Of a stretch of 64,000 nucleotides of DNA, positions 1-64,000 are shown one piece after another. The DNA is taken from NCBI GenBank assembly GCA_001004105.1, contig LCQK01000003.1, forward strand, positions 46,805 to 110,804, in the 5' to 3' direction. Position 1 is the first letter of the stretch. Each line of letters starts with the position of its first letter. The notes beneath the pieces are model-generated. The model was not told the DNA's origin. It searched no databases and worked only from the letters and a program-made list of their open reading frames with translations. Source of the stretch: Candidatus Jorgensenbacteria bacterium GW2011_GWB1_50_10 (GTDB lineage Bacteria > Patescibacteriota > Minisyncoccia > UBA6257 > GWB1-50-10). The position numbers and the translations under genes were made by a program.

Positions 1-246
1 AAAGAAGGGCACAAAATTTTCGCGGTCGAACAATCGCGGCAATCGGTACCTTATTACAAATACTCCATTTATAGACGACCGTTCATAAATGGAGTTGTGC
101 TGGTTTTGGGAAACGAGGTGAAAGGGCTGCCGCCGTCAATTTTGAAAAAAGCTGACAAGATTCTGGAAATTCCAATGAAAGGTAAGAAGGAGTCGCTGAA
201 TGTCAGCGTGGCGTTTGGGATCGTGGTTTACGGTTTGCAATATTAA
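1..246 (+). CDS. SpoU/TrmH-family RNA 2'-O-methyltransferase, C-terminal fragment (5' end outside window)
   Basis: Frame 1 reads ...VLVLGNEVKGLPPSILKKADKILEIPMKGKKESLNVSVAFGIVVY*, the typical SpoU methylase C-terminal knot motif; stop at 244-246. Confidence 0.7.
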   Translation, partial: KEGHKIFAVEQSRQSVPYYKYSIYRRPFINGVVLVLGNEVKGLPPSILKKADKILEIPMKGKKESLNVSVAFGIVVYGLQY

Positions 247-252
247 AAAGGT

Positions 253-272
253 GCAGCCCCTATTGGGGCTGC
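253..272. terminator. GC hairpin GCAGCCCC-tatt-GGGGCTGC between convergent genes (putative bidirectional terminator)
   Basis: Perfect 8-bp stem seen in sequence between + gene ending 246 and - gene ending 260. Confidence 0.4.
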
Positions 273-697
273 GAGCTGTAGTAGGTGATGGGCAGAGTAT
301 CTGGATCGGGGATGAGTTCCTCGTGGTAGGTGCCGTCTTGGTCTGTGAAAGCGAACACCGGGACTCCGGCGATGAAAAAATCACCCATCGGCGCGAGGTT
401 GGTTTGGACAGCGCTCAAAATCTTCCGCCAGATGTGCTTCCACTGGAAAAGGTCGCCCTTTCTCACGGTTATTTCGTAACGCTTGAGCTCCACTTCGGCG
501 ACCCCATCAATCTCGAAGAGATCTTTGACGAGGTTCCCTACTTCACCATCAAGCGTTTCCAGCGTGTCCCCGTCTTCGCCAACCGAAACCCACGTGACCT
601 TTGGCCCTTCCAGGAGCGGCGTTGATGATTCAACCACCAGTTCGTCCACTTTAATTGAGAGGACGTTCTGCGGCCGATAAATCATCTTGTAGCGCAT
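260..697 (-). CDS. hypothetical protein (145 aa)
   Basis: ORF preceded by GGAGGG 3 nt from ATG; overlapping + strand ORF 200..625 judged artifact; no recognisable domain. Confidence 0.45.
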   Translation of the reverse strand: MRYKMIYRPQNVLSIKVDELVVESSTPLLEGPKVTWVSVGEDGDTLETLDGEVGNLVKDLFEIDGVAEVELKRYEITVRKGDLFQWKHIWRKILSAVQTNLAPMGDFFIAGVPVFAFTDQDGTYHEELIPDPDTLPITYYSSQPQ

Positions 698-813
698 GAT
701 CCCTCCGCCCGTTGATTGTTTGTTTTACTCTAATTGCTCACTCCAGCATACACCTTTTCGTTTATATCTCAAGTCAGGTTGTTTATAATTATTAGTGGTT
801 AGACATTACTGAA

Positions 814-1308
814 ATGTCCGGGTTTTTCATAAAATTCATAGTGGTTGTCTTCGGCGTTATTTTGGCGTCTACTTTATTCGTTGCGCCCTACGTGAACCAG
901 ATATCGGCTGTGAAAAGAAAATCGGAAATCAAGATTAATGACCAGTTAATTGTCGCGGAAGTTGCGAAAACCGAGGGAGAACGAGCTCGAGGCCTTGGCG
1001 GCCGGGAGGATATCGGCGTGAATGAGGGCATGCTTTTTCTTTTTGATAATGTAGGAGTTTACCCCTTTTGGATGAAAGGGATGAAGTTTGCGATAGACAT
1101 TGTTTGGATTAACGGCGACAAAATCGTGGATATTACGGAGAACGTTGCACCGGAGCCGGGAGAGAGCGATGCGGAACTGGCGGTTTATTATCCTTCAGTG
1201 CCGGTGAATAGGGTTTTAGAATTACGGGCCGGCCGGGTGCGCCTTTTGCGGACGGTGGAAGGCGATTTGGTGAAAATCCGGCCGCTCATTCCGGGAATAA
1301 CAAAATAG
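814..1308 (+). CDS. DUF192 (COG1430) family protein
   Basis: N-terminal TM helix then GLGGRE...GMLFLF...FWMKGMKFAIDIVWI, characteristic DUF192 pattern. Confidence 0.7.
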   Translation: MSGFFIKFIVVVFGVILASTLFVAPYVNQISAVKRKSEIKINDQLIVAEVAKTEGERARGLGGREDIGVNEGMLFLFDNVGVYPFWMKGMKFAIDIVWINGDKIVDITENVAPEPGESDAELAVYYPSVPVNRVLELRAGRVRLLRTVEGDLVKIRPLIPGITK

Positions 1309-1329
1309 ATAGTTTATAATAATTGAGAT

Positions 1330-2358
1330 ATGGCGAAAATCGCGATAAACGGGTTTGGGAGAATTGGGAGATTGTTTTTTAGGGCTGCCTTCGGTCAGAA
1401 AGGATTGGATATTGTCGCGATTAACGATTTGGGCGACTGCGAAAATCTCGCATATCTTTTGAAATACGACACGGTCTATGGCCGCTACCCCAAAGAAGTT
1501 AAAAGTCAGAATCTAGAATCTAGAAGTTATCTTACCGTTGACGGTAAGAAAGTCTTGTTTTTGCAGGAGAAAGAGCCGACGCGCCTGCCGTGGAAAGATT
1601 TGAAAGTTGATATTGTGATTGAGTCAACCGGCGTTTTTGAGTCGTACGAAAAAGCCAAAGTTCATATAGAAGCGGGCGCAAAAAGGGTGGTCTTGACGGC
1701 GCCCTCCAAAGACCCGGACGGCACGGAGGGGAAAACGGTTTTGGTCGGCGTAAACGACGATGAGGCAAAAGGCGTGGTTTTGACGTCAAACGGGAGCTGC
1801 ACCACGAACGCCGCTTCACCGGTAATTCAGATAATGTCCGAAAATCCCGGCATCAAGAAAGCGATTTTGAACACAGTGCACGGCTACACGGCGACGCAGA
1901 ATTTGGTGGACGGGCCGACTAAGGGTAAGGATTACCGGCGGGGGCGGGCGGCGGCCCAAAACATTGTTCCTTCCACAACCGGAGCGGCGACGGCAGTCAC
2001 GCGCACCATCCGCGAACTGGAGGGAAAATTTGACGGCATCGCCATGCGGGTGCCGGTCGTAAACGGCTCCATCGCCGACATAACTTTTCTTGCTTCGCGA
2101 AAGACAAGCATTGAAGAAATAAATGATATTTTCCGGAAAGCGGCTAAAAACGCCCGCTGGAAGGGGATTTTGGCGGTTTCCGAAGACCCGATTGTTTCAT
2201 CAGACATCATCAACGAACCCTACGGCGCAGTCGTGGATTTACAGTTTACAAAAGTAATCGACGGCGACTTGGTGAAGGTTCTTTCCTGGTACGACAACGA
2301 AGCCGGCTACGTGGCTACCTTAATTAAGCACGTTTTGAATGTGGCGAGTTTGATTTAA
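1330..2358 (+). CDS. gap: glyceraldehyde-3-phosphate dehydrogenase, type I
   Basis: MAKIAINGFGRIGR NAD-binding start, catalytic SCTTN motif, full length 342 aa; TATAAT 9 nt upstream of ATG. Confidence 0.95.
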   Translation: MAKIAINGFGRIGRLFFRAAFGQKGLDIVAINDLGDCENLAYLLKYDTVYGRYPKEVKSQNLESRSYLTVDGKKVLFLQEKEPTRLPWKDLKVDIVIESTGVFESYEKAKVHIEAGAKRVVLTAPSKDPDGTEGKTVLVGVNDDEAKGVVLTSNGSCTTNAASPVIQIMSENPGIKKAILNTVHGYTATQNLVDGPTKGKDYRRGRAAAQNIVPSTTGAATAVTRTIRELEGKFDGIAMRVPVVNGSIADITFLASRKTSIEEINDIFRKAAKNARWKGILAVSEDPIVSSDIINEPYGAVVDLQFTKVIDGDLVKVLSWYDNEAGYVATLIKHVLNVASLI

Positions 2359-2359
2359 T

Positions 2360-2839
2360 ATGGTTATTTATATCGGTGCGGATCACAGAGGATTTGAATT
2401 AAAAGAAAATCTAAAAAGTTTTTTGAAAGCCAAAGGATATCAGGTGGTGGATTTGGGGGCGGAGAGTTATGACAAGGACGATGACTACCCGGATTTTGCC
2501 TCTGCGGTTGCGCGGAAAGTGAGTTTGGATTATGAGAATGCCCGCGGGATTTTGATTTGCGCCTCCGGCGTGGGCATGGACGTGGTTGCCAATAAATTCC
2601 GCAATGTCCGTTCGGCGCTAGTGCTCTCGCCCGACCAGGCCTTTGATTCCCGAAACGACGACAACGCGAACGTTTTAGCTCTCGCGGCGGAATATTTGAA
2701 ACCCGAGGAAGCGGAGAAGATCGTTACGGTTTGGATTGAAACGCCTTTTGCCGGTGACGAGGAGAGATTCAGAAGGCGGCTGGATAAGATTTCGCGGCTG
2801 GAACTCAAGGTTACGCATCCCGTAGACGACGAGGAGTAG
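2360..2839 (+). CDS. rpiB: ribose-5-phosphate isomerase B (RpiB/LacAB family)
   Basis: MVIYIGADHRGFELKE...ICASGVGM motifs. Confidence 0.9.
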   Translation: MVIYIGADHRGFELKENLKSFLKAKGYQVVDLGAESYDKDDDYPDFASAVARKVSLDYENARGILICASGVGMDVVANKFRNVRSALVLSPDQAFDSRNDDNANVLALAAEYLKPEEAEKIVTVWIETPFAGDEERFRRRLDKISRLELKVTHPVDDEE

Positions 2840-2852
2840 TGATAAGATTAAT

Positions 2853-3494
2853 TTGATGCAAATTATTCCGTCTATCAATGAAACCGATTTTGAAGAGATA
2901 AGACGCAAAATCGGGTTAGCGGCTTCTTTTGCGGAGTGGGTACATTTTGACGTCTCGGACGGAGAATTCACGGATTTTAAAAACTGGAATGAGCCGGAGA
3001 AGCTTCTGGAGTTAAGTGATGAGCTTTCAGGCATAAGATGCGAAGTTCATTTAATGGTCGCAGAACCGCAGGCGGAGGTTGAACGGTGGCTATCTGCTGG
3101 AGCGGCGAGAATAATTGTCCATGCCGAGATGGTGGAGGACGGCTGGCCGATGGTGATAGACAAAATGGATAATTTCGGCGCGGAGCTGGGGATTGCAGTA
3201 AACCCCGAGACGCCGCTCGAGATCTTGAAACCTTATTTGAAAGCTGTACCTTTCATTCAGCTTCTGGCAGTAAAACCCGGGCCCTCCGGTCAGAAGTTTA
3301 ATGAAACAATTTTGAGTAAAATCAGAATCGTTAAAAGAGAAAATCCCGAGACGCGAGTTGAAATTGACGGTGGGATTAATCTTGAAACGGCAAAATTGGC
3401 CAAAAAGGCCGGTGCGGATATTTTAGTTTCCGGCTCCTATATTTGGCAGAGTCCTGAACCTGAAAAAGCTTATGAAGCGCTCAAAGAAATCTAA
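2853..3494 (+). CDS. rpe: ribulose-phosphate 3-epimerase
   Basis: HFDVSDGEF and VHLMV motifs, 213 aa. Confidence 0.9.
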   Translation: MMQIIPSINETDFEEIRRKIGLAASFAEWVHFDVSDGEFTDFKNWNEPEKLLELSDELSGIRCEVHLMVAEPQAEVERWLSAGAARIIVHAEMVEDGWPMVIDKMDNFGAELGIAVNPETPLEILKPYLKAVPFIQLLAVKPGPSGQKFNETILSKIRIVKRENPETRVEIDGGINLETAKLAKKAGADILVSGSYIWQSPEPEKAYEALKEI

Positions 3495-5085
3495 AAAGCA
3501 GCCGAACCTCATATTCATTACCGGCGGGACGGTTTCCGGCATCGGCAAGGGGATTAGCGTTGCCTCTCTCGCCGCCCTTTTAAAAATGCGGGGCTTGGAG
3601 GTTGTGCCGATTAAGATTGACCCGTATTTGAACCGCGATGCGGGGACGATGAATCCTTACCAGCATGGAGAAGTATTTGTGACCGAGGACGGCGCGGAAA
3701 CGGATTTGGATTTAGGTCACTATGAGCGATTTATTAACATTAATCTGGATGGCCGGTCAAACTTCACGACTGGCAGCGTTTACGAACATGTTATCGGCCT
3801 AGAGCGCCACGGCGATTATTTGGGGAAGACCATTCAGATTATTCCTCACGTGACCGACGAGATTAAAAGGCGGATTGTGAGCGTTTTCCATTCAAACGGC
3901 GCCGATGTGGCGGTGGTGGAAATTGGCGGGACGGTGGGCGACATTGAAGCCGAGCCGTTTTTGGAGGCCGCCCGGCAGATGTTTAGAGAACATGGTCCGA
4001 ACCGCGTTATTTTCATTCACGTGGTCAAAGTTGATTACGTTTTTCCTTCCGACGAGGAAAAAACAAAACCGATTCAGCAGTCAGTGGCGCTTCTGCGCCA
4101 GCGCGGCATTCAGCCGGATTTCTTAATTGTCCGTTCTAAGCGGCCGATTGACTTGGAGAATATTGAGAAAATTTCGCTTTTTACCAACGTTCCGCCGAAA
4201 CACGTTATCCCGGCTGTCGACGTGAGCACTATTTACGAAGTGCCGGTAAATTTCAGGCGGAGCGGCTTTGACGAATTAATCTTGAAGAAATTTGGCCGGC
4301 GATTCGGGAAATCAAACTTCGCCGTCTGGCGCCGGGCGGTAAGCAAGATGACGAGAGCGAAGAAAGTCGTACCCATCGCACTGGTGGGCAAGTACATTGA
4401 GCATGACGACGCCTATCTTTCGGTTGAGGAAGCGGTGGCCCACGCCGCCGCCGCCTCCGGAGTGAAAGTAGATTTGCTTCGGATTGATTCCGAAAGTCCG
4501 GTTTTGCTCAAAAAATTAAGAGAGATGAAAGGTATTATCGTGCCCGGCGGGTTTGGTAAAAGAGGAATTGACGGGAAAATCAGAGCGATTAGATTTGCCC
4601 GCGAGAATAATATTCCCTTTTTGGGATTGTGTCTCGGCTTACAGGTCGCGGTCATTGAGTTTGCCCGAAATGTTTGCCATCTTGGCGGCGCAAACAGCAC
4701 GGAGTTCAACCGCCGGACGCCGCATCCAGTCATTGACATAATGCCTGAGCAGAAAAAAGTGAAAGACAAGGGTGGGACGATGCGCTTGGGCACCTATAAA
4801 GCAACGCTCGCGAAGAATTCCCTGGCGCGCCGCCTTTACGGTACCCCACTTATTTTTGAGAGACACCGCCATCGTTATGAGGTGAATCCCAAATATCACA
4901 GTATCTTAAGAAGGCGAGGTCTGGTTTTATCCGGCTTGAATCTGCCGGACAGGCGGCTCGTCGAATTCATTGAGCTTCCAGAAGCAAAATTTTTCATCGC
5001 CACCCAAGCCCACCCGGAATTCAAATCCAGATTTTTGAAGCCGCACCCGCTTTTCCTGGGTCTCGTCAGGGCGTCCTTAATGTGA
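3472..5085 (+). CDS. pyrG: CTP synthase
   Basis: IFITGGTVSGIGKGI..., C-terminal glutamine amidotransferase GLCLGLQ; 537 aa. Confidence 0.95.
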   Translation: MKRSKKSKKQPNLIFITGGTVSGIGKGISVASLAALLKMRGLEVVPIKIDPYLNRDAGTMNPYQHGEVFVTEDGAETDLDLGHYERFININLDGRSNFTTGSVYEHVIGLERHGDYLGKTIQIIPHVTDEIKRRIVSVFHSNGADVAVVEIGGTVGDIEAEPFLEAARQMFREHGPNRVIFIHVVKVDYVFPSDEEKTKPIQQSVALLRQRGIQPDFLIVRSKRPIDLENIEKISLFTNVPPKHVIPAVDVSTIYEVPVNFRRSGFDELILKKFGRRFGKSNFAVWRRAVSKMTRAKKVVPIALVGKYIEHDDAYLSVEEAVAHAAAASGVKVDLLRIDSESPVLLKKLREMKGIIVPGGFGKRGIDGKIRAIRFARENNIPFLGLCLGLQVAVIEFARNVCHLGGANSTEFNRRTPHPVIDIMPEQKKVKDKGGTMRLGTYKATLAKNSLARRLYGTPLIFERHRHRYEVNPKYHSILRRRGLVLSGLNLPDRRLVEFIELPEAKFFIATQAHPEFKSRFLKPHPLFLGLVRASLM

Positions 5086-5105
5086 ATAGTTTATAATGAG
5101 AGATA

Positions 5106-5972
5106 ATGGAGCCTTTACACGAGGGCAAATTAAAGCATTTAGAGGAGAAAGCAAACACAATAAGGGAGAAGGTTATTGAAACGCTCTTGGAGGCCGGTTC
5201 GGGGCACTCGGCCGGGCCCCTGGGGATGGCGGATATCTTCACCGCTCTTTATTTTCATGTTTTGCGGCATGACCCGAAGAAGCCGGATTGGGCCGACAGG
5301 GACAGATTAATACTCTCAAACGGCCACATTTGCCCGGTGCGCTACGTCGCGATGGCCTACGCCGGCTATTTTCCGGTGGAAGAATTGAAGACCCTCCGCA
5401 AATTGAACACGCGGCTGCAGGGCCACCCGCACCGGAGCGCTCTCCCCGGAGTGGAGACAACCTCGGGGCCCTTGGGTTCGGGGATTTCGCAGGCAATTGG
5501 CGTCGCTTTGGCCGCCCGGCTGGACAATAAAAAACACCGGGTCTATTGCATCACCTCCGACGGCGAGCATCAGGAGGGGAACACTTGGGAGGCGATAATG
5601 TTTGCCGGAAAAATGAAGCATCGCTTGAGTAACCTCACCGTTATTTTGGACCGGAATAACATCCAGATTGACGGTTACACTGAGAATGTGATGCCGCTGG
5701 AGCCCCTACGCGATAAATACGAAAAGTTCAGCTGGCACGTGATAGAAATTGACGGCCACAGCATGGTGCAGTTTACGGATGCGGTCGCCGAAGCGAGCGC
5801 GATTTATGAAAAGCCGACGGTGATTATCGCCCACACTATTCCGGGGAAAGGCGTGAGTTTTATGGAGCGCGACTTTACCTGGCACGGCAAGCCGCCGAAC
5901 AAGGAAGAGGCGGAAAAAGCTTTGACCGAGCTCCGCACGTTGGGTCAGAGAATTAAATCAGAACACGAATAA
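5106..5972 (+). CDS. transketolase, N-terminal (TPP-binding) subunit of split transketolase
   Basis: GHSAGPLGMADI...TSGPLGSGISQAIG... motifs; followed by separate C-terminal subunit gene. Confidence 0.9.
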   Translation: MEPLHEGKLKHLEEKANTIREKVIETLLEAGSGHSAGPLGMADIFTALYFHVLRHDPKKPDWADRDRLILSNGHICPVRYVAMAYAGYFPVEELKTLRKLNTRLQGHPHRSALPGVETTSGPLGSGISQAIGVALAARLDNKKHRVYCITSDGEHQEGNTWEAIMFAGKMKHRLSNLTVILDRNNIQIDGYTENVMPLEPLRDKYEKFSWHVIEIDGHSMVQFTDAVAEASAIYEKPTVIIAHTIPGKGVSFMERDFTWHGKPPNKEEAEKALTELRTLGQRIKSEHE

Positions 5973-6964
5973 TGGTAAATCCCGAAGCAAAACTTAATCC
6001 GAAGATTTTCGACAAAGACGTGGAAATGAAACCGACGCGGGACGGGTATGGCGATGGTCTGGTTTTGGCTGCTGACCATAATCCTAACGTGGTCGCGCTC
6101 TGCGCCGATTTGACGGAATCAACGCGAGCGGAGGCCTTTGCGAAGAAATATCCAGATAGGTTTTTTGAATGCGGGGTGGCCGAGCAGAATATGGCAACCA
6201 TTGCCGCGGGCCTTGGCATCTCCGGGAAAATTCCCTTCATTTCTTCTTACGCGACTTTTTCGCCGGGCCGGAACTGGGAGCAGATTCGGACGACGATTGC
6301 CTACAACGACTCCAACGTGAAAATCGCCGGGCATCACGCCGGCGTCTCGGTGGGACCGGACGGCGCGACTCACCAGGCAACGGAAGACATCGCCATCATG
6401 CGCGCGATGCCCAACATGAAAGTTTTCGTGCCATGCGACGCGATTGAGGCAAAAAAACTGGTGGTCGCCTCCGCGAAAATATGGGGGCCGGTGTATATGC
6501 GTTTCGGCCGGGAGAAAAGCGCGGTTATCACGACCGCAAGAACCCCCTTTACGCCTGGCAAGGCGGAAATATTTTGGGAATCAAAAGGAAAAATCCAATG
6601 CGCGATTATCGCCTGCGGGATACTGGTCAAGAACGCACTTCTTGCGGCGAAAGAACTGGAGGAGGAAGGCATAAAAACTATTGTTATCAACAACCACAGC
6701 ATCAAGCCGATTGACGAGCAGAAAATCATTGAAGCGGCGGAAAAAGCCGGGGCAGTCGTCATAGTGGAAGAACATCAGGTCTCAGGCGGTTTGGGCGGGG
6801 CGGTAGCCGAAGTTTTGGCAAAACATGCCCCCACGCCCATTGAATTCGTGGGCATGCAGGACACTTTCGGTGAATCGGGCCCGCCCCATGAACTCATTGA
6901 GAAATACGGGATGGGAGTGAGAGACATAAAAGCGGCAGTTAGGCGTGTCATCAAGAGAAGATGA
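5972..6964 (+). CDS. transketolase, C-terminal (pyrimidine-binding) subunit
   Basis: Homology pattern of transketolase Pyr and C-terminal domains; overlaps upstream subunit stop (ATGA-like junction). Confidence 0.9.
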   Translation: MVNPEAKLNPKIFDKDVEMKPTRDGYGDGLVLAADHNPNVVALCADLTESTRAEAFAKKYPDRFFECGVAEQNMATIAAGLGISGKIPFISSYATFSPGRNWEQIRTTIAYNDSNVKIAGHHAGVSVGPDGATHQATEDIAIMRAMPNMKVFVPCDAIEAKKLVVASAKIWGPVYMRFGREKSAVITTARTPFTPGKAEIFWESKGKIQCAIIACGILVKNALLAAKELEEEGIKTIVINNHSIKPIDEQKIIEAAEKAGAVVIVEEHQVSGGLGGAVAEVLAKHAPTPIEFVGMQDTFGESGPPHELIEKYGMGVRDIKAAVRRVIKRR

Positions 6965-8205
6965 TGAAAAGAACCAATGGCTTCACTCTCATTGAACTTT
7001 TAATCGTCATCGCCATTCTTGCCGTCTTCGCAACGGTGACTGTTTTGGTCATCAACCCCGCCGAGCTCATCAGGGCCCGTCGCGACTCCACCCGGCTCTC
7101 CGACCTTAACACCATCAATAAGACCCTGGGCCTTCTCCAAACCGACCAACCTGGCGCCTCTTTCGGCTCTAGCAACAAGGTTTACGTTTCCATCCCCGAC
7201 ACCTCCGCGACCTGCGTGAACCTCGGCCTGCCCGCCCTCCCTTCCGGCTGGACTTACGGCTGTGTCACAACTGCCAACCTCTACAATGTTAACGGCACGG
7301 GCTGGATTCCTGTGAATCTCATGAGCTTTTCCGCCGGTTCGCCCCTCTCCCGCCTGCCCGTTGACCCCATCAACGCCACCTCAACCGGCAACTACTACAC
7401 CTACGTTACCGGGGGGAGTTGGGAGTTCACCGCTTTCCCGGAATCCTCCAAGTACAAAATGGGCGGCGGGAGCGACAAGACATCAGGTGACGGCGGTCCC
7501 TATCCCGAACTTTTTGAAATCGGTTCCAATTTAGCCCTTCACCCGGTGTCCAGAGACACTTCGCTTAAGGGCTATTGGAATTTTGAAGAGGGAAGCGGAG
7601 CGACGACTTATGACTCTTCGGGCGCCGGTAATGTCGGCACCTGGAACGGTTCAGGCAGTCACTGGGCTTCCGGGCGGGTAGGAACGTATGGGGGGCAATT
7701 CAACGGCACGAATGATTATTTGGATGTTGGAAATACAAGCTCCTTAAATATCACGGGCAATATCACTTTTATGGCTTGGGTTTATCTTACTTCTCTGCCC
7801 GGCACTGGCCAATATCGGGTTATCAATCGGGGCGTTGATGGGGGGTTCGGTATGTATGTAGGCGCTGGCGATCATCCTGATGACATAGAATGCGGTATCC
7901 GAACCTCAAATGGAGGCCGAGCGATATCTTCGGACGGTTACGCTTCAAATATTTTAAATATGTGGACACACTTAGCCTGCGTTTATGACGGGTCGGCCCT
8001 TCGTTTGTATGTGAACGGTTCTCAAATTGGTTCGGCGAGCGCCTCCGGAGAAAACAATGTCGGCGGTTATAATACCAGTGTCCGGATCGGATCGGATTGG
8101 CTACCCGGCAAATTTTTTCCGGGCAGAATTGACACGGTCCGCATTTACGACCGGGGTCTTTCAGCCGATGAAGTACGGGCAATCTATGAATCCGCTAACA
8201 ACTGA
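6961..8205 (+). CDS. type IV pilin-like protein with C-terminal LamG/concanavalin-A-like domain
   Basis: Class III signal and pilin helix MMKRTNGFTLIELLIVIAILAV...INPAELIRARRDSTR; pilin core shared with 20441 and 21047 paralogs (GSPLSRLP.DP, FEIGSNLAL); C-terminal LamG pattern DYLDVGN...ITFMAWVY...VRIYDRGLSADEV. Confidence 0.8.
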   Translation: MMKRTNGFTLIELLIVIAILAVFATVTVLVINPAELIRARRDSTRLSDLNTINKTLGLLQTDQPGASFGSSNKVYVSIPDTSATCVNLGLPALPSGWTYGCVTTANLYNVNGTGWIPVNLMSFSAGSPLSRLPVDPINATSTGNYYTYVTGGSWEFTAFPESSKYKMGGGSDKTSGDGGPYPELFEIGSNLALHPVSRDTSLKGYWNFEEGSGATTYDSSGAGNVGTWNGSGSHWASGRVGTYGGQFNGTNDYLDVGNTSSLNITGNITFMAWVYLTSLPGTGQYRVINRGVDGGFGMYVGAGDHPDDIECGIRTSNGGRAISSDGYASNILNMWTHLACVYDGSALRLYVNGSQIGSASASGENNVGGYNTSVRIGSDWLPGKFFPGRIDTVRIYDRGLSADEVRAIYESANN

Positions 8206-8237
8206 CGCGAATCCCATTTTGTGGTAAAATTAGTTAA

Positions 8238-9245
8238 TTGATGTTTGATGTAATCACCATCGGCACGGCAACACGGGATGTGTTTCTCACAAGCCCGTTT
8301 TTTAAGGTTTTGAAGGACCCGAAGCACTTGAAGCATATCGGTATGCCGATGGGTGAGGCGCAGTGCTTCGCTTTAGGCGCAAAAATTGAGGTGGAGCAAC
8401 CAATTTTAACGGTTGGCGGCGGCGCGGCGAACGCGGCCGTAACTTTCGCAAGACAAGGACTTAAAACCGGAGCGGTTATAGGCGTAGGCACGGACCCTAA
8501 CGGTGAGGCAGCGGTCAGAGAGCTTAAGAACGAAAAAATCAGGGTTTTCCCCGTTTACGACCCCAAGGACATGACCGGTTATTCGGTCATTCTTATCTCG
8601 TCAGGAGGGGAGCGCACCATTCTTCACTCTCGCGGCGCCTCGCGAGGAATAAAAGGCGGAGAATCAGTTTTCAAGAGAGTTAGAACCAAGTGGGTCTACG
8701 TGAGTCCGGGCGGGATACCCATTGCGGCGATGCAAAAGATTGTAATGCATTTCAAGGAAAGAGGGGCGAAAATCGCCATGAATCCCTCAAAGGATTATCT
8801 CGAAGCCGGAGCGGCAAAATTGAAGACGATTTTAAGGATTCTTGATGTTGTGATTGTAAACCGCGAGGAAGCGTCGTATCTGACAGGCGCCGACTATTCT
8901 GACCCGCGGCGGATTTTCAAAAAGTTTTCGGAGATGGTTGACGGCACTGCGGTAATGACCGACGGACCCAAAGGTTCTTACGTTGCCGACGAGGAGTATT
9001 TTTATCGGTCGGGAATATTCAAAGAAAAGAAACTGATTGACCGGACTGGGGCGGGTGACGCCTTTGGCTCGGGATTCGTCGCCGGTCTCATCCAGAAAAA
9101 AGATGTCTGGCGGGCTCTGCGCCTGGCGAACGCCAACGCCACTTCGGTCGTGGAAGCGGTGGGGGCGGAAGAGGGAATTTTGCGCAAAAAAGATTTAAGC
9201 GCCAAGCGCTGGCAATATCTGGACATGGATTTTGAAACACTATAA
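8238..9245 (+). CDS. PfkB-family carbohydrate kinase (ribokinase-like)
   Basis: GG motif near N-terminus and C-terminal GAGDAFGSGFVAGL signature. Confidence 0.85.
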   Translation: MMFDVITIGTATRDVFLTSPFFKVLKDPKHLKHIGMPMGEAQCFALGAKIEVEQPILTVGGGAANAAVTFARQGLKTGAVIGVGTDPNGEAAVRELKNEKIRVFPVYDPKDMTGYSVILISSGGERTILHSRGASRGIKGGESVFKRVRTKWVYVSPGGIPIAAMQKIVMHFKERGAKIAMNPSKDYLEAGAAKLKTILRILDVVIVNREEASYLTGADYSDPRRIFKKFSEMVDGTAVMTDGPKGSYVADEEYFYRSGIFKEKKLIDRTGAGDAFGSGFVAGLIQKKDVWRALRLANANATSVVEAVGAEEGILRKKDLSAKRWQYLDMDFETL

Positions 9246-10513
9246 TGCTAAACGATTCGAAAACAGCGGCGGAAAAAATAGCGAGGATTCTCCGGACCGA
9301 TAAGGATTTCATTGCGAAAATTGAAAGCCGGTTTTCGGCCGTGACCGGCAAGAAAAACGCTTTGGAAAAAATCGTTGAAGAGAATAGAAGCCGCATTAAG
9401 GACCGGCTTTTGACGCTTGGCGCTTCTTCCGAGGCGACGGCTCGTGAAATTTACAACGCCCTGATTTCAAAGATTGAAGCCGATGACAACATCATTTCTC
9501 GGGCGCTCGGCAACCTCGTCTGCTCCAAAAAAGAGGATTGCAACAAGGTTTTGGATATAGCGAGGAAAGTGATGAATTCCCAAAAAGGATTTTTTCTGAA
9601 AATCGACAAAGCACGGGAGTTTTTAATGAACGAGCCGCCAAAAAAAATTCTTTCTTTTTTGGGTTATGACTCGGTTCAAGACATGCTCCAAAAGGAAGAT
9701 TTATTGGAAGTTTATGCGGCCTTGAGGTTCATTGAAGGCAATGAATGGCTGAACAACGTTTTTTTCAAACAGTACGAAACTTTAACGCCGGCTGATTTCG
9801 AAGAGAGAGAAATTACTTTAAAGGCCCTGTCTCCCCGATGGGACCAAGCGGCCCAAACCTTTGTCGCGAAAAAACACCATAACATCAGTCACTTGAAGGA
9901 ATTGGGTTTGGTGTTTGTTATTCCCATTGCACTCGGCATCTCTGGGGAACTTCTGCGGATGTTAAGTTTGGTGCTTCATTACCTTCACGAAATCCCGTTT
10001 TATTCGGAAATGTTCCGGCGGATTGCCGAGACGCCGACCAATTTCTCCTTAAATTTTGTTTCTCTCTTGAGGGGTGATGTTTTTGACGGGCGGGTGCCCG
10101 AAGGCGAGAAATCGCTTTGGCTCGTCGTTCAAAGATACCTTGCCAAGGACGATGAAAACGACTGGCGGCTTTTTTATCCGCACATTAACCCCGAGGCCAT
10201 TCATTGGTACAAAGCTGAAAGAGATTTGGTGGAAATCGGCAACAAATTTAACCACTTCGGAACCGAAGTCGGTTTCTGGCACCATTTGGACTGGGTAGGC
10301 GATTATTTCAAAGACGAGGCCGGCGTGCCAGTCTTGGTGAGTTTCGACTTGGTGGATACGGTAATGTCTTTAGTCAAAGAGAAAGAAATGACAAAATACT
10401 TGTATCATCACCAAGAGGCGCTTTGGAACAAAATTTTCCGGGAATACTTCAGCCACGACGAGTTAGAAAAATACGCTAAGGATCATTTGTTGCAGGGATA
10501 CTTTGAAATTTAA
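9245..10513 (+). CDS. hypothetical protein (422 aa) embedded in glycolysis/PPP gene cluster
   Basis: Long ORF, start overlaps upstream stop, no recognisable motif. Confidence 0.55.
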   Translation: MLNDSKTAAEKIARILRTDKDFIAKIESRFSAVTGKKNALEKIVEENRSRIKDRLLTLGASSEATAREIYNALISKIEADDNIISRALGNLVCSKKEDCNKVLDIARKVMNSQKGFFLKIDKAREFLMNEPPKKILSFLGYDSVQDMLQKEDLLEVYAALRFIEGNEWLNNVFFKQYETLTPADFEEREITLKALSPRWDQAAQTFVAKKHHNISHLKELGLVFVIPIALGISGELLRMLSLVLHYLHEIPFYSEMFRRIAETPTNFSLNFVSLLRGDVFDGRVPEGEKSLWLVVQRYLAKDDENDWRLFYPHINPEAIHWYKAERDLVEIGNKFNHFGTEVGFWHHLDWVGDYFKDEAGVPVLVSFDLVDTVMSLVKEKEMTKYLYHHQEALWNKIFREYFSHDELEKYAKDHLLQGYFEI

Positions 10514-11411
10514 CATGAGAAGTTTACTGGAGATAATCCGGGAAACGGAAAAAGATAAGGTTGCAATAGGCCATTTCAATATTTCCAACCTGGAGCAGTT
10601 AAAGGCGATATCGCATGTCGCGGCGAAACTCAACGTACCGGTCATTATCGGCACATCGGAGGGCGAACGGGACTATATTGGTGTTCATCACGCCGTTGAT
10701 CTCGTCAAAAGTTACAACAAGGAGCACGCAAAAGGAAATTATCGGCTGTTTTTGAACGCCGACCACACCCATACTTTAGAGAACGCGAGGAAAGCGGCTG
10801 AAGTCGGTTATGACGCGATATTATTTGACGGCGGCAAACTGCCCCTTGAAGAAAATATCAGGGCTACGAAAGAAGTCGTAGAAATGGTGAGAAAAATCAA
10901 CAAAAACATCTTAGTTGAAGGTGAGCTGGGCTATATCGGTTCGTCTTCGGAAGTAAGGAAGGAAATTCCGGAAGGGGCGGCGATTAATCCCGGGGATTTG
11001 ACCAGACCGGAGGAAGCAGCGAGGTTCGTTGAAGAAACCGGCGTGGATATGCTTGCGCCGGCGGTGGGGAACATTCACGGCATGTTCGCGAACGCTCCGG
11101 AGCCGCGGCTTGATATAGAACGCATCCGGGAAATCAAGAAAGCGGTTGAAAACCTGCCTGCCGGCAGGCAGGTCCCGCTTGTTTTGCACGGCGCCTCCGG
11201 CAACACCGATGAAGATTTAAGTGTGGCAATCGATGCTGGAATTTCCATAATCCACATTTCCACCGAGCTTCGCGTTGCTTGGCGCAAGGGTTTGGAAGAA
11301 GCTTTGAAGGAGAATCCTGACGAAGTCGCGCCCTACAAGCTGATGCCCGAGGATTTGGCAGAAATGGAGAAAGTGGTGGAGAGAAAATTACGCCTCTTCA
11401 ATAAACTGTAA
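10503..11411 (+). CDS. fba: class II fructose/tagatose-bisphosphate aldolase
   Basis: DHTHT... and LHGASG motifs; carries in-frame palindrome insert (ENLPAGRQ) at 11153-11172. Confidence 0.9.
   Translation: MKFNMRSLLEIIRETEKDKVAIGHFNISNLEQLKAISHVAAKLNVPVIIGTSEGERDYIGVHHAVDLVKSYNKEHAKGNYRLFLNADHTHTLENARKAAEVGYDAILFDGGKLPLEENIRATKEVVEMVRKINKNILVEGELGYIGSSSEVRKEIPEGAAINPGDLTRPEEAARFVEETGVDMLAPAVGNIHGMFANAPEPRLDIERIREIKKAVENLPAGRQVPLVLHGASGNTDEDLSVAIDAGISIIHISTELRVAWRKGLEEALKENPDEVAPYKLMPEDLAEMEKVVERKLRLFNKL
11153..11172. repeat. 20-bp perfect palindrome CCTGCCTGCCGGCAGGCAGG (copy, in-frame in fba; extends to 22 bp with A/T flanks)
   Basis: Exact repeat; encodes LPAGRQ. Confidence 0.9.
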
Positions 11412-11436
11412 GAAGCAAAAGATTAGAAATACGCTT

Positions 11437-11455
11437 ACTATGACATGTCATAGCG
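11437..11455. repeat. 19-bp site ACTATGACATGTCATAGCG (contains 16-bp palindrome CTATGACATGTCATAG), copy 1
   Basis: Identical 19-mer also at 11876-11894; flanks the YerC-like ORF. Confidence 0.7.
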
Positions 11456-11457
11456 CG

Positions 11458-11856
11458 TCAATAATGGTGCATGTAGACTTTTCCGTATTTAGTGCGGCGG
11501 TAGTATCTATAGGGTTTCTTTTTAGAAGGGTGACTGCTGTTGTATACTTTCTTTTTCCGCCCCGTTTTGCCTCGTTCCCGGTAGCTCCGATAACCACTCC
11601 CTTCCAGCGCTTTTTTGATACTGCTTACGGTCTGCGGCGAGAGATGGAGTTCCTCGACAATCTGCACGAATTTTTTCCCTGAATTCATGCGGTCTGCTAC
11701 CGCGGCGCGCATAACAAGATTATGACGTTCGTTGGAGGTGGTAAATAGTTCCAAGAGTTCTCTGGATTCTGATATCTTCTTCCAGCACGCTCTTTCCCAT
11801 TCCTTACGCGAAGAGTACTGGTTGGTTGGCGGCAACGATAATAAATTCCTGGTCAT
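11458..11856 (-). CDS. TrpR/YerC-YecD-like helix-turn-helix DNA-binding protein with basic C-terminal tail
   Basis: ELLELF...N..E...L..R..VA..M.SGKKFVQIVEELHLSPQTVSSIKKAL matches YerC/TrpR-like pattern; ORF bracketed by identical palindromic sites. Confidence 0.4.
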   Translation of the reverse strand: MTRNLLSLPPTNQYSSRKEWERACWKKISESRELLELFTTSNERHNLVMRAAVADRMNSGKKFVQIVEELHLSPQTVSSIKKALEGSGYRSYRERGKTGRKKKVYNSSHPSKKKPYRYYRRTKYGKVYMHHY

Positions 11857-11875
11857 AAGGTAAGTTTAACATATC

Positions 11876-11894
11876 ACTATGACATGTCATAGCG
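11876..11894. repeat. 19-bp site ACTATGACATGTCATAGCG, copy 2 (about 20 nt upstream of YerC-like start codon)
   Basis: Identical to 11437-11455. Confidence 0.7.
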
Positions 11895-11943
11895 TTTTTA
11901 CTGGGTAGTCAGTTGTTTTGTTGCTCTATTCTCGCATATAAAA

Positions 11944-11972
11944 TTGACAAGCTTGTATAAATAGGGTATACT
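11944..11972 (+). promoter_or_regulatory. sigma70-like promoter TTGACA-17nt-TATACT upstream of DGR target gene
   Basis: Consensus -35 hexamer at 11944-11949, -10 at 11967-11972. Confidence 0.5.
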
Positions 11973-12053
11973 TTAGGGCAGTACAATAATGGTGAGTCTG
12001 CGGGTCTGGTAAATGCCGGACTGGGGGACGAACCACAAAAAGAGAGGTACAAG

Positions 12054-12749
12054 ATGGCGAAAAAGACGGATGAACTGGTGCAGTTTGCGGGCCACTTCCA
12101 GTCGCTCGCGACTGCGGTTTCCCGCAACCTCGAAGAGCGCGGCGTAAACGTTGTTGAGGCAATCGCGGAGGCCGCAAAGCCGCAAGGCGCTCGGGCGGTC
12201 GCGAAGATCGTAGACGCGCTCGCCGAACTCGTTGAAAACGGCAAGCGGGTCGTCGGCGCTCTCAATCTCATCGTGGCCGACATCGCCGTGAAGACCGAAC
12301 TCTTCACAAAAAATTCGTTCTTCGGCGAGGGGAGCCCAGTAAAACTCTACATCTGGGATAACTTCCGGAACTGGGTACTCACGGCTATCCTTGAGAATAT
12401 ACCTGCGTTCCAGGGTATGCTCGTGAAGCACCAACTCACGAAGGGGATGTATGACTCGGAGATTCTCTCCGGACTCGGGCATCCCACGCCGTTCTCACCA
12501 ACCGAGTTCGCGGCTGTCATTCGCGACCTCATCTCCAAGCAATCGAGAGGCGAGGAGGGCCTTCTCCTCACGAACGGCTACGCCAACATCTTCTATGTAC
12601 AGTTGCCTGCCGGCGCAGGCGGGGAAGATGCACGCGTGGTCGCGGTGCGCGTGACCTGGAACGCCGGGGACGACGACTGGCACCTGGACGCCTACGGCTT
12701 GGACGACGACGGGTGGGGTGACGGTGTCTGCGTGTTCTCTCGCAGCTGA
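12054..12749 (+). CDS. DGR variable (target) protein with C-terminal VR
   Basis: C-terminal 113 nt (12631-12743) near-identical to TR; ends CVFSRS; paralog at 48342-48932; contains degenerate palindrome insert LPAGAG at 12603-12622. Confidence 0.85.
   Translation: MAKKTDELVQFAGHFQSLATAVSRNLEERGVNVVEAIAEAAKPQGARAVAKIVDALAELVENGKRVVGALNLIVADIAVKTELFTKNSFFGEGSPVKLYIWDNFRNWVLTAILENIPAFQGMLVKHQLTKGMYDSEILSGLGHPTPFSPTEFAAVIRDLISKQSRGEEGLLLTNGYANIFYVQLPAGAGGEDARVVAVRVTWNAGDDDWHLDAYGLDDDGWGDGVCVFSRS
12603..12622. repeat. decayed palindrome-family copy TTGCCTGCCGGCGCAGGCGG inside DGR target 1 (encodes LPAGAG absent from paralog)
   Basis: Target 1 reads VQLPAGAGGEDARVVAV where paralog reads [11 protein letters not shown]. 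Confidence 0.5.
12631..12743 (+). repeat. DGR variable repeat (VR)
   Basis: 113-bp alignment to TR 12998-13110 with 14 mismatches, every one at a TR adenine. Confidence 0.9.
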
Positions 12750-12781
12750 TCTCGGATTTTCGGTCTCTTGGCAATAGTAGT

Positions 12782-12824
12782 GCGCCCCGTTCGAGTTCTT
12801 CGGAACTTGGACGGGGCGTTTTTG
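12782..12824 (+). terminator. GC-rich hairpin plus T-tract immediately downstream of VR (terminator and/or DGR homing-associated hairpin)
   Basis: GCGCCCCGTTCGAGTTC-ttcg-GAACTTGGACGGGGCG followed by TTTTTG. Confidence 0.5.
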
Positions 12825-12997
12825 TTATAATAAAAATGAAATTTTTTGACATCACTGCGGTCAAGGCTTCAGTGGGAAGATTTCAAAAAACAGAAAGGTC
12901 AGCTGGTGTAGGGCGCTAACGGGTGCGAAAGACCCGGCATTAGATGCAACGCTTAGAGGAATCAAAGCGCAGTGGCAAGGGCGGCGCTTTACACGAT

Positions 12998-13110
12998 AAC
13001 GCGTGGTCGCGGTGAACGTGAACTGGAACGCCGAGAACGACGACTGGAACCTGAACGCCAACGGCTTGGACGACGACAGGTGGAATGACGGTAACTGCGT
13101 GTTCTCTCGC
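12998..13110 (+). repeat. DGR template repeat (TR)
   Basis: AAC-codon-rich 113-bp copy of VR; all VR differences map to A in this copy. Confidence 0.9.
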
Positions 13111-13125
13111 CGCTTACCTTTTATA

Positions 13126-13461
13126 TCAGTTCTTTGGGAGCTGTTTTAGCCAACCGCCCAGCATTTTTCCAACTTCGTCAACTTTTCCAGAAAGCGCGGC
13201 GTATTTTTTCGTGTCCAGAGATTTGATTTGCCAGGCAATTTGGAGGAAAAATTTTAGTGAGTCAAGTTTAAAAGAGGAATTCCTGATTTTTGCAAACCGT
13301 TCGGCTGGCGTGAGAGGGGCGGCTGAGAAAATTTCTTCGATAATATCCAAGAAAAGCAAATCTACTTTTACGCCGAGAGTATAGCGCGAGGTTTTGGGAA
13401 AATGAGGCGCGAATTCTTGCCAAAGCGTGTAGGCCGCGATTAGTTTCTGAATAATTGGCAG
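13126..13461 (-). CDS. avd: Avd-like accessory variability determinant (four-helix-bundle, TIGR02436-like); start codon uncertain
   Basis: ...FPKTSRYTLGVKVDLLFLDIIEEI...LKFFLQIAWQIKSLDT...VDEVGKMLGGWLKQ pattern; frame open back to 13482 with no ATG/GTG/TTG (ORF table start is TTG at 13359). Confidence 0.6.
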   Translation of the reverse strand: MPIIQKLIAAYTLWQEFAPHFPKTSRYTLGVKVDLLFLDIIEEIFSAAPLTPAERFAKIRNSSFKLDSLKFFLQIAWQIKSLDTKKYAALSGKVDEVGKMLGGWLKQLPKN

Positions 13462-13498
13462 TTCATTCCGTCGGGGGGGGGTTAGAGGACGGGAATTT

Positions 13499-14482
13499 AT
13501 GAAAATTCAATTGAGCCATAAATTCGAAGATATTATTTCACTGGAAAATCTTTTGGAAGCATGGCGAGAATTTTTGCGCGGCAAGAGAAATAAAAGAGAC
13601 GTTCAGGAATTCTCATCGCGTTTAATGGATAACATTCTATTACTTCACAGCGAACTTCGCAATAAAACCTACAAGCACGGGAAGTACGAAGCCTTTAACA
13701 TCTCCGACCCCAAACCGAGAAACATCCACAAAGCCGCCGTCCGCGACCGCCTACTTCATTACGCTATTTACAGGGTTTTATATCCGTTTTTTGATAAGGT
13801 ATTCATCGCCGATTCTTTTTCCTGCCGTTTGGGAAAAGGGACGCACAGAGCCATCAACCGCTTTAGAACTTTTGCTTATAAAGTGAGTAAAAATAATACC
13901 AAAACCTGCTGGGTTTTAAAGTTGGATATTAGGAAATTCTTCGCGAGTATTGACCATGAAATTTTGATAAAAATTCTTGAGGAATACATACCCGACCAAG
14001 ACATTATCTGGTTGCTGAAGAAAGTGATAGAAAGTTTTTATTCGACCGAACCCGGCAAGGGCCTGCCTTTAGGCAATTTAACCTCCCAGCTTTTAGTAAA
14101 TGTTTACATGAACAAGTTTGACCAATTTGTGAAACACAAGTTCAAGGCCAAGTATTACGTGAGATACGCCGATGATTTTGTGATTGTGTCGAAAAACGGA
14201 ATATGGCTTGAAAGTTTAATTCCGAGAATCAGCGAATTTCTAAACAGAGAATTGAAGTTAAAACTTCACGACGATAAGATATTCATTAAAACTTTAGCTT
14301 CGGGAGTAGATTTCCTTGGCTGGGTTCACTTTCCGGATTACCGAGTTCTGCGAACCACGACCAAAAGAAGAATGTTTAAAAGAATCAAAGAACATCCCGC
14401 GCCGGAAACAATAAATTCTTATTTGGGATTATTAAGGCACGGGAACGCTTATAAATTAAAAAGAAAAATTATTGCTGAATAA
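13499..14482 (+). CDS. DGR reverse transcriptase
   Basis: RT motifs incl. YADDFV; motif 4 LGNLTSQ (I/LGxxxSQ hallmark of DGR RTs); 327 aa without maturase/endonuclease domains. Confidence 0.9.
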
Positions 14483-14498
14483 TTTTTTTTGTGTTTTA

Positions 14499-15242
14499 AT
14501 GGCGTTTATGGAAGCTAGTATTAGCAAGATAATTTTAGAGATTCGGGCGGGCACGGGCGGGGACGAGGCCTCGCTTTTTGCCGGCGATTTGGCGCGGATG
14601 TATCAGAGGTTTGCCGCCCGGCGGGGCTGGAAATTCTCGACGCTCGATGCGAGCGAGTCCGGCGCGCGCGGCTATAAGACGTTCATCGCGGAGATCGGCG
14701 GCCCGGGCGTCTACGAGGCATTGAAGAACGAATCCGGCGTGCACCGGGTGCAGAGAGTGCCGGATACCGAACGGGGCGGCCGGGTGCATACCTCAACCGT
14801 ATCGGTCGCGGTTTTACCCGTAGTGGAAACCAAGGATTTTCAAATTAAAGAAAGCGATTTGGAAGTGACTTTCTCCCGCGCCGGCGGTCCCGGCGGCCAG
14901 AACGTGAACAAAGTGGAAACTGCGGTTCGAATCACCCATAAACCCACCGGCGTTGTCGTAGGTTCCAGGGAAGAACGGAGCCAGCACGCCAATCGCGAGA
15001 AAGCGATGGAGGTCTTGCGGGCCAAGCTTTACGAGGCGCAGAAAGAACAGCAAGTGGGGTCGGTTGCGGAGTTGCGGAGAGGGCAGATCGGCTCGGCCGG
15101 ACGGGCGGAGAAGGTAAGGACATATAATTTTCCGCAGGATAGAATTACAGATCACAGAGTAAGTAAAAAATGGAGTAATATTGAAAAGATATTAGAAGGT
15201 AATCTTGACCCAATCATACAGGCATTTTTGAAAGTCAATTAA
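14499..15242 (+). CDS. prfA: class I peptide chain release factor, RF1-like, lacking N-terminal domain 1
   Basis: [12 protein letters not shown]..., RVQRVPDTE (PxT-type), GGQ motif [28 protein letters not shown]; begins where RF1 domain 2 begins; stop TAA just upstream of the ORF; 3' end is AT-rich and duplicated downstream. Confidence 0.8.
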
Positions 15243-15248
15243 AAAATC

Positions 15249-15268
15249 CCTGCCTGCCGGCAGGCAGG
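15249..15268. repeat. 20-bp perfect palindrome CCTGCCTGCCGGCAGGCAGG (copy, intergenic, 6 nt after prfA stop)
   Basis: Exact 20-mer also at 11153, 17913, 51722, 63521. Confidence 0.9.
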
Positions 15269-15269
15269 C

Positions 15270-15372
15270 GCACCTATAATTTTCCGCAGGACAGGATAAC
15301 CGACCACCGTCAGGGCAAAAAGGTTTCAAATATTCTGAAAGTTCTCGACGGCGATTTGGACAAACTAACCGG
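15270..15372 (+). pseudogene. displaced original 3' end of release factor gene ([35 protein letters not shown])
   Basis: In-frame-translatable GC-rich duplicate of the RF C-terminal coding segment located after the palindrome; homologous to 15127-15242. Confidence 0.6.
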
Positions 15373-16870
15373 CCGTTAAAATTTCTATATCCTTTTGGAA
15401 TTGCTGGGCTTTCACGACCACCGGTTCGCCGTAAGCCCAGCGGTAGTAATACCACCGGCCACCGGCGTAGTATCTTGCCGCGGCGCAGCGTTCGGCAAGG
15501 ACTTGGGCATCGGCGATGTTTCTGTTTTCGCTCACGTAATTCCGGCAAGCGCTGGAATTCAGGGCGTCTTTGAGATACAAGGAAGTCGCAACGAAAGCGT
15601 CGGCGTTTGACCAGGGATTGGAAGGAGTTTGGCCGGTGATTTTCCCAATATAATCCTTGCTTTGGTTATACTCCCAGGAACTGCCGTTTTTCTCCCAACC
15701 GCCGTAGATGGCCCAGGTTGAGGGAATGAATTGGGCCGGGCCCATGGCGCCGCCGTAGGCGCCGTCTCTGTTGGCACAGGAAACCTTCGCCACGGTTGAA
15801 TTCGGGTCAATGCCGAGCTTGGAAAGAATGGCGAGGAAAATCGGAACGTCGCGGGTGGGGTGCATGGCGCCCTGGTAGCTGCAGCGGCCGACGTTTTTCC
15901 CCAGAAGAGATTCTTGCTGAAGAATGGCGAGAAGAAAAGCGGCCCGGACCCCGGTTGCGCCTTCGGCAAGGCGGGCGTATTTATAGGCCTCTTCAAAAGT
16001 GAGTTCGCCGCCTCCCAAAAGACGGAAAATTCTGCTTCTTATTTGAGCGGCAGTGGCTTGGGTTTCTTTCAGGATTTTTTGGTATTCGGATTCTTTGCCT
16101 TTGGTTACGGTCAGAAGCTGATTTTTTTCCGCTTGGGTCGTCGCGACGCTCTTTTTTTGCGATTCCTGATAATTCTTGAGATTTTCCACGTCGGATTTTT
16201 CCGCGGCGAGCTCCTGTTTTTGCTCAAGCAATTCCACCCGAAGGGCGACAACTTCGTTTAAGGCCGTCCGGATGTTGGACTGAACCAGGGTTATGTTGTT
16301 GACGTCACCGAAGAAATCCGAAAGATTGGCATTGGCCAGCAACACCTCGATCAAGCTTTGGGCGTCGGCTTCATAGAGGTCGCGGACGCCTCTCGCAAGG
16401 GCCGTTTTATGGCCGTCAATTCTGTTTTCGGTAACGTTTATGTTCTTTTGAGTGCTCGTTATTTCGTCGTCCAATTTCTGGAGATTCAGGTTGACCGCTT
16501 TAATTTGGAGGTTCAACTGGCTGATTTTGGCGTTCAGGGATTTTATTTCGTTAGTGAGGGTTTTGCCCTGTTTTTGATATTCGGCAACCGTACTTTGATG
16601 TTCAAGGATTTGGCGCTCCAATTCGGCAAGTTCGTTTTCAAGTTTCTCCCGTTCTTCCTGGCTGGTCGCGCCGTTTTCCGTGCCCGTCATCTCGGCTGCC
16701 TGGGTCGGAGTGTTCAGTTTGGTTCCGAGAAGAAGCCCCGAAAAAGCGAGGAGAACCAAAACTCCTCCTACGAATTTGATTGATTTGGTAAGAGGGATCC
16801 GGATAGCGGTCGAATAGGAGAGATTGAGACGTCTTTTACGGCTGGCCTTAATATCGTAGATTTTGCGCAT
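15365..16870 (-). CDS. membrane-anchored coiled-coil protein with C-terminal lytic transglycosylase (MltB/SLT_2-like) domain
   Basis: N-terminal TM, long heptad-like Q/E/K/L region, C-terminal [13 protein letters not shown] motif. Confidence 0.75.
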
Positions 16871-16979
16871 CTACTTAATATAATAACACTGATATATATT
16901 CTGTTTCATCCCGTTAGAGATTGCGCTCGCGCGCAAGCTCGCCCGAAAGGCCTTTGGGGCGGGCTATCTCTAAAAAGGA

Positions 16980-17669
16980 TTATTTTTTCTTCTCTTCTTC
17001 CTTGGGCGGTGTTTCTTTTTTCTCCGGCTCCGCTGCCTGCCTGCCGGTAGGCATGGCTTTCGCTTCGGTTTCGGCCGGAGCGGCCGGTGTTTCGGCTATC
17101 GGAGGCGGCGCAACAACTTCCTCCTTCACTTTTTCGGTTACGGTCGCAATCACGGTTTCCTCCGGCGCGAGAATTTTTACTTCGGAAGGCGCGCGCAGGT
17201 CGCTAACGTGGATGCTGTCGCCCATTTTCTCCAGCTTGCCCAAATCAACCTGAAAGGAGTGGGGGATTTTGTCGGGTAGGGATTTGACTTCAATTTCGTG
17301 CAGCACCCGGACGATCACCAAACCGGCTTTTTCCGCCGGAGCGGTGCCTGTGAATTCCACCGGCACTTTTGTTTCAATCGCCTCATCCATTTTAATTTGA
17401 TGGAAATTCACCGAAAGCGTTTTTCTGGTCAGGGGATGTTCCTGAACCTCGGAAATTAAGATTGGAATTTTTCCGCCCTTCTCGTTTATCAAATAAACGA
17501 CGGTGTGGCTGCCGGCTTTGCGGTAGACTTTAACGAAATCGTTTTCCGAAACGGCAAGGTGCTGGTTTAGAACGCCGCTCCCGAAAAGTTCGGCCGGAAC
17601 CAAACCCGCCCTCCGGAGGGATTTCACTTTTTTCCCCAAAATTTCCCTTGTTTTGACTGCGAGTTCCAT
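16980..17669 (-). CDS. rplY: 50S ribosomal protein L25 (Ctc form) with charged C-terminal tail
   Basis: MELAVKTREILGKKVKSLRRAGLVPAELFG... ; tail contains degenerate palindrome-encoded MPTGRQ. Confidence 0.85.
   Translation of the reverse strand: MELAVKTREILGKKVKSLRRAGLVPAELFGSGVLNQHLAVSENDFVKVYRKAGSHTVVYLINEKGGKIPILISEVQEHPLTRKTLSVNFHQIKMDEAIETKVPVEFTGTAPAEKAGLVIVRVLHEIEVKSLPDKIPHSFQVDLGKLEKMGDSIHVSDLRAPSEVKILAPEETVIATVTEKVKEEVVAPPPIAETPAAPAETEAKAMPTGRQAAEPEKKETPPKEEEKKK
17036..17055. repeat. degenerate copy of 20-bp palindrome (CCTGCCTGCCGGTAGGCATG, 2 mismatches), in-frame in rplY tail
   Basis: Seen in sequence; encodes MPTGRQ on - strand. Confidence 0.6.
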
Positions 17670-17675
17670 TTCTTT

Positions 17676-17900
17676 TTATTTTTTTGTTTTCTTCGTCCCA
17701 GCCTTAGCGCGTCTCGCCCGGAAGCGTTCCACCCGACCGGTTGTGTCAATCAACGTCTTCGCACCGGTGTAGAACGGGTGGCACTTGGAACAAATTTCCA
17801 CCTCGATTTTTTCCATGGTGGCGCCGACCGTAAATTTGTTGCCGCAGGCGCAAGTAACGTGGGCTTTGGGGTAGTATTGCGGGTGGATATCTTTTTTCAT
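17676..17900 (-). CDS. rpmE: 50S ribosomal protein L31
   Basis: [46 protein letters not shown]; start taken at internal ATG (ORF table extends artificially upstream through the palindrome). Confidence 0.9.
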
Positions 17901-17912
17901 AGGTTTTAGCTC

Positions 17913-17932
17913 CCTGCCTGCCGGCAGGCAGG
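17913..17932. repeat. 20-bp perfect palindrome CCTGCCTGCCGGCAGGCAGG (copy, between rpmE start and rRNA promoter)
   Basis: Exact repeat. Confidence 0.9.
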
Positions 17933-17969
17933 TATTATTTATACATATAGTAATAGGACTGGCAAGTGC

Positions 17970-17997
17970 TTGACACCGATACAAAGTTTCCTATAAT
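17970..17997 (+). promoter_or_regulatory. consensus sigma70 promoter TTGACA-16nt-TATAAT, likely rRNA promoter
   Basis: Perfect hexamers about 175 nt upstream of 16S 5' end. Confidence 0.6.
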
Positions 17998-18120
17998 GAA
18001 AGCATTATGTAGCACGGGTTTTTAAAACTTCTGTAATATGAGTTTTAAGACACCCGCGATGGGTGTTTTGTTATCCCCGATACATAACGCAAATTGAAAA
18101 CTCCACCAGTAATTGAAAAC

Positions 18121-18135
18121 TTTTTTAGTTGTCCC
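18121..18135 (+). other. 5' half of 16S processing stem (TTTTTTAGTTGTCCC), complementary to 19783-19797
   Basis: 15-nt perfect complementarity bracketing the 16S gene, as expected for an RNase III processing helix. Confidence 0.55.
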
Positions 18136-18167
18136 AATTTATTTTGAATTTGGAAAGCCAAATTCTT

Positions 18168-19651
<1,484 letters not shown>

Positions 19652-19782
19652 TATTCTCTTCAGAGAGAGTAATAGTCGATTGCAAGATTGCTGACTGCAG
19701 GGTTCGTAATTCAGAATTCTGCAATGAGCAATTAGCAATAAAATTAGAGGTGTTAGTCGTGGAGCCTGAAGTCACGACCTTG

Positions 19783-19797
19783 GGACAACTAAAAAAG
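19783..19797 (+). other. 3' half of 16S processing stem (GGGACAACTAAAAAA)
   Basis: Reverse complement of 18121-18135. Confidence 0.55.
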
Positions 19798-19981
19798 TTT
19801 TTAATGAAAAGAAAGCGAGAATACCCTCGCTACCGTTCGCTCGCCCAGCGAGCTCGCTCACTTGCACTCTCGCCTCGCTCGTCCCGCCAAGCGGGACACC
19901 GTGCCCGCTCGGCTCAAGAGCGGCGCTCGAATATTCTCGCTTTCTTTTGCGTGGGGCAGGAAGGAATAGTATAATAATGTT

Positions 19982-20359
19982 ATGCCCGACCAGAAAACCA
20001 TCCTTTTAGTTGAAGACGAACCGCTTCTTGCGAATCTTCTGAAGCAGCGCCTGGAGAAAGAGGGTTACACAATGCTTTCCGCCGGCGACGGAGAGGAAGC
20101 GCTTTCCGTTCTAAAGGCAAATCATCCGGACCTGATACTTCTTGATATCATTTTGCCAAAAATGTCCGGCTTTGAACTGATGGAAAAATTGAAGGACAAC
20201 CCGGCTTACGGCTCATCGCCCATCGTTATCATTTCCAATTTGGGGCAGGACTCAGATATAGAGAAAGGAAAGATACTCGGCGCTATCGGTTACTTTGTCA
20301 AGGCCAAGCTTTCCATTGAGGATTTAATTAAAAGAATCAAGAGTTTTCTTAACGCCTGA
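19982..20359 (+). CDS. single-domain response regulator receiver protein (CheY-like)
   Basis: LLVEDEPLL...DLILLDIILPKMSGFEL...K; TATAAT 7 nt upstream of ATG. Confidence 0.85.
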   Translation: MPDQKTILLVEDEPLLANLLKQRLEKEGYTMLSAGDGEEALSVLKANHPDLILLDIILPKMSGFELMEKLKDNPAYGSSPIVIISNLGQDSDIEKGKILGAIGYFVKAKLSIEDLIKRIKSFLNA

Positions 20360-20440
20360 TTTATTCAAGTAAACCTAGGTTGCATACCCCCTGTGGATAA
20401 GTGCACTATCCGGGAGGGGTTAATTTGATATACTAAAAGA

Positions 20441-21038
20441 ATGAAAAAAGGTTTTACTCTTATCGAGCTTCTGGTCGTTATCGCCATTTTGGCGGTTCTT
20501 GCGACCGCAGTGGTCTTGGCTATCAACCCGGCCGAGCTCGGCCGAGCTCATTCGGCAGGCGCGGGATTCCACGAGAATCTCGGATTTGGCGGCAATAAAC
20601 AGCGCCATCGCTCTCTATTTGTCGGACATTACTTCTCCCGGCTTGGGTGGTCCGAATGGTGCTTCCTGCACTAACGCTGCCCGTTGCACTTCTGGGACAA
20701 CCGAATTTTTCTCGGCGAGCATTGGGAGCTGCGGGACAAACGCCACGACCACTGTTGACGGCAACGGCTGGGTGTCGGTTGATTTAGCGGACATCTCGAG
20801 CGGTTCGCCGCTCTCCCGTCTGCCCCTTGACCCCAATAATGGCCAAGGAAGCGGCGATTGCGCCGCCGATGGCACGACTATTTGCTTCTACGCCTTCGGC
20901 TGTAATGGCACGAACTACGAAATTAACGCGGTAATGGAGAGCACGAAATTCGCCGATGACGGCGGTGCCGCCGTTGAAGATACGGACGGCGGGGACCAAC
21001 TGGATATCTACGAAGTAGGGAACAATCTAGCCCTATAG
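20441..21038 (+). pseudogene. type IV pilin gene (copy 1) disrupted by a 10-bp tandem duplication (GGCCGAGCTC x2 at 20530-20549)
   Basis: N-frame MKKGFTLIELLVVIAILAVLATAVVLAINPAEL then frameshift; removing one 10-bp unit restores ...INPAELIRQARDSTRISDLAAINSAIALY... continuous with ORF 20499-21038. Confidence 0.7.
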
Positions 21039-21046
21039 CTTCAATG

Positions 21047-21596
21047 AAAAAAGGTTTTACTCTTATCGAGCTTCTGGTCGTTATCGCCATTTTGGCGGTT
21101 CTTGCGACCGCAGTGGTCTTGGCTATCAACCCGGCGCGTTTCTGACATTGCCGCGGTTAATAGTGCGGTTATTCTTTATCTTGCTGATGTTAGAACTCCT
21201 GGCTTAGGCGGTCCTAATGATGCGGCCTGTTCTTCGGCAACGGAACGTTGCACTGCCTCAAGCACAACAGCCAGGAAAACCGGCGGCGGTTCTTGCACCA
21301 CGCATAATACATCAACTATCGTTGACGGCAACGGTTGGGTGTCGGTTGATTTTTTGAATATTTCTTCGGATTCACCGCTATCTCGACTGCCATTCGACCC
21401 GAATAATGGGTCAACTATCTGCGGAACAGGCGTTAATGCTTGCTACTACTCATTTATTTGCAACGGCACAAGTTTTGAGATAAATGGCGCGATGGAGAGT
21501 ACTAAATTTTCTAATACTGGCGGCTCTGACGTGGAGTCCGATGATGGCGGCAATCAGGCAGACCTCTACGAGGTAGGCAACAAGCTGGATATTTAA
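21047..21596 (+). pseudogene. type IV pilin gene (copy 2), same 95-bp 5' end as copy 1, frameshifted by a deletion at the same site (about 21139-21142)
   Basis: First 95 nt identical to 20441-20535; N-frame stops at 21145 (INPARF*), remainder of pilin (RVSDIAAVNS...LGGPN...GSDSPLSRLPFDP...YEVGNKLDI) in +1 frame. Confidence 0.65.
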
Positions 21597-21605
21597 TTTA
21601 AGTTA

Positions 21606-22196
21606 ATGAACTTTGCCGGCGCTTCTTCTTTGGCGGTTTTAGTTGCCGCTTTTATTTTTCAGCTCGTTGTCTATTGGTTTAAGTCCTATAAATCTAATTG
21701 GACTCTTATTGCTTATAGGGTTAACAAGTCGCTCTTTTGGCTTGCCGCCGTTTTTGTTTTTCTTCTCTACCTCTACCTCGTCTATGCTCAATTTATTGCC
21801 TGGCGTGATGGCGGGGAACTGCTAAAACGTTTAGTGCCCCCTTACCAGAGCGTCACCTATGTTTTCGGTTATCATTTCACCCGTTTCGCGCTCTATTATT
21901 TGATTTCATTTGCCGCCTCCGTGTTGTTTTTATCGGCGGTAACTTTTTTAAATAAAAAGTTCAACGAGAAGTTCTTCGAAAAAGAAGAGCCTTATCTCGG
22001 CGCTATCGCCATTTTTCTGCTCGGCAATCCTTTATGGCGATTTGCCTGGATTTATTATTTGATAGCGTTACTTGCCGTTGCTTTTGTCGGGTCATTAGTC
22101 GTGAGTCACGTGTTAAAGAAAAGCGAGCGTTTCTCTTTATATTATTTATGGCTGCCGGTTGCTATTCTTACCTTGTTGCTGGTGAAATTTTTGTGA
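21606..22196 (+). CDS. hypothetical polytopic membrane protein (196 aa) between pilin genes and pilB
   Basis: Multiple hydrophobic helices; no recognisable motif. Confidence 0.55.
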   Translation: MNFAGASSLAVLVAAFIFQLVVYWFKSYKSNWTLIAYRVNKSLFWLAAVFVFLLYLYLVYAQFIAWRDGGELLKRLVPPYQSVTYVFGYHFTRFALYYLISFAASVLFLSAVTFLNKKFNEKFFEKEEPYLGAIAIFLLGNPLWRFAWIYYLIALLAVAFVGSLVVSHVLKKSERFSLYYLWLPVAILTLLLVKFL

Positions 22197-22405
22197 TTGG
22201 CTACCCACGCCCTAATTTTGTAAGTGTTTCCGCGGCAACCCGCTTCGCCCACCGAGGGGTGTGCCTATTCGGCACACGCAGGTTGGTGGAGATTGACTAA
22301 AATTGTGTTAGTTCAAAATTTGGAAAGGTTCTCACGGCAAAATTAGAGCGGGGTACTCAATTTTATGTTAAAATTTAACCAAGGTTAAATTTTAATAAAA
22401 TTGGT

Positions 22406-24124
22406 ATGATAAACCTCCCTCCCGAAAAATTGAAAGATATTTTGGTAAAGCAGGGGCTTATTGACCCCGCTCTTTTTGATAATCTTCAAATTGAATCCCA
22501 GAGAAAAAGGCAAGACCTCGCGGATATTCTCATCTCGCAGGGCTTGGTCAATAAAGATTACCTTTATCTTCTAATCGCCCGGGCGCTTGGCGTGGAACGG
22601 GTTAATCTGGGAGTGATGAAAATAGACGAAAACATCCTTCGTTTGATTCCTGAAGACGCCGCCCGGCGCCGAAATGTGATTGTCTTCGGCCGGGAAGCCG
22701 ACGGCAGATTTCAAGTGGCGATGGATAACCCAACCGATTTAGAAACCATTGATTTTCTCCAGCTTCGTTTGGGCGGGCCCGTGAAACCGTATCTTGCGAC
22801 TGACGAAGATTTAAACCGCGGTTTTTCGCTTTACGAAAAACGCCTCACCCAGGATTTCAAGAAAATAATTGAGGAGAGTGTCAAAGAGTCGCTGCGCTCC
22901 AAAGCCAAGGGCGATTTAAAAGAAGCGGCCTCCGATTTGCCGATCGTCGCCATCGTTGACAATCTGATGGCTTACGCGCTCTCTTCCCGCGCTTCGGACA
23001 TTCACTTTGAGGTTTTAGACGATGGAGTTTTGGTTCGCTATCGGATTGACGGTGTGCTCCACGAGGTTATCAGGATGCCGAAGGAAATCCACGCTGCCAT
23101 TGTCGCCCGCATAAAGATTTTGGCAAGCCTGCGCGTTGACGAGCACTACCGCCCCCAAGACGGCCGCTTCCGCCATAAAATCGGCGACGAATTAGTGGTG
23201 GATGTCCGCGTCTCCATCATCCCAACTTTTTACGGCGAAAAGGTTGAGCTGCGGCTTCTAGCTGCCGCCCAGAAACCCCTATCGCTTTCCGAAATCGGCG
23301 CCTCCGAAGACACGGTAAAGGTTATTCGGGAAGCCATTAAAAAAAGCTACGGAATGGTTTTAATTTGCGGTCCGACTGGTTCCGGTAAAACGACCACGCT
23401 GTACTCCATTATGAACATTTTAAATAAGCCAGACGTGAACATCATTACCGTTGAAGACCCGATTGAGTACGACATGCGCTACGTAAATCAAGTGCAGGTG
23501 AATGTCCAGGCTGGCATTACTTTTGCCTCCGGCCTGCGTTCTCTTTTAAGACAGGACCCGAACATCATTATGGTCGGCGAAATCCGCGACTCGGAAACCG
23601 CCAACATCGGCGTACAGGCGGCCCTGACCGGCCACCTGATGCTTTCTAGTTTGCACACCAATGATGCCCCGACCGCCGTGCCGCGGCTTATGGATATGGG
23701 TATCCCACCGTTTCTCGTGGCCGCAGTTTTGAATGCCGTGAGCTCCCAACGCTTGGCCCGCCGGATTCATTTGGAGTGCATTGAATCATACGCGCCCGAG
23801 GCAAGCGTTCGTGCATCCATCAGCAAAACTCTAGAGGAAATCGGCGCCGACCAGAGCCAAGTCAGAATCCCCAAGATATTTTATCGGGGCCGGGGCTGCG
23901 CCGCCTGTAATCATTCCGGTTATTACGGCCGCATAGGTCTCTTTGAAACTTTAGACGTCACCGAAAACGTGAGGAAAATCATTATTGACAGGAATTTTAG
24001 TTTGGACAATTTGCGGAAGGTCGGTCGCGAAGAGGGGATGACGACGATTTTTGAAGACGGTTTGCGGAAGGTGGAGCGCGGCTTAACAACCATCGAAGAA
24101 TTATTTAGAGTTATAAGAGAGTAA
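22406..24124 (+). CDS. pilB: type IV pilus assembly ATPase PilB (GspE family)
   Basis: N-terminal GspII_E domain, Walker A GPTGSGKTTTLY, Asp box, His box, tetracysteine motif CAAC... Confidence 0.95.
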   Translation: MINLPPEKLKDILVKQGLIDPALFDNLQIESQRKRQDLADILISQGLVNKDYLYLLIARALGVERVNLGVMKIDENILRLIPEDAARRRNVIVFGREADGRFQVAMDNPTDLETIDFLQLRLGGPVKPYLATDEDLNRGFSLYEKRLTQDFKKIIEESVKESLRSKAKGDLKEAASDLPIVAIVDNLMAYALSSRASDIHFEVLDDGVLVRYRIDGVLHEVIRMPKEIHAAIVARIKILASLRVDEHYRPQDGRFRHKIGDELVVDVRVSIIPTFYGEKVELRLLAAAQKPLSLSEIGASEDTVKVIREAIKKSYGMVLICGPTGSGKTTTLYSIMNILNKPDVNIITVEDPIEYDMRYVNQVQVNVQAGITFASGLRSLLRQDPNIIMVGEIRDSETANIGVQAALTGHLMLSSLHTNDAPTAVPRLMDMGIPPFLVAAVLNAVSSQRLARRIHLECIESYAPEASVRASISKTLEEIGADQSQVRIPKIFYRGRGCAACNHSGYYGRIGLFETLDVTENVRKIIIDRNFSLDNLRKVGREEGMTTIFEDGLRKVERGLTTIEELFRVIRE

Positions 24125-24130
24125 AATTTT

Positions 24131-25342
24131 ATGCAATATCATTACATCGCATCGCAGCCGGACGGCAAGGTGTCTGAAGGTGACGTTGACGCCAAGGACG
24201 TTGCCGAAGTCCTGACGTATCTTACCTCGCATGGGCTTCGGCCGGTTTCCGTAAAGCCGATTGCGCAAATTTCCAAAAAGAAAAGGTTGGGTCTTTTTGG
24301 CGGGACCATTAATCTAACCGACCAGATATTCCTCTCAAAATATCTGGCGCTGATGCTCAAAATCGGCACAAGCTTATTGCAAGCTATTAATATCTTGGTT
24401 GAAGATTTTCAGAAATCGTCCGTGCGGGCTTTTTTAGTGGAAATCCGCTCCAACCTTGAAAAGGGCCGACCCTTTCATACAACCTTCGCCAAATATCCGA
24501 AAATCTTCAGCCAGGTCTACATTAATCTGGTGAAAGCCGGCGAGGCCTCCGGCAACCTGGAAAATGTTTTTGAAAACCTGACGGCATCTCTCTCTAAAGA
24601 AAAAATGCTCAAAGACCAGATGCGGAGCGCGCTCGTTTACCCGATTTTGCTTCTTGTTACTTCCGCACTGATTTTGGTGTTTCTCGTCACCTTTGCCCTG
24701 CCGAAAATAGCCGGCGTTTTTTTGGAATCGGGTTTTGAGCCGCCTCTTTTTTCAAGAGTTGTTTTTAGTATCGGCCTTTTCTTCGGCAAGTTCGGGATTC
24801 TTGTGATAGCTGCCGTCTTCGGCGGTGCGATTGCGCTTGTTGCGGCCTACCGTTCCTTGCTTTTGTTCAAAAAATTCGTCACCTCCGTCATAAGTGAAAT
24901 CCCCGTCATTAAAGACATTATCAGAAAAATTGCCCTCCAGCGTTTTGCCGCTACCCTTGCATCGCTCATTAAAGCCGGCGTGCCATTAACCAATGCTCTT
25001 GAAATTACTGCTGATGCCGCTGGCAACATTGAGTTGAAACAGGCGCTTTTGCGGATTTCTCGGGAAGGATTAATGAAAGGGCTTACCGTGGGCGATGCCT
25101 TTAAAAGGGAACCATTTTTCCCGCGAACCGTCGTTAATTTAGTCGCTATTTCCGAAAAAGCCGGTCATATTGAAGAGGTTTTGGAAACGCTTGCTGATTT
25201 CTACACTTCGGAAATTGATAGTTCCTTAAAGACGCTTGTTTCATTCCTCGAGCCCGCTCTTCTTCTTGTTATCGGTTTTATAATTGGCTTGATTGCCCTT
25301 GCTATAATAGTGCCTATTTACCAGCTTACCACCCAATTCTAA
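24131..25342 (+). CDS. pilC: type IV pilus inner-membrane platform protein PilC (GspF family)
   Basis: Two T2SS-F repeats, 403 aa. Confidence 0.9.
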   Translation: MQYHYIASQPDGKVSEGDVDAKDVAEVLTYLTSHGLRPVSVKPIAQISKKKRLGLFGGTINLTDQIFLSKYLALMLKIGTSLLQAINILVEDFQKSSVRAFLVEIRSNLEKGRPFHTTFAKYPKIFSQVYINLVKAGEASGNLENVFENLTASLSKEKMLKDQMRSALVYPILLLVTSALILVFLVTFALPKIAGVFLESGFEPPLFSRVVFSIGLFFGKFGILVIAAVFGGAIALVAAYRSLLLFKKFVTSVISEIPVIKDIIRKIALQRFAATLASLIKAGVPLTNALEITADAAGNIELKQALLRISREGLMKGLTVGDAFKREPFFPRTVVNLVAISEKAGHIEEVLETLADFYTSEIDSSLKTLVSFLEPALLLVIGFIIGLIALAIIVPIYQLTTQF

Positions 25343-26430
25343 TGAGGGGCTTTACTCTTATAGAAGTTTTAATAACGGTCGCAATTATTACAGCCGTTTC
25401 CGCGGCCGGTTATGTCGCGTTTTCCAAGTTCAAAGGTTCGCAAGCCGTTGAGCTCACAATGAACGAAATTACGGCCGTCATAAAGGACGTCCAAAAAAGA
25501 GCAGTGACACAGCAGGACGGCAAGCAATGGGGGCTCCGTTTCACTAATTCAACGTCAACCACGCACAGCTATCAGGTTTGGAGCGGTCCGAGCTATGCTT
25601 CGGGAACGATTAGCAGGACCTATTACCTCGGTCGCGGCACGCTCTTCGGCAACCCCGCCGACGATCTGAATGTAGACGAAATTTTCTCGGCGATAAGCGG
25701 GAAGCTCTTGGAGACAAGAGTCATTTCTTTAATAAATCGAAGAAAAGATGGTGTTGTCGGCGACATAATTCTTACTTCCCGGGGCGCGATTACAACGAGA
25801 AAAGAGAGCGGTCTTGTCGGCTATTGGCATTTTGACGAGAGTACAGCAACAACGACTTATGACGCTTCGGGGTTTGCCAATGCCGGCACGCTCACCAACG
25901 GTCCGGCATGGCAATCGGCGTCTAATTGCAAGGCGGGGACATGTTTGAGTTTTGACGGGACGAATGATTATGTGAATGTGATTGATTCAGCCTCACTCGA
26001 TATCACTGGCGCAATCACTGTTAGCGCTTGGGTATACGCGGATAGTTACCCCTCTACTTATCCAACGGTAGTGGCAAAAGGAAACTCCGCAAGCGCTTGG
26101 GAGCTTGACGTGAAGAATGATGGAACGATCGAATGGGAAGGGTTTATCGGTGGTACTCAAAGGATTTGCAATGGTGGCTCATTTAACCTTAACCAGTGGG
26201 TTTATATTGTAGGCCTATTTGATGGTAGCGACATGAAAATATTCGTTAATGGTTCAGAGGTGAAGTCATGTTCTTTCCCAGGGGTGTTAGGTACAAATAA
26301 TTCTGCCTTGGAAATCGGTTCCAGAACCAATGGAGGCGCCGTTTGGGACGGTTTTATTGATGGAGTCCGTATCTACAACAGCGCCTTGAGCGCCCAGGAA
26401 ATTTTGAATTTATATAATGATTTAAAATAA
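25342..26430 (+). CDS. prepilin-type N-terminal cleavage/methylation protein (minor pilin) with LamG-like domain
   Basis: MRGFTLIEVLITVAII...; LamG pattern GLVGYWHFDEST...LSFDGTNDYVNV...ITVSAWVY...VRIYNSALSAQEI. Confidence 0.8.
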   Translation: MRGFTLIEVLITVAIITAVSAAGYVAFSKFKGSQAVELTMNEITAVIKDVQKRAVTQQDGKQWGLRFTNSTSTTHSYQVWSGPSYASGTISRTYYLGRGTLFGNPADDLNVDEIFSAISGKLLETRVISLINRRKDGVVGDIILTSRGAITTRKESGLVGYWHFDESTATTTYDASGFANAGTLTNGPAWQSASNCKAGTCLSFDGTNDYVNVIDSASLDITGAITVSAWVYADSYPSTYPTVVAKGNSASAWELDVKNDGTIEWEGFIGGTQRICNGGSFNLNQWVYIVGLFDGSDMKIFVNGSEVKSCSFPGVLGTNNSALEIGSRTNGGAVWDGFIDGVRIYNSALSAQEILNLYNDLK

Positions 26431-26434
26431 ATTT

Positions 26435-27700
26435 ATGAGAAGGTTCTGGCGCGATATAAAAGGACAAAGTTTGATTGAAGTTTTAATCGGTTTGGCGATT
26501 GGTGCCGTTTTAATCGGCGCTGCGAGTTTGGGCGTTACTTTCATGCTTCGCTCTAGCGCCGCCAGTCAGAATGTTCAGATTGGAACGGGTCTTGCCCAAG
26601 ATTTGGTGGACAAGGCTCGTTCCGTATCGGCCGCCAAGTGGCAGGATATTTACCACCTCACCAAAGGAACGAGCACATCTTATTTTGTAAATGCTTTTGG
26701 CACGCAGCTTGTTGTTGTAGAAGGTCAGGAAGGCGTTATCAGCAATGAAAATACGAATGGTTTGGTCGGTTACTGGAAGTTTGATGAGGCGACGAGTACG
26801 GCGACTACTACGACCTTCGACGCTTCCGGAAAGTCCAACCACGGCACTCTCACGAGCGGCGTTTCAAGAGCTACCTCAACTTGTAAAGTTAGTTATTGTT
26901 TGGATTTTGATGGAGTGGATGATTATGTTGATTCCGGAAGCGGTTCAAGTTTGGATATTACTCAAAATGTAACACTCGTGTCGTGGGTTAAGTTGGATAC
27001 TTATACCTCGGGCGGCACTAACACTGACAGGGCAAGCATTGTGCAGAAGACGGGGCAATATTATATGACAGTGAATTCAGCAAACGGAACACTCGACGCC
27101 TTCTTTGGTGGGGTCACTGGTAGTCATACGCCTTCAAATTCTACAGTTTCATTGAATCAGTGGATGCACACCGCAATCACTTATGATGGTGCAAATATAA
27201 AATGGTATATAGACGGTGTTTTAGACAAAACATCGGCCGCGACCGGTACCATTACTAGTGATCCCCGAAGCGTTCGTATCGGCGGGGAACCGGCTTTTGG
27301 TCGTTTTCTGAACGGTTCCATTGACGAAGTCCGCGTCTACAACCGCGCTCTTTCCGCCGACGAAATCCAGCGGCTTTGGAATTCCGTGCCTTTCACGCAT
27401 TACTTTAACGTTGGAAACGTAAACCGCGATACGAACGGCAATATTGTTTCCTCCGGCGGAAATGAAGATCCTTCAACCCAAAAAATCACGGTGACTGTGC
27501 AGTGGCCGGGGAGCGGCAGTAATGTCGGTCAGATTCAAATTGTTGATTATTTAACCCGCTGGCAGAACCAAGTGTTTCAGCAAAGCGATTGGCTGGGTGG
27601 TTCTGGCCAAATAGGCCCGATTACCTTACCGAATTCTAAATACGACAGCGCGACGAGCGTTTCCAACCCCGCCGGTTCAATCAGAATTCAAGGACTATAA
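26435..27700 (+). CDS. pseudopilin-like protein with LamG-like domain
   Basis: KGQSLIEVLIGLAIGAVL N-terminus; GLVGYWKFDEAT...LDFDGVDDYVD...VRVYNRALSADEI. Confidence 0.75.
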   Translation: MRRFWRDIKGQSLIEVLIGLAIGAVLIGAASLGVTFMLRSSAASQNVQIGTGLAQDLVDKARSVSAAKWQDIYHLTKGTSTSYFVNAFGTQLVVVEGQEGVISNENTNGLVGYWKFDEATSTATTTTFDASGKSNHGTLTSGVSRATSTCKVSYCLDFDGVDDYVDSGSGSSLDITQNVTLVSWVKLDTYTSGGTNTDRASIVQKTGQYYMTVNSANGTLDAFFGGVTGSHTPSNSTVSLNQWMHTAITYDGANIKWYIDGVLDKTSAATGTITSDPRSVRIGGEPAFGRFLNGSIDEVRVYNRALSADEIQRLWNSVPFTHYFNVGNVNRDTNGNIVSSGGNEDPSTQKITVTVQWPGSGSNVGQIQIVDYLTRWQNQVFQQSDWLGGSGQIGPITLPNSKYDSATSVSNPAGSIRIQGL

Positions 27701-27765
27701 TATTAGAAGGACTATAACATTAGAAGCAGATTCAAGTTTATCCGCTTCTATTAAAAAATTTCAAT

Positions 27766-27799
27766 GCTTCAATTTATCCCATATGGGATAAATTGAAGC
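27766..27799. terminator. 34-bp perfect palindrome GCTTCAATTTATCCCATATGGGATAAATTGAAGC between convergent genes
   Basis: Seen in sequence. Confidence 0.55.
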
Positions 27800-27845
27800 G
27801 GGTCTAAATTTTACTAAACAACCTTAACTTTTCTCCTACCAACCT

Positions 27846-29288
27846 CTACAATGTAACTACAAAACTCCCACTCGGGATATTGGTGATTTCCTGCGGTAAG
27901 ATAAAGCGCAGGTTTTTCTCCTTTTGTTTTTCAGGGAGGTAGGTGTCGGTCAAGAACATTACGGTTTGGGCCGGCGAGCCGATTTTGCGGATGTCGTGGC
28001 CACCGGTGTCTACGACCAGATATTTTGCCGTTGCCGGGGGCAAAGCATTTATCTCTTCGGCAATTTGAACATATTTCGCGTTGAATGCTTCCGCCACGTC
28101 CGCCCGTTTCGCCCAATCAAGGAAGTAAGTTTGGTAGGCGTTTAGAATAAGTAAAATAAGAAAGAGAAAACTGATTGCTTTAAGTAAACGGCTGTTAGTT
28201 TCCGTTTTCAAAAATTCGTAGAGCGAGGCGCCGCCCAAAGCCGCAATTATGAAAACCGGGGGAGCCATAAGAAACGAGCGGAGCGCGTGCGGCAGGCCTT
28301 CGTTTGAAACAACAACGGGAAGAGTGGCAACGATGAGCCAACTGAACAAAATCCAAAAAGCGAAGCGGCCCGGCATTTTTTTGTTGAGGAGACCATAAAG
28401 CAATCCCAGAGCGAAAAGAATTCCAACTGGCCAATAAAGAAGCGGCTCACCCGGAAGGTTGTGCCGCGGGTTCCAGTCGCCCGCAAAATTGAACATGCCG
28501 GCGGTCTTTAGGATATTCAACCCCAAATCTTTTAGCGGAGTAAGGGAATTAAAAATTGAGATTTCACTCGTGCGGCCGAAGAAGTCCTGTGGATGGCTCC
28601 AAAAATAAATTCCGAGCGGCAGAGAAATAAGAACGGCCGCAACAACAAAGATTGAACCGATGCGCAAACTTTTCCGCCAGCCGAATATTTTTCCGCAGAA
28701 AACAAGAATCAAGATGACGAGAAGCGGGGTAGCCCGGTAAGCGATGTAGGAATACATTCCCAAGCTGTAAATAATTCCGGCCAAGGCCGGCAGCCACTTT
28801 GTTTGCCGCCTGAACGACAAGAGGAGAAAATACAATCCCCATGTCAGGAAAAATGGCGCCATGATTGCCCGAAAGCCAACGCGAGAGAAATTTATATGCC
28901 AGAAACTCGTAGCGATTAGAAAAGTAGCGAGTAGCGCGATTCGTTTATCCTCAAATAGCTCTCTCGTTAAAAAATAGATTCCCAAGACGGTTAAGATGCC
29001 GAAAATCGCGCTCGGCAACCTTAATACCCACGGTTCATTCGCACCAAAAATTTTTAAGAACAGCGCTTGAATATTGATGAAAAGCCCTTCCCGGCCGTTG
29101 TTTTCTTCATAGAAAACCTTGAATCCGCCGGCTGGCGGAGCCGCTTGCAGCGCTTGTACCGCGTTATTGCCGTTCATTGCTTCATCGGAGTAAAGGCCAG
29201 GCGGAAGGTTTTTAAAGTCATAAAACCTAAAGAAAGAAGCAATAAGGACAATCAAAAGAATCAGGAAAATTTTTGAACGAGAGTGCAT
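27846..29288 (-). CDS. GT-C fold glycosyltransferase, PMT_2/ArnT-like (family 39/83) membrane protein
   Basis: N-terminal FRFYDFKNLPPGLYSDEAMNG motif typical of ArnT/PMT family, more than 10 TM helices. Confidence 0.8.
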   Translation of the reverse strand: MHSRSKIFLILLIVLIASFFRFYDFKNLPPGLYSDEAMNGNNAVQALQAAPPAGGFKVFYEENNGREGLFINIQALFLKIFGANEPWVLRLPSAIFGILTVLGIYFLTRELFEDKRIALLATFLIATSFWHINFSRVGFRAIMAPFFLTWGLYFLLLSFRRQTKWLPALAGIIYSLGMYSYIAYRATPLLVILILVFCGKIFGWRKSLRIGSIFVVAAVLISLPLGIYFWSHPQDFFGRTSEISIFNSLTPLKDLGLNILKTAGMFNFAGDWNPRHNLPGEPLLYWPVGILFALGLLYGLLNKKMPGRFAFWILFSWLIVATLPVVVSNEGLPHALRSFLMAPPVFIIAALGGASLYEFLKTETNSRLLKAISFLFLILLILNAYQTYFLDWAKRADVAEAFNAKYVQIAEEINALPPATAKYLVVDTGGHDIRKIGSPAQTVMFLTDTYLPEKQKEKNLRFILPQEITNIPSGSFVVTL

Positions 29289-29309
29289 TTGTTTTATAAT
29301 TATATCATT

Positions 29310-29726
29310 ATGGAAACAAAGAACTTTGACGAAAATCTCGAAAAGAGTTTATCACGGCTGGGGAAACAAATAGAGACCGAGAGCCGAGTGCCGGAGGCAA
29401 AAGAGCTCCACGAAAAAGAATTGGTTAAACTTTCCTTGAAATCCATTGCCGAAGAATCAAAAAGCGAACGGTCGACCGAAGAAGAATCCGCTCCGCCGGT
29501 CCGGGAACCCAAAGCCACTCTTCTTCCTTCTTATCTTCAAAATGACGGCGTTCCGGAGAACGTCAAAACCGAAATTGAGGGACTGATAAACCTTGTTTTT
29601 GCGGAAGGCCTGGAAAAAGCGCTCGTTGAGGCGGAGCGGCACGGCCCGTTTGTGGAAGACGCTTTTCACGACGCACTGGTGGACAAACTTCTGCCCGAAC
29701 TGAAAAAGAGGGGAATCTTAAGCTGA
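29310..29726 (+). CDS. hypothetical acidic protein (138 aa)
   Basis: ATG 9 nt after TATAAT; ORF table GTG start at 29283 overlaps divergent gene start. Confidence 0.45.
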   Translation: METKNFDENLEKSLSRLGKQIETESRVPEAKELHEKELVKLSLKSIAEESKSERSTEEESAPPVREPKATLLPSYLQNDGVPENVKTEIEGLINLVFAEGLEKALVEAERHGPFVEDAFHDALVDKLLPELKKRGILS

Positions 29727-29727
29727 A

Positions 29728-32076
29728 ATGTTTTATTTCATTTTAATAGCCGTTTGCGCCGCTCTTTTAATTTGGGGCGGCTGGTTTCTAAGAAAGCGTT
29801 TAAAATTACGCCATCACCTTGATGTTTTGGGGATGAAGCTGTATCTTGTGCGTCTCCCGAAGAGCGGAAAAGAAGGCAAGGACTTGAAACAGGAAATAAA
29901 TTTGTCCGAGCAGCTTTTTACGGCCCTCGCGAGTTTCGGTAAGCCATTTGTTTTTGAAATCGCCGTGCCGTACGTGGGCGAAGAGATTCATTTTTTTGTC
30001 GGCGTTCACCGCTCTTTCAGCGAGGCGTTAGTGCGCCAAATTCAAGCTATTTGGCCCGACGCCGATGTCCGCCCCACCGACGATTACAATATTTTCAATT
30101 ACTCGGGCCGGACCTTGGGCGCGAGCGTGGTTTTGAGCGAGAGATTTGTTTTGCCGGTCCGGACTTATGTCGAAGTCGGCGCTGACACGTTCCTGCCCTT
30201 TTTGGGCGCTTTCTCCAAAATCAGCGAGCTCGGCGAGGGCGGCGCCATTCAGTTCGTGATTCGGCGGGCCGAAAGAAGCCGTTATAAAAAAGAAATAAAT
30301 TCCGCTCTGAAGTTTTTGAAGAAAGGCGGCAGTTTGAGTGAAATTCTCAGTCACCCCCTTTCGCTTTCTTTGGAAGATGTTGGTAAAGTGCTCCACGGCG
30401 AAGAAAAATTAAAAAAAGGAAATTATATTCTCGATGAAGCGAGCATTAAAACGCTTGAAATCAAGCTCGCCAAACAGCTTTTTGAAGTGAATGTCAGGAT
30501 TTTTGCTTCGGGACCGAGCAATTTCAAGGCAGAGGAGATTTTCGGGGGACTCGCCGCCGGCTTTTCTCAATTTGGAGCGCTCCAACGTAATTCTTTTAAA
30601 GTCGTTCAGCCGAAAAACATCAAAGGTCTGGTTCACGAGTTTTCTTTCCGCGAATTTAATTCTAACGAAGCAATGGTTCTTACAAGCGAAGAATTGGCAA
30701 GTATTTTTCATTTCCCGACGGCTTTTACTGAAACGCCGAAAATCAAGGAATTGAAAGCTCGGGAGGCGACGCCGCCGGCGAACCTTCCCAAAAACGGCGT
30801 GATGTTGGGCCTTGCTTCTTTTCGGGGCGGGAGCGAGGAGGTAAAAATCACCGACGACGATCGGCGGCGCCATCTTTACCTTATCGGCCAGACCGGCACC
30901 GGCAAATCCAATTTGCTTCTTAATATGGTCTCCGACGACCTGCGGAACGGGAAGGGACTCGCTGTTTTGGACCCCCACGGCGATTTGGTGGAGGAAATTT
31001 TAGGGCTTATGCCGAGCGGAAGAATGAAGGATGTCGTCGTTTTTGACCCGGGCGACATTGAGCGGCCTCTGGGTTTAAACATGATTGAATACAATTTCAG
31101 CCGGCCGGAGGAGAAGACGTTTATCGTGAATGAAATGCAGAATATTTTCAACAAGCTTTTTACGGCTGAAACAATGGGACCGATGTTCGAGCAGTATATG
31201 CGCAACGCCCTGTTGCTTTTGATGGAGGATATGCAGAGCGACCCGGCGACCTTAATGGAAATTTCACGGGTTTTCACCGACTCCCTTTTTCGGAAAACAA
31301 AACTCACTCGGACCAAAAATCCGGCGGTCTATGATTTTTGGGAAAAGGAAGCAGTTAAAGCCGGCGGCGAGGCGGCACTCGCCAATATGACTCCCTACAT
31401 CACTTCCAAGTTCAATAATTTTACGGCGAACGATTTTATGCGCCCCATCATCGGCCAGGTTAAATCGGCTTTTAACTTCAGAGAATTGATGGACGACGGC
31501 AAGATCTTGCTCGTCAATTTGTCCAAAGGCAGAATCGGCGACATCAACGCCAATCTCTTGGGTATGATTATTACCGGCAAGATTTTGATGGCCGCGCTCT
31601 CAAGGGTGGACGTCCCCGAAGACAAAAGAAAAGATTTTTATCTCTACATCGACGAGTTCCAGAATTTCACGACCGATTCCATTGCCGTGATTTTGTCGGA
31701 AGCGCGGAAATACCGGCTGAACCTCGTGATTGCCCACCAGTTTATCGGCCAGCTTACCGAGAAAATAAGGGATGCGGTTTTTGGCAACGTCGGGTCGCTC
31801 GTTGCTTTCCGGGTCGGGGCGCAGGATGCCGAATTTCTAACGAAGCAGTTTGCGCCCGTCTTCAGCGAGCAGGACCTTTTGAACATTGATAATTTCAACG
31901 CCTACGTTAAACTTCTTATAAATGGGGAGACCTCAAAACCCTTTAATATCAAAACCGTGCCGGCGCCGAAGGGGGAAAGAAACCTAGCAGAGCGCATTAA
32001 AGAAAATTCCAGAAATTTTTACGGTCGGGGGCGCGCCGAGGTGGAAGAAGAAATATACAAGCGATTGAGAACTTAA
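29728..32076 (+). CDS. VirD4/TraG/TraD-like coupling-protein ATPase (fused form: N-terminal membrane/DUF region plus C-terminal TraG-D_C-like ATPase)
   Basis: Walker A GQTGTGKSN, Walker B FYLYIDEFQNF, IAHQFIGQL / VGSLVAFRVG motifs; N-region homologous to 60165-61556 and C-region to 62106-63587. Confidence 0.8.
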   Translation: MFYFILIAVCAALLIWGGWFLRKRLKLRHHLDVLGMKLYLVRLPKSGKEGKDLKQEINLSEQLFTALASFGKPFVFEIAVPYVGEEIHFFVGVHRSFSEALVRQIQAIWPDADVRPTDDYNIFNYSGRTLGASVVLSERFVLPVRTYVEVGADTFLPFLGAFSKISELGEGGAIQFVIRRAERSRYKKEINSALKFLKKGGSLSEILSHPLSLSLEDVGKVLHGEEKLKKGNYILDEASIKTLEIKLAKQLFEVNVRIFASGPSNFKAEEIFGGLAAGFSQFGALQRNSFKVVQPKNIKGLVHEFSFREFNSNEAMVLTSEELASIFHFPTAFTETPKIKELKAREATPPANLPKNGVMLGLASFRGGSEEVKITDDDRRRHLYLIGQTGTGKSNLLLNMVSDDLRNGKGLAVLDPHGDLVEEILGLMPSGRMKDVVVFDPGDIERPLGLNMIEYNFSRPEEKTFIVNEMQNIFNKLFTAETMGPMFEQYMRNALLLLMEDMQSDPATLMEISRVFTDSLFRKTKLTRTKNPAVYDFWEKEAVKAGGEAALANMTPYITSKFNNFTANDFMRPIIGQVKSAFNFRELMDDGKILLVNLSKGRIGDINANLLGMIITGKILMAALSRVDVPEDKRKDFYLYIDEFQNFTTDSIAVILSEARKYRLNLVIAHQFIGQLTEKIRDAVFGNVGSLVAFRVGAQDAEFLTKQFAPVFSEQDLLNIDNFNAYVKLLINGETSKPFNIKTVPAPKGERNLAERIKENSRNFYGRGRAEVEEEIYKRLRT

Positions 32077-32078
32077 AA

Positions 32079-32681
32079 ATGAAGAGAAAGGACCTATATT
32101 TAGCGGCTGGCATCGGTTTTATCTTCGGTGTTTTGCTGCTTTTGCCCCTGAAAAACATCGGGTTTGCCGTCACGCCGAAGCTGATTTTTCTTTCGGTTTT
32201 CGGATTTGCGGTTTTTGCTCCCTTCGCACTCTTCGTTCTTTACGTTGCAAGCCGTTTTATTCCGGCTCTTTACCAATTCGGCAAATTTGCGGCCGTAGGC
32301 GCCTTAAACACCGTGATTGATTTGGGGGCTCTGAATTTTTTGATAATCTTGACCGGCATTTCAACGGGCATTTATTATAGTTCTTTCAAGGCCATCTCGT
32401 TTCTTGCGGCAGTCGGAAACAGTTATTTCTGGAACAAGTTCTGGACTTTTGGAAGCGCGAGACCAGCTTCGGCCAAGGAATTCAGCCGCTTTATTTTTTT
32501 CACCTTCATTGGGCTGATCATCAACGTCGGAGTAGCAACCCTTATTGTTGACATTGCCAGTCCGGTTTTCGGCGCACCCGCCAAACTAATGGCCAATGTC
32601 GGCGCAGTGGTCGCGACCGTTGTTTCGCTTCTCTGGAATTACTTCGCCTATAAGAGGTTTGTTTTTAAATCAACGCCATGA
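32079..32681 (+). CDS. GtrA-family membrane protein
   Basis: FAAVGALNTVIDLGALNFLI signature, 4 TM. Confidence 0.8.
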   Translation: MKRKDLYLAAGIGFIFGVLLLLPLKNIGFAVTPKLIFLSVFGFAVFAPFALFVLYVASRFIPALYQFGKFAAVGALNTVIDLGALNFLIILTGISTGIYYSSFKAISFLAAVGNSYFWNKFWTFGSARPASAKEFSRFIFFTFIGLIINVGVATLIVDIASPVFGAPAKLMANVGAVVATVVSLLWNYFAYKRFVFKSTP

Positions 32682-33406
32682 AGCCATTTCTTTCGGTTAT
32701 AATTCCGGCTTACAATGAGGAAAAAAGGCTTCCCGCCACGTTGATTGACGTTGATAGATATTTAAGAAGCGCAGACTTCTCCTGCGAAATTATTGTGGTT
32801 GACGACGGTTCTAAAGACGGCACAGCGGAAATTGTTAAAAAATTTGAAGATTCTATTGGAAACCTGCGCCTGATTAAAAACGAAGAAAATCACGGCAAGG
32901 GACACGCGGTGAAACAGGGAATGCTCGCGGCCGAAGGCGAATATCGGCTTTTTATGGATGCCGATAATTCCACTTCGGTAGACCAATTCCAAAAAATTCT
33001 ACCTTTCCTAAAAGAAGGGTACGAGGTTATTATCGGTTCCCGTGATATTAAAGGAGCAGAGCTTGTGCCGCCGCAGCCTCTTTACAAAAGAGCATTGGGT
33101 AATATCGGTAATTTAGTTATTCAAATTCTTCTTCTTTGGGGGATTTGGGATACGCAGTGCGGTTTTAAATGTTTTAGCGGTAAAGCCACCCAAAGGATTT
33201 TTAGTTTAGTCACGATTGAGCGGTGGGGGTTTGACGTTGAGGCTTTGGCGCTGGGGAAGAAAATGGGTTATAAAATAAAAGAAGTGCCAGTGAGGTGGGT
33301 TAACAATCCTTATTCACAAGTAAAATTAAGCGGATATCTCACGTCTCTTTGGGATGTTTTCAAAATAAGGTTTCGGCTTTGGAAAGGGGATTATAAATAT
33401 GAGTAA
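32678..33406 (+). CDS. family 2 glycosyltransferase (Dpm1/GtrB-like polyprenyl-phosphate sugar synthase)
   Basis: SVIIPAYNEE...VVDDGSKDGT...DAD motifs. Confidence 0.9.
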   Translation: MKPFLSVIIPAYNEEKRLPATLIDVDRYLRSADFSCEIIVVDDGSKDGTAEIVKKFEDSIGNLRLIKNEENHGKGHAVKQGMLAAEGEYRLFMDADNSTSVDQFQKILPFLKEGYEVIIGSRDIKGAELVPPQPLYKRALGNIGNLVIQILLLWGIWDTQCGFKCFSGKATQRIFSLVTIERWGFDVEALALGKKMGYKIKEVPVRWVNNPYSQVKLSGYLTSLWDVFKIRFRLWKGDYKYE

Positions 33407-34397
33407 TAACTATTCAGAACTTAGGCAAGATTTGGTCTCCGGCGACTGGATTTTGGTTGCGCCAAAGCGGGGCGCGAAACCCCACACTTTTTTAAGAAAG
33501 AAAGCGCGCTCGCCGGCCCCGCTCAAGAATTGCCCCTTCGAAAACATTCTAAAGACACACAAACCAATTTTTGTTTATAACGGCGGCGGGAAAAATGATA
33601 GTTGGGAAGTTGTGATCGTTGAAAATAAATATCCGGCGGTGGTTCATAAGAACGTTTGCGCCAAAAGTTTTCGTCACGGCATTTATTCCCTGGTCGGCGG
33701 CGTTGGCCACCATAACCTTATTGTTACGCGGGACCATAACCGTAACTTTGCGGCCCTAACGTCTTTGGAAGCCAATCAAGTGTTCCAAGTTTTCCGCGAC
33801 CGCTATTTAATGCTTCTTAACGATTCTTGTCTTGCTTATATCTTAATTTTTCATAATTGGGGGCCGGATGCCGGCGCCACCATTTATCATCCCCATTACC
33901 AGCTTATTGCCGTCCCTGTAGTGCCGCCCGACGTTCGGCATTCTCTTACCGGTTCTTCAAATTACTTTAAAAAATACAAGCACTGCGTTCATTGCGATAT
34001 GATTAAAGCCGAAAAAAAAGAAGGGAAGAGGATTGTTTATGAAAACCGAGGAGCCGTTATTATTGCTCCTTTTGTTTCTCGCGAGCCTTTTGAGCTCCGG
34101 ATTTTCCCCAAAAAACATTCACCCTATTTCGAAAATATTCTTGATACCGAATTGGAAGACGTTGTCTCCGCTCTTCAGCTCGCTTTGAAAAGAATTGAGA
34201 AAAAATTAGGCAATTCCGATTACAACTTTTTCATCCATACGGCGCCCGTCAAGGAAAAGGAGAAATACCGCCATTACCATTGGCATATCGAAGTTATCCC
34301 CAAAACGAACATTTCCGCAGGTTTCGAGCTCGGCACCGGCATCGAGATAAACGTCGTTGATCCGGACGCGGCCGCAAGAATCTTGAGGACAAGATAA
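33399..34397 (+). CDS. galT: galactose-1-phosphate uridylyltransferase family (HIT-like) protein
   Basis: N-terminal Cys motif, HPHYQ histidine triad-like active site; 332 aa. Confidence 0.7.
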   Translation: MSNNYSELRQDLVSGDWILVAPKRGAKPHTFLRKKARSPAPLKNCPFENILKTHKPIFVYNGGGKNDSWEVVIVENKYPAVVHKNVCAKSFRHGIYSLVGGVGHHNLIVTRDHNRNFAALTSLEANQVFQVFRDRYLMLLNDSCLAYILIFHNWGPDAGATIYHPHYQLIAVPVVPPDVRHSLTGSSNYFKKYKHCVHCDMIKAEKKEGKRIVYENRGAVIIAPFVSREPFELRIFPKKHSPYFENILDTELEDVVSALQLALKRIEKKLGNSDYNFFIHTAPVKEKEKYRHYHWHIEVIPKTNISAGFELGTGIEINVVDPDAAARILRTR

Positions 34398-34404
34398 ATC
34401 CAGA

Positions 34405-34860
34405 ATGAACGAGATTCTTACCACGATTCTTGTCGCCGCCTCGCCTATTTTTGAAATCCGGGGAGCAATACCTCTTGCGATTTTTGGGTTTAATATGCCG
34501 CCGTTTGAGGCCTACGTCTTGGGAATAATAGGGAATTTTTTGCCGGTTTTGCCGCTCCTTTTCTTTTGGAATTTCCTTTACGAAAAACTTGTGCACCGGC
34601 TCTACCAGCTTAACCGTTTTTTCAACTGGCTTTTTGAGAGAACGAGAGCCAAGCACGCCGACCATTTTGCCCTTTGGCAGGACGTCGCTCTTTTGGTTTT
34701 TGTGGCCATTCCTCTGCCCATGACCGGGGCCTGGAGCGGGACGGTTGCGGCTTTTGTTTTCGGGGTGCCGATAAAGCAGGCGGCGCTCATGATTTGCCTT
34801 GGCAATATGATATCGGGCTTGATTGTTTTATTATTATCCAAGGGCGTTTCGCTCATATGA
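34405..34860 (+). CDS. small membrane protein, Sm_multidrug_ex (COG2426)-like
   Basis: ASPIFEIRGAIPLAIFGFNMPPFEAYVLGIIGNFLPV pattern. Confidence 0.55.
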   Translation: MNEILTTILVAASPIFEIRGAIPLAIFGFNMPPFEAYVLGIIGNFLPVLPLLFFWNFLYEKLVHRLYQLNRFFNWLFERTRAKHADHFALWQDVALLVFVAIPLPMTGAWSGTVAAFVFGVPIKQAALMICLGNMISGLIVLLLSKGVSLI

Positions 34861-35585
34861 GTAAACTCATCATTGCCAACTGGAAAATGAATCCGTCCAC
34901 TGTGTCGCAAGCAGTGAAGCTCGCACGCGCGGAGGATAAGAAAGGCGTGGTTATCGCGCCGCCGTTTCCTTTCCTTCCGTTGGTTTCAAAAGTTTTAAGG
35001 AAAGCAAAATTGGGGGCACAGGACGCTTTTTGGGTGCCGAAAGGCGCCTATACCGGCGAGGTTTCCATCCATCAACTTAAAACTTTGCGCGTTAAATACG
35101 TGATAATCGGCCACTCCGAGCGCAGGGGGCTTGGCGAAACGGATTGGTTGATCAATAAGAAAATCAGAGCCGCTCTTGCCGAAGACCTCACGGTTATTTT
35201 GTGCGTCGGCGAACCGTGGAGGGTTCGACGCAAAGGACTTGCCGCCGCAAAAAGATTTGTAAAACAGCAACTTCAAAAAGATTTAAAGGGAACTGATAAG
35301 CTAACGAAGTTGAAAGCTGAAAGCTTAATTACTGCTTACGAGCCCGTCTGGGCCATCGGCACCGGCCATGCCGACAGGCCCGAAGGTGCAGTTGAAATGA
35401 TTAAATTCATTAAAAAAAATCTACAATCTAAAACCTATAACCTAAAATCTAGAGTACTGTACGGCGGGTCGGTTACCGGGAGGAACGCAGCCGGGTTTTT
35501 GAAACAAAAAGAAATTGGTGGCGCTCTGGTCGGCGGGGCGAGTTTGAAACCATCCGAATTTAAGAGAATCATCCGGAGTTTATAG
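34857..35585 (+). CDS. tpiA: triosephosphate isomerase
   Basis: MSKLIIANWKMN..., IIGHSERR, AYEPVWAIGTG motifs; start at internal ATG overlapping upstream stop. Confidence 0.9.
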   Translation: MSKLIIANWKMNPSTVSQAVKLARAEDKKGVVIAPPFPFLPLVSKVLRKAKLGAQDAFWVPKGAYTGEVSIHQLKTLRVKYVIIGHSERRGLGETDWLINKKIRAALAEDLTVILCVGEPWRVRRKGLAAAKRFVKQQLQKDLKGTDKLTKLKAESLITAYEPVWAIGTGHADRPEGAVEMIKFIKKNLQSKTYNLKSRVLYGGSVTGRNAAGFLKQKEIGGALVGGASLKPSEFKRIIRSL

Positions 35586-35590
35586 TTTTT

Positions 35591-36664
35591 ATGGTTAGTT
35601 CCTGGCGAAAATTTGACTGGCTTCTTTTTTCCGCGCTTCTTGCGATTGCTCTTGCGAGCTTGGTTTCGCTTTTGAGTTCCAATGCAATCCTTTTTTACAA
35701 ACAGCTTGTTTGGTACATAATCGCGTTCTGTCTCATTCTTTTCTCCATCCGTATCGACTGGCGCGGCCTTATCAAAGAGTCTTATTTCCGCTACGGGATT
35801 TACTGGTTCGCCGTCGCTCTTCTTCTTATAGTTGACTTATCGGGGAAAACCATAAGAGGCGTAACAAGCTGGCTCCAATTCGGTGATTTTCAATTTGAAC
35901 CGGCCGAACTCGCCAAACTTGGGCTGATTCTGCTCCTTGCCGGATTTTTTTCCAGGCGCCACATCGCCGCTTGGGTCGGCAAAAACATCGCCCTCTCTTT
36001 TTTCTACGCCTTAATCCCGACGGTCCTCGTCGCCGTTCAACCCGACCTCGGTTCGGCGCTCGTCGTTTTCGGAATTTGGATCGGTTTTTTGCTTCTTTCC
36101 GGAATAAATAAAAAAAGATTAGCCGTGGGTTTCTTGGTAGCTATCCTCTTTGCCGGCCTGCTTTGGGGTTTCTTTCTTAAGCCCTATCAAAAAGACCGGC
36201 TTCTCGGGTTCGTCAATCCCGAACGCGACCCGCTGGGCGTAAACTACAACGTTATCCAGTCGAAAATCGCCATCGGTTCAGCAGGATTCTGGGGCAAAGG
36301 TTTTGGCGCGGGCACGCAAGTCCAGTTCGGTTTTCTTCCCGAGGCGGAGACCGATTTTATTTTCGCCGCCTTCGTTGAGGAATGGGGGATCGTGAGCGGG
36401 CTCATTATTATTCTCGCTTTTCTCCTCGTAGTTTCCCGGATTGTAAAAATCGGCATTGAGGCGAAGAACAACGACTACAAATTCATTACTTTGGGGACGG
36501 CGCTTGTTCTCGCTATTCATTTTCTCCTTAATATCGGCTCAAACTTGGGTTTTTTGCCCGTGACGGGCATTAATTTCCCGTTTTTAAGCTACGGCGGTTC
36601 CAATATCTTGACAGTCGCGATTCTCGTAAGTATAGTAGAAAGAATCAAGCTTGAATCCTCATGA
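35591..36664 (+). CDS. FtsW/RodA/SpoVE (SEDS) family peptidoglycan polymerase
   Basis: SEDS topology and conserved loops. Confidence 0.9.
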   Translation: MVSSWRKFDWLLFSALLAIALASLVSLLSSNAILFYKQLVWYIIAFCLILFSIRIDWRGLIKESYFRYGIYWFAVALLLIVDLSGKTIRGVTSWLQFGDFQFEPAELAKLGLILLLAGFFSRRHIAAWVGKNIALSFFYALIPTVLVAVQPDLGSALVVFGIWIGFLLLSGINKKRLAVGFLVAILFAGLLWGFFLKPYQKDRLLGFVNPERDPLGVNYNVIQSKIAIGSAGFWGKGFGAGTQVQFGFLPEAETDFIFAAFVEEWGIVSGLIIILAFLLVVSRIVKIGIEAKNNDYKFITLGTALVLAIHFLLNIGSNLGFLPVTGINFPFLSYGGSNILTVAILVSIVERIKLESS

Positions 36665-37698
36665 TTAACGAAAGAGGCCTTTTAAATTTGCGTTTCCTTA
36701 TTGCTTTAGGAGGCGTTTTATTTTTAATACTTGCGACCGCTTATTTTTTCTACGGTTTGGAACCGAATCTCGCCTCCGGCGAGTCGAGAAATGACAGTCC
36801 CTCCGCCGCCGCCTCGGTTTTCAAAATTTCCAAAGGCGAAGGTCTGAAAGAAATCGGCGCCCATCTCTCGCAAGGCGACTTCATTAAATCCATCACGATT
36901 TTCAAACTTTATTCGTTATTCTCCGGCAACGCCCAGAAATTTAAGCCGGGCATCTACGAAATAAATTCCGGGATGAGCGTTCCGGAAATAGTGAAGGTAT
37001 TGACCGCCGGCGGAGAGAATGAAGTGACAATTGTTATTCCCGAGGGCACCGCTTTGAAAGACATCGATTCCGTCCTCGCCGCCTCCGGCATCATAGAGAA
37101 AGGTTCTTTGGTGAAATATTCATTTGCCGCGCTCCGGCCGGATTATCCGTTCTTAAACGACGTGAGTTCGCTCGAGGGTTTTCTCTTTCCTGATACTTAT
37201 CGTTTTGAAGTCTCTTCGCAAACCGAAACGGTTGTGAAAACAATGCTTGATAATTTCAAAGTCAAAGTTTGGGAGGGCTTGAGTTCCAAAAACAATTGGT
37301 ATGATACGCTTATTCTCGCTTCCTTTCTGGAGCGGGAAGTGATTGATTTCGCTGACCGGCAGATTGTGGCCGGAATCCTATTGAAAAGACTCAAACTCGG
37401 CATGCCCTTGCAAGTTGATGCCACTATAAGCTATCTTAAATGTAATGGTGAACTCAAGGGGTGCCGAGGGGCCCTCATCACTAAAAAGGATCTGAGTTTG
37501 CCTTCGCCATACAACACTTATCAGAGGTTAGGTTGGACGCCAACCCCCATTTCTAATCCGGGGGAGGTCTCCATTTCTGCGGCTTTGAATCCCGTTTCCA
37601 GTTCTTATTTGTATTATCTTTCCGCCAAAGGAACTCAGGAAACGATTTTTGCGAAGACGCTCGAGGAACACAACCGCAACCGGGCTAAATATCTATAG
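36661..37698 (+). CDS. mltG: endolytic murein transglycosylase MltG (YceG family)
   Basis: N-terminal TM, YceG domain pattern ...VTIVIPEG...FLEREV... Confidence 0.85.
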   Translation: MINERGLLNLRFLIALGGVLFLILATAYFFYGLEPNLASGESRNDSPSAAASVFKISKGEGLKEIGAHLSQGDFIKSITIFKLYSLFSGNAQKFKPGIYEINSGMSVPEIVKVLTAGGENEVTIVIPEGTALKDIDSVLAASGIIEKGSLVKYSFAALRPDYPFLNDVSSLEGFLFPDTYRFEVSSQTETVVKTMLDNFKVKVWEGLSSKNNWYDTLILASFLEREVIDFADRQIVAGILLKRLKLGMPLQVDATISYLKCNGELKGCRGALITKKDLSLPSPYNTYQRLGWTPTPISNPGEVSISAALNPVSSSYLYYLSAKGTQETIFAKTLEEHNRNRAKYL

Positions 37699-37772
37699 AC
37701 CTCAAAGTGCTACATCCCGTTTAACCGAGAGAAGCCTTTCGCGTTTCAATCGTCTTAAAATAAAAGGGCATT

Positions 37773-40700
37773 ATGTCAAAAGTAAAAGTTTTTTCATATT
37801 ACAAGGGACCCAAGTTCACAGGACCGAATCTCATAGAATTTCAGCTCAATTCCTTCAATTGGTTTCTGAAGACGGGCCTGAAGGAGCTTTTTGATGAGAT
37901 TTCGCCGATTAAGGACCACACTGGGAACGAGTTGGAACTTCATTTTTTGGATTACAAGTTCGACCCGCCCAAATACACCGAAGAGCAATCCAAATACAAA
38001 GACCTGACCTATGAGGCCGCTCTTCGGGTCAATTTAAAGCTCGTTGACAAGACCGTGAAGCAGAGCCGGACCCAGGAAGTTTATCTCGGCGACTTTCCGA
38101 TAATGACCGAGCGCGGCACCTTCATTATCAACGGCGTGGAGCGGGTGGTCATCGCCCAGCTCATCCGTTCGGCCGGTGTCTATTTTACCGCGTCCGTTTT
38201 CCGGGGGCGGAAGCTTTTCGGCGCCAAAGTGATTCCCAACCGCGGCAGTTGGATAGAATTAGAAACTGATGCAAGCGGCCTTATCGGCGTGAAAATTGAC
38301 CGCAAGAGGCGGGTGCCCGTAACCTCGCTCCTCCGGATTTTCGGTCTGCAGTCGAATGATGCAATTTTGAAGAAATTTGCCAACGTTGATACCGGCAAAA
38401 TCAAATTCATTGAAGCAACTTTAAAACAGGATGATGCCAAAACCGTTGATGAGGCCTATATTGAAATTTACAAGCGCCTTCGGCCGGGGGATTTGGCGAC
38501 CGCCGACAACGCCCGGTCCTTGATTGAACCAATGTTCCAGCGTTTCGACCGCTACGATCTGGGCGCCGTCGGCCGCTTCAAATTCAATCAGCGATTGGAA
38601 ATAACCAAAAAGAAAAACGGCCTTTTGGATTTGGAAGATGTCGCTCAGCTAGTCAAAGAAGCAATCAGATTGAACAATGATTTACTTGCCGAGCCGGACG
38701 AAATCGACCATCTGGGGAACCGCCGGGTAAGAGCGGTCGGGGAACTGATGCAGTCGCGCCTCCGCGTCGGCTTCGCGAGAATGCGCCGCGGCGTCCAGGA
38801 CCGGATGTCCACTCTGGAACGGAAAGGACTCCAGCCCGCCCAGCTCGTAAACTACAAAGTACTGACCGCCGTTATCCGCGATTTTTTCACTTCTTCCCAG
38901 CTTTCGCAATTCATGGACCAAGTGAACCCTTTAGCTGAATTGGAACACAAGCGGCGGCTATCCGCCATGGGTCCCGGGGGTCTCACGCGTGAGCGAGCCG
39001 GCTTTGAGGTCCGCGACGTGAACCCATCCTATTATGGGCGGATTTGTCCCATTCAGACGCCGGAAGGCGCGAACATCGGTCTCGTCAACTACTTGGCCAA
39101 TTACGCCCGTTTGAATGACTTTGGGTTTTTGGAAGCACCTTATTTTGCTGTCTTGAGGGGCAAGGTTACTTCTAAAGTCGTTTGGTTGGATGCGATCGAG
39201 GAGCAGAAGCACATTATCGGCCAGGCTGACACCAAAACCGACGAGGACGGCCGCATTGCGAAGGAAAGGGTGGCCGCGAGAATCAAAGGCAAGCCGGGGC
39301 AGTGCAAGCGGGAAGAGTTGGAATTCATGGACGTTTCGCCCAACCAGTTCGTGAGCATCGCCACATCTCTCATTCCTTTTCTGGAACATGATGACGCGAA
39401 CCGGGCGCTCATGGGCTCCAACATGCAGCGCCAGGCCGTTCCTTCTATTAAACCGCAGGCGCCCTTGGTCGGCACCGGCGTTGAAGAAAAAGCAGCTTAC
39501 GATTCCCGGCAGGTTTTAATTTCCGACCACGACGGCGTGGTCGCGGCCGTCGACGGCAAGGAAATCGTGATTAAAACCGATGGCGGCGAAAAGGTTTACA
39601 ACATCATCAAATTCCGCCGGTCCAATCAGTCCACTTGTCTTTCCCAACAGCCGGTGGTTCGGGTGGGCGACAAAGTGAAGAGTGGAACGCTTCTCGCCGA
39701 CGGTCCCGCGACCGAAGGGGGAGTGCTTGCCCTGGGCCAGAATCTTTTGGTCGCTTTTATGCCCTGGCACGGCGGCAATTACGAGGATGCCATCATTTTA
39801 TCGGAGCGCGTCCAACAGGAGGATTTATTCACCTCCATTCACATTGAAACGTTCGTTTGTTCCGTCCGCGACACCAAACTGGGTCCCGAGATGACGACGC
39901 CGGACATTCCAAACGTAGCCGAAGACAAATTAAGGAACCTGGACGAAGAGGGCATTGTCCGCATCGGTGCCGAAGTGCGGGCGAACGACATTTTGGTCGG
40001 AAAGATTTCTCCCAAAGGCGAATCGGAACTCACCTCCGAAGAGCGGCTCCTGCGGGCCATCTTCGGCGAGAAGGCGCGGGACGTTAAAGATTCATCTCTC
40101 ACTATTCCCCACGGCAAGCAAGGTCGTGTGATTGGCGTGAAAATCTTCTCGCGCGACAAAGGTGACAAACTCGAACCGGGTATCATTAAAAAAATCCAGA
40201 TTGAGATCGCCCAACTACGCAAAATCCGGGCCGGCGACAAGCTGACTGGCCGGCACGGCAACAAAGGCGTTATTTCCCAAATCAGGGCCGTTGAAGACAT
40301 GCCCCATCTTGAGGACGGCACGCCGGTGGACGTCATTTTGAATCCCCTGGGTGTTGTCTCCCGAATGAACCTCGGCCAGGTTCTGGAAACGCATCTCGGC
40401 TTTGCCGCCAAAAAACTTGGCTACCGCGCCGTGGTGCCGCCCTTTGTTGGCGCCTCCGAAGAAGAAATTAAATCGGAAATGGAAAGCGCGGGTATTCCTA
40501 AGACGGGGAAGATTAAGGTTTACGACGGTTTGACCGGCGAGCCCTTCCGAGAACCGGTGATGGTGGGTTATGTCTACATAATGAAACTCAACCACTTAGT
40601 TGAGGACAAAATCCACATGCGCTCCACCGGTCCTTATTCTTTGATTACCCAGCAACCTTTGGGTGGCAAGGCCCAGCTCGGCGGCCAGCGCTTCGGCGAA

Positions 40701-40952
40701 ATGGAGGTTTGGGCCCTTGAGGGCTACGGGGCCGCTCATACCCTTCAGGAGATGCTTACTATAAAATCCGACGATGTTCTCGGCCGATCAGCGGCCTTTG
40801 AATCTATTATTCGCGGCCAGGATATTAGAAAGCCGAATATTCCCGCTTCTTTCAACGTGCTCGTTTCGGAATTGAAGGCTCTGGGTTTGGGCGTTGATAC
40901 CGTGGGCGGCGAAGACGGCGAGAAAGACAATAAAGAAGAACATGACGAATAG
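37773..40952 (+). CDS. rpoB: DNA-directed RNA polymerase subunit beta (compact 1059-aa form)
   Basis: Conserved blocks ...GNRRVRAVGEL..., MGSNMQRQAVP, ...GGQRFGEMEVWALEGYGAA... Confidence 0.97.
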   Translation: MSKVKVFSYYKGPKFTGPNLIEFQLNSFNWFLKTGLKELFDEISPIKDHTGNELELHFLDYKFDPPKYTEEQSKYKDLTYEAALRVNLKLVDKTVKQSRTQEVYLGDFPIMTERGTFIINGVERVVIAQLIRSAGVYFTASVFRGRKLFGAKVIPNRGSWIELETDASGLIGVKIDRKRRVPVTSLLRIFGLQSNDAILKKFANVDTGKIKFIEATLKQDDAKTVDEAYIEIYKRLRPGDLATADNARSLIEPMFQRFDRYDLGAVGRFKFNQRLEITKKKNGLLDLEDVAQLVKEAIRLNNDLLAEPDEIDHLGNRRVRAVGELMQSRLRVGFARMRRGVQDRMSTLERKGLQPAQLVNYKVLTAVIRDFFTSSQLSQFMDQVNPLAELEHKRRLSAMGPGGLTRERAGFEVRDVNPSYYGRICPIQTPEGANIGLVNYLANYARLNDFGFLEAPYFAVLRGKVTSKVVWLDAIEEQKHIIGQADTKTDEDGRIAKERVAARIKGKPGQCKREELEFMDVSPNQFVSIATSLIPFLEHDDANRALMGSNMQRQAVPSIKPQAPLVGTGVEEKAAYDSRQVLISDHDGVVAAVDGKEIVIKTDGGEKVYNIIKFRRSNQSTCLSQQPVVRVGDKVKSGTLLADGPATEGGVLALGQNLLVAFMPWHGGNYEDAIILSERVQQEDLFTSIHIETFVCSVRDTKLGPEMTTPDIPNVAEDKLRNLDEEGIVRIGAEVRANDILVGKISPKGESELTSEERLLRAIFGEKARDVKDSSLTIPHGKQGRVIGVKIFSRDKGDKLEPGIIKKIQIEIAQLRKIRAGDKLTGRHGNKGVISQIRAVEDMPHLEDGTPVDVILNPLGVVSRMNLGQVLETHLGFAAKKLGYRAVVPPFVGASEEEIKSEMESAGIPKTGKIKVYDGLTGEPFREPVMVGYVYIMKLNHLVEDKIHMRSTGPYSLITQQPLGGKAQLGGQRFGEMEVWALEGYGAAHTLQEMLTIKSDDVLGRSAAFESIIRGQDIRKPNIPASFNVLVSELKALGLGVDTVGGEDGEKDNKEEHDE

Positions 40953-43900
40953 AAATTCCGACGTTAAATCAATATCCATCAGAATGGCTTCGCCTGGGGA
41001 AATTCTACAGTGGTCTCACGGTGAAGTTATTAAGCCCGAAACGTTGAATTACCGCACCCAGCGGCCGGAGAAGGACGGGCTTTTTTCCGAACGGATTTTC
41101 GGTCCGACCCGAGATTACGAGTGCTACTGCGGCAAATACAAGAAAATCCGGTACAAGGGCGTGGTCTGCGAGAAATGCGGCGTAGAAGTGACGCGGGCCC
41201 AGGTCCGACGCGAAAGGATGGGACACATCAATCTCGCCACCCCCATCGTTCATATCTGGTTTTTGAAAACCGTGCCGAGTCGCTTGAGCTTGCTTTTGGA
41301 CATCTCCGTGCCGAAGCTGGAGAAAGTCATCTATTACGCCGCTTTTGTCGTGACTTCAGTGAATGAAGAAGCGAAATCTCAAACTCTCCTTAAGCTGAAG
41401 CAAGAATTCAAATCCCTGAAGAAAGAAAAGAAAAGCGCCGAAGACAACCTAGAAGAAGCGAAGGAACGGCAGGAGGAAATCCTCTCCGTTTTGAAGCCGG
41501 GTTTGATTCTTACGGAAGCCGAGTACTACGCCCTTTCGCGGGTTTTCGGCGACGTTTTTGAAGCCGACCGCGGCGCGGGAGCCGTGAGGAAAATTCTTGA
41601 AGGCATAGATTTGAACATTCTCGTGAAGGATTTAAATAAAGAACTTGAAACTTTAAAAGATGTCACGCGCCGCCGCCGCGTCTTGCAGCGTTTGCGGCTT
41701 ATCAGGTCGCTGCAAAAATCAGGGCTACGGCCCGAGTGGATGGTTTTGACCGTGCTCCCGGTTCTCCCGCCGGAATTGCGGCCGATGGTCGCCTTGGACG
41801 GCGGGCGTTACGCCACCGCCGACTTGAACGATCTCTATCGCCGCGTCATCAACCGCAACAACCGGCTCAAAAAACTCGTTGATTTGAAAGCGCCGGAGGT
41901 CATTGTCGTGAACGAAAAGAGAATGCTTCAGGAAGCAGTTGACGCTTTAATTGATAATTCTTCGAGTTTGGGCACTCAGATTCTTTCCACCCGTCGCCGC
42001 CCGCTCCGGTCGCTCGCCGACCTTTTGAAAGGCAAGCAAGGCCGGTTCCGCCAGAACCTGCTCGGCAAACGGGTTGATTACTCGGGCCGCTCGGTCATCG
42101 TCGTCGGCCCCGAATTGAAATTGAACGAATGCGGCCTGCCGAAAAATCTCGCTCTTGAGCTTTTCCGGCCGTTTGTCATCAACAAAATCATTGAACGGGG
42201 CCACGCTTACAACATCAAGCAGGCCAACCGCTTAATTGAACAGGGAACTTCCGACGTCTGGGCTATTTTGGAAGAAGTGATGGCGAACAAGAGGATTCTT
42301 TTAAACCGCGCACCCACTCTCCACCGTCTCGGCATTCAGGCCTTCAAACCGCTCCTTATTGAAGACCTCGCCATTCGGATTCCGCCGCTCGTCTGTTCGG
42401 CCTTCAACGCCGACTTCGACGGCGACCAAATGGCCGTTCACTTGCCGCTCACCGTTGAGGCGCAGTACGAAGCCAAATATTTAATGGACGCCGCCAAGAA
42501 CTTATTGAAACCGGCCAACGGCGAGCCGATTGTGACGCCTACCCAAGATGTGGTTTTGGGAATTTATTACCTGACGAGAGGGAAGAAGGACGCGAAAGGT
42601 GAAGGCAAAATATTTTCTGATTTCACGGAAGCGATGCTTGCTTATGAGGCCGGTCTTTTGGATCTGAACGCCGAGATTAGAGTAAGGCATGATGGCAAAA
42701 TAATCGCGACGACTTACGGCCGGCTGATTTTTAACAGTATCCTGCCGGAGGGATTTGGCTTTGTGAACGACCATCTCACCAAATCCAAGCTGGCAAAGTT
42801 GGTGAGCCGCATTATTGATAAATATGGAATTGAATCCTCCCACGAGTATCTGGACAGAATCAAAAACCTCGGTTTTCTTTACGCCACTATTTCCTCAATC
42901 AGTTTCAGCATTGACGACACGATAATTCCGAAAGAAAAAGAGGAAATTCTTGCGAAGGGCAACGATGAGGTGGCCGCGATTGAAGCGCAGTACCACGAAG
43001 GGCTTTTAACCGAAAAAGAGCGCCAGCGCAACATTATTGGTGTCTGGACTCGCGTTTCGGGACAGGTGAGCGACTTAGTTGCCAAAGAACTGTCGCCGTC
43101 AAATCCGCTCTATTCCATCATCAACTCCGGTGCCCGCGGCACCTGGGCTCAACTGCACCAGGTGATGGGCATGAAGGGACTTCTCACGAACCCGAAGAAC
43201 GAAACCATCGAATTGCCCGTCAAATCCTCCTTTAAGGAAGGCCATAAGGTCCTGGAGTATTTTATTTCCACCCACGGCGCCCGCAAGGGTTCGACCGACA
43301 CCGCCCTAAAGACCGCCTCCGCCGGCTACTTGACGCGCCGGCTCGTTGACGTGGCCCAAGACGTAATCGTGAAAGAAAAAGACTGCAAAACGGAGAAGGG
43401 TATAGAGCTTATAAGAAAGGAAGGCGACGCCTATGGCTATGACTTCGGCGACCGGGTTTATTCCCGAACCACCCTGGAAGACGTGAAAATCGGCCGGAGG
43501 GCCGTGGTAAAAGCCGGCGAAGTTATAAGCCGCGCCGCCTCCGAAGAAATTCAGACCTCCGACATCGCTTCTGTCAAAGTGCGTTCGCCCATCACCTGCA
43601 ATTCGCTCTACGGGATTTGTTCCGCCTGTTACGGTTGGGATTTGGCTACGGAAAAACCCGTTCTAATCGGCGAAGCGGTTGGCATTGTGGCGGCGCAGTC
43701 CATCGGTGAGCCGGGCACCCAGCTTACCATGCGAACTTTCCACATCGGAGGAGTCGCGGGCGTGGACATCACCGCCGGCCTCCCTCGGGTGGAGGAGGTT
43801 TTTGAGGCAAGGCCGCCGAAAGGCAAAGCCGTGCTTGCCAAGGACGGCGGCACGGTTGTGGGCATTGAAGAACAAGGTCTCACTAAAGTCATCAAAATTA

Positions 43901-44592
43901 AGGAAACCGTTCCCAAGAGCAAAACTAAGAAAAACGCCTTTGTTGAGTATCTAGTGCCGGCGGGTGTAACCCTTAACGTCAAAGAAAGCGACGTTGTCAA
44001 AAAAGGCGATTTGCTTTCCGAAGGCCATCTTGATTTGAAAGAACTTCTGGAGTACCGCGATATTGAAGCGGTGAAGCATTATATCATCAACGAAGTTCAA
44101 AAAATTTACGTCCCCGAAGGCACCTCCATCAACGACAAGCACGTGGAAATTATCGTCCGGCAGATGCTCTCCAGGGTGCTCGTCAAAGACTCGGGTGACA
44201 CGAACTTTATGGCGGGGGACATTCTTGAAAAATCAAAATTCCGGGAAGTCAATCTGGGAATGAAACGTGAGGGCAAGAATCCGGCCAAAGCATTGCAGCT
44301 TATTTTGGGCATCACCCGTGTGGCACTCACCACCGAAAGCTTCCTTTCCTCAGCTTCGTTTCAGGAGACAAGCCGGGTGCTGGTGGGCGCTTCCGTGGAA
44401 GGCAAGGTTGACACCTTGCGCGGCCTTAAGGAGAACGTCATTATCGGCAAGCTCATTCCGGTCGGCAGCGGTTACCGCGGCATTCCTGAGGGCGAAATTG
44501 CACGCCTTAAGGAAATCTTTTACCCAGCCGTTGCCCCGCCGGAAGAAGAAATGCCGCCCACGCCCTCAATTGACGTTCCGGAAAACGCCTGA
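40942..44592 (+). CDS. rpoC: DNA-directed RNA polymerase subunit beta'
   Basis: Zn-finger CYCGKYKKIRYKGVVCEKCGVEV, NADFDGDQMAVH catalytic motif; start at ATG 40942 overlapping rpoB stop. Confidence 0.97.
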   Translation: MTNRNSDVKSISIRMASPGEILQWSHGEVIKPETLNYRTQRPEKDGLFSERIFGPTRDYECYCGKYKKIRYKGVVCEKCGVEVTRAQVRRERMGHINLATPIVHIWFLKTVPSRLSLLLDISVPKLEKVIYYAAFVVTSVNEEAKSQTLLKLKQEFKSLKKEKKSAEDNLEEAKERQEEILSVLKPGLILTEAEYYALSRVFGDVFEADRGAGAVRKILEGIDLNILVKDLNKELETLKDVTRRRRVLQRLRLIRSLQKSGLRPEWMVLTVLPVLPPELRPMVALDGGRYATADLNDLYRRVINRNNRLKKLVDLKAPEVIVVNEKRMLQEAVDALIDNSSSLGTQILSTRRRPLRSLADLLKGKQGRFRQNLLGKRVDYSGRSVIVVGPELKLNECGLPKNLALELFRPFVINKIIERGHAYNIKQANRLIEQGTSDVWAILEEVMANKRILLNRAPTLHRLGIQAFKPLLIEDLAIRIPPLVCSAFNADFDGDQMAVHLPLTVEAQYEAKYLMDAAKNLLKPANGEPIVTPTQDVVLGIYYLTRGKKDAKGEGKIFSDFTEAMLAYEAGLLDLNAEIRVRHDGKIIATTYGRLIFNSILPEGFGFVNDHLTKSKLAKLVSRIIDKYGIESSHEYLDRIKNLGFLYATISSISFSIDDTIIPKEKEEILAKGNDEVAAIEAQYHEGLLTEKERQRNIIGVWTRVSGQVSDLVAKELSPSNPLYSIINSGARGTWAQLHQVMGMKGLLTNPKNETIELPVKSSFKEGHKVLEYFISTHGARKGSTDTALKTASAGYLTRRLVDVAQDVIVKEKDCKTEKGIELIRKEGDAYGYDFGDRVYSRTTLEDVKIGRRAVVKAGEVISRAASEEIQTSDIASVKVRSPITCNSLYGICSACYGWDLATEKPVLIGEAVGIVAAQSIGEPGTQLTMRTFHIGGVAGVDITAGLPRVEEVFEARPPKGKAVLAKDGGTVVGIEEQGLTKVIKIKETVPKSKTKKNAFVEYLVPAGVTLNVKESDVVKKGDLLSEGHLDLKELLEYRDIEAVKHYIINEVQKIYVPEGTSINDKHVEIIVRQMLSRVLVKDSGDTNFMAGDILEKSKFREVNLGMKREGKNPAKALQLILGITRVALTTESFLSSASFQETSRVLVGASVEGKVDTLRGLKENVIIGKLIPVGSGYRGIPEGEIARLKEIFYPAVAPPEEEMPPTPSIDVPENA

Positions 44593-44604
44593 TAAAGTGG
44601 CAAT

Positions 44605-45000
44605 ATGTATGAATTAACCGCCGTTACCAAAGAAGAAAATTTTGCGCCCCTGAAGGAGGTTCTCGCAAGAAGCGGTGTAAAGATATTAAGCGAAGAAGCG
44701 CCGAAAAAAATTCACATGTTTTACCCTGTGAAAAAAGAAAGGTACGGCTTTTTAGGTGTCTTTAAATTTGAAAGCGCTCCCGAGGCGCTAGGGCGACTCT
44801 CGGCCGATTTGAATCTAAAAGGGGAAGTTCTCCGTTTTGTTATTGTCAAACCAAAAAAGGTGAAAATTAGGGAAAACGAGAGCCCGACTAGATCTACCGC
44901 CCCCCGCGATTTTTTAAAGGCTCCGATTGTGAAAAAGCCGGCTGAGGCCGCCTTGACCAACGAAGAGCTTGAGAAAAAGATAGAGGAAATTCTAAAATAA
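44605..45000 (+). CDS. rpsF: 30S ribosomal protein S6
   Basis: MYELTAV... S6 fold pattern, in rpsF-ssb-rpsR synteny. Confidence 0.85.
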   Translation: MYELTAVTKEENFAPLKEVLARSGVKILSEEAPKKIHMFYPVKKERYGFLGVFKFESAPEALGRLSADLNLKGEVLRFVIVKPKKVKIRENESPTRSTAPRDFLKAPIVKKPAEAALTNEELEKKIEEILK

Positions 45001-45005
45001 AAACA

Positions 45006-45470
45006 ATGAACTTAAACAGAGTCATTTTAATCGGACGGCTCACGGGAGATCCGCAGCTCCGAACCACGCCAGCCGGCCAGCCGGTTACAACTATTTCGCT
45101 TGCAACGAACAGGGTTTGGACCAATAAAGCGGGCGAGAAGCAGCAGGATGTCCAGTTTCACAATGTCGTTATCTGGGGCAGGCAAGCGGAAGTCGTCAAT
45201 CAATTCCTGAAGAAAGGAAGTTTGGCAATGGTGGAAGGGCGGCTCCAAACCCGCACTTGGCAGGACAACCAAGGGCAGAACCGGCGGACGACGGAAATCG
45301 TCTGCGAGCGGATTCAATTCGGCCCGCGGGCGGGCGGTTCGCCTGCGCCGGCGGGAGAGGGCACCGATGCCGCTCCCGCGTTTGGAGGAACCGACAGCGA
45401 AGTTAAAGAAACGCTCCCGGAAATAAACATTGATGGCGACGAGATAAAACCGGAAGACATCCCTTTTTAA
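45006..45470 (+). CDS. ssb: single-stranded DNA-binding protein
   Basis: OB-fold N-terminus MNLNRVILIGRLTGDPQLR..., acidic tip ...DIPF. Confidence 0.9.
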   Translation: MNLNRVILIGRLTGDPQLRTTPAGQPVTTISLATNRVWTNKAGEKQQDVQFHNVVIWGRQAEVVNQFLKKGSLAMVEGRLQTRTWQDNQGQNRRTTEIVCERIQFGPRAGGSPAPAGEGTDAAPAFGGTDSEVKETLPEINIDGDEIKPEDIPF

Positions 45471-45473
45471 AAT

Positions 45474-45674
45474 ATGCGCCAGTGCAATTTTTGCTCTCAA
45501 AATGTAAAAGCGATAGATTTTAAGGATGTCGCCGTTCTGCGCCGCTATATTTCGGGTCAGGCGAAAATCATTGACCCTCGCCACACCGGCGTCTGCGCCA
45601 AACACCAGCGCCAGCTCGCGAGGGCCGTGAAACGCGCCCGTGTCATGGCTCTTCTGCCTTTTGTCCGCCGTTGA
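45474..45674 (+). CDS. rpsR: 30S ribosomal protein S18
   Basis: Conserved S18 core, 66 aa. Confidence 0.85.
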   Translation: MRQCNFCSQNVKAIDFKDVAVLRRYISGQAKIIDPRHTGVCAKHQRQLARAVKRARVMALLPFVRR

Positions 45675-46192
45675 AGATGGACAGGGCTCTTTTTGAATTT
45701 TTCCATTCGCTTGCTAACCGGGCCGCGTTCTTGGACGGCCTCATTGGCTTTCTGGCGGTTTATTTTGTCTATTTTTTAGTTGCCGGGCTTTTGTTTTTTT
45801 TGTACAAAATGAAAGCTGCACCGAGGCACAAGGTTTTTGCGTTTCTTACGCTTTCTTTAGGTGCCGTTCTTTCCCGGGGAATTTTCACCGAAATCATCAG
45901 GTTCTTCTACGACCGGCCAAGGCCCTTTGAGGTTTTGAACATCACCCCGCTTTTTCTTGACGAAAACCCCGCTTTCCCTTCGGGACACACCGCCCTTTTA
46001 TTCGCTCTTTCGTTCGCTCTTCTTCATTTCAATAAAAAACTGGGTTATTGGTTTTTGGGATTTTCCTTACTTGTTGGCATCTCAAGAATCATTGCCGGCG
46101 TCCATTGGCCGAGCGATATTTTGAGCGGCATAGTCGTCGCTTTTATCTCGGTTTGGATCGTCCGCCTCCTTTTGAAGAAATACGAGATTTAG
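45671..46192 (+). CDS. PAP2-family phosphatase (undecaprenyl-diphosphatase-like)
   Basis: PSGHT and GVHWPSDIL(S)G PAP2 motifs. Confidence 0.8.
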   Translation: MKMDRALFEFFHSLANRAAFLDGLIGFLAVYFVYFLVAGLLFFLYKMKAAPRHKVFAFLTLSLGAVLSRGIFTEIIRFFYDRPRPFEVLNITPLFLDENPAFPSGHTALLFALSFALLHFNKKLGYWFLGFSLLVGISRIIAGVHWPSDILSGIVVAFISVWIVRLLLKKYEI

Positions 46193-46251
46193 TTTAAAGT
46201 TACCTTTGTTATACCCCTATGCACCTTAAGCACGGGGGTCTTATCGCGTTT

Positions 46252-48228
46252 ATGGGTCAATTTCAAATCACAAAAACATTTCAGCCGGACGGTGACCAAC
46301 CAAAAGCGATAAAGGCGCTTGTTGAAGGGCTAAATTATGGTTACGGAAACCAGACGCTTTTGGGCGTGACCGGTTCGGGCAAAACCTTTACGGTTGCAAA
46401 TGTCATCGAAAAAATCGGCAAGCCCACACTCTACATTGCTCACAACAAGACCCTGGCGGCCCAGCTCTGCAATGAGCTCCGGGAGTTTTTTCCGGGAAAT
46501 TCTGTCCATTATTTCGTCTCCTACTACGACTACTATCAGCCGGAGGCCTACATGCCCATAACTGACACTTATATCGGCAAGGAAGCGATGATTAACGACG
46601 AGATAGACAAGTTGCGCCACGCGGCGACAACTGCGCTTTTGACGCGCAATGACGTGATTGTGGTCGCGTCCGTCTCCTGCATTTACGGCCTTGGCGCGCC
46701 CGAGGTTTACGCCGAGAATATCTTCCATTTCAAAGCCGGCGACAAAGTGGACCGTTCCAAATTCGTGCGCAAGCTCGTGGAATTGCAGTTTAAGCGGACG
46801 AGCGCCGACCTGAAACGCGGCACTTTCCGGTTGCGGGGCGACAATTGGGAAATCATGCCGCCGGATCGGGAAGTGATTTACAATCTGGAATTGGAGAAAG
46901 GAAAAATAAAAACCATTTACGAAATTGACCCGGTAAAAGGTTTTCAAAAGGAAAAAACACCCACCCTTTCTGAAATTTACATTGCCCCCGCTAGACATTT
47001 CATCACACCTTTACCGGAGCGCGAGCGGGCGATTAAAGCGATTGAAGCGGAACTTGCAGAGCGGCTGAAATATTTTGAAAGGGAGGGAAAACTGCTTGAG
47101 GCCGAGCGGCTGGAACGCCGGACAAGAGGGGACTTAGCCATGATTCGGGAAATCGGCTACTGCAACGGCATTGAGAATTATTCGCGCCATCTCTCCGGCC
47201 GCCGAGCTGGTGAGCCGCCGGAGACGCTGCTTGATTATTTTCCAAAGGACTTCTTGACCGTGATTGACGAATCGCATGTTACTGTGCCTCAACTTCACGG
47301 TATGTACGAGGGTGATGCCTCGCGGAAGAAAACGCTCATTGAATTCGGTTTCCGGCTGCCTTCCGCCGCCGACAATCGGCCGCTTATGTTTCCGGAATTC
47401 GAAAGCAAAGTGGGGCAGGTAATTTACACTTCGGCGACCCCGGGCCCGTACGAGAGGAGAAAAAGCAATCAGATCGTAGAGCAAATCATCCGGCCGACCG
47501 GTTTGGTTGACCCGGAAATAGTTATTCGACCGGCTCGAGGCCAGGTTGACGATTTGATTCCGAGAATTAAAGAAAGAGTAGACGTGAAAGAGCGCGTTTT
47601 AGTGACCACGCTTACCAAGCGAATGGCCGAAGATTTAAGTTCTTATTTGGAAGAGCAGGGCATTAAAGTGACGTATCTCCACAGCGACGTTAAAACTTTG
47701 GATAGAATCAGGATTTTGACGAATTTGAGAAGAGGTAATTTCGACGTTCTGGTCGGCGTGAATCTGCTCCGCGAAGGACTGGACCTGCCGGAAGTTTCGC
47801 TTGTCGCGATTTTGGACGCGGATAAGGAGGGGTTTCTGCGTTCGGAAACCTCGCTTATCCAGACCATTGGCCGGGCCTCCCGCAATGTCAGTGGCCAAGT
47901 TTTGATTTATGCCGATAACATTACCGGTTCGGTAAAGCGCGCCGTGGATGAAACTGAACGCCGCCGCAAAATCCAGATTGAATATAACTTGCGTCACGGC
48001 ATCACGCCGAAAACAATCGTGAAGAAAATCACCGACATCGTGCCGGTCGAGGAAATCCTGAATTTGGAAATGAAACCCTTGCCGCGCTCTAAAGCGGAAA
48101 TTAAGAAAATAATCGCCGGAAAAGAAAAAGAAATGAGAGAAGCAGCAAGTAGACTTGATTTTGAACTCGCGGCAGTTTTAAGAGATGAAATTAAAGCTTT
48201 ATCTAAGAAGGCGGGGAAGCAGTTTTGA
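46252..48228 (+). CDS. uvrB: excinuclease ABC subunit B
   Basis: GDQP.AI..L start, helicase motifs [13 protein letters not shown]-terminal UVR domain [13 protein letters not shown]. Confidence 0.95.
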
Positions 48229-48341
48229 GAAGTTGACAAGATTAGATTTTTGTGCTAAAGCTTAAACTAGCACGAACTGGCAACCTAAAGCCCCAACGAA
48301 TGTTGAGGGTGAGAGGAAACCATAACAAGGAGAGGCAAAGA

Positions 48342-48932
48342 ATGATGAAGGGAACGAACGGACTCGAGTGGCTTGCGGACCGCTGGCAGTCGGTTGCGAC
48401 TGCAGTTCCCCGCCGCTTTGAGAATCGTGGAGTTAGCGGCGGGGAGGTAATTGCCGCCGTAACCAAGCCCCAGACCAGGAGTATTGTGGTCCAGACCGAG
48501 CCCTTTGCTAAGGACTCGTTCTTTGGGGAGAGCGGTCCCGCGGAGCTCTGCATTTGGGACAACTTCCGAACCCAGGTGCTATCAGCAGTTTCCGAGACCG
48601 TGCCCGCGTTTCGAGGCACGCTCACGAGAACTGAGCTTGAGGAGCACATGGGGGACTCCGAGATTTTCGCCAACGGGACATCCCGGCCGCTCCTCTCGCC
48701 GGACGATTTTGTTGCGGTCGTCCGTGACCTCATCTCCCGCCAGCCGAGAGGTGAGAGGGGAATCCTTCTCACAAACGGGGATGCCAACATCTTCCATGTG
48801 CAGCCGGAGGATGGACCTGTGGTTGCGGTGCGTGGGCGCTGGCGCGTTGGTCTCGGCGGTTGGAGCCTGCGCGCGTATGGCCGGGACGACGTCAGATGGC
48901 TCAAAGGCCACTGCGTGTTCTCCCGCGGCTGA
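48342..48932 (+). CDS. DGR variable-protein paralog (second, diverged target) inserted between uvrB and uvrA
   Basis: Homologous along its length to 12054-12749 (e.g. [36 protein letters not shown]...); ends CVFSRG; start taken at ATG 48342 after AAGGAGAGG. Confidence 0.75.
48819..48926 (+). repeat. diverged VR-like repeat (about 68% identity to TR 13003-13110)
   Basis: 19 of 36 mismatches vs TR at TR adenines; TR AAC codons correspond to CGC/CGT/CTC/AGC/TAT/CAC; 3' GC-clamp CTGCGTGTTCTC conserved. Confidence 0.6.
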
Positions 48933-48966
48933 CCCATCTACCGCAGTTCTCGCAAAGTAGCACAGA

Positions 48967-49008
48967 CAGGCCGCAAGAGGTTTCCTCTTGCGGCCTGTTC
49001 CTGTTTTT
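48967..49008 (+). terminator. 14-bp perfect-stem hairpin CAGGCCGCAAGAGG-ttt-CCTCTTGCGGCCTG plus T-tract downstream of VR2
   Basis: Seen in sequence. Confidence 0.6.
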
Positions 49009-49062
49009 ACTAAACTTGAGATACTACCCCTATATGAACCAAAAAGAGGGGCAGTTTCTGTT

Positions 49063-51588
49063 ATGCAGGACAAAATTGTTATAAAAGGAGCAAGAGAGCA
49101 TAATCTCAAGAACGTCAATCTGGAAATTCCTCGCGACAAAATGGTGGTTTTTACCGGGCTTTCCGGGTCGGGGAAATCCTCGCTGGCTTTTGACACGATT
49201 TTTGCCGAGGGCCAGCGCCGCTACATTGAATCGCTCTCGGCCTATGCCCGGCAGTTTTTAGGTCGTTTGGACAAGCCTGATGTTGACGAAATTGACGGAT
49301 TATCGCCCGCGATTTCCATTGACCAGAAAAGCCATTCTCACAACCCGCGCTCCACGGTCGCGACCGTCACGGAAATTTACGATTATCTCCGCGTTCTTTT
49401 CGCCCGCGTGGGCATTCCCCATTGTCCGAAGTGCGGCCGGGAAATCAAAAAAATGACGAACGAGGAAATTGTGGATACCGTGCTCCGGATTTATCAAAAC
49501 AAAAAATCCGACAAAAACCTCGTGGTTTTGGCGCCGGCTGTCCGCGGCCGGAAAGGGGAATATTATCAGCTCCTTTACGATTTCTTAAACGCCGGTTTTC
49601 GAGAAGCACGCATTGACGGTAAGATTCATAACTTGCGGGAAAGAATTGAGCTTAGCCGTTACAAACAGCACACAATAGAGCTCGTGGTGGATAGATTGCC
49701 TGACGGTTTGGATATGCGCGAGAAGGACAATCGCTTGCGTTTGGCCGAAGCGGTGGAGTCGGCCTTGAAATACGGCAACGATGTTGTAACCGTGATTGCC
49801 GATGAAGAAGAAACTTCGCTCTCCGCCAAATTCACTTGTCCCAACGACAGTTACTCTTTTCCGGAAATAGAGCCGCGACTTTTTTCCTTCAACAGCCCCT
49901 ACGGCGCCTGCGAGGTCTGCCACGGTTTAGGGACGGAGAGCATTTGGTCGGAAAAACCCTGTCCCAAATGTTTAGGCAAGCGTCTGCGAGACGAAGCGTT
50001 AAGTGTTCTCATTGCTGATAAAAGCATTGCCTCGGTTGTGGCAAATTCTATAAGCAACGCCCGTAAATTCTGCGATGAAGTGGAAGGAAAAATTGACGAG
50101 AATTTCAAGGAGGTGGTTTCAGCGCCACTGCGCGAAATCAAAAACCGGCTGAAATTCATGATTGATGTCGGTTTGGAATATCTCACGCTTGAACGGCGAG
50201 CCGGGACGCTCTCGGGCGGCGAAGCTCAGCGTATCCGCCTCGCCTCCCAAATCGGTTCGCGTCTCACCGGCACGCTCTACATATTGGACGAACCGACTAT
50301 CGGTCTTCACCAGCGCGACAACGCGAAACTCATCGCTACTCTCCAAGATTTGCGGGATTTAGGGAACACCGTCCTCGTTGTGGAGCACGACGAGGAAACC
50401 ATCCGCCAGTCGGATTATCTCGTGGACATCGGGCCGGGCGCCGGCGTCCACGGCGGTAAAATCGTGGCCCAAGGGTCGATTCCCGAAATTCTCTCCGACA
50501 AAAAATCCAAGTCGCTCACCATCGATTACCTGAACGGCAGGGAATTCATTCCCGTGCCGGAGAAAAGACGGCCGGTGACGCGGAAGGGCGACTTTTTGGT
50601 GATAAAGGGCGCAAGCGCGAATAATCTGAAAGACATTGACGTGCAAATTCCCTTGCACCGGTTTGTGGCCGTAACCGGTGTTTCCGGCTCAGGAAAAAGT
50701 TCCTTGGTTTATGATGTCATCTACAAAGCGCTCGCCAATGCCTGGAACGGCGCAAATTATAAAGTCGGCGCGCATAAAGGCATGACCGGTTTGGAAAATT
50801 TGAACCGTGTGATTAATATTGACCAGTCGCCGATAGGTCGTACCCCGCGTTCCAATCCAGCCACTTATGTCGGCGCTTGGACTTTTATCCGCGAGCTTTT
50901 TGCCGCAACCGAAGACGCCCGCGTCCGCGGCTACAAGCCGGGACGCTTCAGTTTCAATGTCCGCGGCGGGCGGTGCGAAAACTGTGAAGGCCACGGCACG
51001 ATTGCGATTGAAATGCACTTTTTGCCGACCGTTTACGTCACTTGCGACGTCTGCAAAGGCAAGCGTTTTGATCGCGAGACTCTGGAAGTTGAATATAAAC
51101 ATAAGAACATTTATGACATCTTAAAGATGACCGTGGAGGAAACAGTGGAGTTTTTCCGCGATATTCCCTGGCTTTACGACCGGCTGAAAATTCTGGAAGA
51201 AGTGGGTTTGGGCTATTTAACGCTGGGGCAGTCGGCGACGACTTTGTCTGGCGGCGAGGCCCAGCGGATAAAACTCACGGCCGAACTCGGCAAGCGCGAC
51301 ACTAGGAAAACGATTTATCTTCTTGATGAACCGACGACCGGTCTTCATTTTGCCGACGTTCAGAATCTTTTGAAAGTTTTGGACCGGTTGGTCGCGCGCG
51401 GCAATACTGTTGTTGTGATTGAACATAACTTGGATGTCATCAAGACCGCTGACTGGGTGATTGACTTGGGGCCCGAAGGCGGCGAAAAGGGCGGGGAGAT
51501 GATTGTCGCCGCGCCACCCGAAGGCGTCATGAAAAAAGCCGGTAGTTTTACGGGCGCTTACCTCAAGAAAGCCCTCGCTAAAAAATGA
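49063..51588 (+). CDS. uvrA: excinuclease ABC subunit A
   Basis: [17 protein letters not shown] start; two ABC modules, zinc fingers; 842 aa. Confidence 0.95.
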
Positions 51589-52814
51589 AAAAACTTCACG
51601 CCAAAATGCCAGATTCGCCGGGCGTCTACTTAATGAAAAACGCTCGCGGCCGGATTCTTTATATCGGCAAGGCGGCAAATTTAAAAAGGCGGGTTTCCAG
51701 TTATTTTTTGCGTCCCGCACGCCTGCCTGCCGGCAGGCAGGATTCGCGAATTGAAAAAATGGTGAGCGAGGTGCGCAAGATTGATTACAAAAAAACCGAC
51801 ACTGCTTTGGAAGCACTAATTTTGGAGGCGACTCTTATTAAAAAACACGAACCGCCCTATAACGTCAGAGAAAAAGACGACAAGAGCTTCCTTTACGTGG
51901 AAATAACGAAAGATAAATTCCCGCGAGTGCTTTTGGTGCGCGGCCGTGCCTACCGGCAGGCAGGCAAAAGCCGGGCGGGAGGGGATAGATTTGGACCGTT
52001 TACTTCTGCTTCAAGTGCGCGGGAGGCGCTCCGCATCATCCGCAAAATTTTTCCGTTCAGCGTCCATCCGGCGGATAAAATCGGCAAATTCAAGAAACCC
52101 TGTTTTGACTACGAAATTGGTCTTTGTCCGGGTACTTGCGCCGGTCTTATAGATAAGACCGATTATCTGAAGAACGTCAGAAACATCAAACTGCTTTTCC
52201 AAGGCAAGAAAGCGGCCATATTGAGGACGCTAAAACGGGAAATGGAAGCGGCGAGCAAGCGGCTGGACTTCGAAAAAGCCGCCAAATTACGGGGCCGGAT
52301 TTTCGCGCTGGAGCACGTGCAGGACGTGGCGCTCATCAAGAGCGAGGAAGACAGCGGTACGGAAAACAAGGCAAGAATTGAAGGATACGACATTTCCGAT
52401 ATTTCCGGGACATCGGCCGTGGGAGCGATGGTTGTTTTTCGCGGCGGCAGACCGGCACCGAATGAATACCGGAAGTTCAAAATCGGCACGGTTTTTAAAC
52501 CGAACGATACTGCAATGTTGAAAGAAGTGATTGGCCGGCGTTTGAACCATCGGGAATGGCCGCTGCCCGATTTATTCCTGATTGACGGCGGCAAGCCGCA
52601 GGTGAACGCCGCAAAAAAGATTCTCAGAGATTCCGGTTTCGTGATTCCGGTCGTGGGCATCGCCAAGGGCGCGAAACGAAAGAAAAACGAATTCATTGGT
52701 TCTATACCCTACAACCTATCACCTATAACCTTGATTAAGGTTCGCAACGAAGCCCACCGTTTCGCCCAAAGTTACCACAAAAGGTTAAGGAAAATAATCT
52801 CACTAGGTTTGTAA
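51585..52814 (+). CDS. uvrC: excinuclease ABC subunit C-like (short form: GIY-YIG, UvrBC-interacting and RNaseH-like domains, no C-terminal HhH)
   Basis: GVYLMKN..GRILYIGKAANLKRRVSSYF GIY-YIG; ...EAHRFA...; palindrome-encoded RLPAGRQD insert inside GIY-YIG region. Confidence 0.8.
   Translation: MKKLHAKMPDSPGVYLMKNARGRILYIGKAANLKRRVSSYFLRPARLPAGRQDSRIEKMVSEVRKIDYKKTDTALEALILEATLIKKHEPPYNVREKDDKSFLYVEITKDKFPRVLLVRGRAYRQAGKSRAGGDRFGPFTSASSAREALRIIRKIFPFSVHPADKIGKFKKPCFDYEIGLCPGTCAGLIDKTDYLKNVRNIKLLFQGKKAAILRTLKREMEAASKRLDFEKAAKLRGRIFALEHVQDVALIKSEEDSGTENKARIEGYDISDISGTSAVGAMVVFRGGRPAPNEYRKFKIGTVFKPNDTAMLKEVIGRRLNHREWPLPDLFLIDGGKPQVNAAKKILRDSGFVIPVVGIAKGAKRKKNEFIGSIPYNLSPITLIKVRNEAHRFAQSYHKRLRKIISLGL
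51722..51741. repeat. 20-bp perfect palindrome CCTGCCTGCCGGCAGGCAGG (copy, in-frame in uvrC)
   Basis: Exact repeat; encodes LPAGRQ. Confidence 0.9.
51945..51964. repeat. degenerate palindrome copy CGTGCCTACCGGCAGGCAGG (2 mismatches) inside uvrC
   Basis: Seen in sequence. Confidence 0.5.
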
Positions 52815-52842
52815 AGGATTGAATTTATTGCTTGAATTTAAC

Positions 52843-52878
52843 GCCTCAAAATATCAGTATATGCTGAGATTTTGAGGC
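52843..52878. repeat. 36-bp near-palindromic hairpin GCCTCAAAATATCAGTATATGCTGAGATTTTGAGGC upstream of PaaX-like gene
   Basis: Paralogous hairpin with compensatory changes at 53418-53457. Confidence 0.6.
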
Positions 52879-52899
52879 AAGCTCTGTTATAATAAACTT

Positions 52900-53412
52900 G
52901 TGGCCAAGACATCAAGAGATGCAAGAAGACATATAAGGGCAATAAGTGAGTTTTTTGCTGCCGGGAAAGCTGTAACCGAAGCCGCAGTTAATGATTTTAT
53001 CGGCACCTACAAAAAGAGGAAATTCTTAAAGCAAAGTTTGCGCCGGCTAATTGAAAAGGGTTTGGTTGAAAAGAAAAATAACAAGTTTGTTCCGACTCTC
53101 GCTGGTATCAGGTTTTTTCGTTCAAACATTGAGAGATCGTTGAAACCAAAAAATTGGGATGGTAAGTGGTACCTTTTAAGTTTTGACGTTCCGGTTAAAC
53201 TGAACGTAAAGAGAGACTATTTAAGAAGGGTGCTTAAAAGTTATGATTTTTATCCGCTCCAAAAGAGCGTTTGGGTGGGCCCGAATAAATTCGGCGACGA
53301 CCTTTGGGAATTTGTCGTTCAAAAGGAACTTAATAAATATTGCCGGGTTATGGTGGTGAGCGTTTTAGAAGGGGATGAGGATTTAAAAAAGTATTTCAAA
53401 ATCGGGTTTTAA
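52900..53412 (+). CDS. PaaX-family-like protein (winged-helix N-terminus plus Cas2-like-fold C-terminal domain)
   Basis: WDGKWYLLSFDVP...RDYLRRVLKSYDFYPLQKSVWVGP resembles PaaX_C; GTG start 7 nt after TATAAT. Confidence 0.5.
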   Translation: MAKTSRDARRHIRAISEFFAAGKAVTEAAVNDFIGTYKKRKFLKQSLRRLIEKGLVEKKNNKFVPTLAGIRFFRSNIERSLKPKNWDGKWYLLSFDVPVKLNVKRDYLRRVLKSYDFYPLQKSVWVGPNKFGDDLWEFVVQKELNKYCRVMVVSVLEGDEDLKKYFKIGF

Positions 53413-53417
53413 TTTGT

Positions 53418-53457
53418 GTGCCTCAAAAACTCAGTATATGCTGAGTTTTTGAGGCAC
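53418..53457. repeat. 40-bp perfect-stem hairpin GTGCCTCAAAAACTCAGTATA/TGCTGAGTTTTTGAGGCAC downstream of PaaX-like gene
   Basis: Homologous to 52843-52878 with covarying stem positions. Confidence 0.6.
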
Positions 53458-53503
53458 AAACATGGTTAATTTGTTTAAATATTCAGTGGTATAATATTTA
53501 GTA

Positions 53504-55267
53504 ATGTCAGAAACGAGAATTTGCCAGAATTGCAAGCAACAATTCACGATTGAGCCGGACGATTTCGCGTTTTATAAAAAGATAAGCGTCCCGCCACCGA
53601 CGTGGTGCCCGGAGTGCAGGTTAGTGAGAAGGTTAATTGTTCGTAATGAACGGAGTTTGTATAGAAGAATCTGTGATCTTTGTGGAAAAGAGAAAATAAT
53701 GATGTTTTATCCTCAAAGTCCTTTCAAGGTATATTGCTACGAATGTTGGTTTGGCGATAACTGGAATCCAATGGGGTATGGGAAAGAATATGACTTTTCA
53801 CAGCCCTTTTTCGAACAGTTTAGTGATTTGCTCCATGTGGTACCGAGGCCGGGGATTCTAAAACAAGGATTCGCTATTGAGAGTGAATACACCAACCGAG
53901 TCAGCGAAATTAGAAATTGTTATCTTATTTTTGGCTCAACAGCTAGCGAAAACTGTTTTTACGGTTCGTGGGTAAATGATTCTAAAGAATGCGTTGACTG
54001 TTACAACCTCGGCAAATGCGAAAGATGTTATGACTGCACCGATTGTGTCGGTTGCTATAACCTTCAGTACTCTCGTGACTGCCATAGTTGCAGTAATTCT
54101 TATTTTCTTTTGAATTGCCGCAACTGCGAGAGTTGCTTTGGTTGCACGAATCTCCGCAATAAAAGCTACTGTGTTTTTAATAAACAATACGGCAAGGAGG
54201 AATATCAAAAACTACTCGAGGAACACAATTTGAAAAGCTCAGCCGCTATCAAAAGACTCCAGTCCCGGTTCATTTCGGAGCGTTCCAAGCATATTGTGCC
54301 GTCAATAATCCAACATCACAGTACGGATGTAAGCGGTAACTGGATTGAAGAATCCAAGAATGTTCATTACAGCTTCAACTGCCGAAATGTCGAGGATGGT
54401 AAGTACGTACTGGCGGCAGTAATTGCAAAAGATGTAATGGATTATGCTCATTTCGGACGCGGCGTTGAACGTATTTATGATTCAATCAACATTGGCCGCC
54501 AAGCCTCATCCGTCTTTTTTAGCAATGAAAGCTGGGACCAATCTTCAAATTTGCAGTATTGCATGAATTGCCGAGGTTCACAGAACCTTTTCGGGTGCAT
54601 CGGAGTTCGTAACAAAAGTTACTGTATCTTGAACAGGGAATATACCAAAGAAGAATACGAGAAGCTGGTTCCCCGCATTATTGAGCACATGAATACTATG
54701 CCCTACGCCGACAAGAAAGATAGGGTATACAAGTACGGCGAATTTTTCCCGCCGGAAATAACGCCATTCGCTTATAACGAGTCCCTCTCCCAAGAATTTT
54801 TTCCTCTAACAAAAGAAAGAGCGTCAGAACTCGGGTACCGCTGGAAAGATGAAGAGAATCGGAGCTACAAGATAACTGTAAAAAATAACGAAATTCCTGA
54901 TACTATTCGACTTGTTTCCGACGCGATACTCGATGATGTCATTGGCTGCGAACATGGTGGAAAATGCAACGAACAGTGCACGACGGCTTTTAAAATTGTT
55001 CCTCAAGAGCTTAATTTTTATAGACAATTTAATATTCCCCTTCCAAATCTTTGTCCCAACTGCCGTCATTATCAGAGATTAAAACAAAGAAATCCCCTAA
55101 AGCTTTGGCACAGAAAATGTATGTGTGATTACCAGGTTTATAAAAATACGGTGAAGCACGTTCATCATCCGGAAGGAAAGTGCCCGAACGAATTTAAAAC
55201 GTCCTACGCCCCCGAGAGGCCGGAAATCGTCTACTGCGAGCAGTGTTATAATTTCGAGGTAGTATGA
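53504..55267 (+). CDS. cysteine-rich repeat protein (587 aa, many CxxC motifs, Zn-ribbon-like N- and C-terminal modules)
   Basis: N-term CQNCKQQFTIEPDDFAFYKKISVPPPTWCPECR; central CVDCYNLGKCERCYDCTDCVGCYNL...CRNCESCFGCTNLRNKSYC; internal duplication (NKSYCVFNKQYGKEEYQKL / NKSYCILNREYTKEEYEKL); C-term ...LCPNCRHYQRL; TATAAT 12 nt upstream. Confidence 0.6.
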   Translation: MSETRICQNCKQQFTIEPDDFAFYKKISVPPPTWCPECRLVRRLIVRNERSLYRRICDLCGKEKIMMFYPQSPFKVYCYECWFGDNWNPMGYGKEYDFSQPFFEQFSDLLHVVPRPGILKQGFAIESEYTNRVSEIRNCYLIFGSTASENCFYGSWVNDSKECVDCYNLGKCERCYDCTDCVGCYNLQYSRDCHSCSNSYFLLNCRNCESCFGCTNLRNKSYCVFNKQYGKEEYQKLLEEHNLKSSAAIKRLQSRFISERSKHIVPSIIQHHSTDVSGNWIEESKNVHYSFNCRNVEDGKYVLAAVIAKDVMDYAHFGRGVERIYDSINIGRQASSVFFSNESWDQSSNLQYCMNCRGSQNLFGCIGVRNKSYCILNREYTKEEYEKLVPRIIEHMNTMPYADKKDRVYKYGEFFPPEITPFAYNESLSQEFFPLTKERASELGYRWKDEENRSYKITVKNNEIPDTIRLVSDAILDDVIGCEHGGKCNEQCTTAFKIVPQELNFYRQFNIPLPNLCPNCRHYQRLKQRNPLKLWHRKCMCDYQVYKNTVKHVHHPEGKCPNEFKTSYAPERPEIVYCEQCYNFEVV

Positions 55268-56895
55268 TTGCAGAAGAACTTAAAAAAATCGCGGGAGAAA
55301 TAGCGAACGACGCCGAAACACTTGAAAAATACAGCCGGGATGCGAGTTTATTTGAGATTAAGCCGGAGGTAGTTGTTTTTCCGAAGGACGCGGAAGACGT
55401 TAAAAAACTTGTTGCTTTCGTAGGTAAAAACAAGAAAAAGAACAAAAATTTATCGCTCACGCCGAGGGCGGGCGGGAGCGATATGACGGGCGGACCCCTC
55501 ACCGAATCAATTGTCGTTGATTTCAAGCATTTCGACCGTATCAAGGCGATAGGAGACGATTACGCCGTTGCCGAACCCGGCGTTTTTTACCGTGATTTCG
55601 AAAGGGAAACACTAAAGAAAAATTTGATTTTGCCGACCTATCCGGCCTCGCGTGAGATGTGCGCTCTGGGCGGAATGGTCGCGAACAACGCCGCTGGCGA
55701 GAAAACCTTAAAATACGGCAAAACCATTGACTATGTGGAAGAAATCAAAACCGTCCTTGCCGACGGCAAAGAATATCTGATTAAGCCGCTCAATCAGAAA
55801 GAATTGGCTAAGAAGATTAAAGGAAAGGGTTTTGAGAATAAAGTCTACCGTGAGATTTTCCGGTTAATCAAAAGAAATTACGAAATAATCCGGAAAGCAA
55901 AGCCAAGCGTTTCCAAAAATTCAGCAGGGTTAAATCTTTGGGATGTCTGGGACGGCAAAACTTTTGACCTCGTCAAACTTTTCGTCGGTTCCCAGGGGAC
56001 GCTCGGGCTTATTACGGAAGCGAAGCTGCGGCTCGTGCCGGCCGGGAAGTACTCGGGTTTGCTCGTAATTTTCATGAAAGACATGGCGGCTTTACCGGAA
56101 GTCATAAACAAAACTTTGAAATTGAAGCCGGCAAGTTTTGAATCCTTTGACGACCACACCTTCGGACTTGCCCTAAAATTCTTCACCGGCTTTTTGAAAG
56201 TGATGGGCGTGAACATCGTCTCGCTCGGTTTGCAATTTCTGCCCGAATTTTTCCACGTTCTCATAAACGGCATGCCAAAAATGGTTCTTCTTGCCGAATT
56301 TGAAGAAGAAAGCCAGGAAGAAGTGAACCGTAAAATAAGAGAATTAAAGCGTGCCTTGAAACCGTTCGAACTTTCCACCAAAAGCGCACCCACCGCTGAA
56401 TCGTCGAAGAAATACTGGGTGATGCGGCGGGAAAGCTTCAATCTTCTCCGGCACAAGGTGAAAGGGCTGAAAACCGCTCCTTTCATAGACGACGTCATTG
56501 TTCGGCCGGAGCATCTGCCGGAATTCCTGCCCAAACTTTACGAAATTCTGGACCGCTACAAGTTTTTATATACCGTGGCCGGCCACGTCGGCGACGGAAA
56601 TTTCCACATTATTCCGCTTATGGATTTTAACGACCAAAAACAGGTTGACTTGATTCCCAAAGCGGCCGATGAGGTTTATGATTTGGTTTTGCGATACGGC
56701 GGCTCCATCACCGCCGAGCACAATGATGGTTTGATTCGGGGCGCTTATCTTAAAAAGATGTATGGCTCGAAAATCTTCGCTCTTTTCCGGAAAGTCAAAA
56801 AAATATTCGACCCGCAGGATATTTTCAATCCCGGCAAAAAATCCGAGGCGGCAAACCTCAAAACACTTCTTTACAAAAACTTGAGAAAACAATAG
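55264..56895 (+). CDS. FAD-linked oxidase (GlcD/D-lactate dehydrogenase family)
   Basis: FAD-binding PCMH-type domain pattern ...PRAGGSDMTGG... and C-terminal FAD-oxidase_C. Confidence 0.85.
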   Translation: MIAEELKKIAGEIANDAETLEKYSRDASLFEIKPEVVVFPKDAEDVKKLVAFVGKNKKKNKNLSLTPRAGGSDMTGGPLTESIVVDFKHFDRIKAIGDDYAVAEPGVFYRDFERETLKKNLILPTYPASREMCALGGMVANNAAGEKTLKYGKTIDYVEEIKTVLADGKEYLIKPLNQKELAKKIKGKGFENKVYREIFRLIKRNYEIIRKAKPSVSKNSAGLNLWDVWDGKTFDLVKLFVGSQGTLGLITEAKLRLVPAGKYSGLLVIFMKDMAALPEVINKTLKLKPASFESFDDHTFGLALKFFTGFLKVMGVNIVSLGLQFLPEFFHVLINGMPKMVLLAEFEEESQEEVNRKIRELKRALKPFELSTKSAPTAESSKKYWVMRRESFNLLRHKVKGLKTAPFIDDVIVRPEHLPEFLPKLYEILDRYKFLYTVAGHVGDGNFHIIPLMDFNDQKQVDLIPKAADEVYDLVLRYGGSITAEHNDGLIRGAYLKKMYGSKIFALFRKVKKIFDPQDIFNPGKKSEAANLKTLLYKNLRKQ

Positions 56896-56909
56896 ACTGG
56901 TTTTCAATC

Positions 56910-58193
56910 ATGCATAACCGAAAGCGGCTCGTTATTTTCTTGATTGTCTTGGTTCTGATTTCGGCGCTTGCCGCCTTTTTTGCTTACGAGCCGCTCTTCC
57001 AAAGGTGGAGCGGTTTTCGGCCGTGGCGGCTGGGATTGGACTTGGCCGGCGGCACTTATCTCGTTTACGAGGTTGACTTGAGCGGCGTGGCGCAGAGTGA
57101 CCGCGATTCAGTGGTGAAAGGTTTGCGCGACGTGATTGAGCGGCGAGTCAATCTTTTCGGCGTCTCCGAACCAAAGGTTTATTTGGAAACCAGCGGCGGC
57201 ATCAATCGCCTTGTTGTGGAGCTGGCCGGCATTAAGGATGTGAGCGCCGCCATCGCCCAAATTGGGGAAACGCCTTTCCTAGATTTCCGTGAGGTAATTG
57301 AAGGCCAAGAAGTGGTAGACGGCGAGGCGACGACAACCGCGAATATTGTCCCGACTGAACTTACTGGCCGCTACGTCAAGGGCGCCCAGCTCGGTTTTGA
57401 TTCGGTGAGCGGTCAGCCCCAGATTTATCTTCAGTTCACCGACGAGGGCGCCAAAATCTTTGAAGAAGTGACCGGCCGCAACGTCGGCAAGCCGCTCTGC
57501 ATATTCTTGGACAATCAAATCCGGAGCTTTGAAGAGGACTGCCCGATCGTGCAGGCGAAGATTTCCGGCGGCAACGCCCAAATTACCGGCCGGTTTACGA
57601 CCGCCGAGGCGCGGCAGATCGTTGAAAGATTCAACGCCGGAGCCTTGCCCGCGCCCATCAAGCTCATCAATCAGCAAACAATAAGCGCCGACTTCGGCAA
57701 GGATTCCCTCACTAAGGCGGTTTTTGCCGGCGCCATCGGCACCGCCGTCGTCATTCTTTTCATGCTTATTTATTACCGCCGCCTTGGGATTTTCGCCGCC
57801 GCCGCGCTTCTCATGTATGTTGCTCTCACGCTCGGCGTTTTTAAAATCATTCCCGTTACCATGACTTTGGCGGGCATTGCCGGTTTCATTCTTTCCATCG
57901 GCATGGCCGTTGACGCGAACATTCTTGTTTTCGAGCGGACCAAGGAAGAAATCAAAAAGGGTCTTTCCAAAACCGCGGCGATTGAAGAAGGTTTCCGCCG
58001 AGCCTGGACTTCCATCCGCGATTCCAATGTGAGCACGATGATCACTTCGGCCGTGCTCTATTATTTCACTTCCAGTTTCGTGAAAGGATTCGCCCTCGCC
58101 CTATTCCTCGGCGTCGTCGTTTCCATGTTTTCCGCGATCACGATAACGAGGGTGCTGCTCCGGGTTTTCACCAAGGACATTCCAAAAACATGA
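56910..58193 (+). CDS. secD: protein translocase subunit SecD
   Basis: LGLDLAGGTYLVYEVD start of periplasmic domain; 6 TM C-terminal. Confidence 0.9.
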   Translation: MHNRKRLVIFLIVLVLISALAAFFAYEPLFQRWSGFRPWRLGLDLAGGTYLVYEVDLSGVAQSDRDSVVKGLRDVIERRVNLFGVSEPKVYLETSGGINRLVVELAGIKDVSAAIAQIGETPFLDFREVIEGQEVVDGEATTTANIVPTELTGRYVKGAQLGFDSVSGQPQIYLQFTDEGAKIFEEVTGRNVGKPLCIFLDNQIRSFEEDCPIVQAKISGGNAQITGRFTTAEARQIVERFNAGALPAPIKLINQQTISADFGKDSLTKAVFAGAIGTAVVILFMLIYYRRLGIFAAAALLMYVALTLGVFKIIPVTMTLAGIAGFILSIGMAVDANILVFERTKEEIKKGLSKTAAIEEGFRRAWTSIRDSNVSTMITSAVLYYFTSSFVKGFALALFLGVVVSMFSAITITRVLLRVFTKDIPKT

Positions 58194-59074
58194 TTGACGT
58201 CATCAAACATAAAAATATATACCTCGGTGTTTCTTTGGCGCTCGTCGTTTTGAGCTGGGCTTTGGTCGGTTTCCTAGGTTTGAAGCCGGGCATTGATTTG
58301 GTTGGCGGCACGGTCTGGCAGATTGACGCGCCGGAGGCGGATTTGGATGAAGTGCGGTCGGTTTTGAACGAAAATGGAGCGGCGGATTTTCAGATCAAGA
58401 TTGCGGGCGACGGCAGCTTCATTATCCGGTTGAAGGATTTGAGCGAAGAAAATCACCAAGGTTACTTGAGAGCGCTCCAGGATGAATTTCCCGCCGTAAC
58501 CGAGATGAATTTCTCGAGCATCGGCCCGACCATCGGCTCGGAACTCCGCCGAAGCTCCATTTGGGCGATTATTCTGGTTTTAATCGGCATCTCGCTCTAC
58601 GTCGCTTTCGCTTTCCGGAAAGTTTCCGAACCGGTCAAATCCTGGAAATACGGTTTGATTACTCTCCTTACGCTCCTTCATGACGTGAGCATTCCGGCCG
58701 GCCTTTTGGCCGTTTTGGGTGAGTGGAAAGGAATTGAGATAGACACCAATTTCATTGTCGCCCTTCTCGTGGTAATGGGCTTTTCCGTCCACGACACGAT
58801 AGTCGTTTTCGACCGGGTTCGGGAAAATCTTCAGCTTTTCCGCGGGCGCAACACGCCATTGGGTGAAATTGTGAACCGAAGCGTCAATGAAACCATAGCC
58901 CGCTCAATCAACACGTCGCTCACGCTGGTCCTTGTTCTTTTGGCGCTCATGGTTTTCGGTCCCGCCCCGCTTTTCTATTTTGTTCTTACGATTCTCTTCG
59001 GCACCGTCGTCGGCACCTATTCCTCCATTTTCGTCGCTAGCCCTATGCTGTACCTTTGGCAGAAAAAGAGGTGA
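58190..59074 (+). CDS. secF: protein translocase subunit SecF
   Basis: GIDLVGGTVWQIDA..., SecF TM core. Confidence 0.9.
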   Translation: MIDVIKHKNIYLGVSLALVVLSWALVGFLGLKPGIDLVGGTVWQIDAPEADLDEVRSVLNENGAADFQIKIAGDGSFIIRLKDLSEENHQGYLRALQDEFPAVTEMNFSSIGPTIGSELRRSSIWAIILVLIGISLYVAFAFRKVSEPVKSWKYGLITLLTLLHDVSIPAGLLAVLGEWKGIEIDTNFIVALLVVMGFSVHDTIVVFDRVRENLQLFRGRNTPLGEIVNRSVNETIARSINTSLTLVLVLLALMVFGPAPLFYFVLTILFGTVVGTYSSIFVASPMLYLWQKKR

Positions 59075-59138
59075 GTGGGTGGGGATTGACGCCCTTTCCC
59101 AAAAGTGCTAAAGTTTAGATTAATAATTTGTTACCAAT

Positions 59139-60158
59139 ATGGTTGATTTAGACAAATTCATTGCCAAAGTTACAGCCGATTTCAGCCCCAAACACCGCCG
59201 GGTAATTGAGGGCCGTTTTGGCCTGAAGTCCGGCAACCGGGCCACCCTGCAGAAAATAGGCGACGAGCTTCACATCACCCGCGAGCGGGTGAGGCAAATA
59301 GAAAGCCAGGCGGTGGGTAAACTTAAAACCAGGGTTGCGGCGGAGGCCGACAGCATCATTGCCGCATCACGGACATATTTAGCCGGAGCGGGTGGCATAA
59401 TGCGGGACGACAAATTCATCCGCGACCTGACCCACGTTTTGGAAACCGCCGATAAAAACACGAAATATCCGGAAGCCAAAATCAGGTTCGTTCTTTTGGT
59501 TGCCGGCGTTCCCAATTTCCAGGCCGCCGACGATTTCATGCACGGCTTTTGGTATACCGACGAAAAAGCCCGGGACGGTTTTTTGGGTTTCGTTAAAAGA
59601 GTCAAGAAGACCCTTGAAACGAGCCGCCGGGACGAAGTTTTGGAGAAAAAAGTTTATCTTGCCGAGTGTAAGGATTGCGCCACGGCTCATTTTTTGAACG
59701 TGCCGCGCATTTTTGGCGTGAATGTCTTCGGCGATTTTGGTTTGCGGGAATGGCCCGAGATTGAACCAAAAACCGTCCGCGACAAGGCCTATTTGGTTTT
59801 GAAAAAGGAGGGAAAGCCGCTGCATTTTTCCGATATCGCCAAATTCATTACCCGCGCTGGTCTTTCCAAAAGAACGGCTCACGTTCAGACCGTTCACAAC
59901 GAACTCATTAAAGACAACCGGTTCGTTTTGGTCGGCCGTGGCATTTACGCTCTCACCGAGCACGGCTTTGAGCCGGGCACTGTTCGGGAAGTAATCGGCA
60001 AGCTTTTGAAAAAGAAAGGACCGCTCTCTTCCACCGAAGTGGTGCGGCTTGTGAACCAACAGAGAATTTTGAAAGAAAACACCATCCTTTTGGGTTTGCA
60101 GAATAAGCGCCACTTCAAGCGTTTGACCGACGGACGTTATCATATAAGAGAAGCGTAA
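59139..60158 (+). CDS. DNA-binding protein with sigma-70 region-4-like HTH and C-terminal HARE-HTH-like domain
   Basis: ATLQKIGDELHITRERVRQIESQAVGKL (sigma r4 signature); C-terminal KAYLVLKKEGKPLHFSDIAKFI... Confidence 0.55.
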   Translation: MVDLDKFIAKVTADFSPKHRRVIEGRFGLKSGNRATLQKIGDELHITRERVRQIESQAVGKLKTRVAAEADSIIAASRTYLAGAGGIMRDDKFIRDLTHVLETADKNTKYPEAKIRFVLLVAGVPNFQAADDFMHGFWYTDEKARDGFLGFVKRVKKTLETSRRDEVLEKKVYLAECKDCATAHFLNVPRIFGVNVFGDFGLREWPEIEPKTVRDKAYLVLKKEGKPLHFSDIAKFITRAGLSKRTAHVQTVHNELIKDNRFVLVGRGIYALTEHGFEPGTVREVIGKLLKKKGPLSSTEVVRLVNQQRILKENTILLGLQNKRHFKRLTDGRYHIREA

Positions 60159-60164
60159 AAGCGC

Positions 60165-61556
60165 ATGCTTAAAAATCTCTTCGGCCACATCCTCGACGTT
60201 ATTGAAGAACTTTTCAAGCAGGAGGAGGTTTGGGTTTTTTTGTTTCTGATACTGCTCGGCGGGGCTTTAATTCTGTTTTTGCCCATAAAATACATCATCT
60301 GGGCGCTTTTGCCTTTTATAATTTTTGTGATTATTTTCTCACTCACCCGCTCGCTCTGGCTTTTCTGGCGGCAAGAAATGTACAAGCAAAAACATTTTAA
60401 GTGCGTGCTTTTAGAGCTCCGAATCCCGCGGCAGATTAAGAAAACGCCGGAGGCGATGGAACAGGTTTTGGCGGCGATGCATTCGCTACGGAACACGGCC
60501 AATAATCTTGGAGAAAAATATTGGGACGGTGAAATAACGCGTTGGTTCTCTCTAGAAGTTGTAAGTTTTGGCGGCGAAGTTCACTTCTATATCCGGGTTT
60601 ATGAAAAACAAAGAAACCTGCTTGAAGCCGCCCTTTTCTCTTATTATTCGGATATTGAAGTGGTGGAAGTGGAAGATTATGTTAATACATTTCCGCGGGA
60701 TTTACCCGAGGTGTACCGGCGGGATATGGACCTGTGGGGCAGCGAGATGGTCTTGAGGAAAGAAGACCTTTTCCCCATCAAAACTTACCCTTCTTTTGAA
60801 GCGGAGCTGGAAGAAAGACAGAACGACCCGATGTCCACCTTTTTGGAGGTTTTAGGCAAAGTTAAGCCCAGTGAAGTTGTCGGCATCCAAATTTTAATTG
60901 CCCCGGGTCTGGATGACTGGGATAAAAAATGGGAACCCCTTGTAAATAAATTAAAAGAACCAAAAACCAAAAAAGAGGAGAAGAAAGGCGCCGAGGGGCA
61001 AATGGAAAGTTTTGCGCGGTTTATTGCCCGGTCGCCGGTGGAAACCGACGTCTTGAAAGCCGTTGAAGAGAACCTTTCTAAGCCCGCTTTTAATACTTTA
61101 GTTCGTTTTATCTATCTCTCGCCCAAAAATATTTTTTATGACAGTTTTGCCCGCCGCGGCTTATCTGGCGCTTTCAATCAATACTCAACCCTCCATCTGA
61201 ACGGTTTTGTGCAAAATTACAAAATGAGTACGAGAACGCTTATTTGGCACTGGCCTCACCTTTTTCCCAGGTGGCGCAATGAATATAGAAAACAGCGACT
61301 CCTCTTCACATATCTCCGAAGAGAAGTGCCGCCCGAGACCTGGATGGGCCGGTTCATGACATCATATCCGTTAAACTTTAATTTTACCTCCCATCGTTTT
61401 CATCTGAACATAGAGGGAGCGGCTACTGTTTTTCATCCGCCGAGCTTAATCGTTCTTACCGAGCCGCATATCAGGCACTTGGAGAGCCGCCGCATGGGTC
61501 CGCCGTCCGGTTTGCCGATTTTCGGCGAAGACGAGGAGGTGGAAAAATACAAGTAG
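60165..61556 (+). CDS. membrane protein homologous to the N-terminal half of the fused coupling-protein (29728-32076); split form
   Basis: 2 N-terminal TM helices; LLELRIPRQIKKTPEAMEQVLAAMHSL...EVVSFGGEVHFYIRVYE aligns with LVRLPKSGKEG...EIAVPYVGEEIHFFVGVHRS. Confidence 0.65.
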   Translation: MLKNLFGHILDVIEELFKQEEVWVFLFLILLGGALILFLPIKYIIWALLPFIIFVIIFSLTRSLWLFWRQEMYKQKHFKCVLLELRIPRQIKKTPEAMEQVLAAMHSLRNTANNLGEKYWDGEITRWFSLEVVSFGGEVHFYIRVYEKQRNLLEAALFSYYSDIEVVEVEDYVNTFPRDLPEVYRRDMDLWGSEMVLRKEDLFPIKTYPSFEAELEERQNDPMSTFLEVLGKVKPSEVVGIQILIAPGLDDWDKKWEPLVNKLKEPKTKKEEKKGAEGQMESFARFIARSPVETDVLKAVEENLSKPAFNTLVRFIYLSPKNIFYDSFARRGLSGAFNQYSTLHLNGFVQNYKMSTRTLIWHWPHLFPRWRNEYRKQRLLFTYLRREVPPETWMGRFMTSYPLNFNFTSHRFHLNIEGAATVFHPPSLIVLTEPHIRHLESRRMGPPSGLPIFGEDEEVEKYK

Positions 61557-62081
61557 ATGAATTTACTGCAGTCAATCATCAATGCCGTTTCCGATTTTCC
61601 CTGGGTGCGCACTTTTTGGAGCGTCCGTTTCATTTTCATTGTTTTGAACATAATTCTCGCCGTTCTTTTCGTTTACGTTTTCATCCGGGCCCTGAAATAC
61701 CGGCCGAAGTTTTACTTCGATTCGGAAGCACTCGCCAAAAGAAAGAAAATCATAAGAGAAGGCGCGAAGTGGGGAGATAAGTGGAAATATCTTTTGGAAA
61801 AAGCCCGAGCGCATCCGCCGCAGTCGCTCTTTATGGGCGTGGTTGAAGCCGACGGTTTGGTGGATAGCGTTTTGAAAAAAATAGGCGTGCCTGGGGAACA
61901 CATGGCCGACCGCCTGGAGCGGCTTGCCGGCCGGAACTTGAAGACCATTGAGCGCCTCTGGAGAGCGCATAAAGTCCGCAATGACCTGGCTCACACGCCG
62001 GGCTTCACGCTTGATTCACACGACGCTGAGGAGATTTTGGGGGATTACGAAGCATTCCTAAAAGAAATAGGAGCGATATAG
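61557..62081 (+). CDS. hypothetical membrane-anchored protein (174 aa) between split coupling-protein halves
   Basis: ATG overlaps upstream stop (TAGATG); one TM helix. Confidence 0.5.
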   Translation: MNLLQSIINAVSDFPWVRTFWSVRFIFIVLNIILAVLFVYVFIRALKYRPKFYFDSEALAKRKKIIREGAKWGDKWKYLLEKARAHPPQSLFMGVVEADGLVDSVLKKIGVPGEHMADRLERLAGRNLKTIERLWRAHKVRNDLAHTPGFTLDSHDAEEILGDYEAFLKEIGAI

Positions 62082-62105
62082 TTTGAAAATTGAAAATTTT
62101 TTGAC

Positions 62106-63587
62106 ATGCCTAAGCCTGGAAAAATACAAATAATCCGTTATGCGCCGCCGCCGCCGGACCTGCCGGTCTACGGCCGCATTGACCCGAAAGACGTTTCTTT
62201 CATCGGCCGGACCAATTACGTGGCGGCCCTGGAAGAGAAAAAATTCATCTTCGGTATCAAGCGCCACGACCGGAGGCGGCACCTTTACGTCATCGGCAAA
62301 AGCGGTGTCGGCAAGTCCAAGGCGCTGGAGCTTTTAATCCGGCAGGATATTGCTTTCGGGCACGGCCTTTGCCTCATTGACCCGCACGGCGACGTGATTG
62401 AGGCGACTTTGGATTTTGTGCCGCAAAGCCGCGTGGAGGACGTGGTGATTATTGACCCGTCGGATTCGGAGCATCCAGTTTCTTTTAATCCTCTTCAGAA
62501 TGTTGACCCGTTTTTCAAACATCAGCTGACTCAAGGGCTGATTGAGGTGATGGAGAAGCAGTTCGGCGCAAACTGGACGCCGCGCCTGGAGCATGTTTTC
62601 CGTTTCACTTGCCTTGCTCTTTTGGATTATCCTCACGGCACGATGCGGGGGATGATTTCCATGCTCACCGACCGCAATTACCGGCAAAAAGTCATTGAAT
62701 ACATCGGCGACGATATGGTCAAGCGTTTCTGGGCCATTGAATTCGCCGACTGGTCGGAGAAATTCGACACCGACGCTATCATCCCGCTCGTGAACAAGCT
62801 CGGCCAGTTCCTTTCCGACCCGATGCTCCGGAATATCTTCGGCCAGAAAGAAAATAAGATTGATTTGGAAGAACTGATGAACAAAAAGAAAATTATTTTG
62901 ATTAACCTTTCTAAGGGCCGGCTCGGCGAGGAAAATTCCAGTTTTTTCGGCTCCATGTTCATCACCAAAATCAAACAGGCGGGCATGGCCCGGGCTAAGA
63001 TACCCGAGTCGGCGCGGCACGATTTTTATCTTTATGTTGACGAGTTTCAGAACGTTGTGACTGAAACTTTCGAAAATTTGCTGACCGAAGCGAGAAAATA
63101 CGGTCTTTGCATGACTATTGCCCATCAGTACCTAGGTCAGCTTCTGCCGAAAGTGAAAGCCGCAGTTTTGGGCAATGTCGGCAGCCTGATTGTTTTCCGG
63201 GTTGGCGGTGAGGACGCGGAGACGCTGGAGCCAGAAATGGCGCCACTTTTCAAAAACAAAGACATGATTAACCTCGGCATGCAGGAGTTTTACATCAAAA
63301 TGATAATCGACGGCGAGTCCTACGACCCGTTCTCGGCGGAAACCTTGAAAATATTGCCCTCACCCCACGGTTCGCTCAAAAAGGAAATCATCGAGGCCTC
63401 GCGCCGGAAATATTCCATTCCCGCCGATGCCGCCAAAAAACTCATTGAAGAAGAAGAGTCAACGATTATCAGGAGCGCCCAGGAAAAAGCCATTATTACC
63501 GGCGGCAAGGATAAAAAAGACCTGCCTGCCGGCAGGCAGGAAAGTGAAGAAAGCGACGCCGCCAAAATGGAAGAGCCACTCATATAG
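62106..63587 (+). CDS. VirD4/TraG-like coupling-protein ATPase domain protein (split form C-terminal half)
   Basis: Walker A GKSGVGKSK, Walker B FYLYVDEFQNV, IAHQYLGQL, VGSLIVFRVG; C-terminal tail with palindrome-encoded DLPAGRQE. Confidence 0.8.
   Translation: MPKPGKIQIIRYAPPPPDLPVYGRIDPKDVSFIGRTNYVAALEEKKFIFGIKRHDRRRHLYVIGKSGVGKSKALELLIRQDIAFGHGLCLIDPHGDVIEATLDFVPQSRVEDVVIIDPSDSEHPVSFNPLQNVDPFFKHQLTQGLIEVMEKQFGANWTPRLEHVFRFTCLALLDYPHGTMRGMISMLTDRNYRQKVIEYIGDDMVKRFWAIEFADWSEKFDTDAIIPLVNKLGQFLSDPMLRNIFGQKENKIDLEELMNKKKIILINLSKGRLGEENSSFFGSMFITKIKQAGMARAKIPESARHDFYLYVDEFQNVVTETFENLLTEARKYGLCMTIAHQYLGQLLPKVKAAVLGNVGSLIVFRVGGEDAETLEPEMAPLFKNKDMINLGMQEFYIKMIIDGESYDPFSAETLKILPSPHGSLKKEIIEASRRKYSIPADAAKKLIEEEESTIIRSAQEKAIITGGKDKKDLPAGRQESEESDAAKMEEPLI
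63521..63540. repeat. 20-bp perfect palindrome CCTGCCTGCCGGCAGGCAGG (copy, in-frame in C-terminal tail of coupling-protein ATPase)
   Basis: Exact repeat; encodes LPAGRQ. Confidence 0.9.
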
Positions 63588-63630
63588 GGCTATAATAATT
63601 GAATAAAGGTCGCACAATTTAAGCCGTAAA

Positions 63631-63936
63631 ATGGTTTTAATTTACACTACCTGCAAAGACGTGGAACAGGCGAAAAAGCTGGGGCAAACGCTCGTGGAAA
63701 AGAAACTCGCCGCCTGCGTCAATGTTTGGCCCTTGAATACCATGTACTTCTGGGAGGGGAAGCTTACTGATGACACCGAGGCGGCACTTCTCATAAAGAC
63801 GAACGAGCCGAAGATTGCCGAGGTTGAGAGTTTCATTTTGAAGAATCACTCTTATTCCACCCCTTTTGTCGGGTCGGTTCTTGTTCACCGTTTGAATCGC
63901 GAATACAAAGAATGGATGGGAACGGTGCTGGCTTAA
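63631..63936 (+). CDS. cutA: divalent-cation tolerance protein CutA
   Basis: CutA1 pattern ...AACVNV.P..S.Y.WEGK...E..L..KT... Confidence 0.8.
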   Translation: MVLIYTTCKDVEQAKKLGQTLVEKKLAACVNVWPLNTMYFWEGKLTDDTEAALLIKTNEPKIAEVESFILKNHSYSTPFVGSVLVHRLNREYKEWMGTVLA

Positions 63937-64000
63937 GAAGCTGTCAAAACTGTAAGCAAGAATTCCGAATTGAGCCGGAAGATTTCGATTTTTATGAAAA
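63934..64000 (+). CDS. 5' fragment of a second cysteine-rich repeat protein (paralog of 53504-55267), continues beyond window
   Basis: Reads (R)SCQNCKQEFRIEPEDFDFYEK, matching N-terminus CQNCKQQFTIEPDDFAFYKK. Confidence 0.45.

Follow-up and report, generated by a model that had tools for sequence, protein, structure and literature searches.

The 64,000-nucleotide stretch of DNA analyzed here, referred to as the window, contains a cysteine-rich gene, F1, whose product belongs to a protein family not described before and not covered by curated databases, solved structures, or the literature. Arrays of its paralogs are a fixed part of a gene cluster comprising the genes for a DUF8128 membrane protein, a small transmembrane (TM) protein, a T4CP-like ATPase, and, optionally, CutA. 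Judged from gene order, the family is probably functionally tied to the DUF8128/ATPase motor, and we estimate a probability of roughly 35% that its members serve as dedicated partner subunits on the cytoplasmic side of this membrane-anchored, coupling-protein-like motor. The F1 gene and the predicted domains of its product are located as follows:

53504 to 55267, + strand: F1, the target gene, with an ATG start and an open reading frame (ORF) of 587 aa
53504 to 53788, + strand: N-terminal module A (residues 1 to 95), zf_Tbcl finger, basic helix, and CxxC-x17-CxxC finger
53894 to 54223, + strand: β-solenoid half 1 (residues 131 to 240), built from 12-residue coils
54329 to 54697, + strand: β-solenoid half 2 (residues 276 to 398), a Cys-poorer duplicate of half 1
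54698 to 54943, + strand: α/β domain X (residues 399 to 480), acidic
54944 to 55267, + strand: C-terminal module A′ (residues 481 to 587), aligning with module A, basic

The F1 protein has a mass of approximately 66 kDa and shares 50 to 62% identity with full-length homologs. It contains 39 cysteines, i.e., 6.6% of all residues, whereas the pooled fraction in the other 47 window ORFs of at least 150 aa is 0.65%, with 3.7% in the next richest ORF. The high cysteine content reported in an earlier note on this DNA was confirmed, and all strings quoted there are present. The same note had described the center as packed with CxxC and CxC motifs; F1 has 13 CxxC motifs, including a CxxCxxCxxCxxC run at residues 172 to 184, but its sole CxC (C539-M-C541) is sited in the C-terminal module and not in the center. 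The proposed inspection of cysteine spacing also uncovered the x17 spacing in both terminal modules. The recommended search for a signal peptide found none in F1, nor was a TM segment found (maximum KD19, 0.86); F1 is a soluble, cytoplasmic-type protein.

Two internal duplications are evident in F1, both colinear and also kept across family alignments. One relates the two ends of the protein, where a similar module had been noticed before: residues 8 to 82 align with residues 490 to 582 with 30% identity (pairwise E value of 9e-15, calculated for Cys-rich segments with composition correction off). The other, previously listed as an internal repeat, turned out to be far longer than noted and aligns residues 131 to 240 with residues 279 to 395 with 33% identity (E value of 1e-18, likewise for Cys-rich segments and without composition correction).

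An AlphaFold model of F1 based on 123 diverse sequences displayed high confidence, with a pLDDT of 90.8 and a pTM of 0.91, and superseded an earlier run with 30 close homologs (pLDDT, 68.8), in which the Cys-rich center was poor. In this model, the domains follow one another in the order double zinc finger, β-solenoid, β-solenoid, α/β domain, and double zinc finger. The first solenoid half ends with the motif FGC.NLRNK.YC.FN.QY.KEEY, followed by a helix; the second features a strand pattern, with pLDDT values above 90 for residues 330 to 400. Domain X, for which a Pfam search gave no match, harbors the highly conserved motif YGEFFP...SPFAYNET.AQE.FPL and has a family median pI of 4.5, the corresponding value for module A′ being 8.7. 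The idea of a DNA mimic was not supported, the net charge being mild (family median, −6). The C terminus is predicted as a folded finger (pLDDT > 90) and stops 6 residues past the last cysteine. A Cys-laddered solenoid of 12-residue coils capped by treble-clef pairs is an architecture without earlier description.

The Zn-ribbon-like appearance of the termini, also pointed out previously, can be specified further, as each of them is predicted to consist of a treble-clef pair combining a zf_Tbcl finger with a CxxC-x17-CxxC finger. The zf_Tbcl site of module A is formed by C7, C10, C35, and C38, which are 95 to 99% conserved, and its second finger follows the pattern C57-x2-C60-x17-C78-x2-C81; the module also contains a basic helix (CR..RR..RNER.LY.R). 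The cysteines of this second site are lost together in roughly half of the members (phi, 0.99). The predicted sites of module A′ are C482/C492/C517/C520 and C539/C560/C578/C581, with a conservation of 76 to 100% and co-variation phi values of 0.78 to 0.92. The second finger of module A′ shows the spacing C560-x17-C578-x2-C581, with a plain CxxC as the first knuckle in short variants, and an insert carrying C541, H552, and H555 is missing in 25 to 28% of members. Because of this high conservation (summarized as 95 to 100% for zinc-site cysteines) and unit-wise co-variation, the terminal cysteines are read as four predicted structural zinc sites, five in most members. Sites of the Zn(Cys)4 type are generally found in intracellular proteins.

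Profile searches returned PF13451 (E value, 1.6e-4; 22.0 bits; threshold, 24) and PF23477 (E value, 1.4e-5; 25.2 bits; threshold, 27) from Pfam for module A, as well as TIGR04272 (16.4 bits; threshold, 36) from NCBIfam, and precomputed PF23477 matches are present on some family members. Module A is 32 to 33% identical to stand-alone 92-aa zinc-ribbon proteins, and tblastn matched it to a bona fide member with 32% identity (E value, 8e-4). Stand-alone proteins of the zf_Tbcl PF13451 and PF23477/TIGR04272 type (e.g., WP_187028406 of Pusillibacter faecalis and those of Methanosarcina mazei) resemble each terminal module of F1: both fingers are present and follow each other in the same order, the FY...P..C..CR..R helix is shared, and the x17 spacing is matched exactly. 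They differ in being widespread and only about 40 to 95 aa long, whereas in F1 two copies cap a body of approximately 400 aa made up of the solenoid and the α/β domain, and the Pfam scores of F1 are slightly under the gathering thresholds of these families. For small CxxC-x17-CxxC proteins of M. mazei, zinc binding was demonstrated by ICP-MS (PMC12704099). A LIM domain, suggested by a borderline profile match of module A to CRP1 LIM (E value, 9e-4), was ruled out by the finger spacing: LIM domains obey the pattern C-x2-C-x16-23-H-x2-C-x2-C-x2-C-x16-21-C-x2-C/H/D with contiguous fingers, whereas in module A 18 residues separate the two fingers (C38 to C57), the first finger has an x24 spacing, and both are all-Cys.

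The cysteines in the center of F1 occupy the inward positions 1, 4, 7, and 10 of the 12-residue coils, where Ser, Val, and Leu also occur. Individually, they are 24 to 95% conserved, with replacement by Ser, Val, or Leu across the family, and their pairwise phi values do not exceed 0.46, compared with 0.78 to 0.99 for the cysteines of the predicted zinc sites. Since they are independent of one another and interchangeable with Ser, Val, and Leu, the central cysteines line the narrow core of the solenoid rather than forming obligate metal clusters or disulfides; the multi-metal-binding or disulfide-rich scaffold envisaged for the center in the earlier note is thus replaced by a β-solenoid. A related alternative, a multi-metal, Fe-S, sulfur, or redox scaffold whose inward cysteines would bind a row of metal ions or clusters or act as a thiol buffer, would profit from the fact that the solenoid stays Cys-rich family-wide even though single positions shift (median, 19 cysteines; range, 9 to 37), from the CxxC run of half 1, and from the occurrence of CutA1 beside family genes in at least seven loci, which would fit a metal-related role. 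The conservation and phi values given above make this alternative improbable, as does solenoid half 2, which has the same fold with few cysteines; moreover, neither a CxxCxxCxxxC(P) nor a CxxxCxxC motif is conserved, and ferredoxin and radical-SAM profiles of Pfam, NCBIfam, and the PDB gave no match.

Solenoid geometry also recalls left-handed β-helix enzymes, i.e., hexapeptide acyltransferases or γ-carbonic anhydrases, to which zinc fingers would have been added as accessories. This assignment is very improbable, as no Hexapep match was found in Pfam, the coil register is 12 rather than 18, F1 lacks the hexapeptide consensus and shows neither a conserved His nor a catalytic polar cluster, the invariant non-Cys residues being mostly aromatic or structural, and the structural matches, with TM-scores of about 0.1, reflect geometry common to solenoids in general. 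Thin β-solenoids such as the Tenebrio molitor antifreeze protein (TmAFP; 1ezg), the ryegrass ice-binding protein (3ult), and curli CsgA (8c50) share 2 to 11% sequence identity with F1. The 12-residue coils with a Cys ladder are a feature common to TmAFP and F1; in contrast to TmAFP, the F1 cysteines do not co-vary (phi of at most 0.46) and hence are not obligate disulfides, and neither TxT ice-binding arrays nor a signal peptide was found in the F1 sequence. Unlike in the thin β-solenoids, the solenoid of F1 is embedded between zinc-finger modules in a cytoplasmic-type context.

When clustered at 50% identity, the family falls into approximately 4,700 groups, practically all of which are from Parcubacteria. 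In line with the earlier note, whose author did not recognize F1, no well-characterized family lays claim to it, and profile and fold searches (Pfam, NCBIfam, PDB, and Foldseek) gave no confident assignment. Specifically, whole F1 and seven sub-segments matched nothing in Pfam, NCBIfam, PHROGs, and PADLOC except the sub-threshold zinc-finger entries and, weakly, phrog_15341, a PHROG of unknown function (E value, 2.6e-4); a sequence profile search with whole F1 found no relatives among solved structures; Foldseek of the F1 model against PDB and BFVD found nothing at E values up to 1e-3; and neither the family nor DUF8128 was described in the literature searched. Three further observations were followed up. 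A phage or plasmid origin had come into question because one homolog was once labelled "putative phage protein," and tblastn speaks against it, as only residues 3 to 82 were matched in 50,697 phage and 72,556 plasmid records, namely, by small zinc-ribbon proteins. A weak tblastn match at 39380 to 39141, which might have indicated a third copy in the window, lies antisense within rpoB and is spurious. A fusion to an NYN nuclease, a possible hint at RNA binding, is real (NYN E value, 1e-16) but was given little weight because it is a singleton among the best 120 matches.

Downstream of F1, the window contains the following cluster:

60165 to 61556, + strand: DUF8128 membrane protein, 463 aa (PF26449, precomputed Pfam)
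61557 to 62081, + strand: small single-TM protein, 174 aa, kept between the DUF8128 and ATPase genes
62106 to 63587, + strand: soluble VirD4/TraG/HerA-like (T4CP-like) P-loop ATPase of type 1, 493 aa (Pfam domains)
63631 to 63936, + strand: CutA1 gene (Pfam CutA1; E value, 4.5e-30)
63912 to 64000, + strand: start of the paralog F2, clipped by the window end, 570 aa on a longer identical contig

The type-1 ATPase features the Pfam domains T4SS-DNA_transf, TrwB_AAD_bind, DUF87, and TraG-D_C; its match to the VirD4-like CD1115 model of NCBIfam has an E value of 4.8e-14, with a score far below the cut-off, and its best 120 homolog clusters are 77 to 89% identical. The DUF8128 protein and the small TM protein possess about one to two TM helices each. 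In four of four loci picked from ATPase homologs alone, the genes for DUF8128, the TM protein, and the ATPase are followed by one to six family genes, and the order in the window (DUF8128, TM protein, ATPase, CutA, F2) matches. Of 81 loci anchored on the family instead, 26 had the ATPase gene directly upstream in the same orientation, compared with a chance adjacency of about 3%, a value calculated for approximately 2 T4CP genes (PMC12102498) among an assumed 900 or so genes in each genome. No ATPase gene was present within 6 kb in the other 55 loci, and F1 itself lies approximately 7 kb upstream of the ATPase. In at least seven loci (including L010, L025, L030, L080, L088, and L089), CutA1 separates the ATPase from the first family gene, and SecDF, DnaJ/DnaK, and CutA also recur as neighbors of the family. 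A natural fusion of DUF8128 with a T4CP-like ATPase is encoded in the window by the ORF at 29728 to 32076. Furthermore, a type-2 ATPase, a paralog that flanks the arrays, carries a zf_Tbcl_2 (CxxC-x17-CxxC) finger with an E value of 2.7e-15, over the Pfam threshold. Long ATPase variants were also considered as fusions with TM174/DUF8128 proteins; their extra length corresponds to a C-terminal finger and a disordered tail. The link to the motor is suggested because of the gene order and the one shared zinc-finger domain; gene order is widely kept in small genomes, so that neighbors need not be functional partners.

The N terminus of F2, SCQNCKQEFRIEPEDFDFYEK, is 71% identical to F1 over 21 aa. 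A paralog with the N-terminal module had been correctly placed at the window edge; for its start, ATG 63912, which overlaps cutA by 25 nt and is so called on the longer identical contig, is likelier than the position 63934 given previously. On this contig F2 is trailed by F3 to F6. The term "multi-copy family" used in the earlier note therefore understates the situation, as at least six paralogs are located within approximately 20 kb of the genome, amounting to about 10.5 kb in roughly 1 Mb. The comparison of copy number and neighborhood that it had called for revealed co-directional arrays of up to 6 to 7 paralogs, with 1 to about 7 copies per locus, and recurrent DUF8128/ATPase neighbors. 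Adjacent genes are no more than 100 nt apart in 54 of 64 pairs, and many overlap by 4 nt. For 134 of 139 copies the closest relative is found in another genome (median identity of 60% versus 44% within the locus), pairs from the same locus never exceed 61% identity, and 41 of 50 arrays are devoid of a repeated subfamily. By these sequence criteria, the array paralogs are ancient and individually conserved, and because they are ancient, a recent arms-race expansion was ruled out.

Ancient, length-uniform, operon-tight paralogs, each of them conserved, could also be the subunits of a hetero-oligomer, and the large genome share of the family would suit a hetero-oligomeric polymer or scaffold with no relation to the ATPase, i.e., a cytoplasmic filament or lattice of the bactofilin or curli kind formed by stacked or bundled solenoids, the linkage then reflecting synteny. 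We regard this as unlikely: a copy number of 1 to about 7 per locus sits poorly with a hetero-oligomer of fixed composition, other domains cap the ends of the solenoid in the compact model (pTM, 0.91), which disfavors end-to-end stacking, and the ATPase adjacency in all four unbiased loci as well as the finger common to the type-2 ATPase also speak against it.

As partner subunits of the motor, the family members would use the rigid solenoid as a strut or scaffold and the two terminal zinc-finger modules as bivalent docking elements, which may bind either the motor or a ligand handled by it (nucleic acid or protein); different paralogs might supply distinct specificities or build a hetero-oligomer. 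Ancient paralogs, few repeated subfamilies, tight packing, and Zn(Cys)4-type sites speak for such a role rather than for fast-evolving cargo. By analogy, a point against it is that paralog arrays beside a secretion or assembly ATPase usually encode substrates (pilins, T7SS substrates) and not adaptors.

The latter analogy leads to translocated cargo, in which case the family members would be substrates of the motor recognized via a terminal zinc-finger module and passed across the membrane in unfolded form, either out of the cell or into a host cell, where they would refold vectorially as β-solenoids. DUF8128, the TM protein, and the ATPase would then form a minimal protein translocase, the Cys ladders would perhaps oxidize outside, and the exported proteins would either be effectors, working inside the host cell, or assemble into a structure outside or between cells, such as a cell-to-cell appendage. 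The arrays indeed come directly after the gene for a T4CP-like ATPase that has TraG-D_C and AAD-type domains, and arrays in such a position commonly encode the substrates of the ATPase, as at T7SS EssC loci and in pilin arrays. Moreover, proteins that leave the cell unfolded and acquire their structure only after export (autotransporters, RTX) classically adopt the β-solenoid fold, the family has a conserved, basic C-terminal module, and patescibacterial T4CP homologs are mostly orphan (PMC12102498). Despite these points, the cargo interpretation is doubtful. Strong purifying selection over the full length and the retention of paralog subfamilies across candidate phyla are unlike host-exposed effectors; each protein has four or five predicted sites of the Zn(Cys)4 type; and the C terminus is predicted as a folded finger, not a disordered signal, with no match to known T4CP signal domains (e.g., XVIPCD, BID) in profile searches with F1. 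In addition, DUF8128 and the small TM protein have only about one or two TM helices each, and no VirB4, VirB6, or VirB8-type families were found among the genes within 10 kb in L083 and L086 to L089 or among the annotated window genes.

The arrangement resembles T4CP (VirD4/TraG/TraD) systems with their relaxases or Xanthomonas X-Tfe effectors, which bind VirD4 through a C-terminal domain, and by analogy T7SS EssC loci with substrate arrays, in that a hexameric-type ATPase of the FtsK/HerA/T4CP superfamily with AAD and TraG-D_C domains is encoded beside clients sharing a terminal module. It differs from them in that the ATPase is soluble and accompanied by separate DUF8128 and small TM partners, and in that VirB4, VirB6, VirB8, and relaxase genes are absent nearby. 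The putative clients, as judged from their sequences, are uniform, ancient, and conserved paralogs with folded zinc-finger termini, whereas the effectors of T4CP systems are diverse and have disordered or XVIPCD-type signals. With the pilin and pseudopilin arrays of type IV pili and the T2SS, the cluster shares the gene logic, in which genes for a membrane component and an ATPase are joined by ancient paralogs arrayed in one direction. In contrast to pilins, the F1 family has neither a hydrophobic N-terminal helix nor a prepilin signal, is about four times larger, and is predicted to bind zinc, and the accompanying ATPase is of the T4CP/HerA branch rather than the PilB/GspE branch.

Few bacteria are as abundant and as poorly understood as the Parcubacteria. 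Their genomes measure about 0.6 to 1 Mb, and in the one analyzed here this family takes up at least 1%. Pfam/InterPro could define it as a clear new family. If the cargo interpretation were true, a new secretion route and a new class of effectors or fibers underlying the episymbiotic lifestyle would have been found. In a 2025 survey, 5,713 VirD4-like coupling proteins were reported for 2,918 Patescibacteria genomes, only 148 of them near a T4SS (PMC12102498). Being huge, lineage-specific, encoded directly behind such ATPases, and connected to one ATPase type by a common zinc finger, the family described here is a candidate partner for the orphan VirD4-like ATPases of the Patescibacteria.

The F1 gene, a member of the cysteine-rich protein family analyzed here, occupies positions 53504 to 55267 on the plus strand, starts with ATG, and encodes 587 residues, as the earlier note had it. 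The protein contains 39 cysteines (6.6%) and 13 CxxC motifs and is as cysteine-rich as claimed; the remaining 47 window ORFs that reach 150 residues have a pooled value of 0.65%, and the second-richest ORF reaches 3.7%. The similar termini described before align colinearly (residues 8 to 82 with 490 to 582; 30% identity, pairwise E value of 9e-15), and the internal repeat proved to be the tail of a far longer duplication (residues 131 to 240 with 279 to 395; 33% identity, E value of 1e-18).

No curated model in Pfam, NCBIfam, PADLOC, or PHROGs claims F1. For the whole protein, Pfam gave a subthreshold match to zf_Tbcl_2 only, NCBIfam a weak match to CxxC-x17-CxxC only, PADLOC no match, and PHROGs one weak match to a family of unknown function; a profile search against all PDB sequences gave no match. 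None of these searches placed F1 confidently in a well-characterized family, in agreement with the earlier note, which had recognized none. In a segment-wise scan, each terminal module, previously called zinc-ribbon-like, was predicted to be a pair of treble-clef fingers, the first corresponding to zf_Tbcl (PF13451; E value of 1.6e-4) and the second to zf_Tbcl_2, i.e., CxxC-x17-CxxC (PF23477; E value of 1.4e-5), both just under the Pfam threshold, and the approximately 400 residues between the modules gave no match. When annotated phages and plasmids were searched with tblastn, matches were confined to residues 3 to 82; the matched products are small stand-alone proteins (about 92 residues), named "zinc-ribbon domain containing," with exactly one module each. 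The terminal modules appear to belong to the small-protein family that combines zf_Tbcl with CxxC-x17-CxxC, or to be very closely related to it. In small proteins of Methanosarcina mazei, the CxxC-x17-CxxC finger binds zinc as determined by ICP-MS (PMC12704099).

AlphaFold was used to predict the structure of F1. Because a first model, based on 30 close homologs, had low quality in the cysteine-rich center, a second alignment of 123 diverse representatives was used, and the resulting model was confident throughout (pLDDT of 90.8, pTM of 0.91).

Segments of F1 in the second AlphaFold model
Residues 1 to 95, finger pair
Between finger pair and first solenoid, helical linker
About residues 131 to 240, β-solenoid 1
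Between the two solenoids, helices
About residues 276 to 398, β-solenoid 2
Residues 399 to 480, acidic α/β domain
Residues 481 to 587, second finger pair

A zinc knuckle stands near the start of the protein, at residue 7, and neither a transmembrane segment nor a signal peptide, the latter a check proposed in the earlier note, was found. Foldseek searches with the model against PDB and BFVD returned nothing at an E value of ≤1e-3; the termini alone resemble phage "putative zinc-ribbon domain" proteins. The sequence of the first solenoid half consists of 12-residue coils starting at residues 139, 151, and so on up to 223, with Cys, Ser, Val, or Leu at coil positions 1, 4, 7, and 10; the likeness of the solenoid to antifreeze-type helices with 12-residue coils is confined to geometry. 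Set beside this pattern, the idea that F1 is a hexapeptide-type enzyme is very improbable.

Conservation and covariation of the cysteines were computed on an alignment of 297 family sequences. C7, C10, C35, and C38 are conserved at 96 to 98% and C539, C560, C578, and C581 at 99%; C60, C78, and C81 of the second N-terminal site disappear together in about half of the family sequences (phi of 0.99); C492, C517, and C520 covary with phi values of 0.78 to 0.92. Judged from the alignment, the terminal cysteines thus behave as zinc-site ligands. The solenoid cysteines, in contrast, are 24 to 95% conserved, mostly replaced by Ser, Val, or Leu, and statistically independent of one another (phi of ≤0.46), while their total stays high across the family (median of 19, range of 9 to 37). 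This core-lining behavior fits small residues along a very narrow core. The multimetal or disulfide-rich center suggested earlier was not supported, since such variable and independent cysteines do not match Fe-S sites, disulfide pairs, or metal tetrads of an obligate kind, and a metal or redox scaffold is accordingly improbable.

A word-indexed search yielded at least 7,738 family clusters at 90% identity. Full-length matches are 50 to 62% identical to F1, are annotated as "hypothetical," and nearly all carry Parcubacteria labels (Jorgensen-, Lipton-, Staskawicz-, Portnoy-, Nomura-, and Giovannonibacteria, Paceibacterota, and Minisyncoccia). When 1.84 billion representatives were searched exhaustively with a profile, the result was 4,697 clusters at an E value of ≤1e-3 and 1,992 at ≤1e-30, mostly of 550 to 600 residues. 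The family is essentially confined to Parcubacteria; since their gene context is of the CPR type, members from metagenome-assembled genomes labeled "Saccharibacteria," "Burkholderiales," or "Gammaproteobacteria" are probably mislabeled.

At least 596 family loci were found in a scan of GTDB species genomes, and 53 of 81 retrieved loci contain arrays of two to seven full-length, co-oriented copies that lie no more than 6 kb from one another. The multicopy character proposed for F1 was borne out, its genome carrying at least six copies with 38 to 54% mutual identity, F2 to F6 of which begin at the window edge. F2 is a true paralog; its start, formerly placed at 63934, more likely lies at window position 63912, the equivalent of the ATG with which F2 begins on L083, a longer metagenomic contig otherwise identical to the window. 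There, F2 encodes 570 residues and its start overlaps cutA. L083 also carries a 97-residue ORF without matches between F2 and F3 and, past the right end of the window in the F4-F5 gap (17335 to 17997 of L083), three small genes for products of 68 residues (weak UPF0150/HicB-like match), 62 residues, and 86 residues, which look like an inserted toxin-antitoxin module. Upstream of F1 by 91 nt, a gene at 52900 to 53412 encodes a 170-residue protein that combines a winged-helix region at its N terminus with a PaaX_M (Cas2-like) domain. In loci L086 and L089, the corresponding stretch between UvrC and the FAD-oxidase lacks both this gene and F1, which suggests that the two were inserted in a lineage-specific manner.

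For 134 of 139 copies, the closest relative resides in another genome (median identity of 59.6% versus 44.3% within the locus), identity between two copies of one locus never rises above 61%, and 41 of 50 arrays lack a repeated subfamily. Adjacent copies are separated by at most 100 nt in 54 of 64 cases, many of them 4-nt overlaps. The copies are ancient, and their pattern is that of subfunctionalized subunits or isoforms; a recent arms-race expansion was rejected because of these old, cross-genome relationships. A hetero-oligomeric scaffold independent of any motor would also accommodate such subunits, and we consider it unlikely in view of the gene neighborhood.

When all flanking ORFs were clustered, the dominant nonfamily neighbor was a P-loop ATPase of about 490 residues, present in 26 of 81 loci, a count limited by the 6-kb flanks, and nearly always located directly upstream of and co-oriented with the family genes. 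In the recurrent order, SecD, SecF, and a sigma70_r4/HARE-HTH protein come first, followed by a membrane protein with DUF8128 (about 460 residues), a single-TM protein (about 172 residues), the ATPase, and the array, with CutA1 or DnaJ optional between the last two; the window from 56910 to its end shows exactly this order. CutA1 (divalent-ion tolerance protein, PII-like) lies at 63631 to 63936 in the window and in the same slot in L010, L025, L030, L080, L088, and L089; in other lineages, DnaJ takes the slot and DnaK/GrpE lie upstream.

The window ATPase (62106 to 63587; type 1) matches T4SS-DNA_transf, TrwB_AAD_bind, DUF87, and TraG-D_C in Pfam and, with scores far under the cutoffs, VirD4-like/TraD models in NCBIfam; it has no TM segments and is extremely conserved (77 to 89% identity across the best 120 clusters). 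For a reciprocal test, four ATPase homologs were picked solely by lineage and the length of their contigs. Each of the four loci showed DUF8128, the TM protein, the ATPase, optionally CutA, and then one to six family genes verified by BLASTP. The arrays are physically coupled to this cluster. A second ATPase paralog (type 2; 560 to 800 residues, about 45% identical) often brackets arrays and carries, directly after the motor domain, a zf_Tbcl_2 finger above threshold (E value of 2.7e-15), the same finger as in the family termini, followed by a long disordered, low-complexity tail in which an L-x-D-L-G-I-E-F motif and the C-terminal endings are conserved.

Loci with type 2 ATPases
19504 to 21474 of L087
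L007, L030, L033, L055, L063, L064, L065, L066, L078, L080, L081, and L088

Another ORF of the window (29728 to 32076; 782 residues) is a natural fusion. Its membrane-anchored N-terminal part is DUF8128-like and aligns colinearly with the DUF8128 protein (E value of 1e-6), and its C-terminal part is a T4CP-like paralog of the type 1 ATPase (37% identity, E value of 3e-91). DUF8128 and the ATPase therefore belong to a single membrane-anchored machine. No family genes lie near the fusion ORF, which adjoins a GtrA-like gene and lies downstream of a type IV pilus cluster (20499 to 27700) with several pilin-like ORFs and PilB at 22406 to 24124 (T2SSE; E value of 1.9e-117). Two adjacent paralogous ORFs of that cluster (20499 to 21038 and 21102 to 21596) contain 3.4 to 3.7% cysteine and have no Pfam match. 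Farther left lie a complete 16S rRNA gene (18166 to 19651), with no 23S or 5S rRNA called by Rfam across the 64-kb window, so that the rRNA genes appear unlinked, and a diversity-generating retroelement (12054 to 14482). The latter comprises a reverse transcriptase (13499 to 14482; RVT_1 E value of 9.7e-27) and a 140-nt repeat pair, the variable copy at 12632 to 12771 (3′ end of ORF 12054 to 12749) and the template copy at 12999 to 13138; over the first approximately 112 nt, all 15 mismatches have A in the template copy and C, G, or T in its variable counterpart.

A functional link of the family to the DUF8128/ATPase motor is fairly probable. Tentatively, with a probability of roughly one in three, the family proteins would be cytoplasmic partner subunits of the motor, in which the solenoid would serve as a rigid strut and the finger pair at either end as a docking element; the paralogs would differ in specificity or coassemble. 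This reading is suggested by the Zn(Cys)4 sites, the lack of an export signal, purifying selection over the whole length, the ancient subfunctionalized paralogs, operon-type packing, and the absence of nearby channel genes. The main rival, translocation of the family proteins as cargo of the motor, draws on the fact that gene arrays following an ATPase usually encode substrates and that the β-solenoid is the classic fold of proteins exported unfolded, but high conservation, a C terminus predicted to be folded, and the missing channel make it rather unlikely. A full-length family member preceded by an N-terminal NYN (PIN-like nuclease) domain (11803 to 14202 of L087) may represent a rare fusion or else an artifact of gene calling or assembly; no second such fusion occurs among the best 120 matches, and as a singleton it carries little weight for function.

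A 2025 survey of 2,918 Patescibacteria genomes counted 5,713 VirD4-like T4CP homologs, of which no more than 148 were near virB4, and left open whether they were "exapted for other functions" (PMC12102498). No paper describing the family or DUF8128 was found. The gene logic is like that of loci combining a T4CP with its substrates and that of pilin arrays, but each comparison lacks defining features. Since the whole protein and its gene cluster are without a described counterpart, we rate them outside known kinds, and the family represents a well-defined unknown rather than a demonstrated new mechanism.
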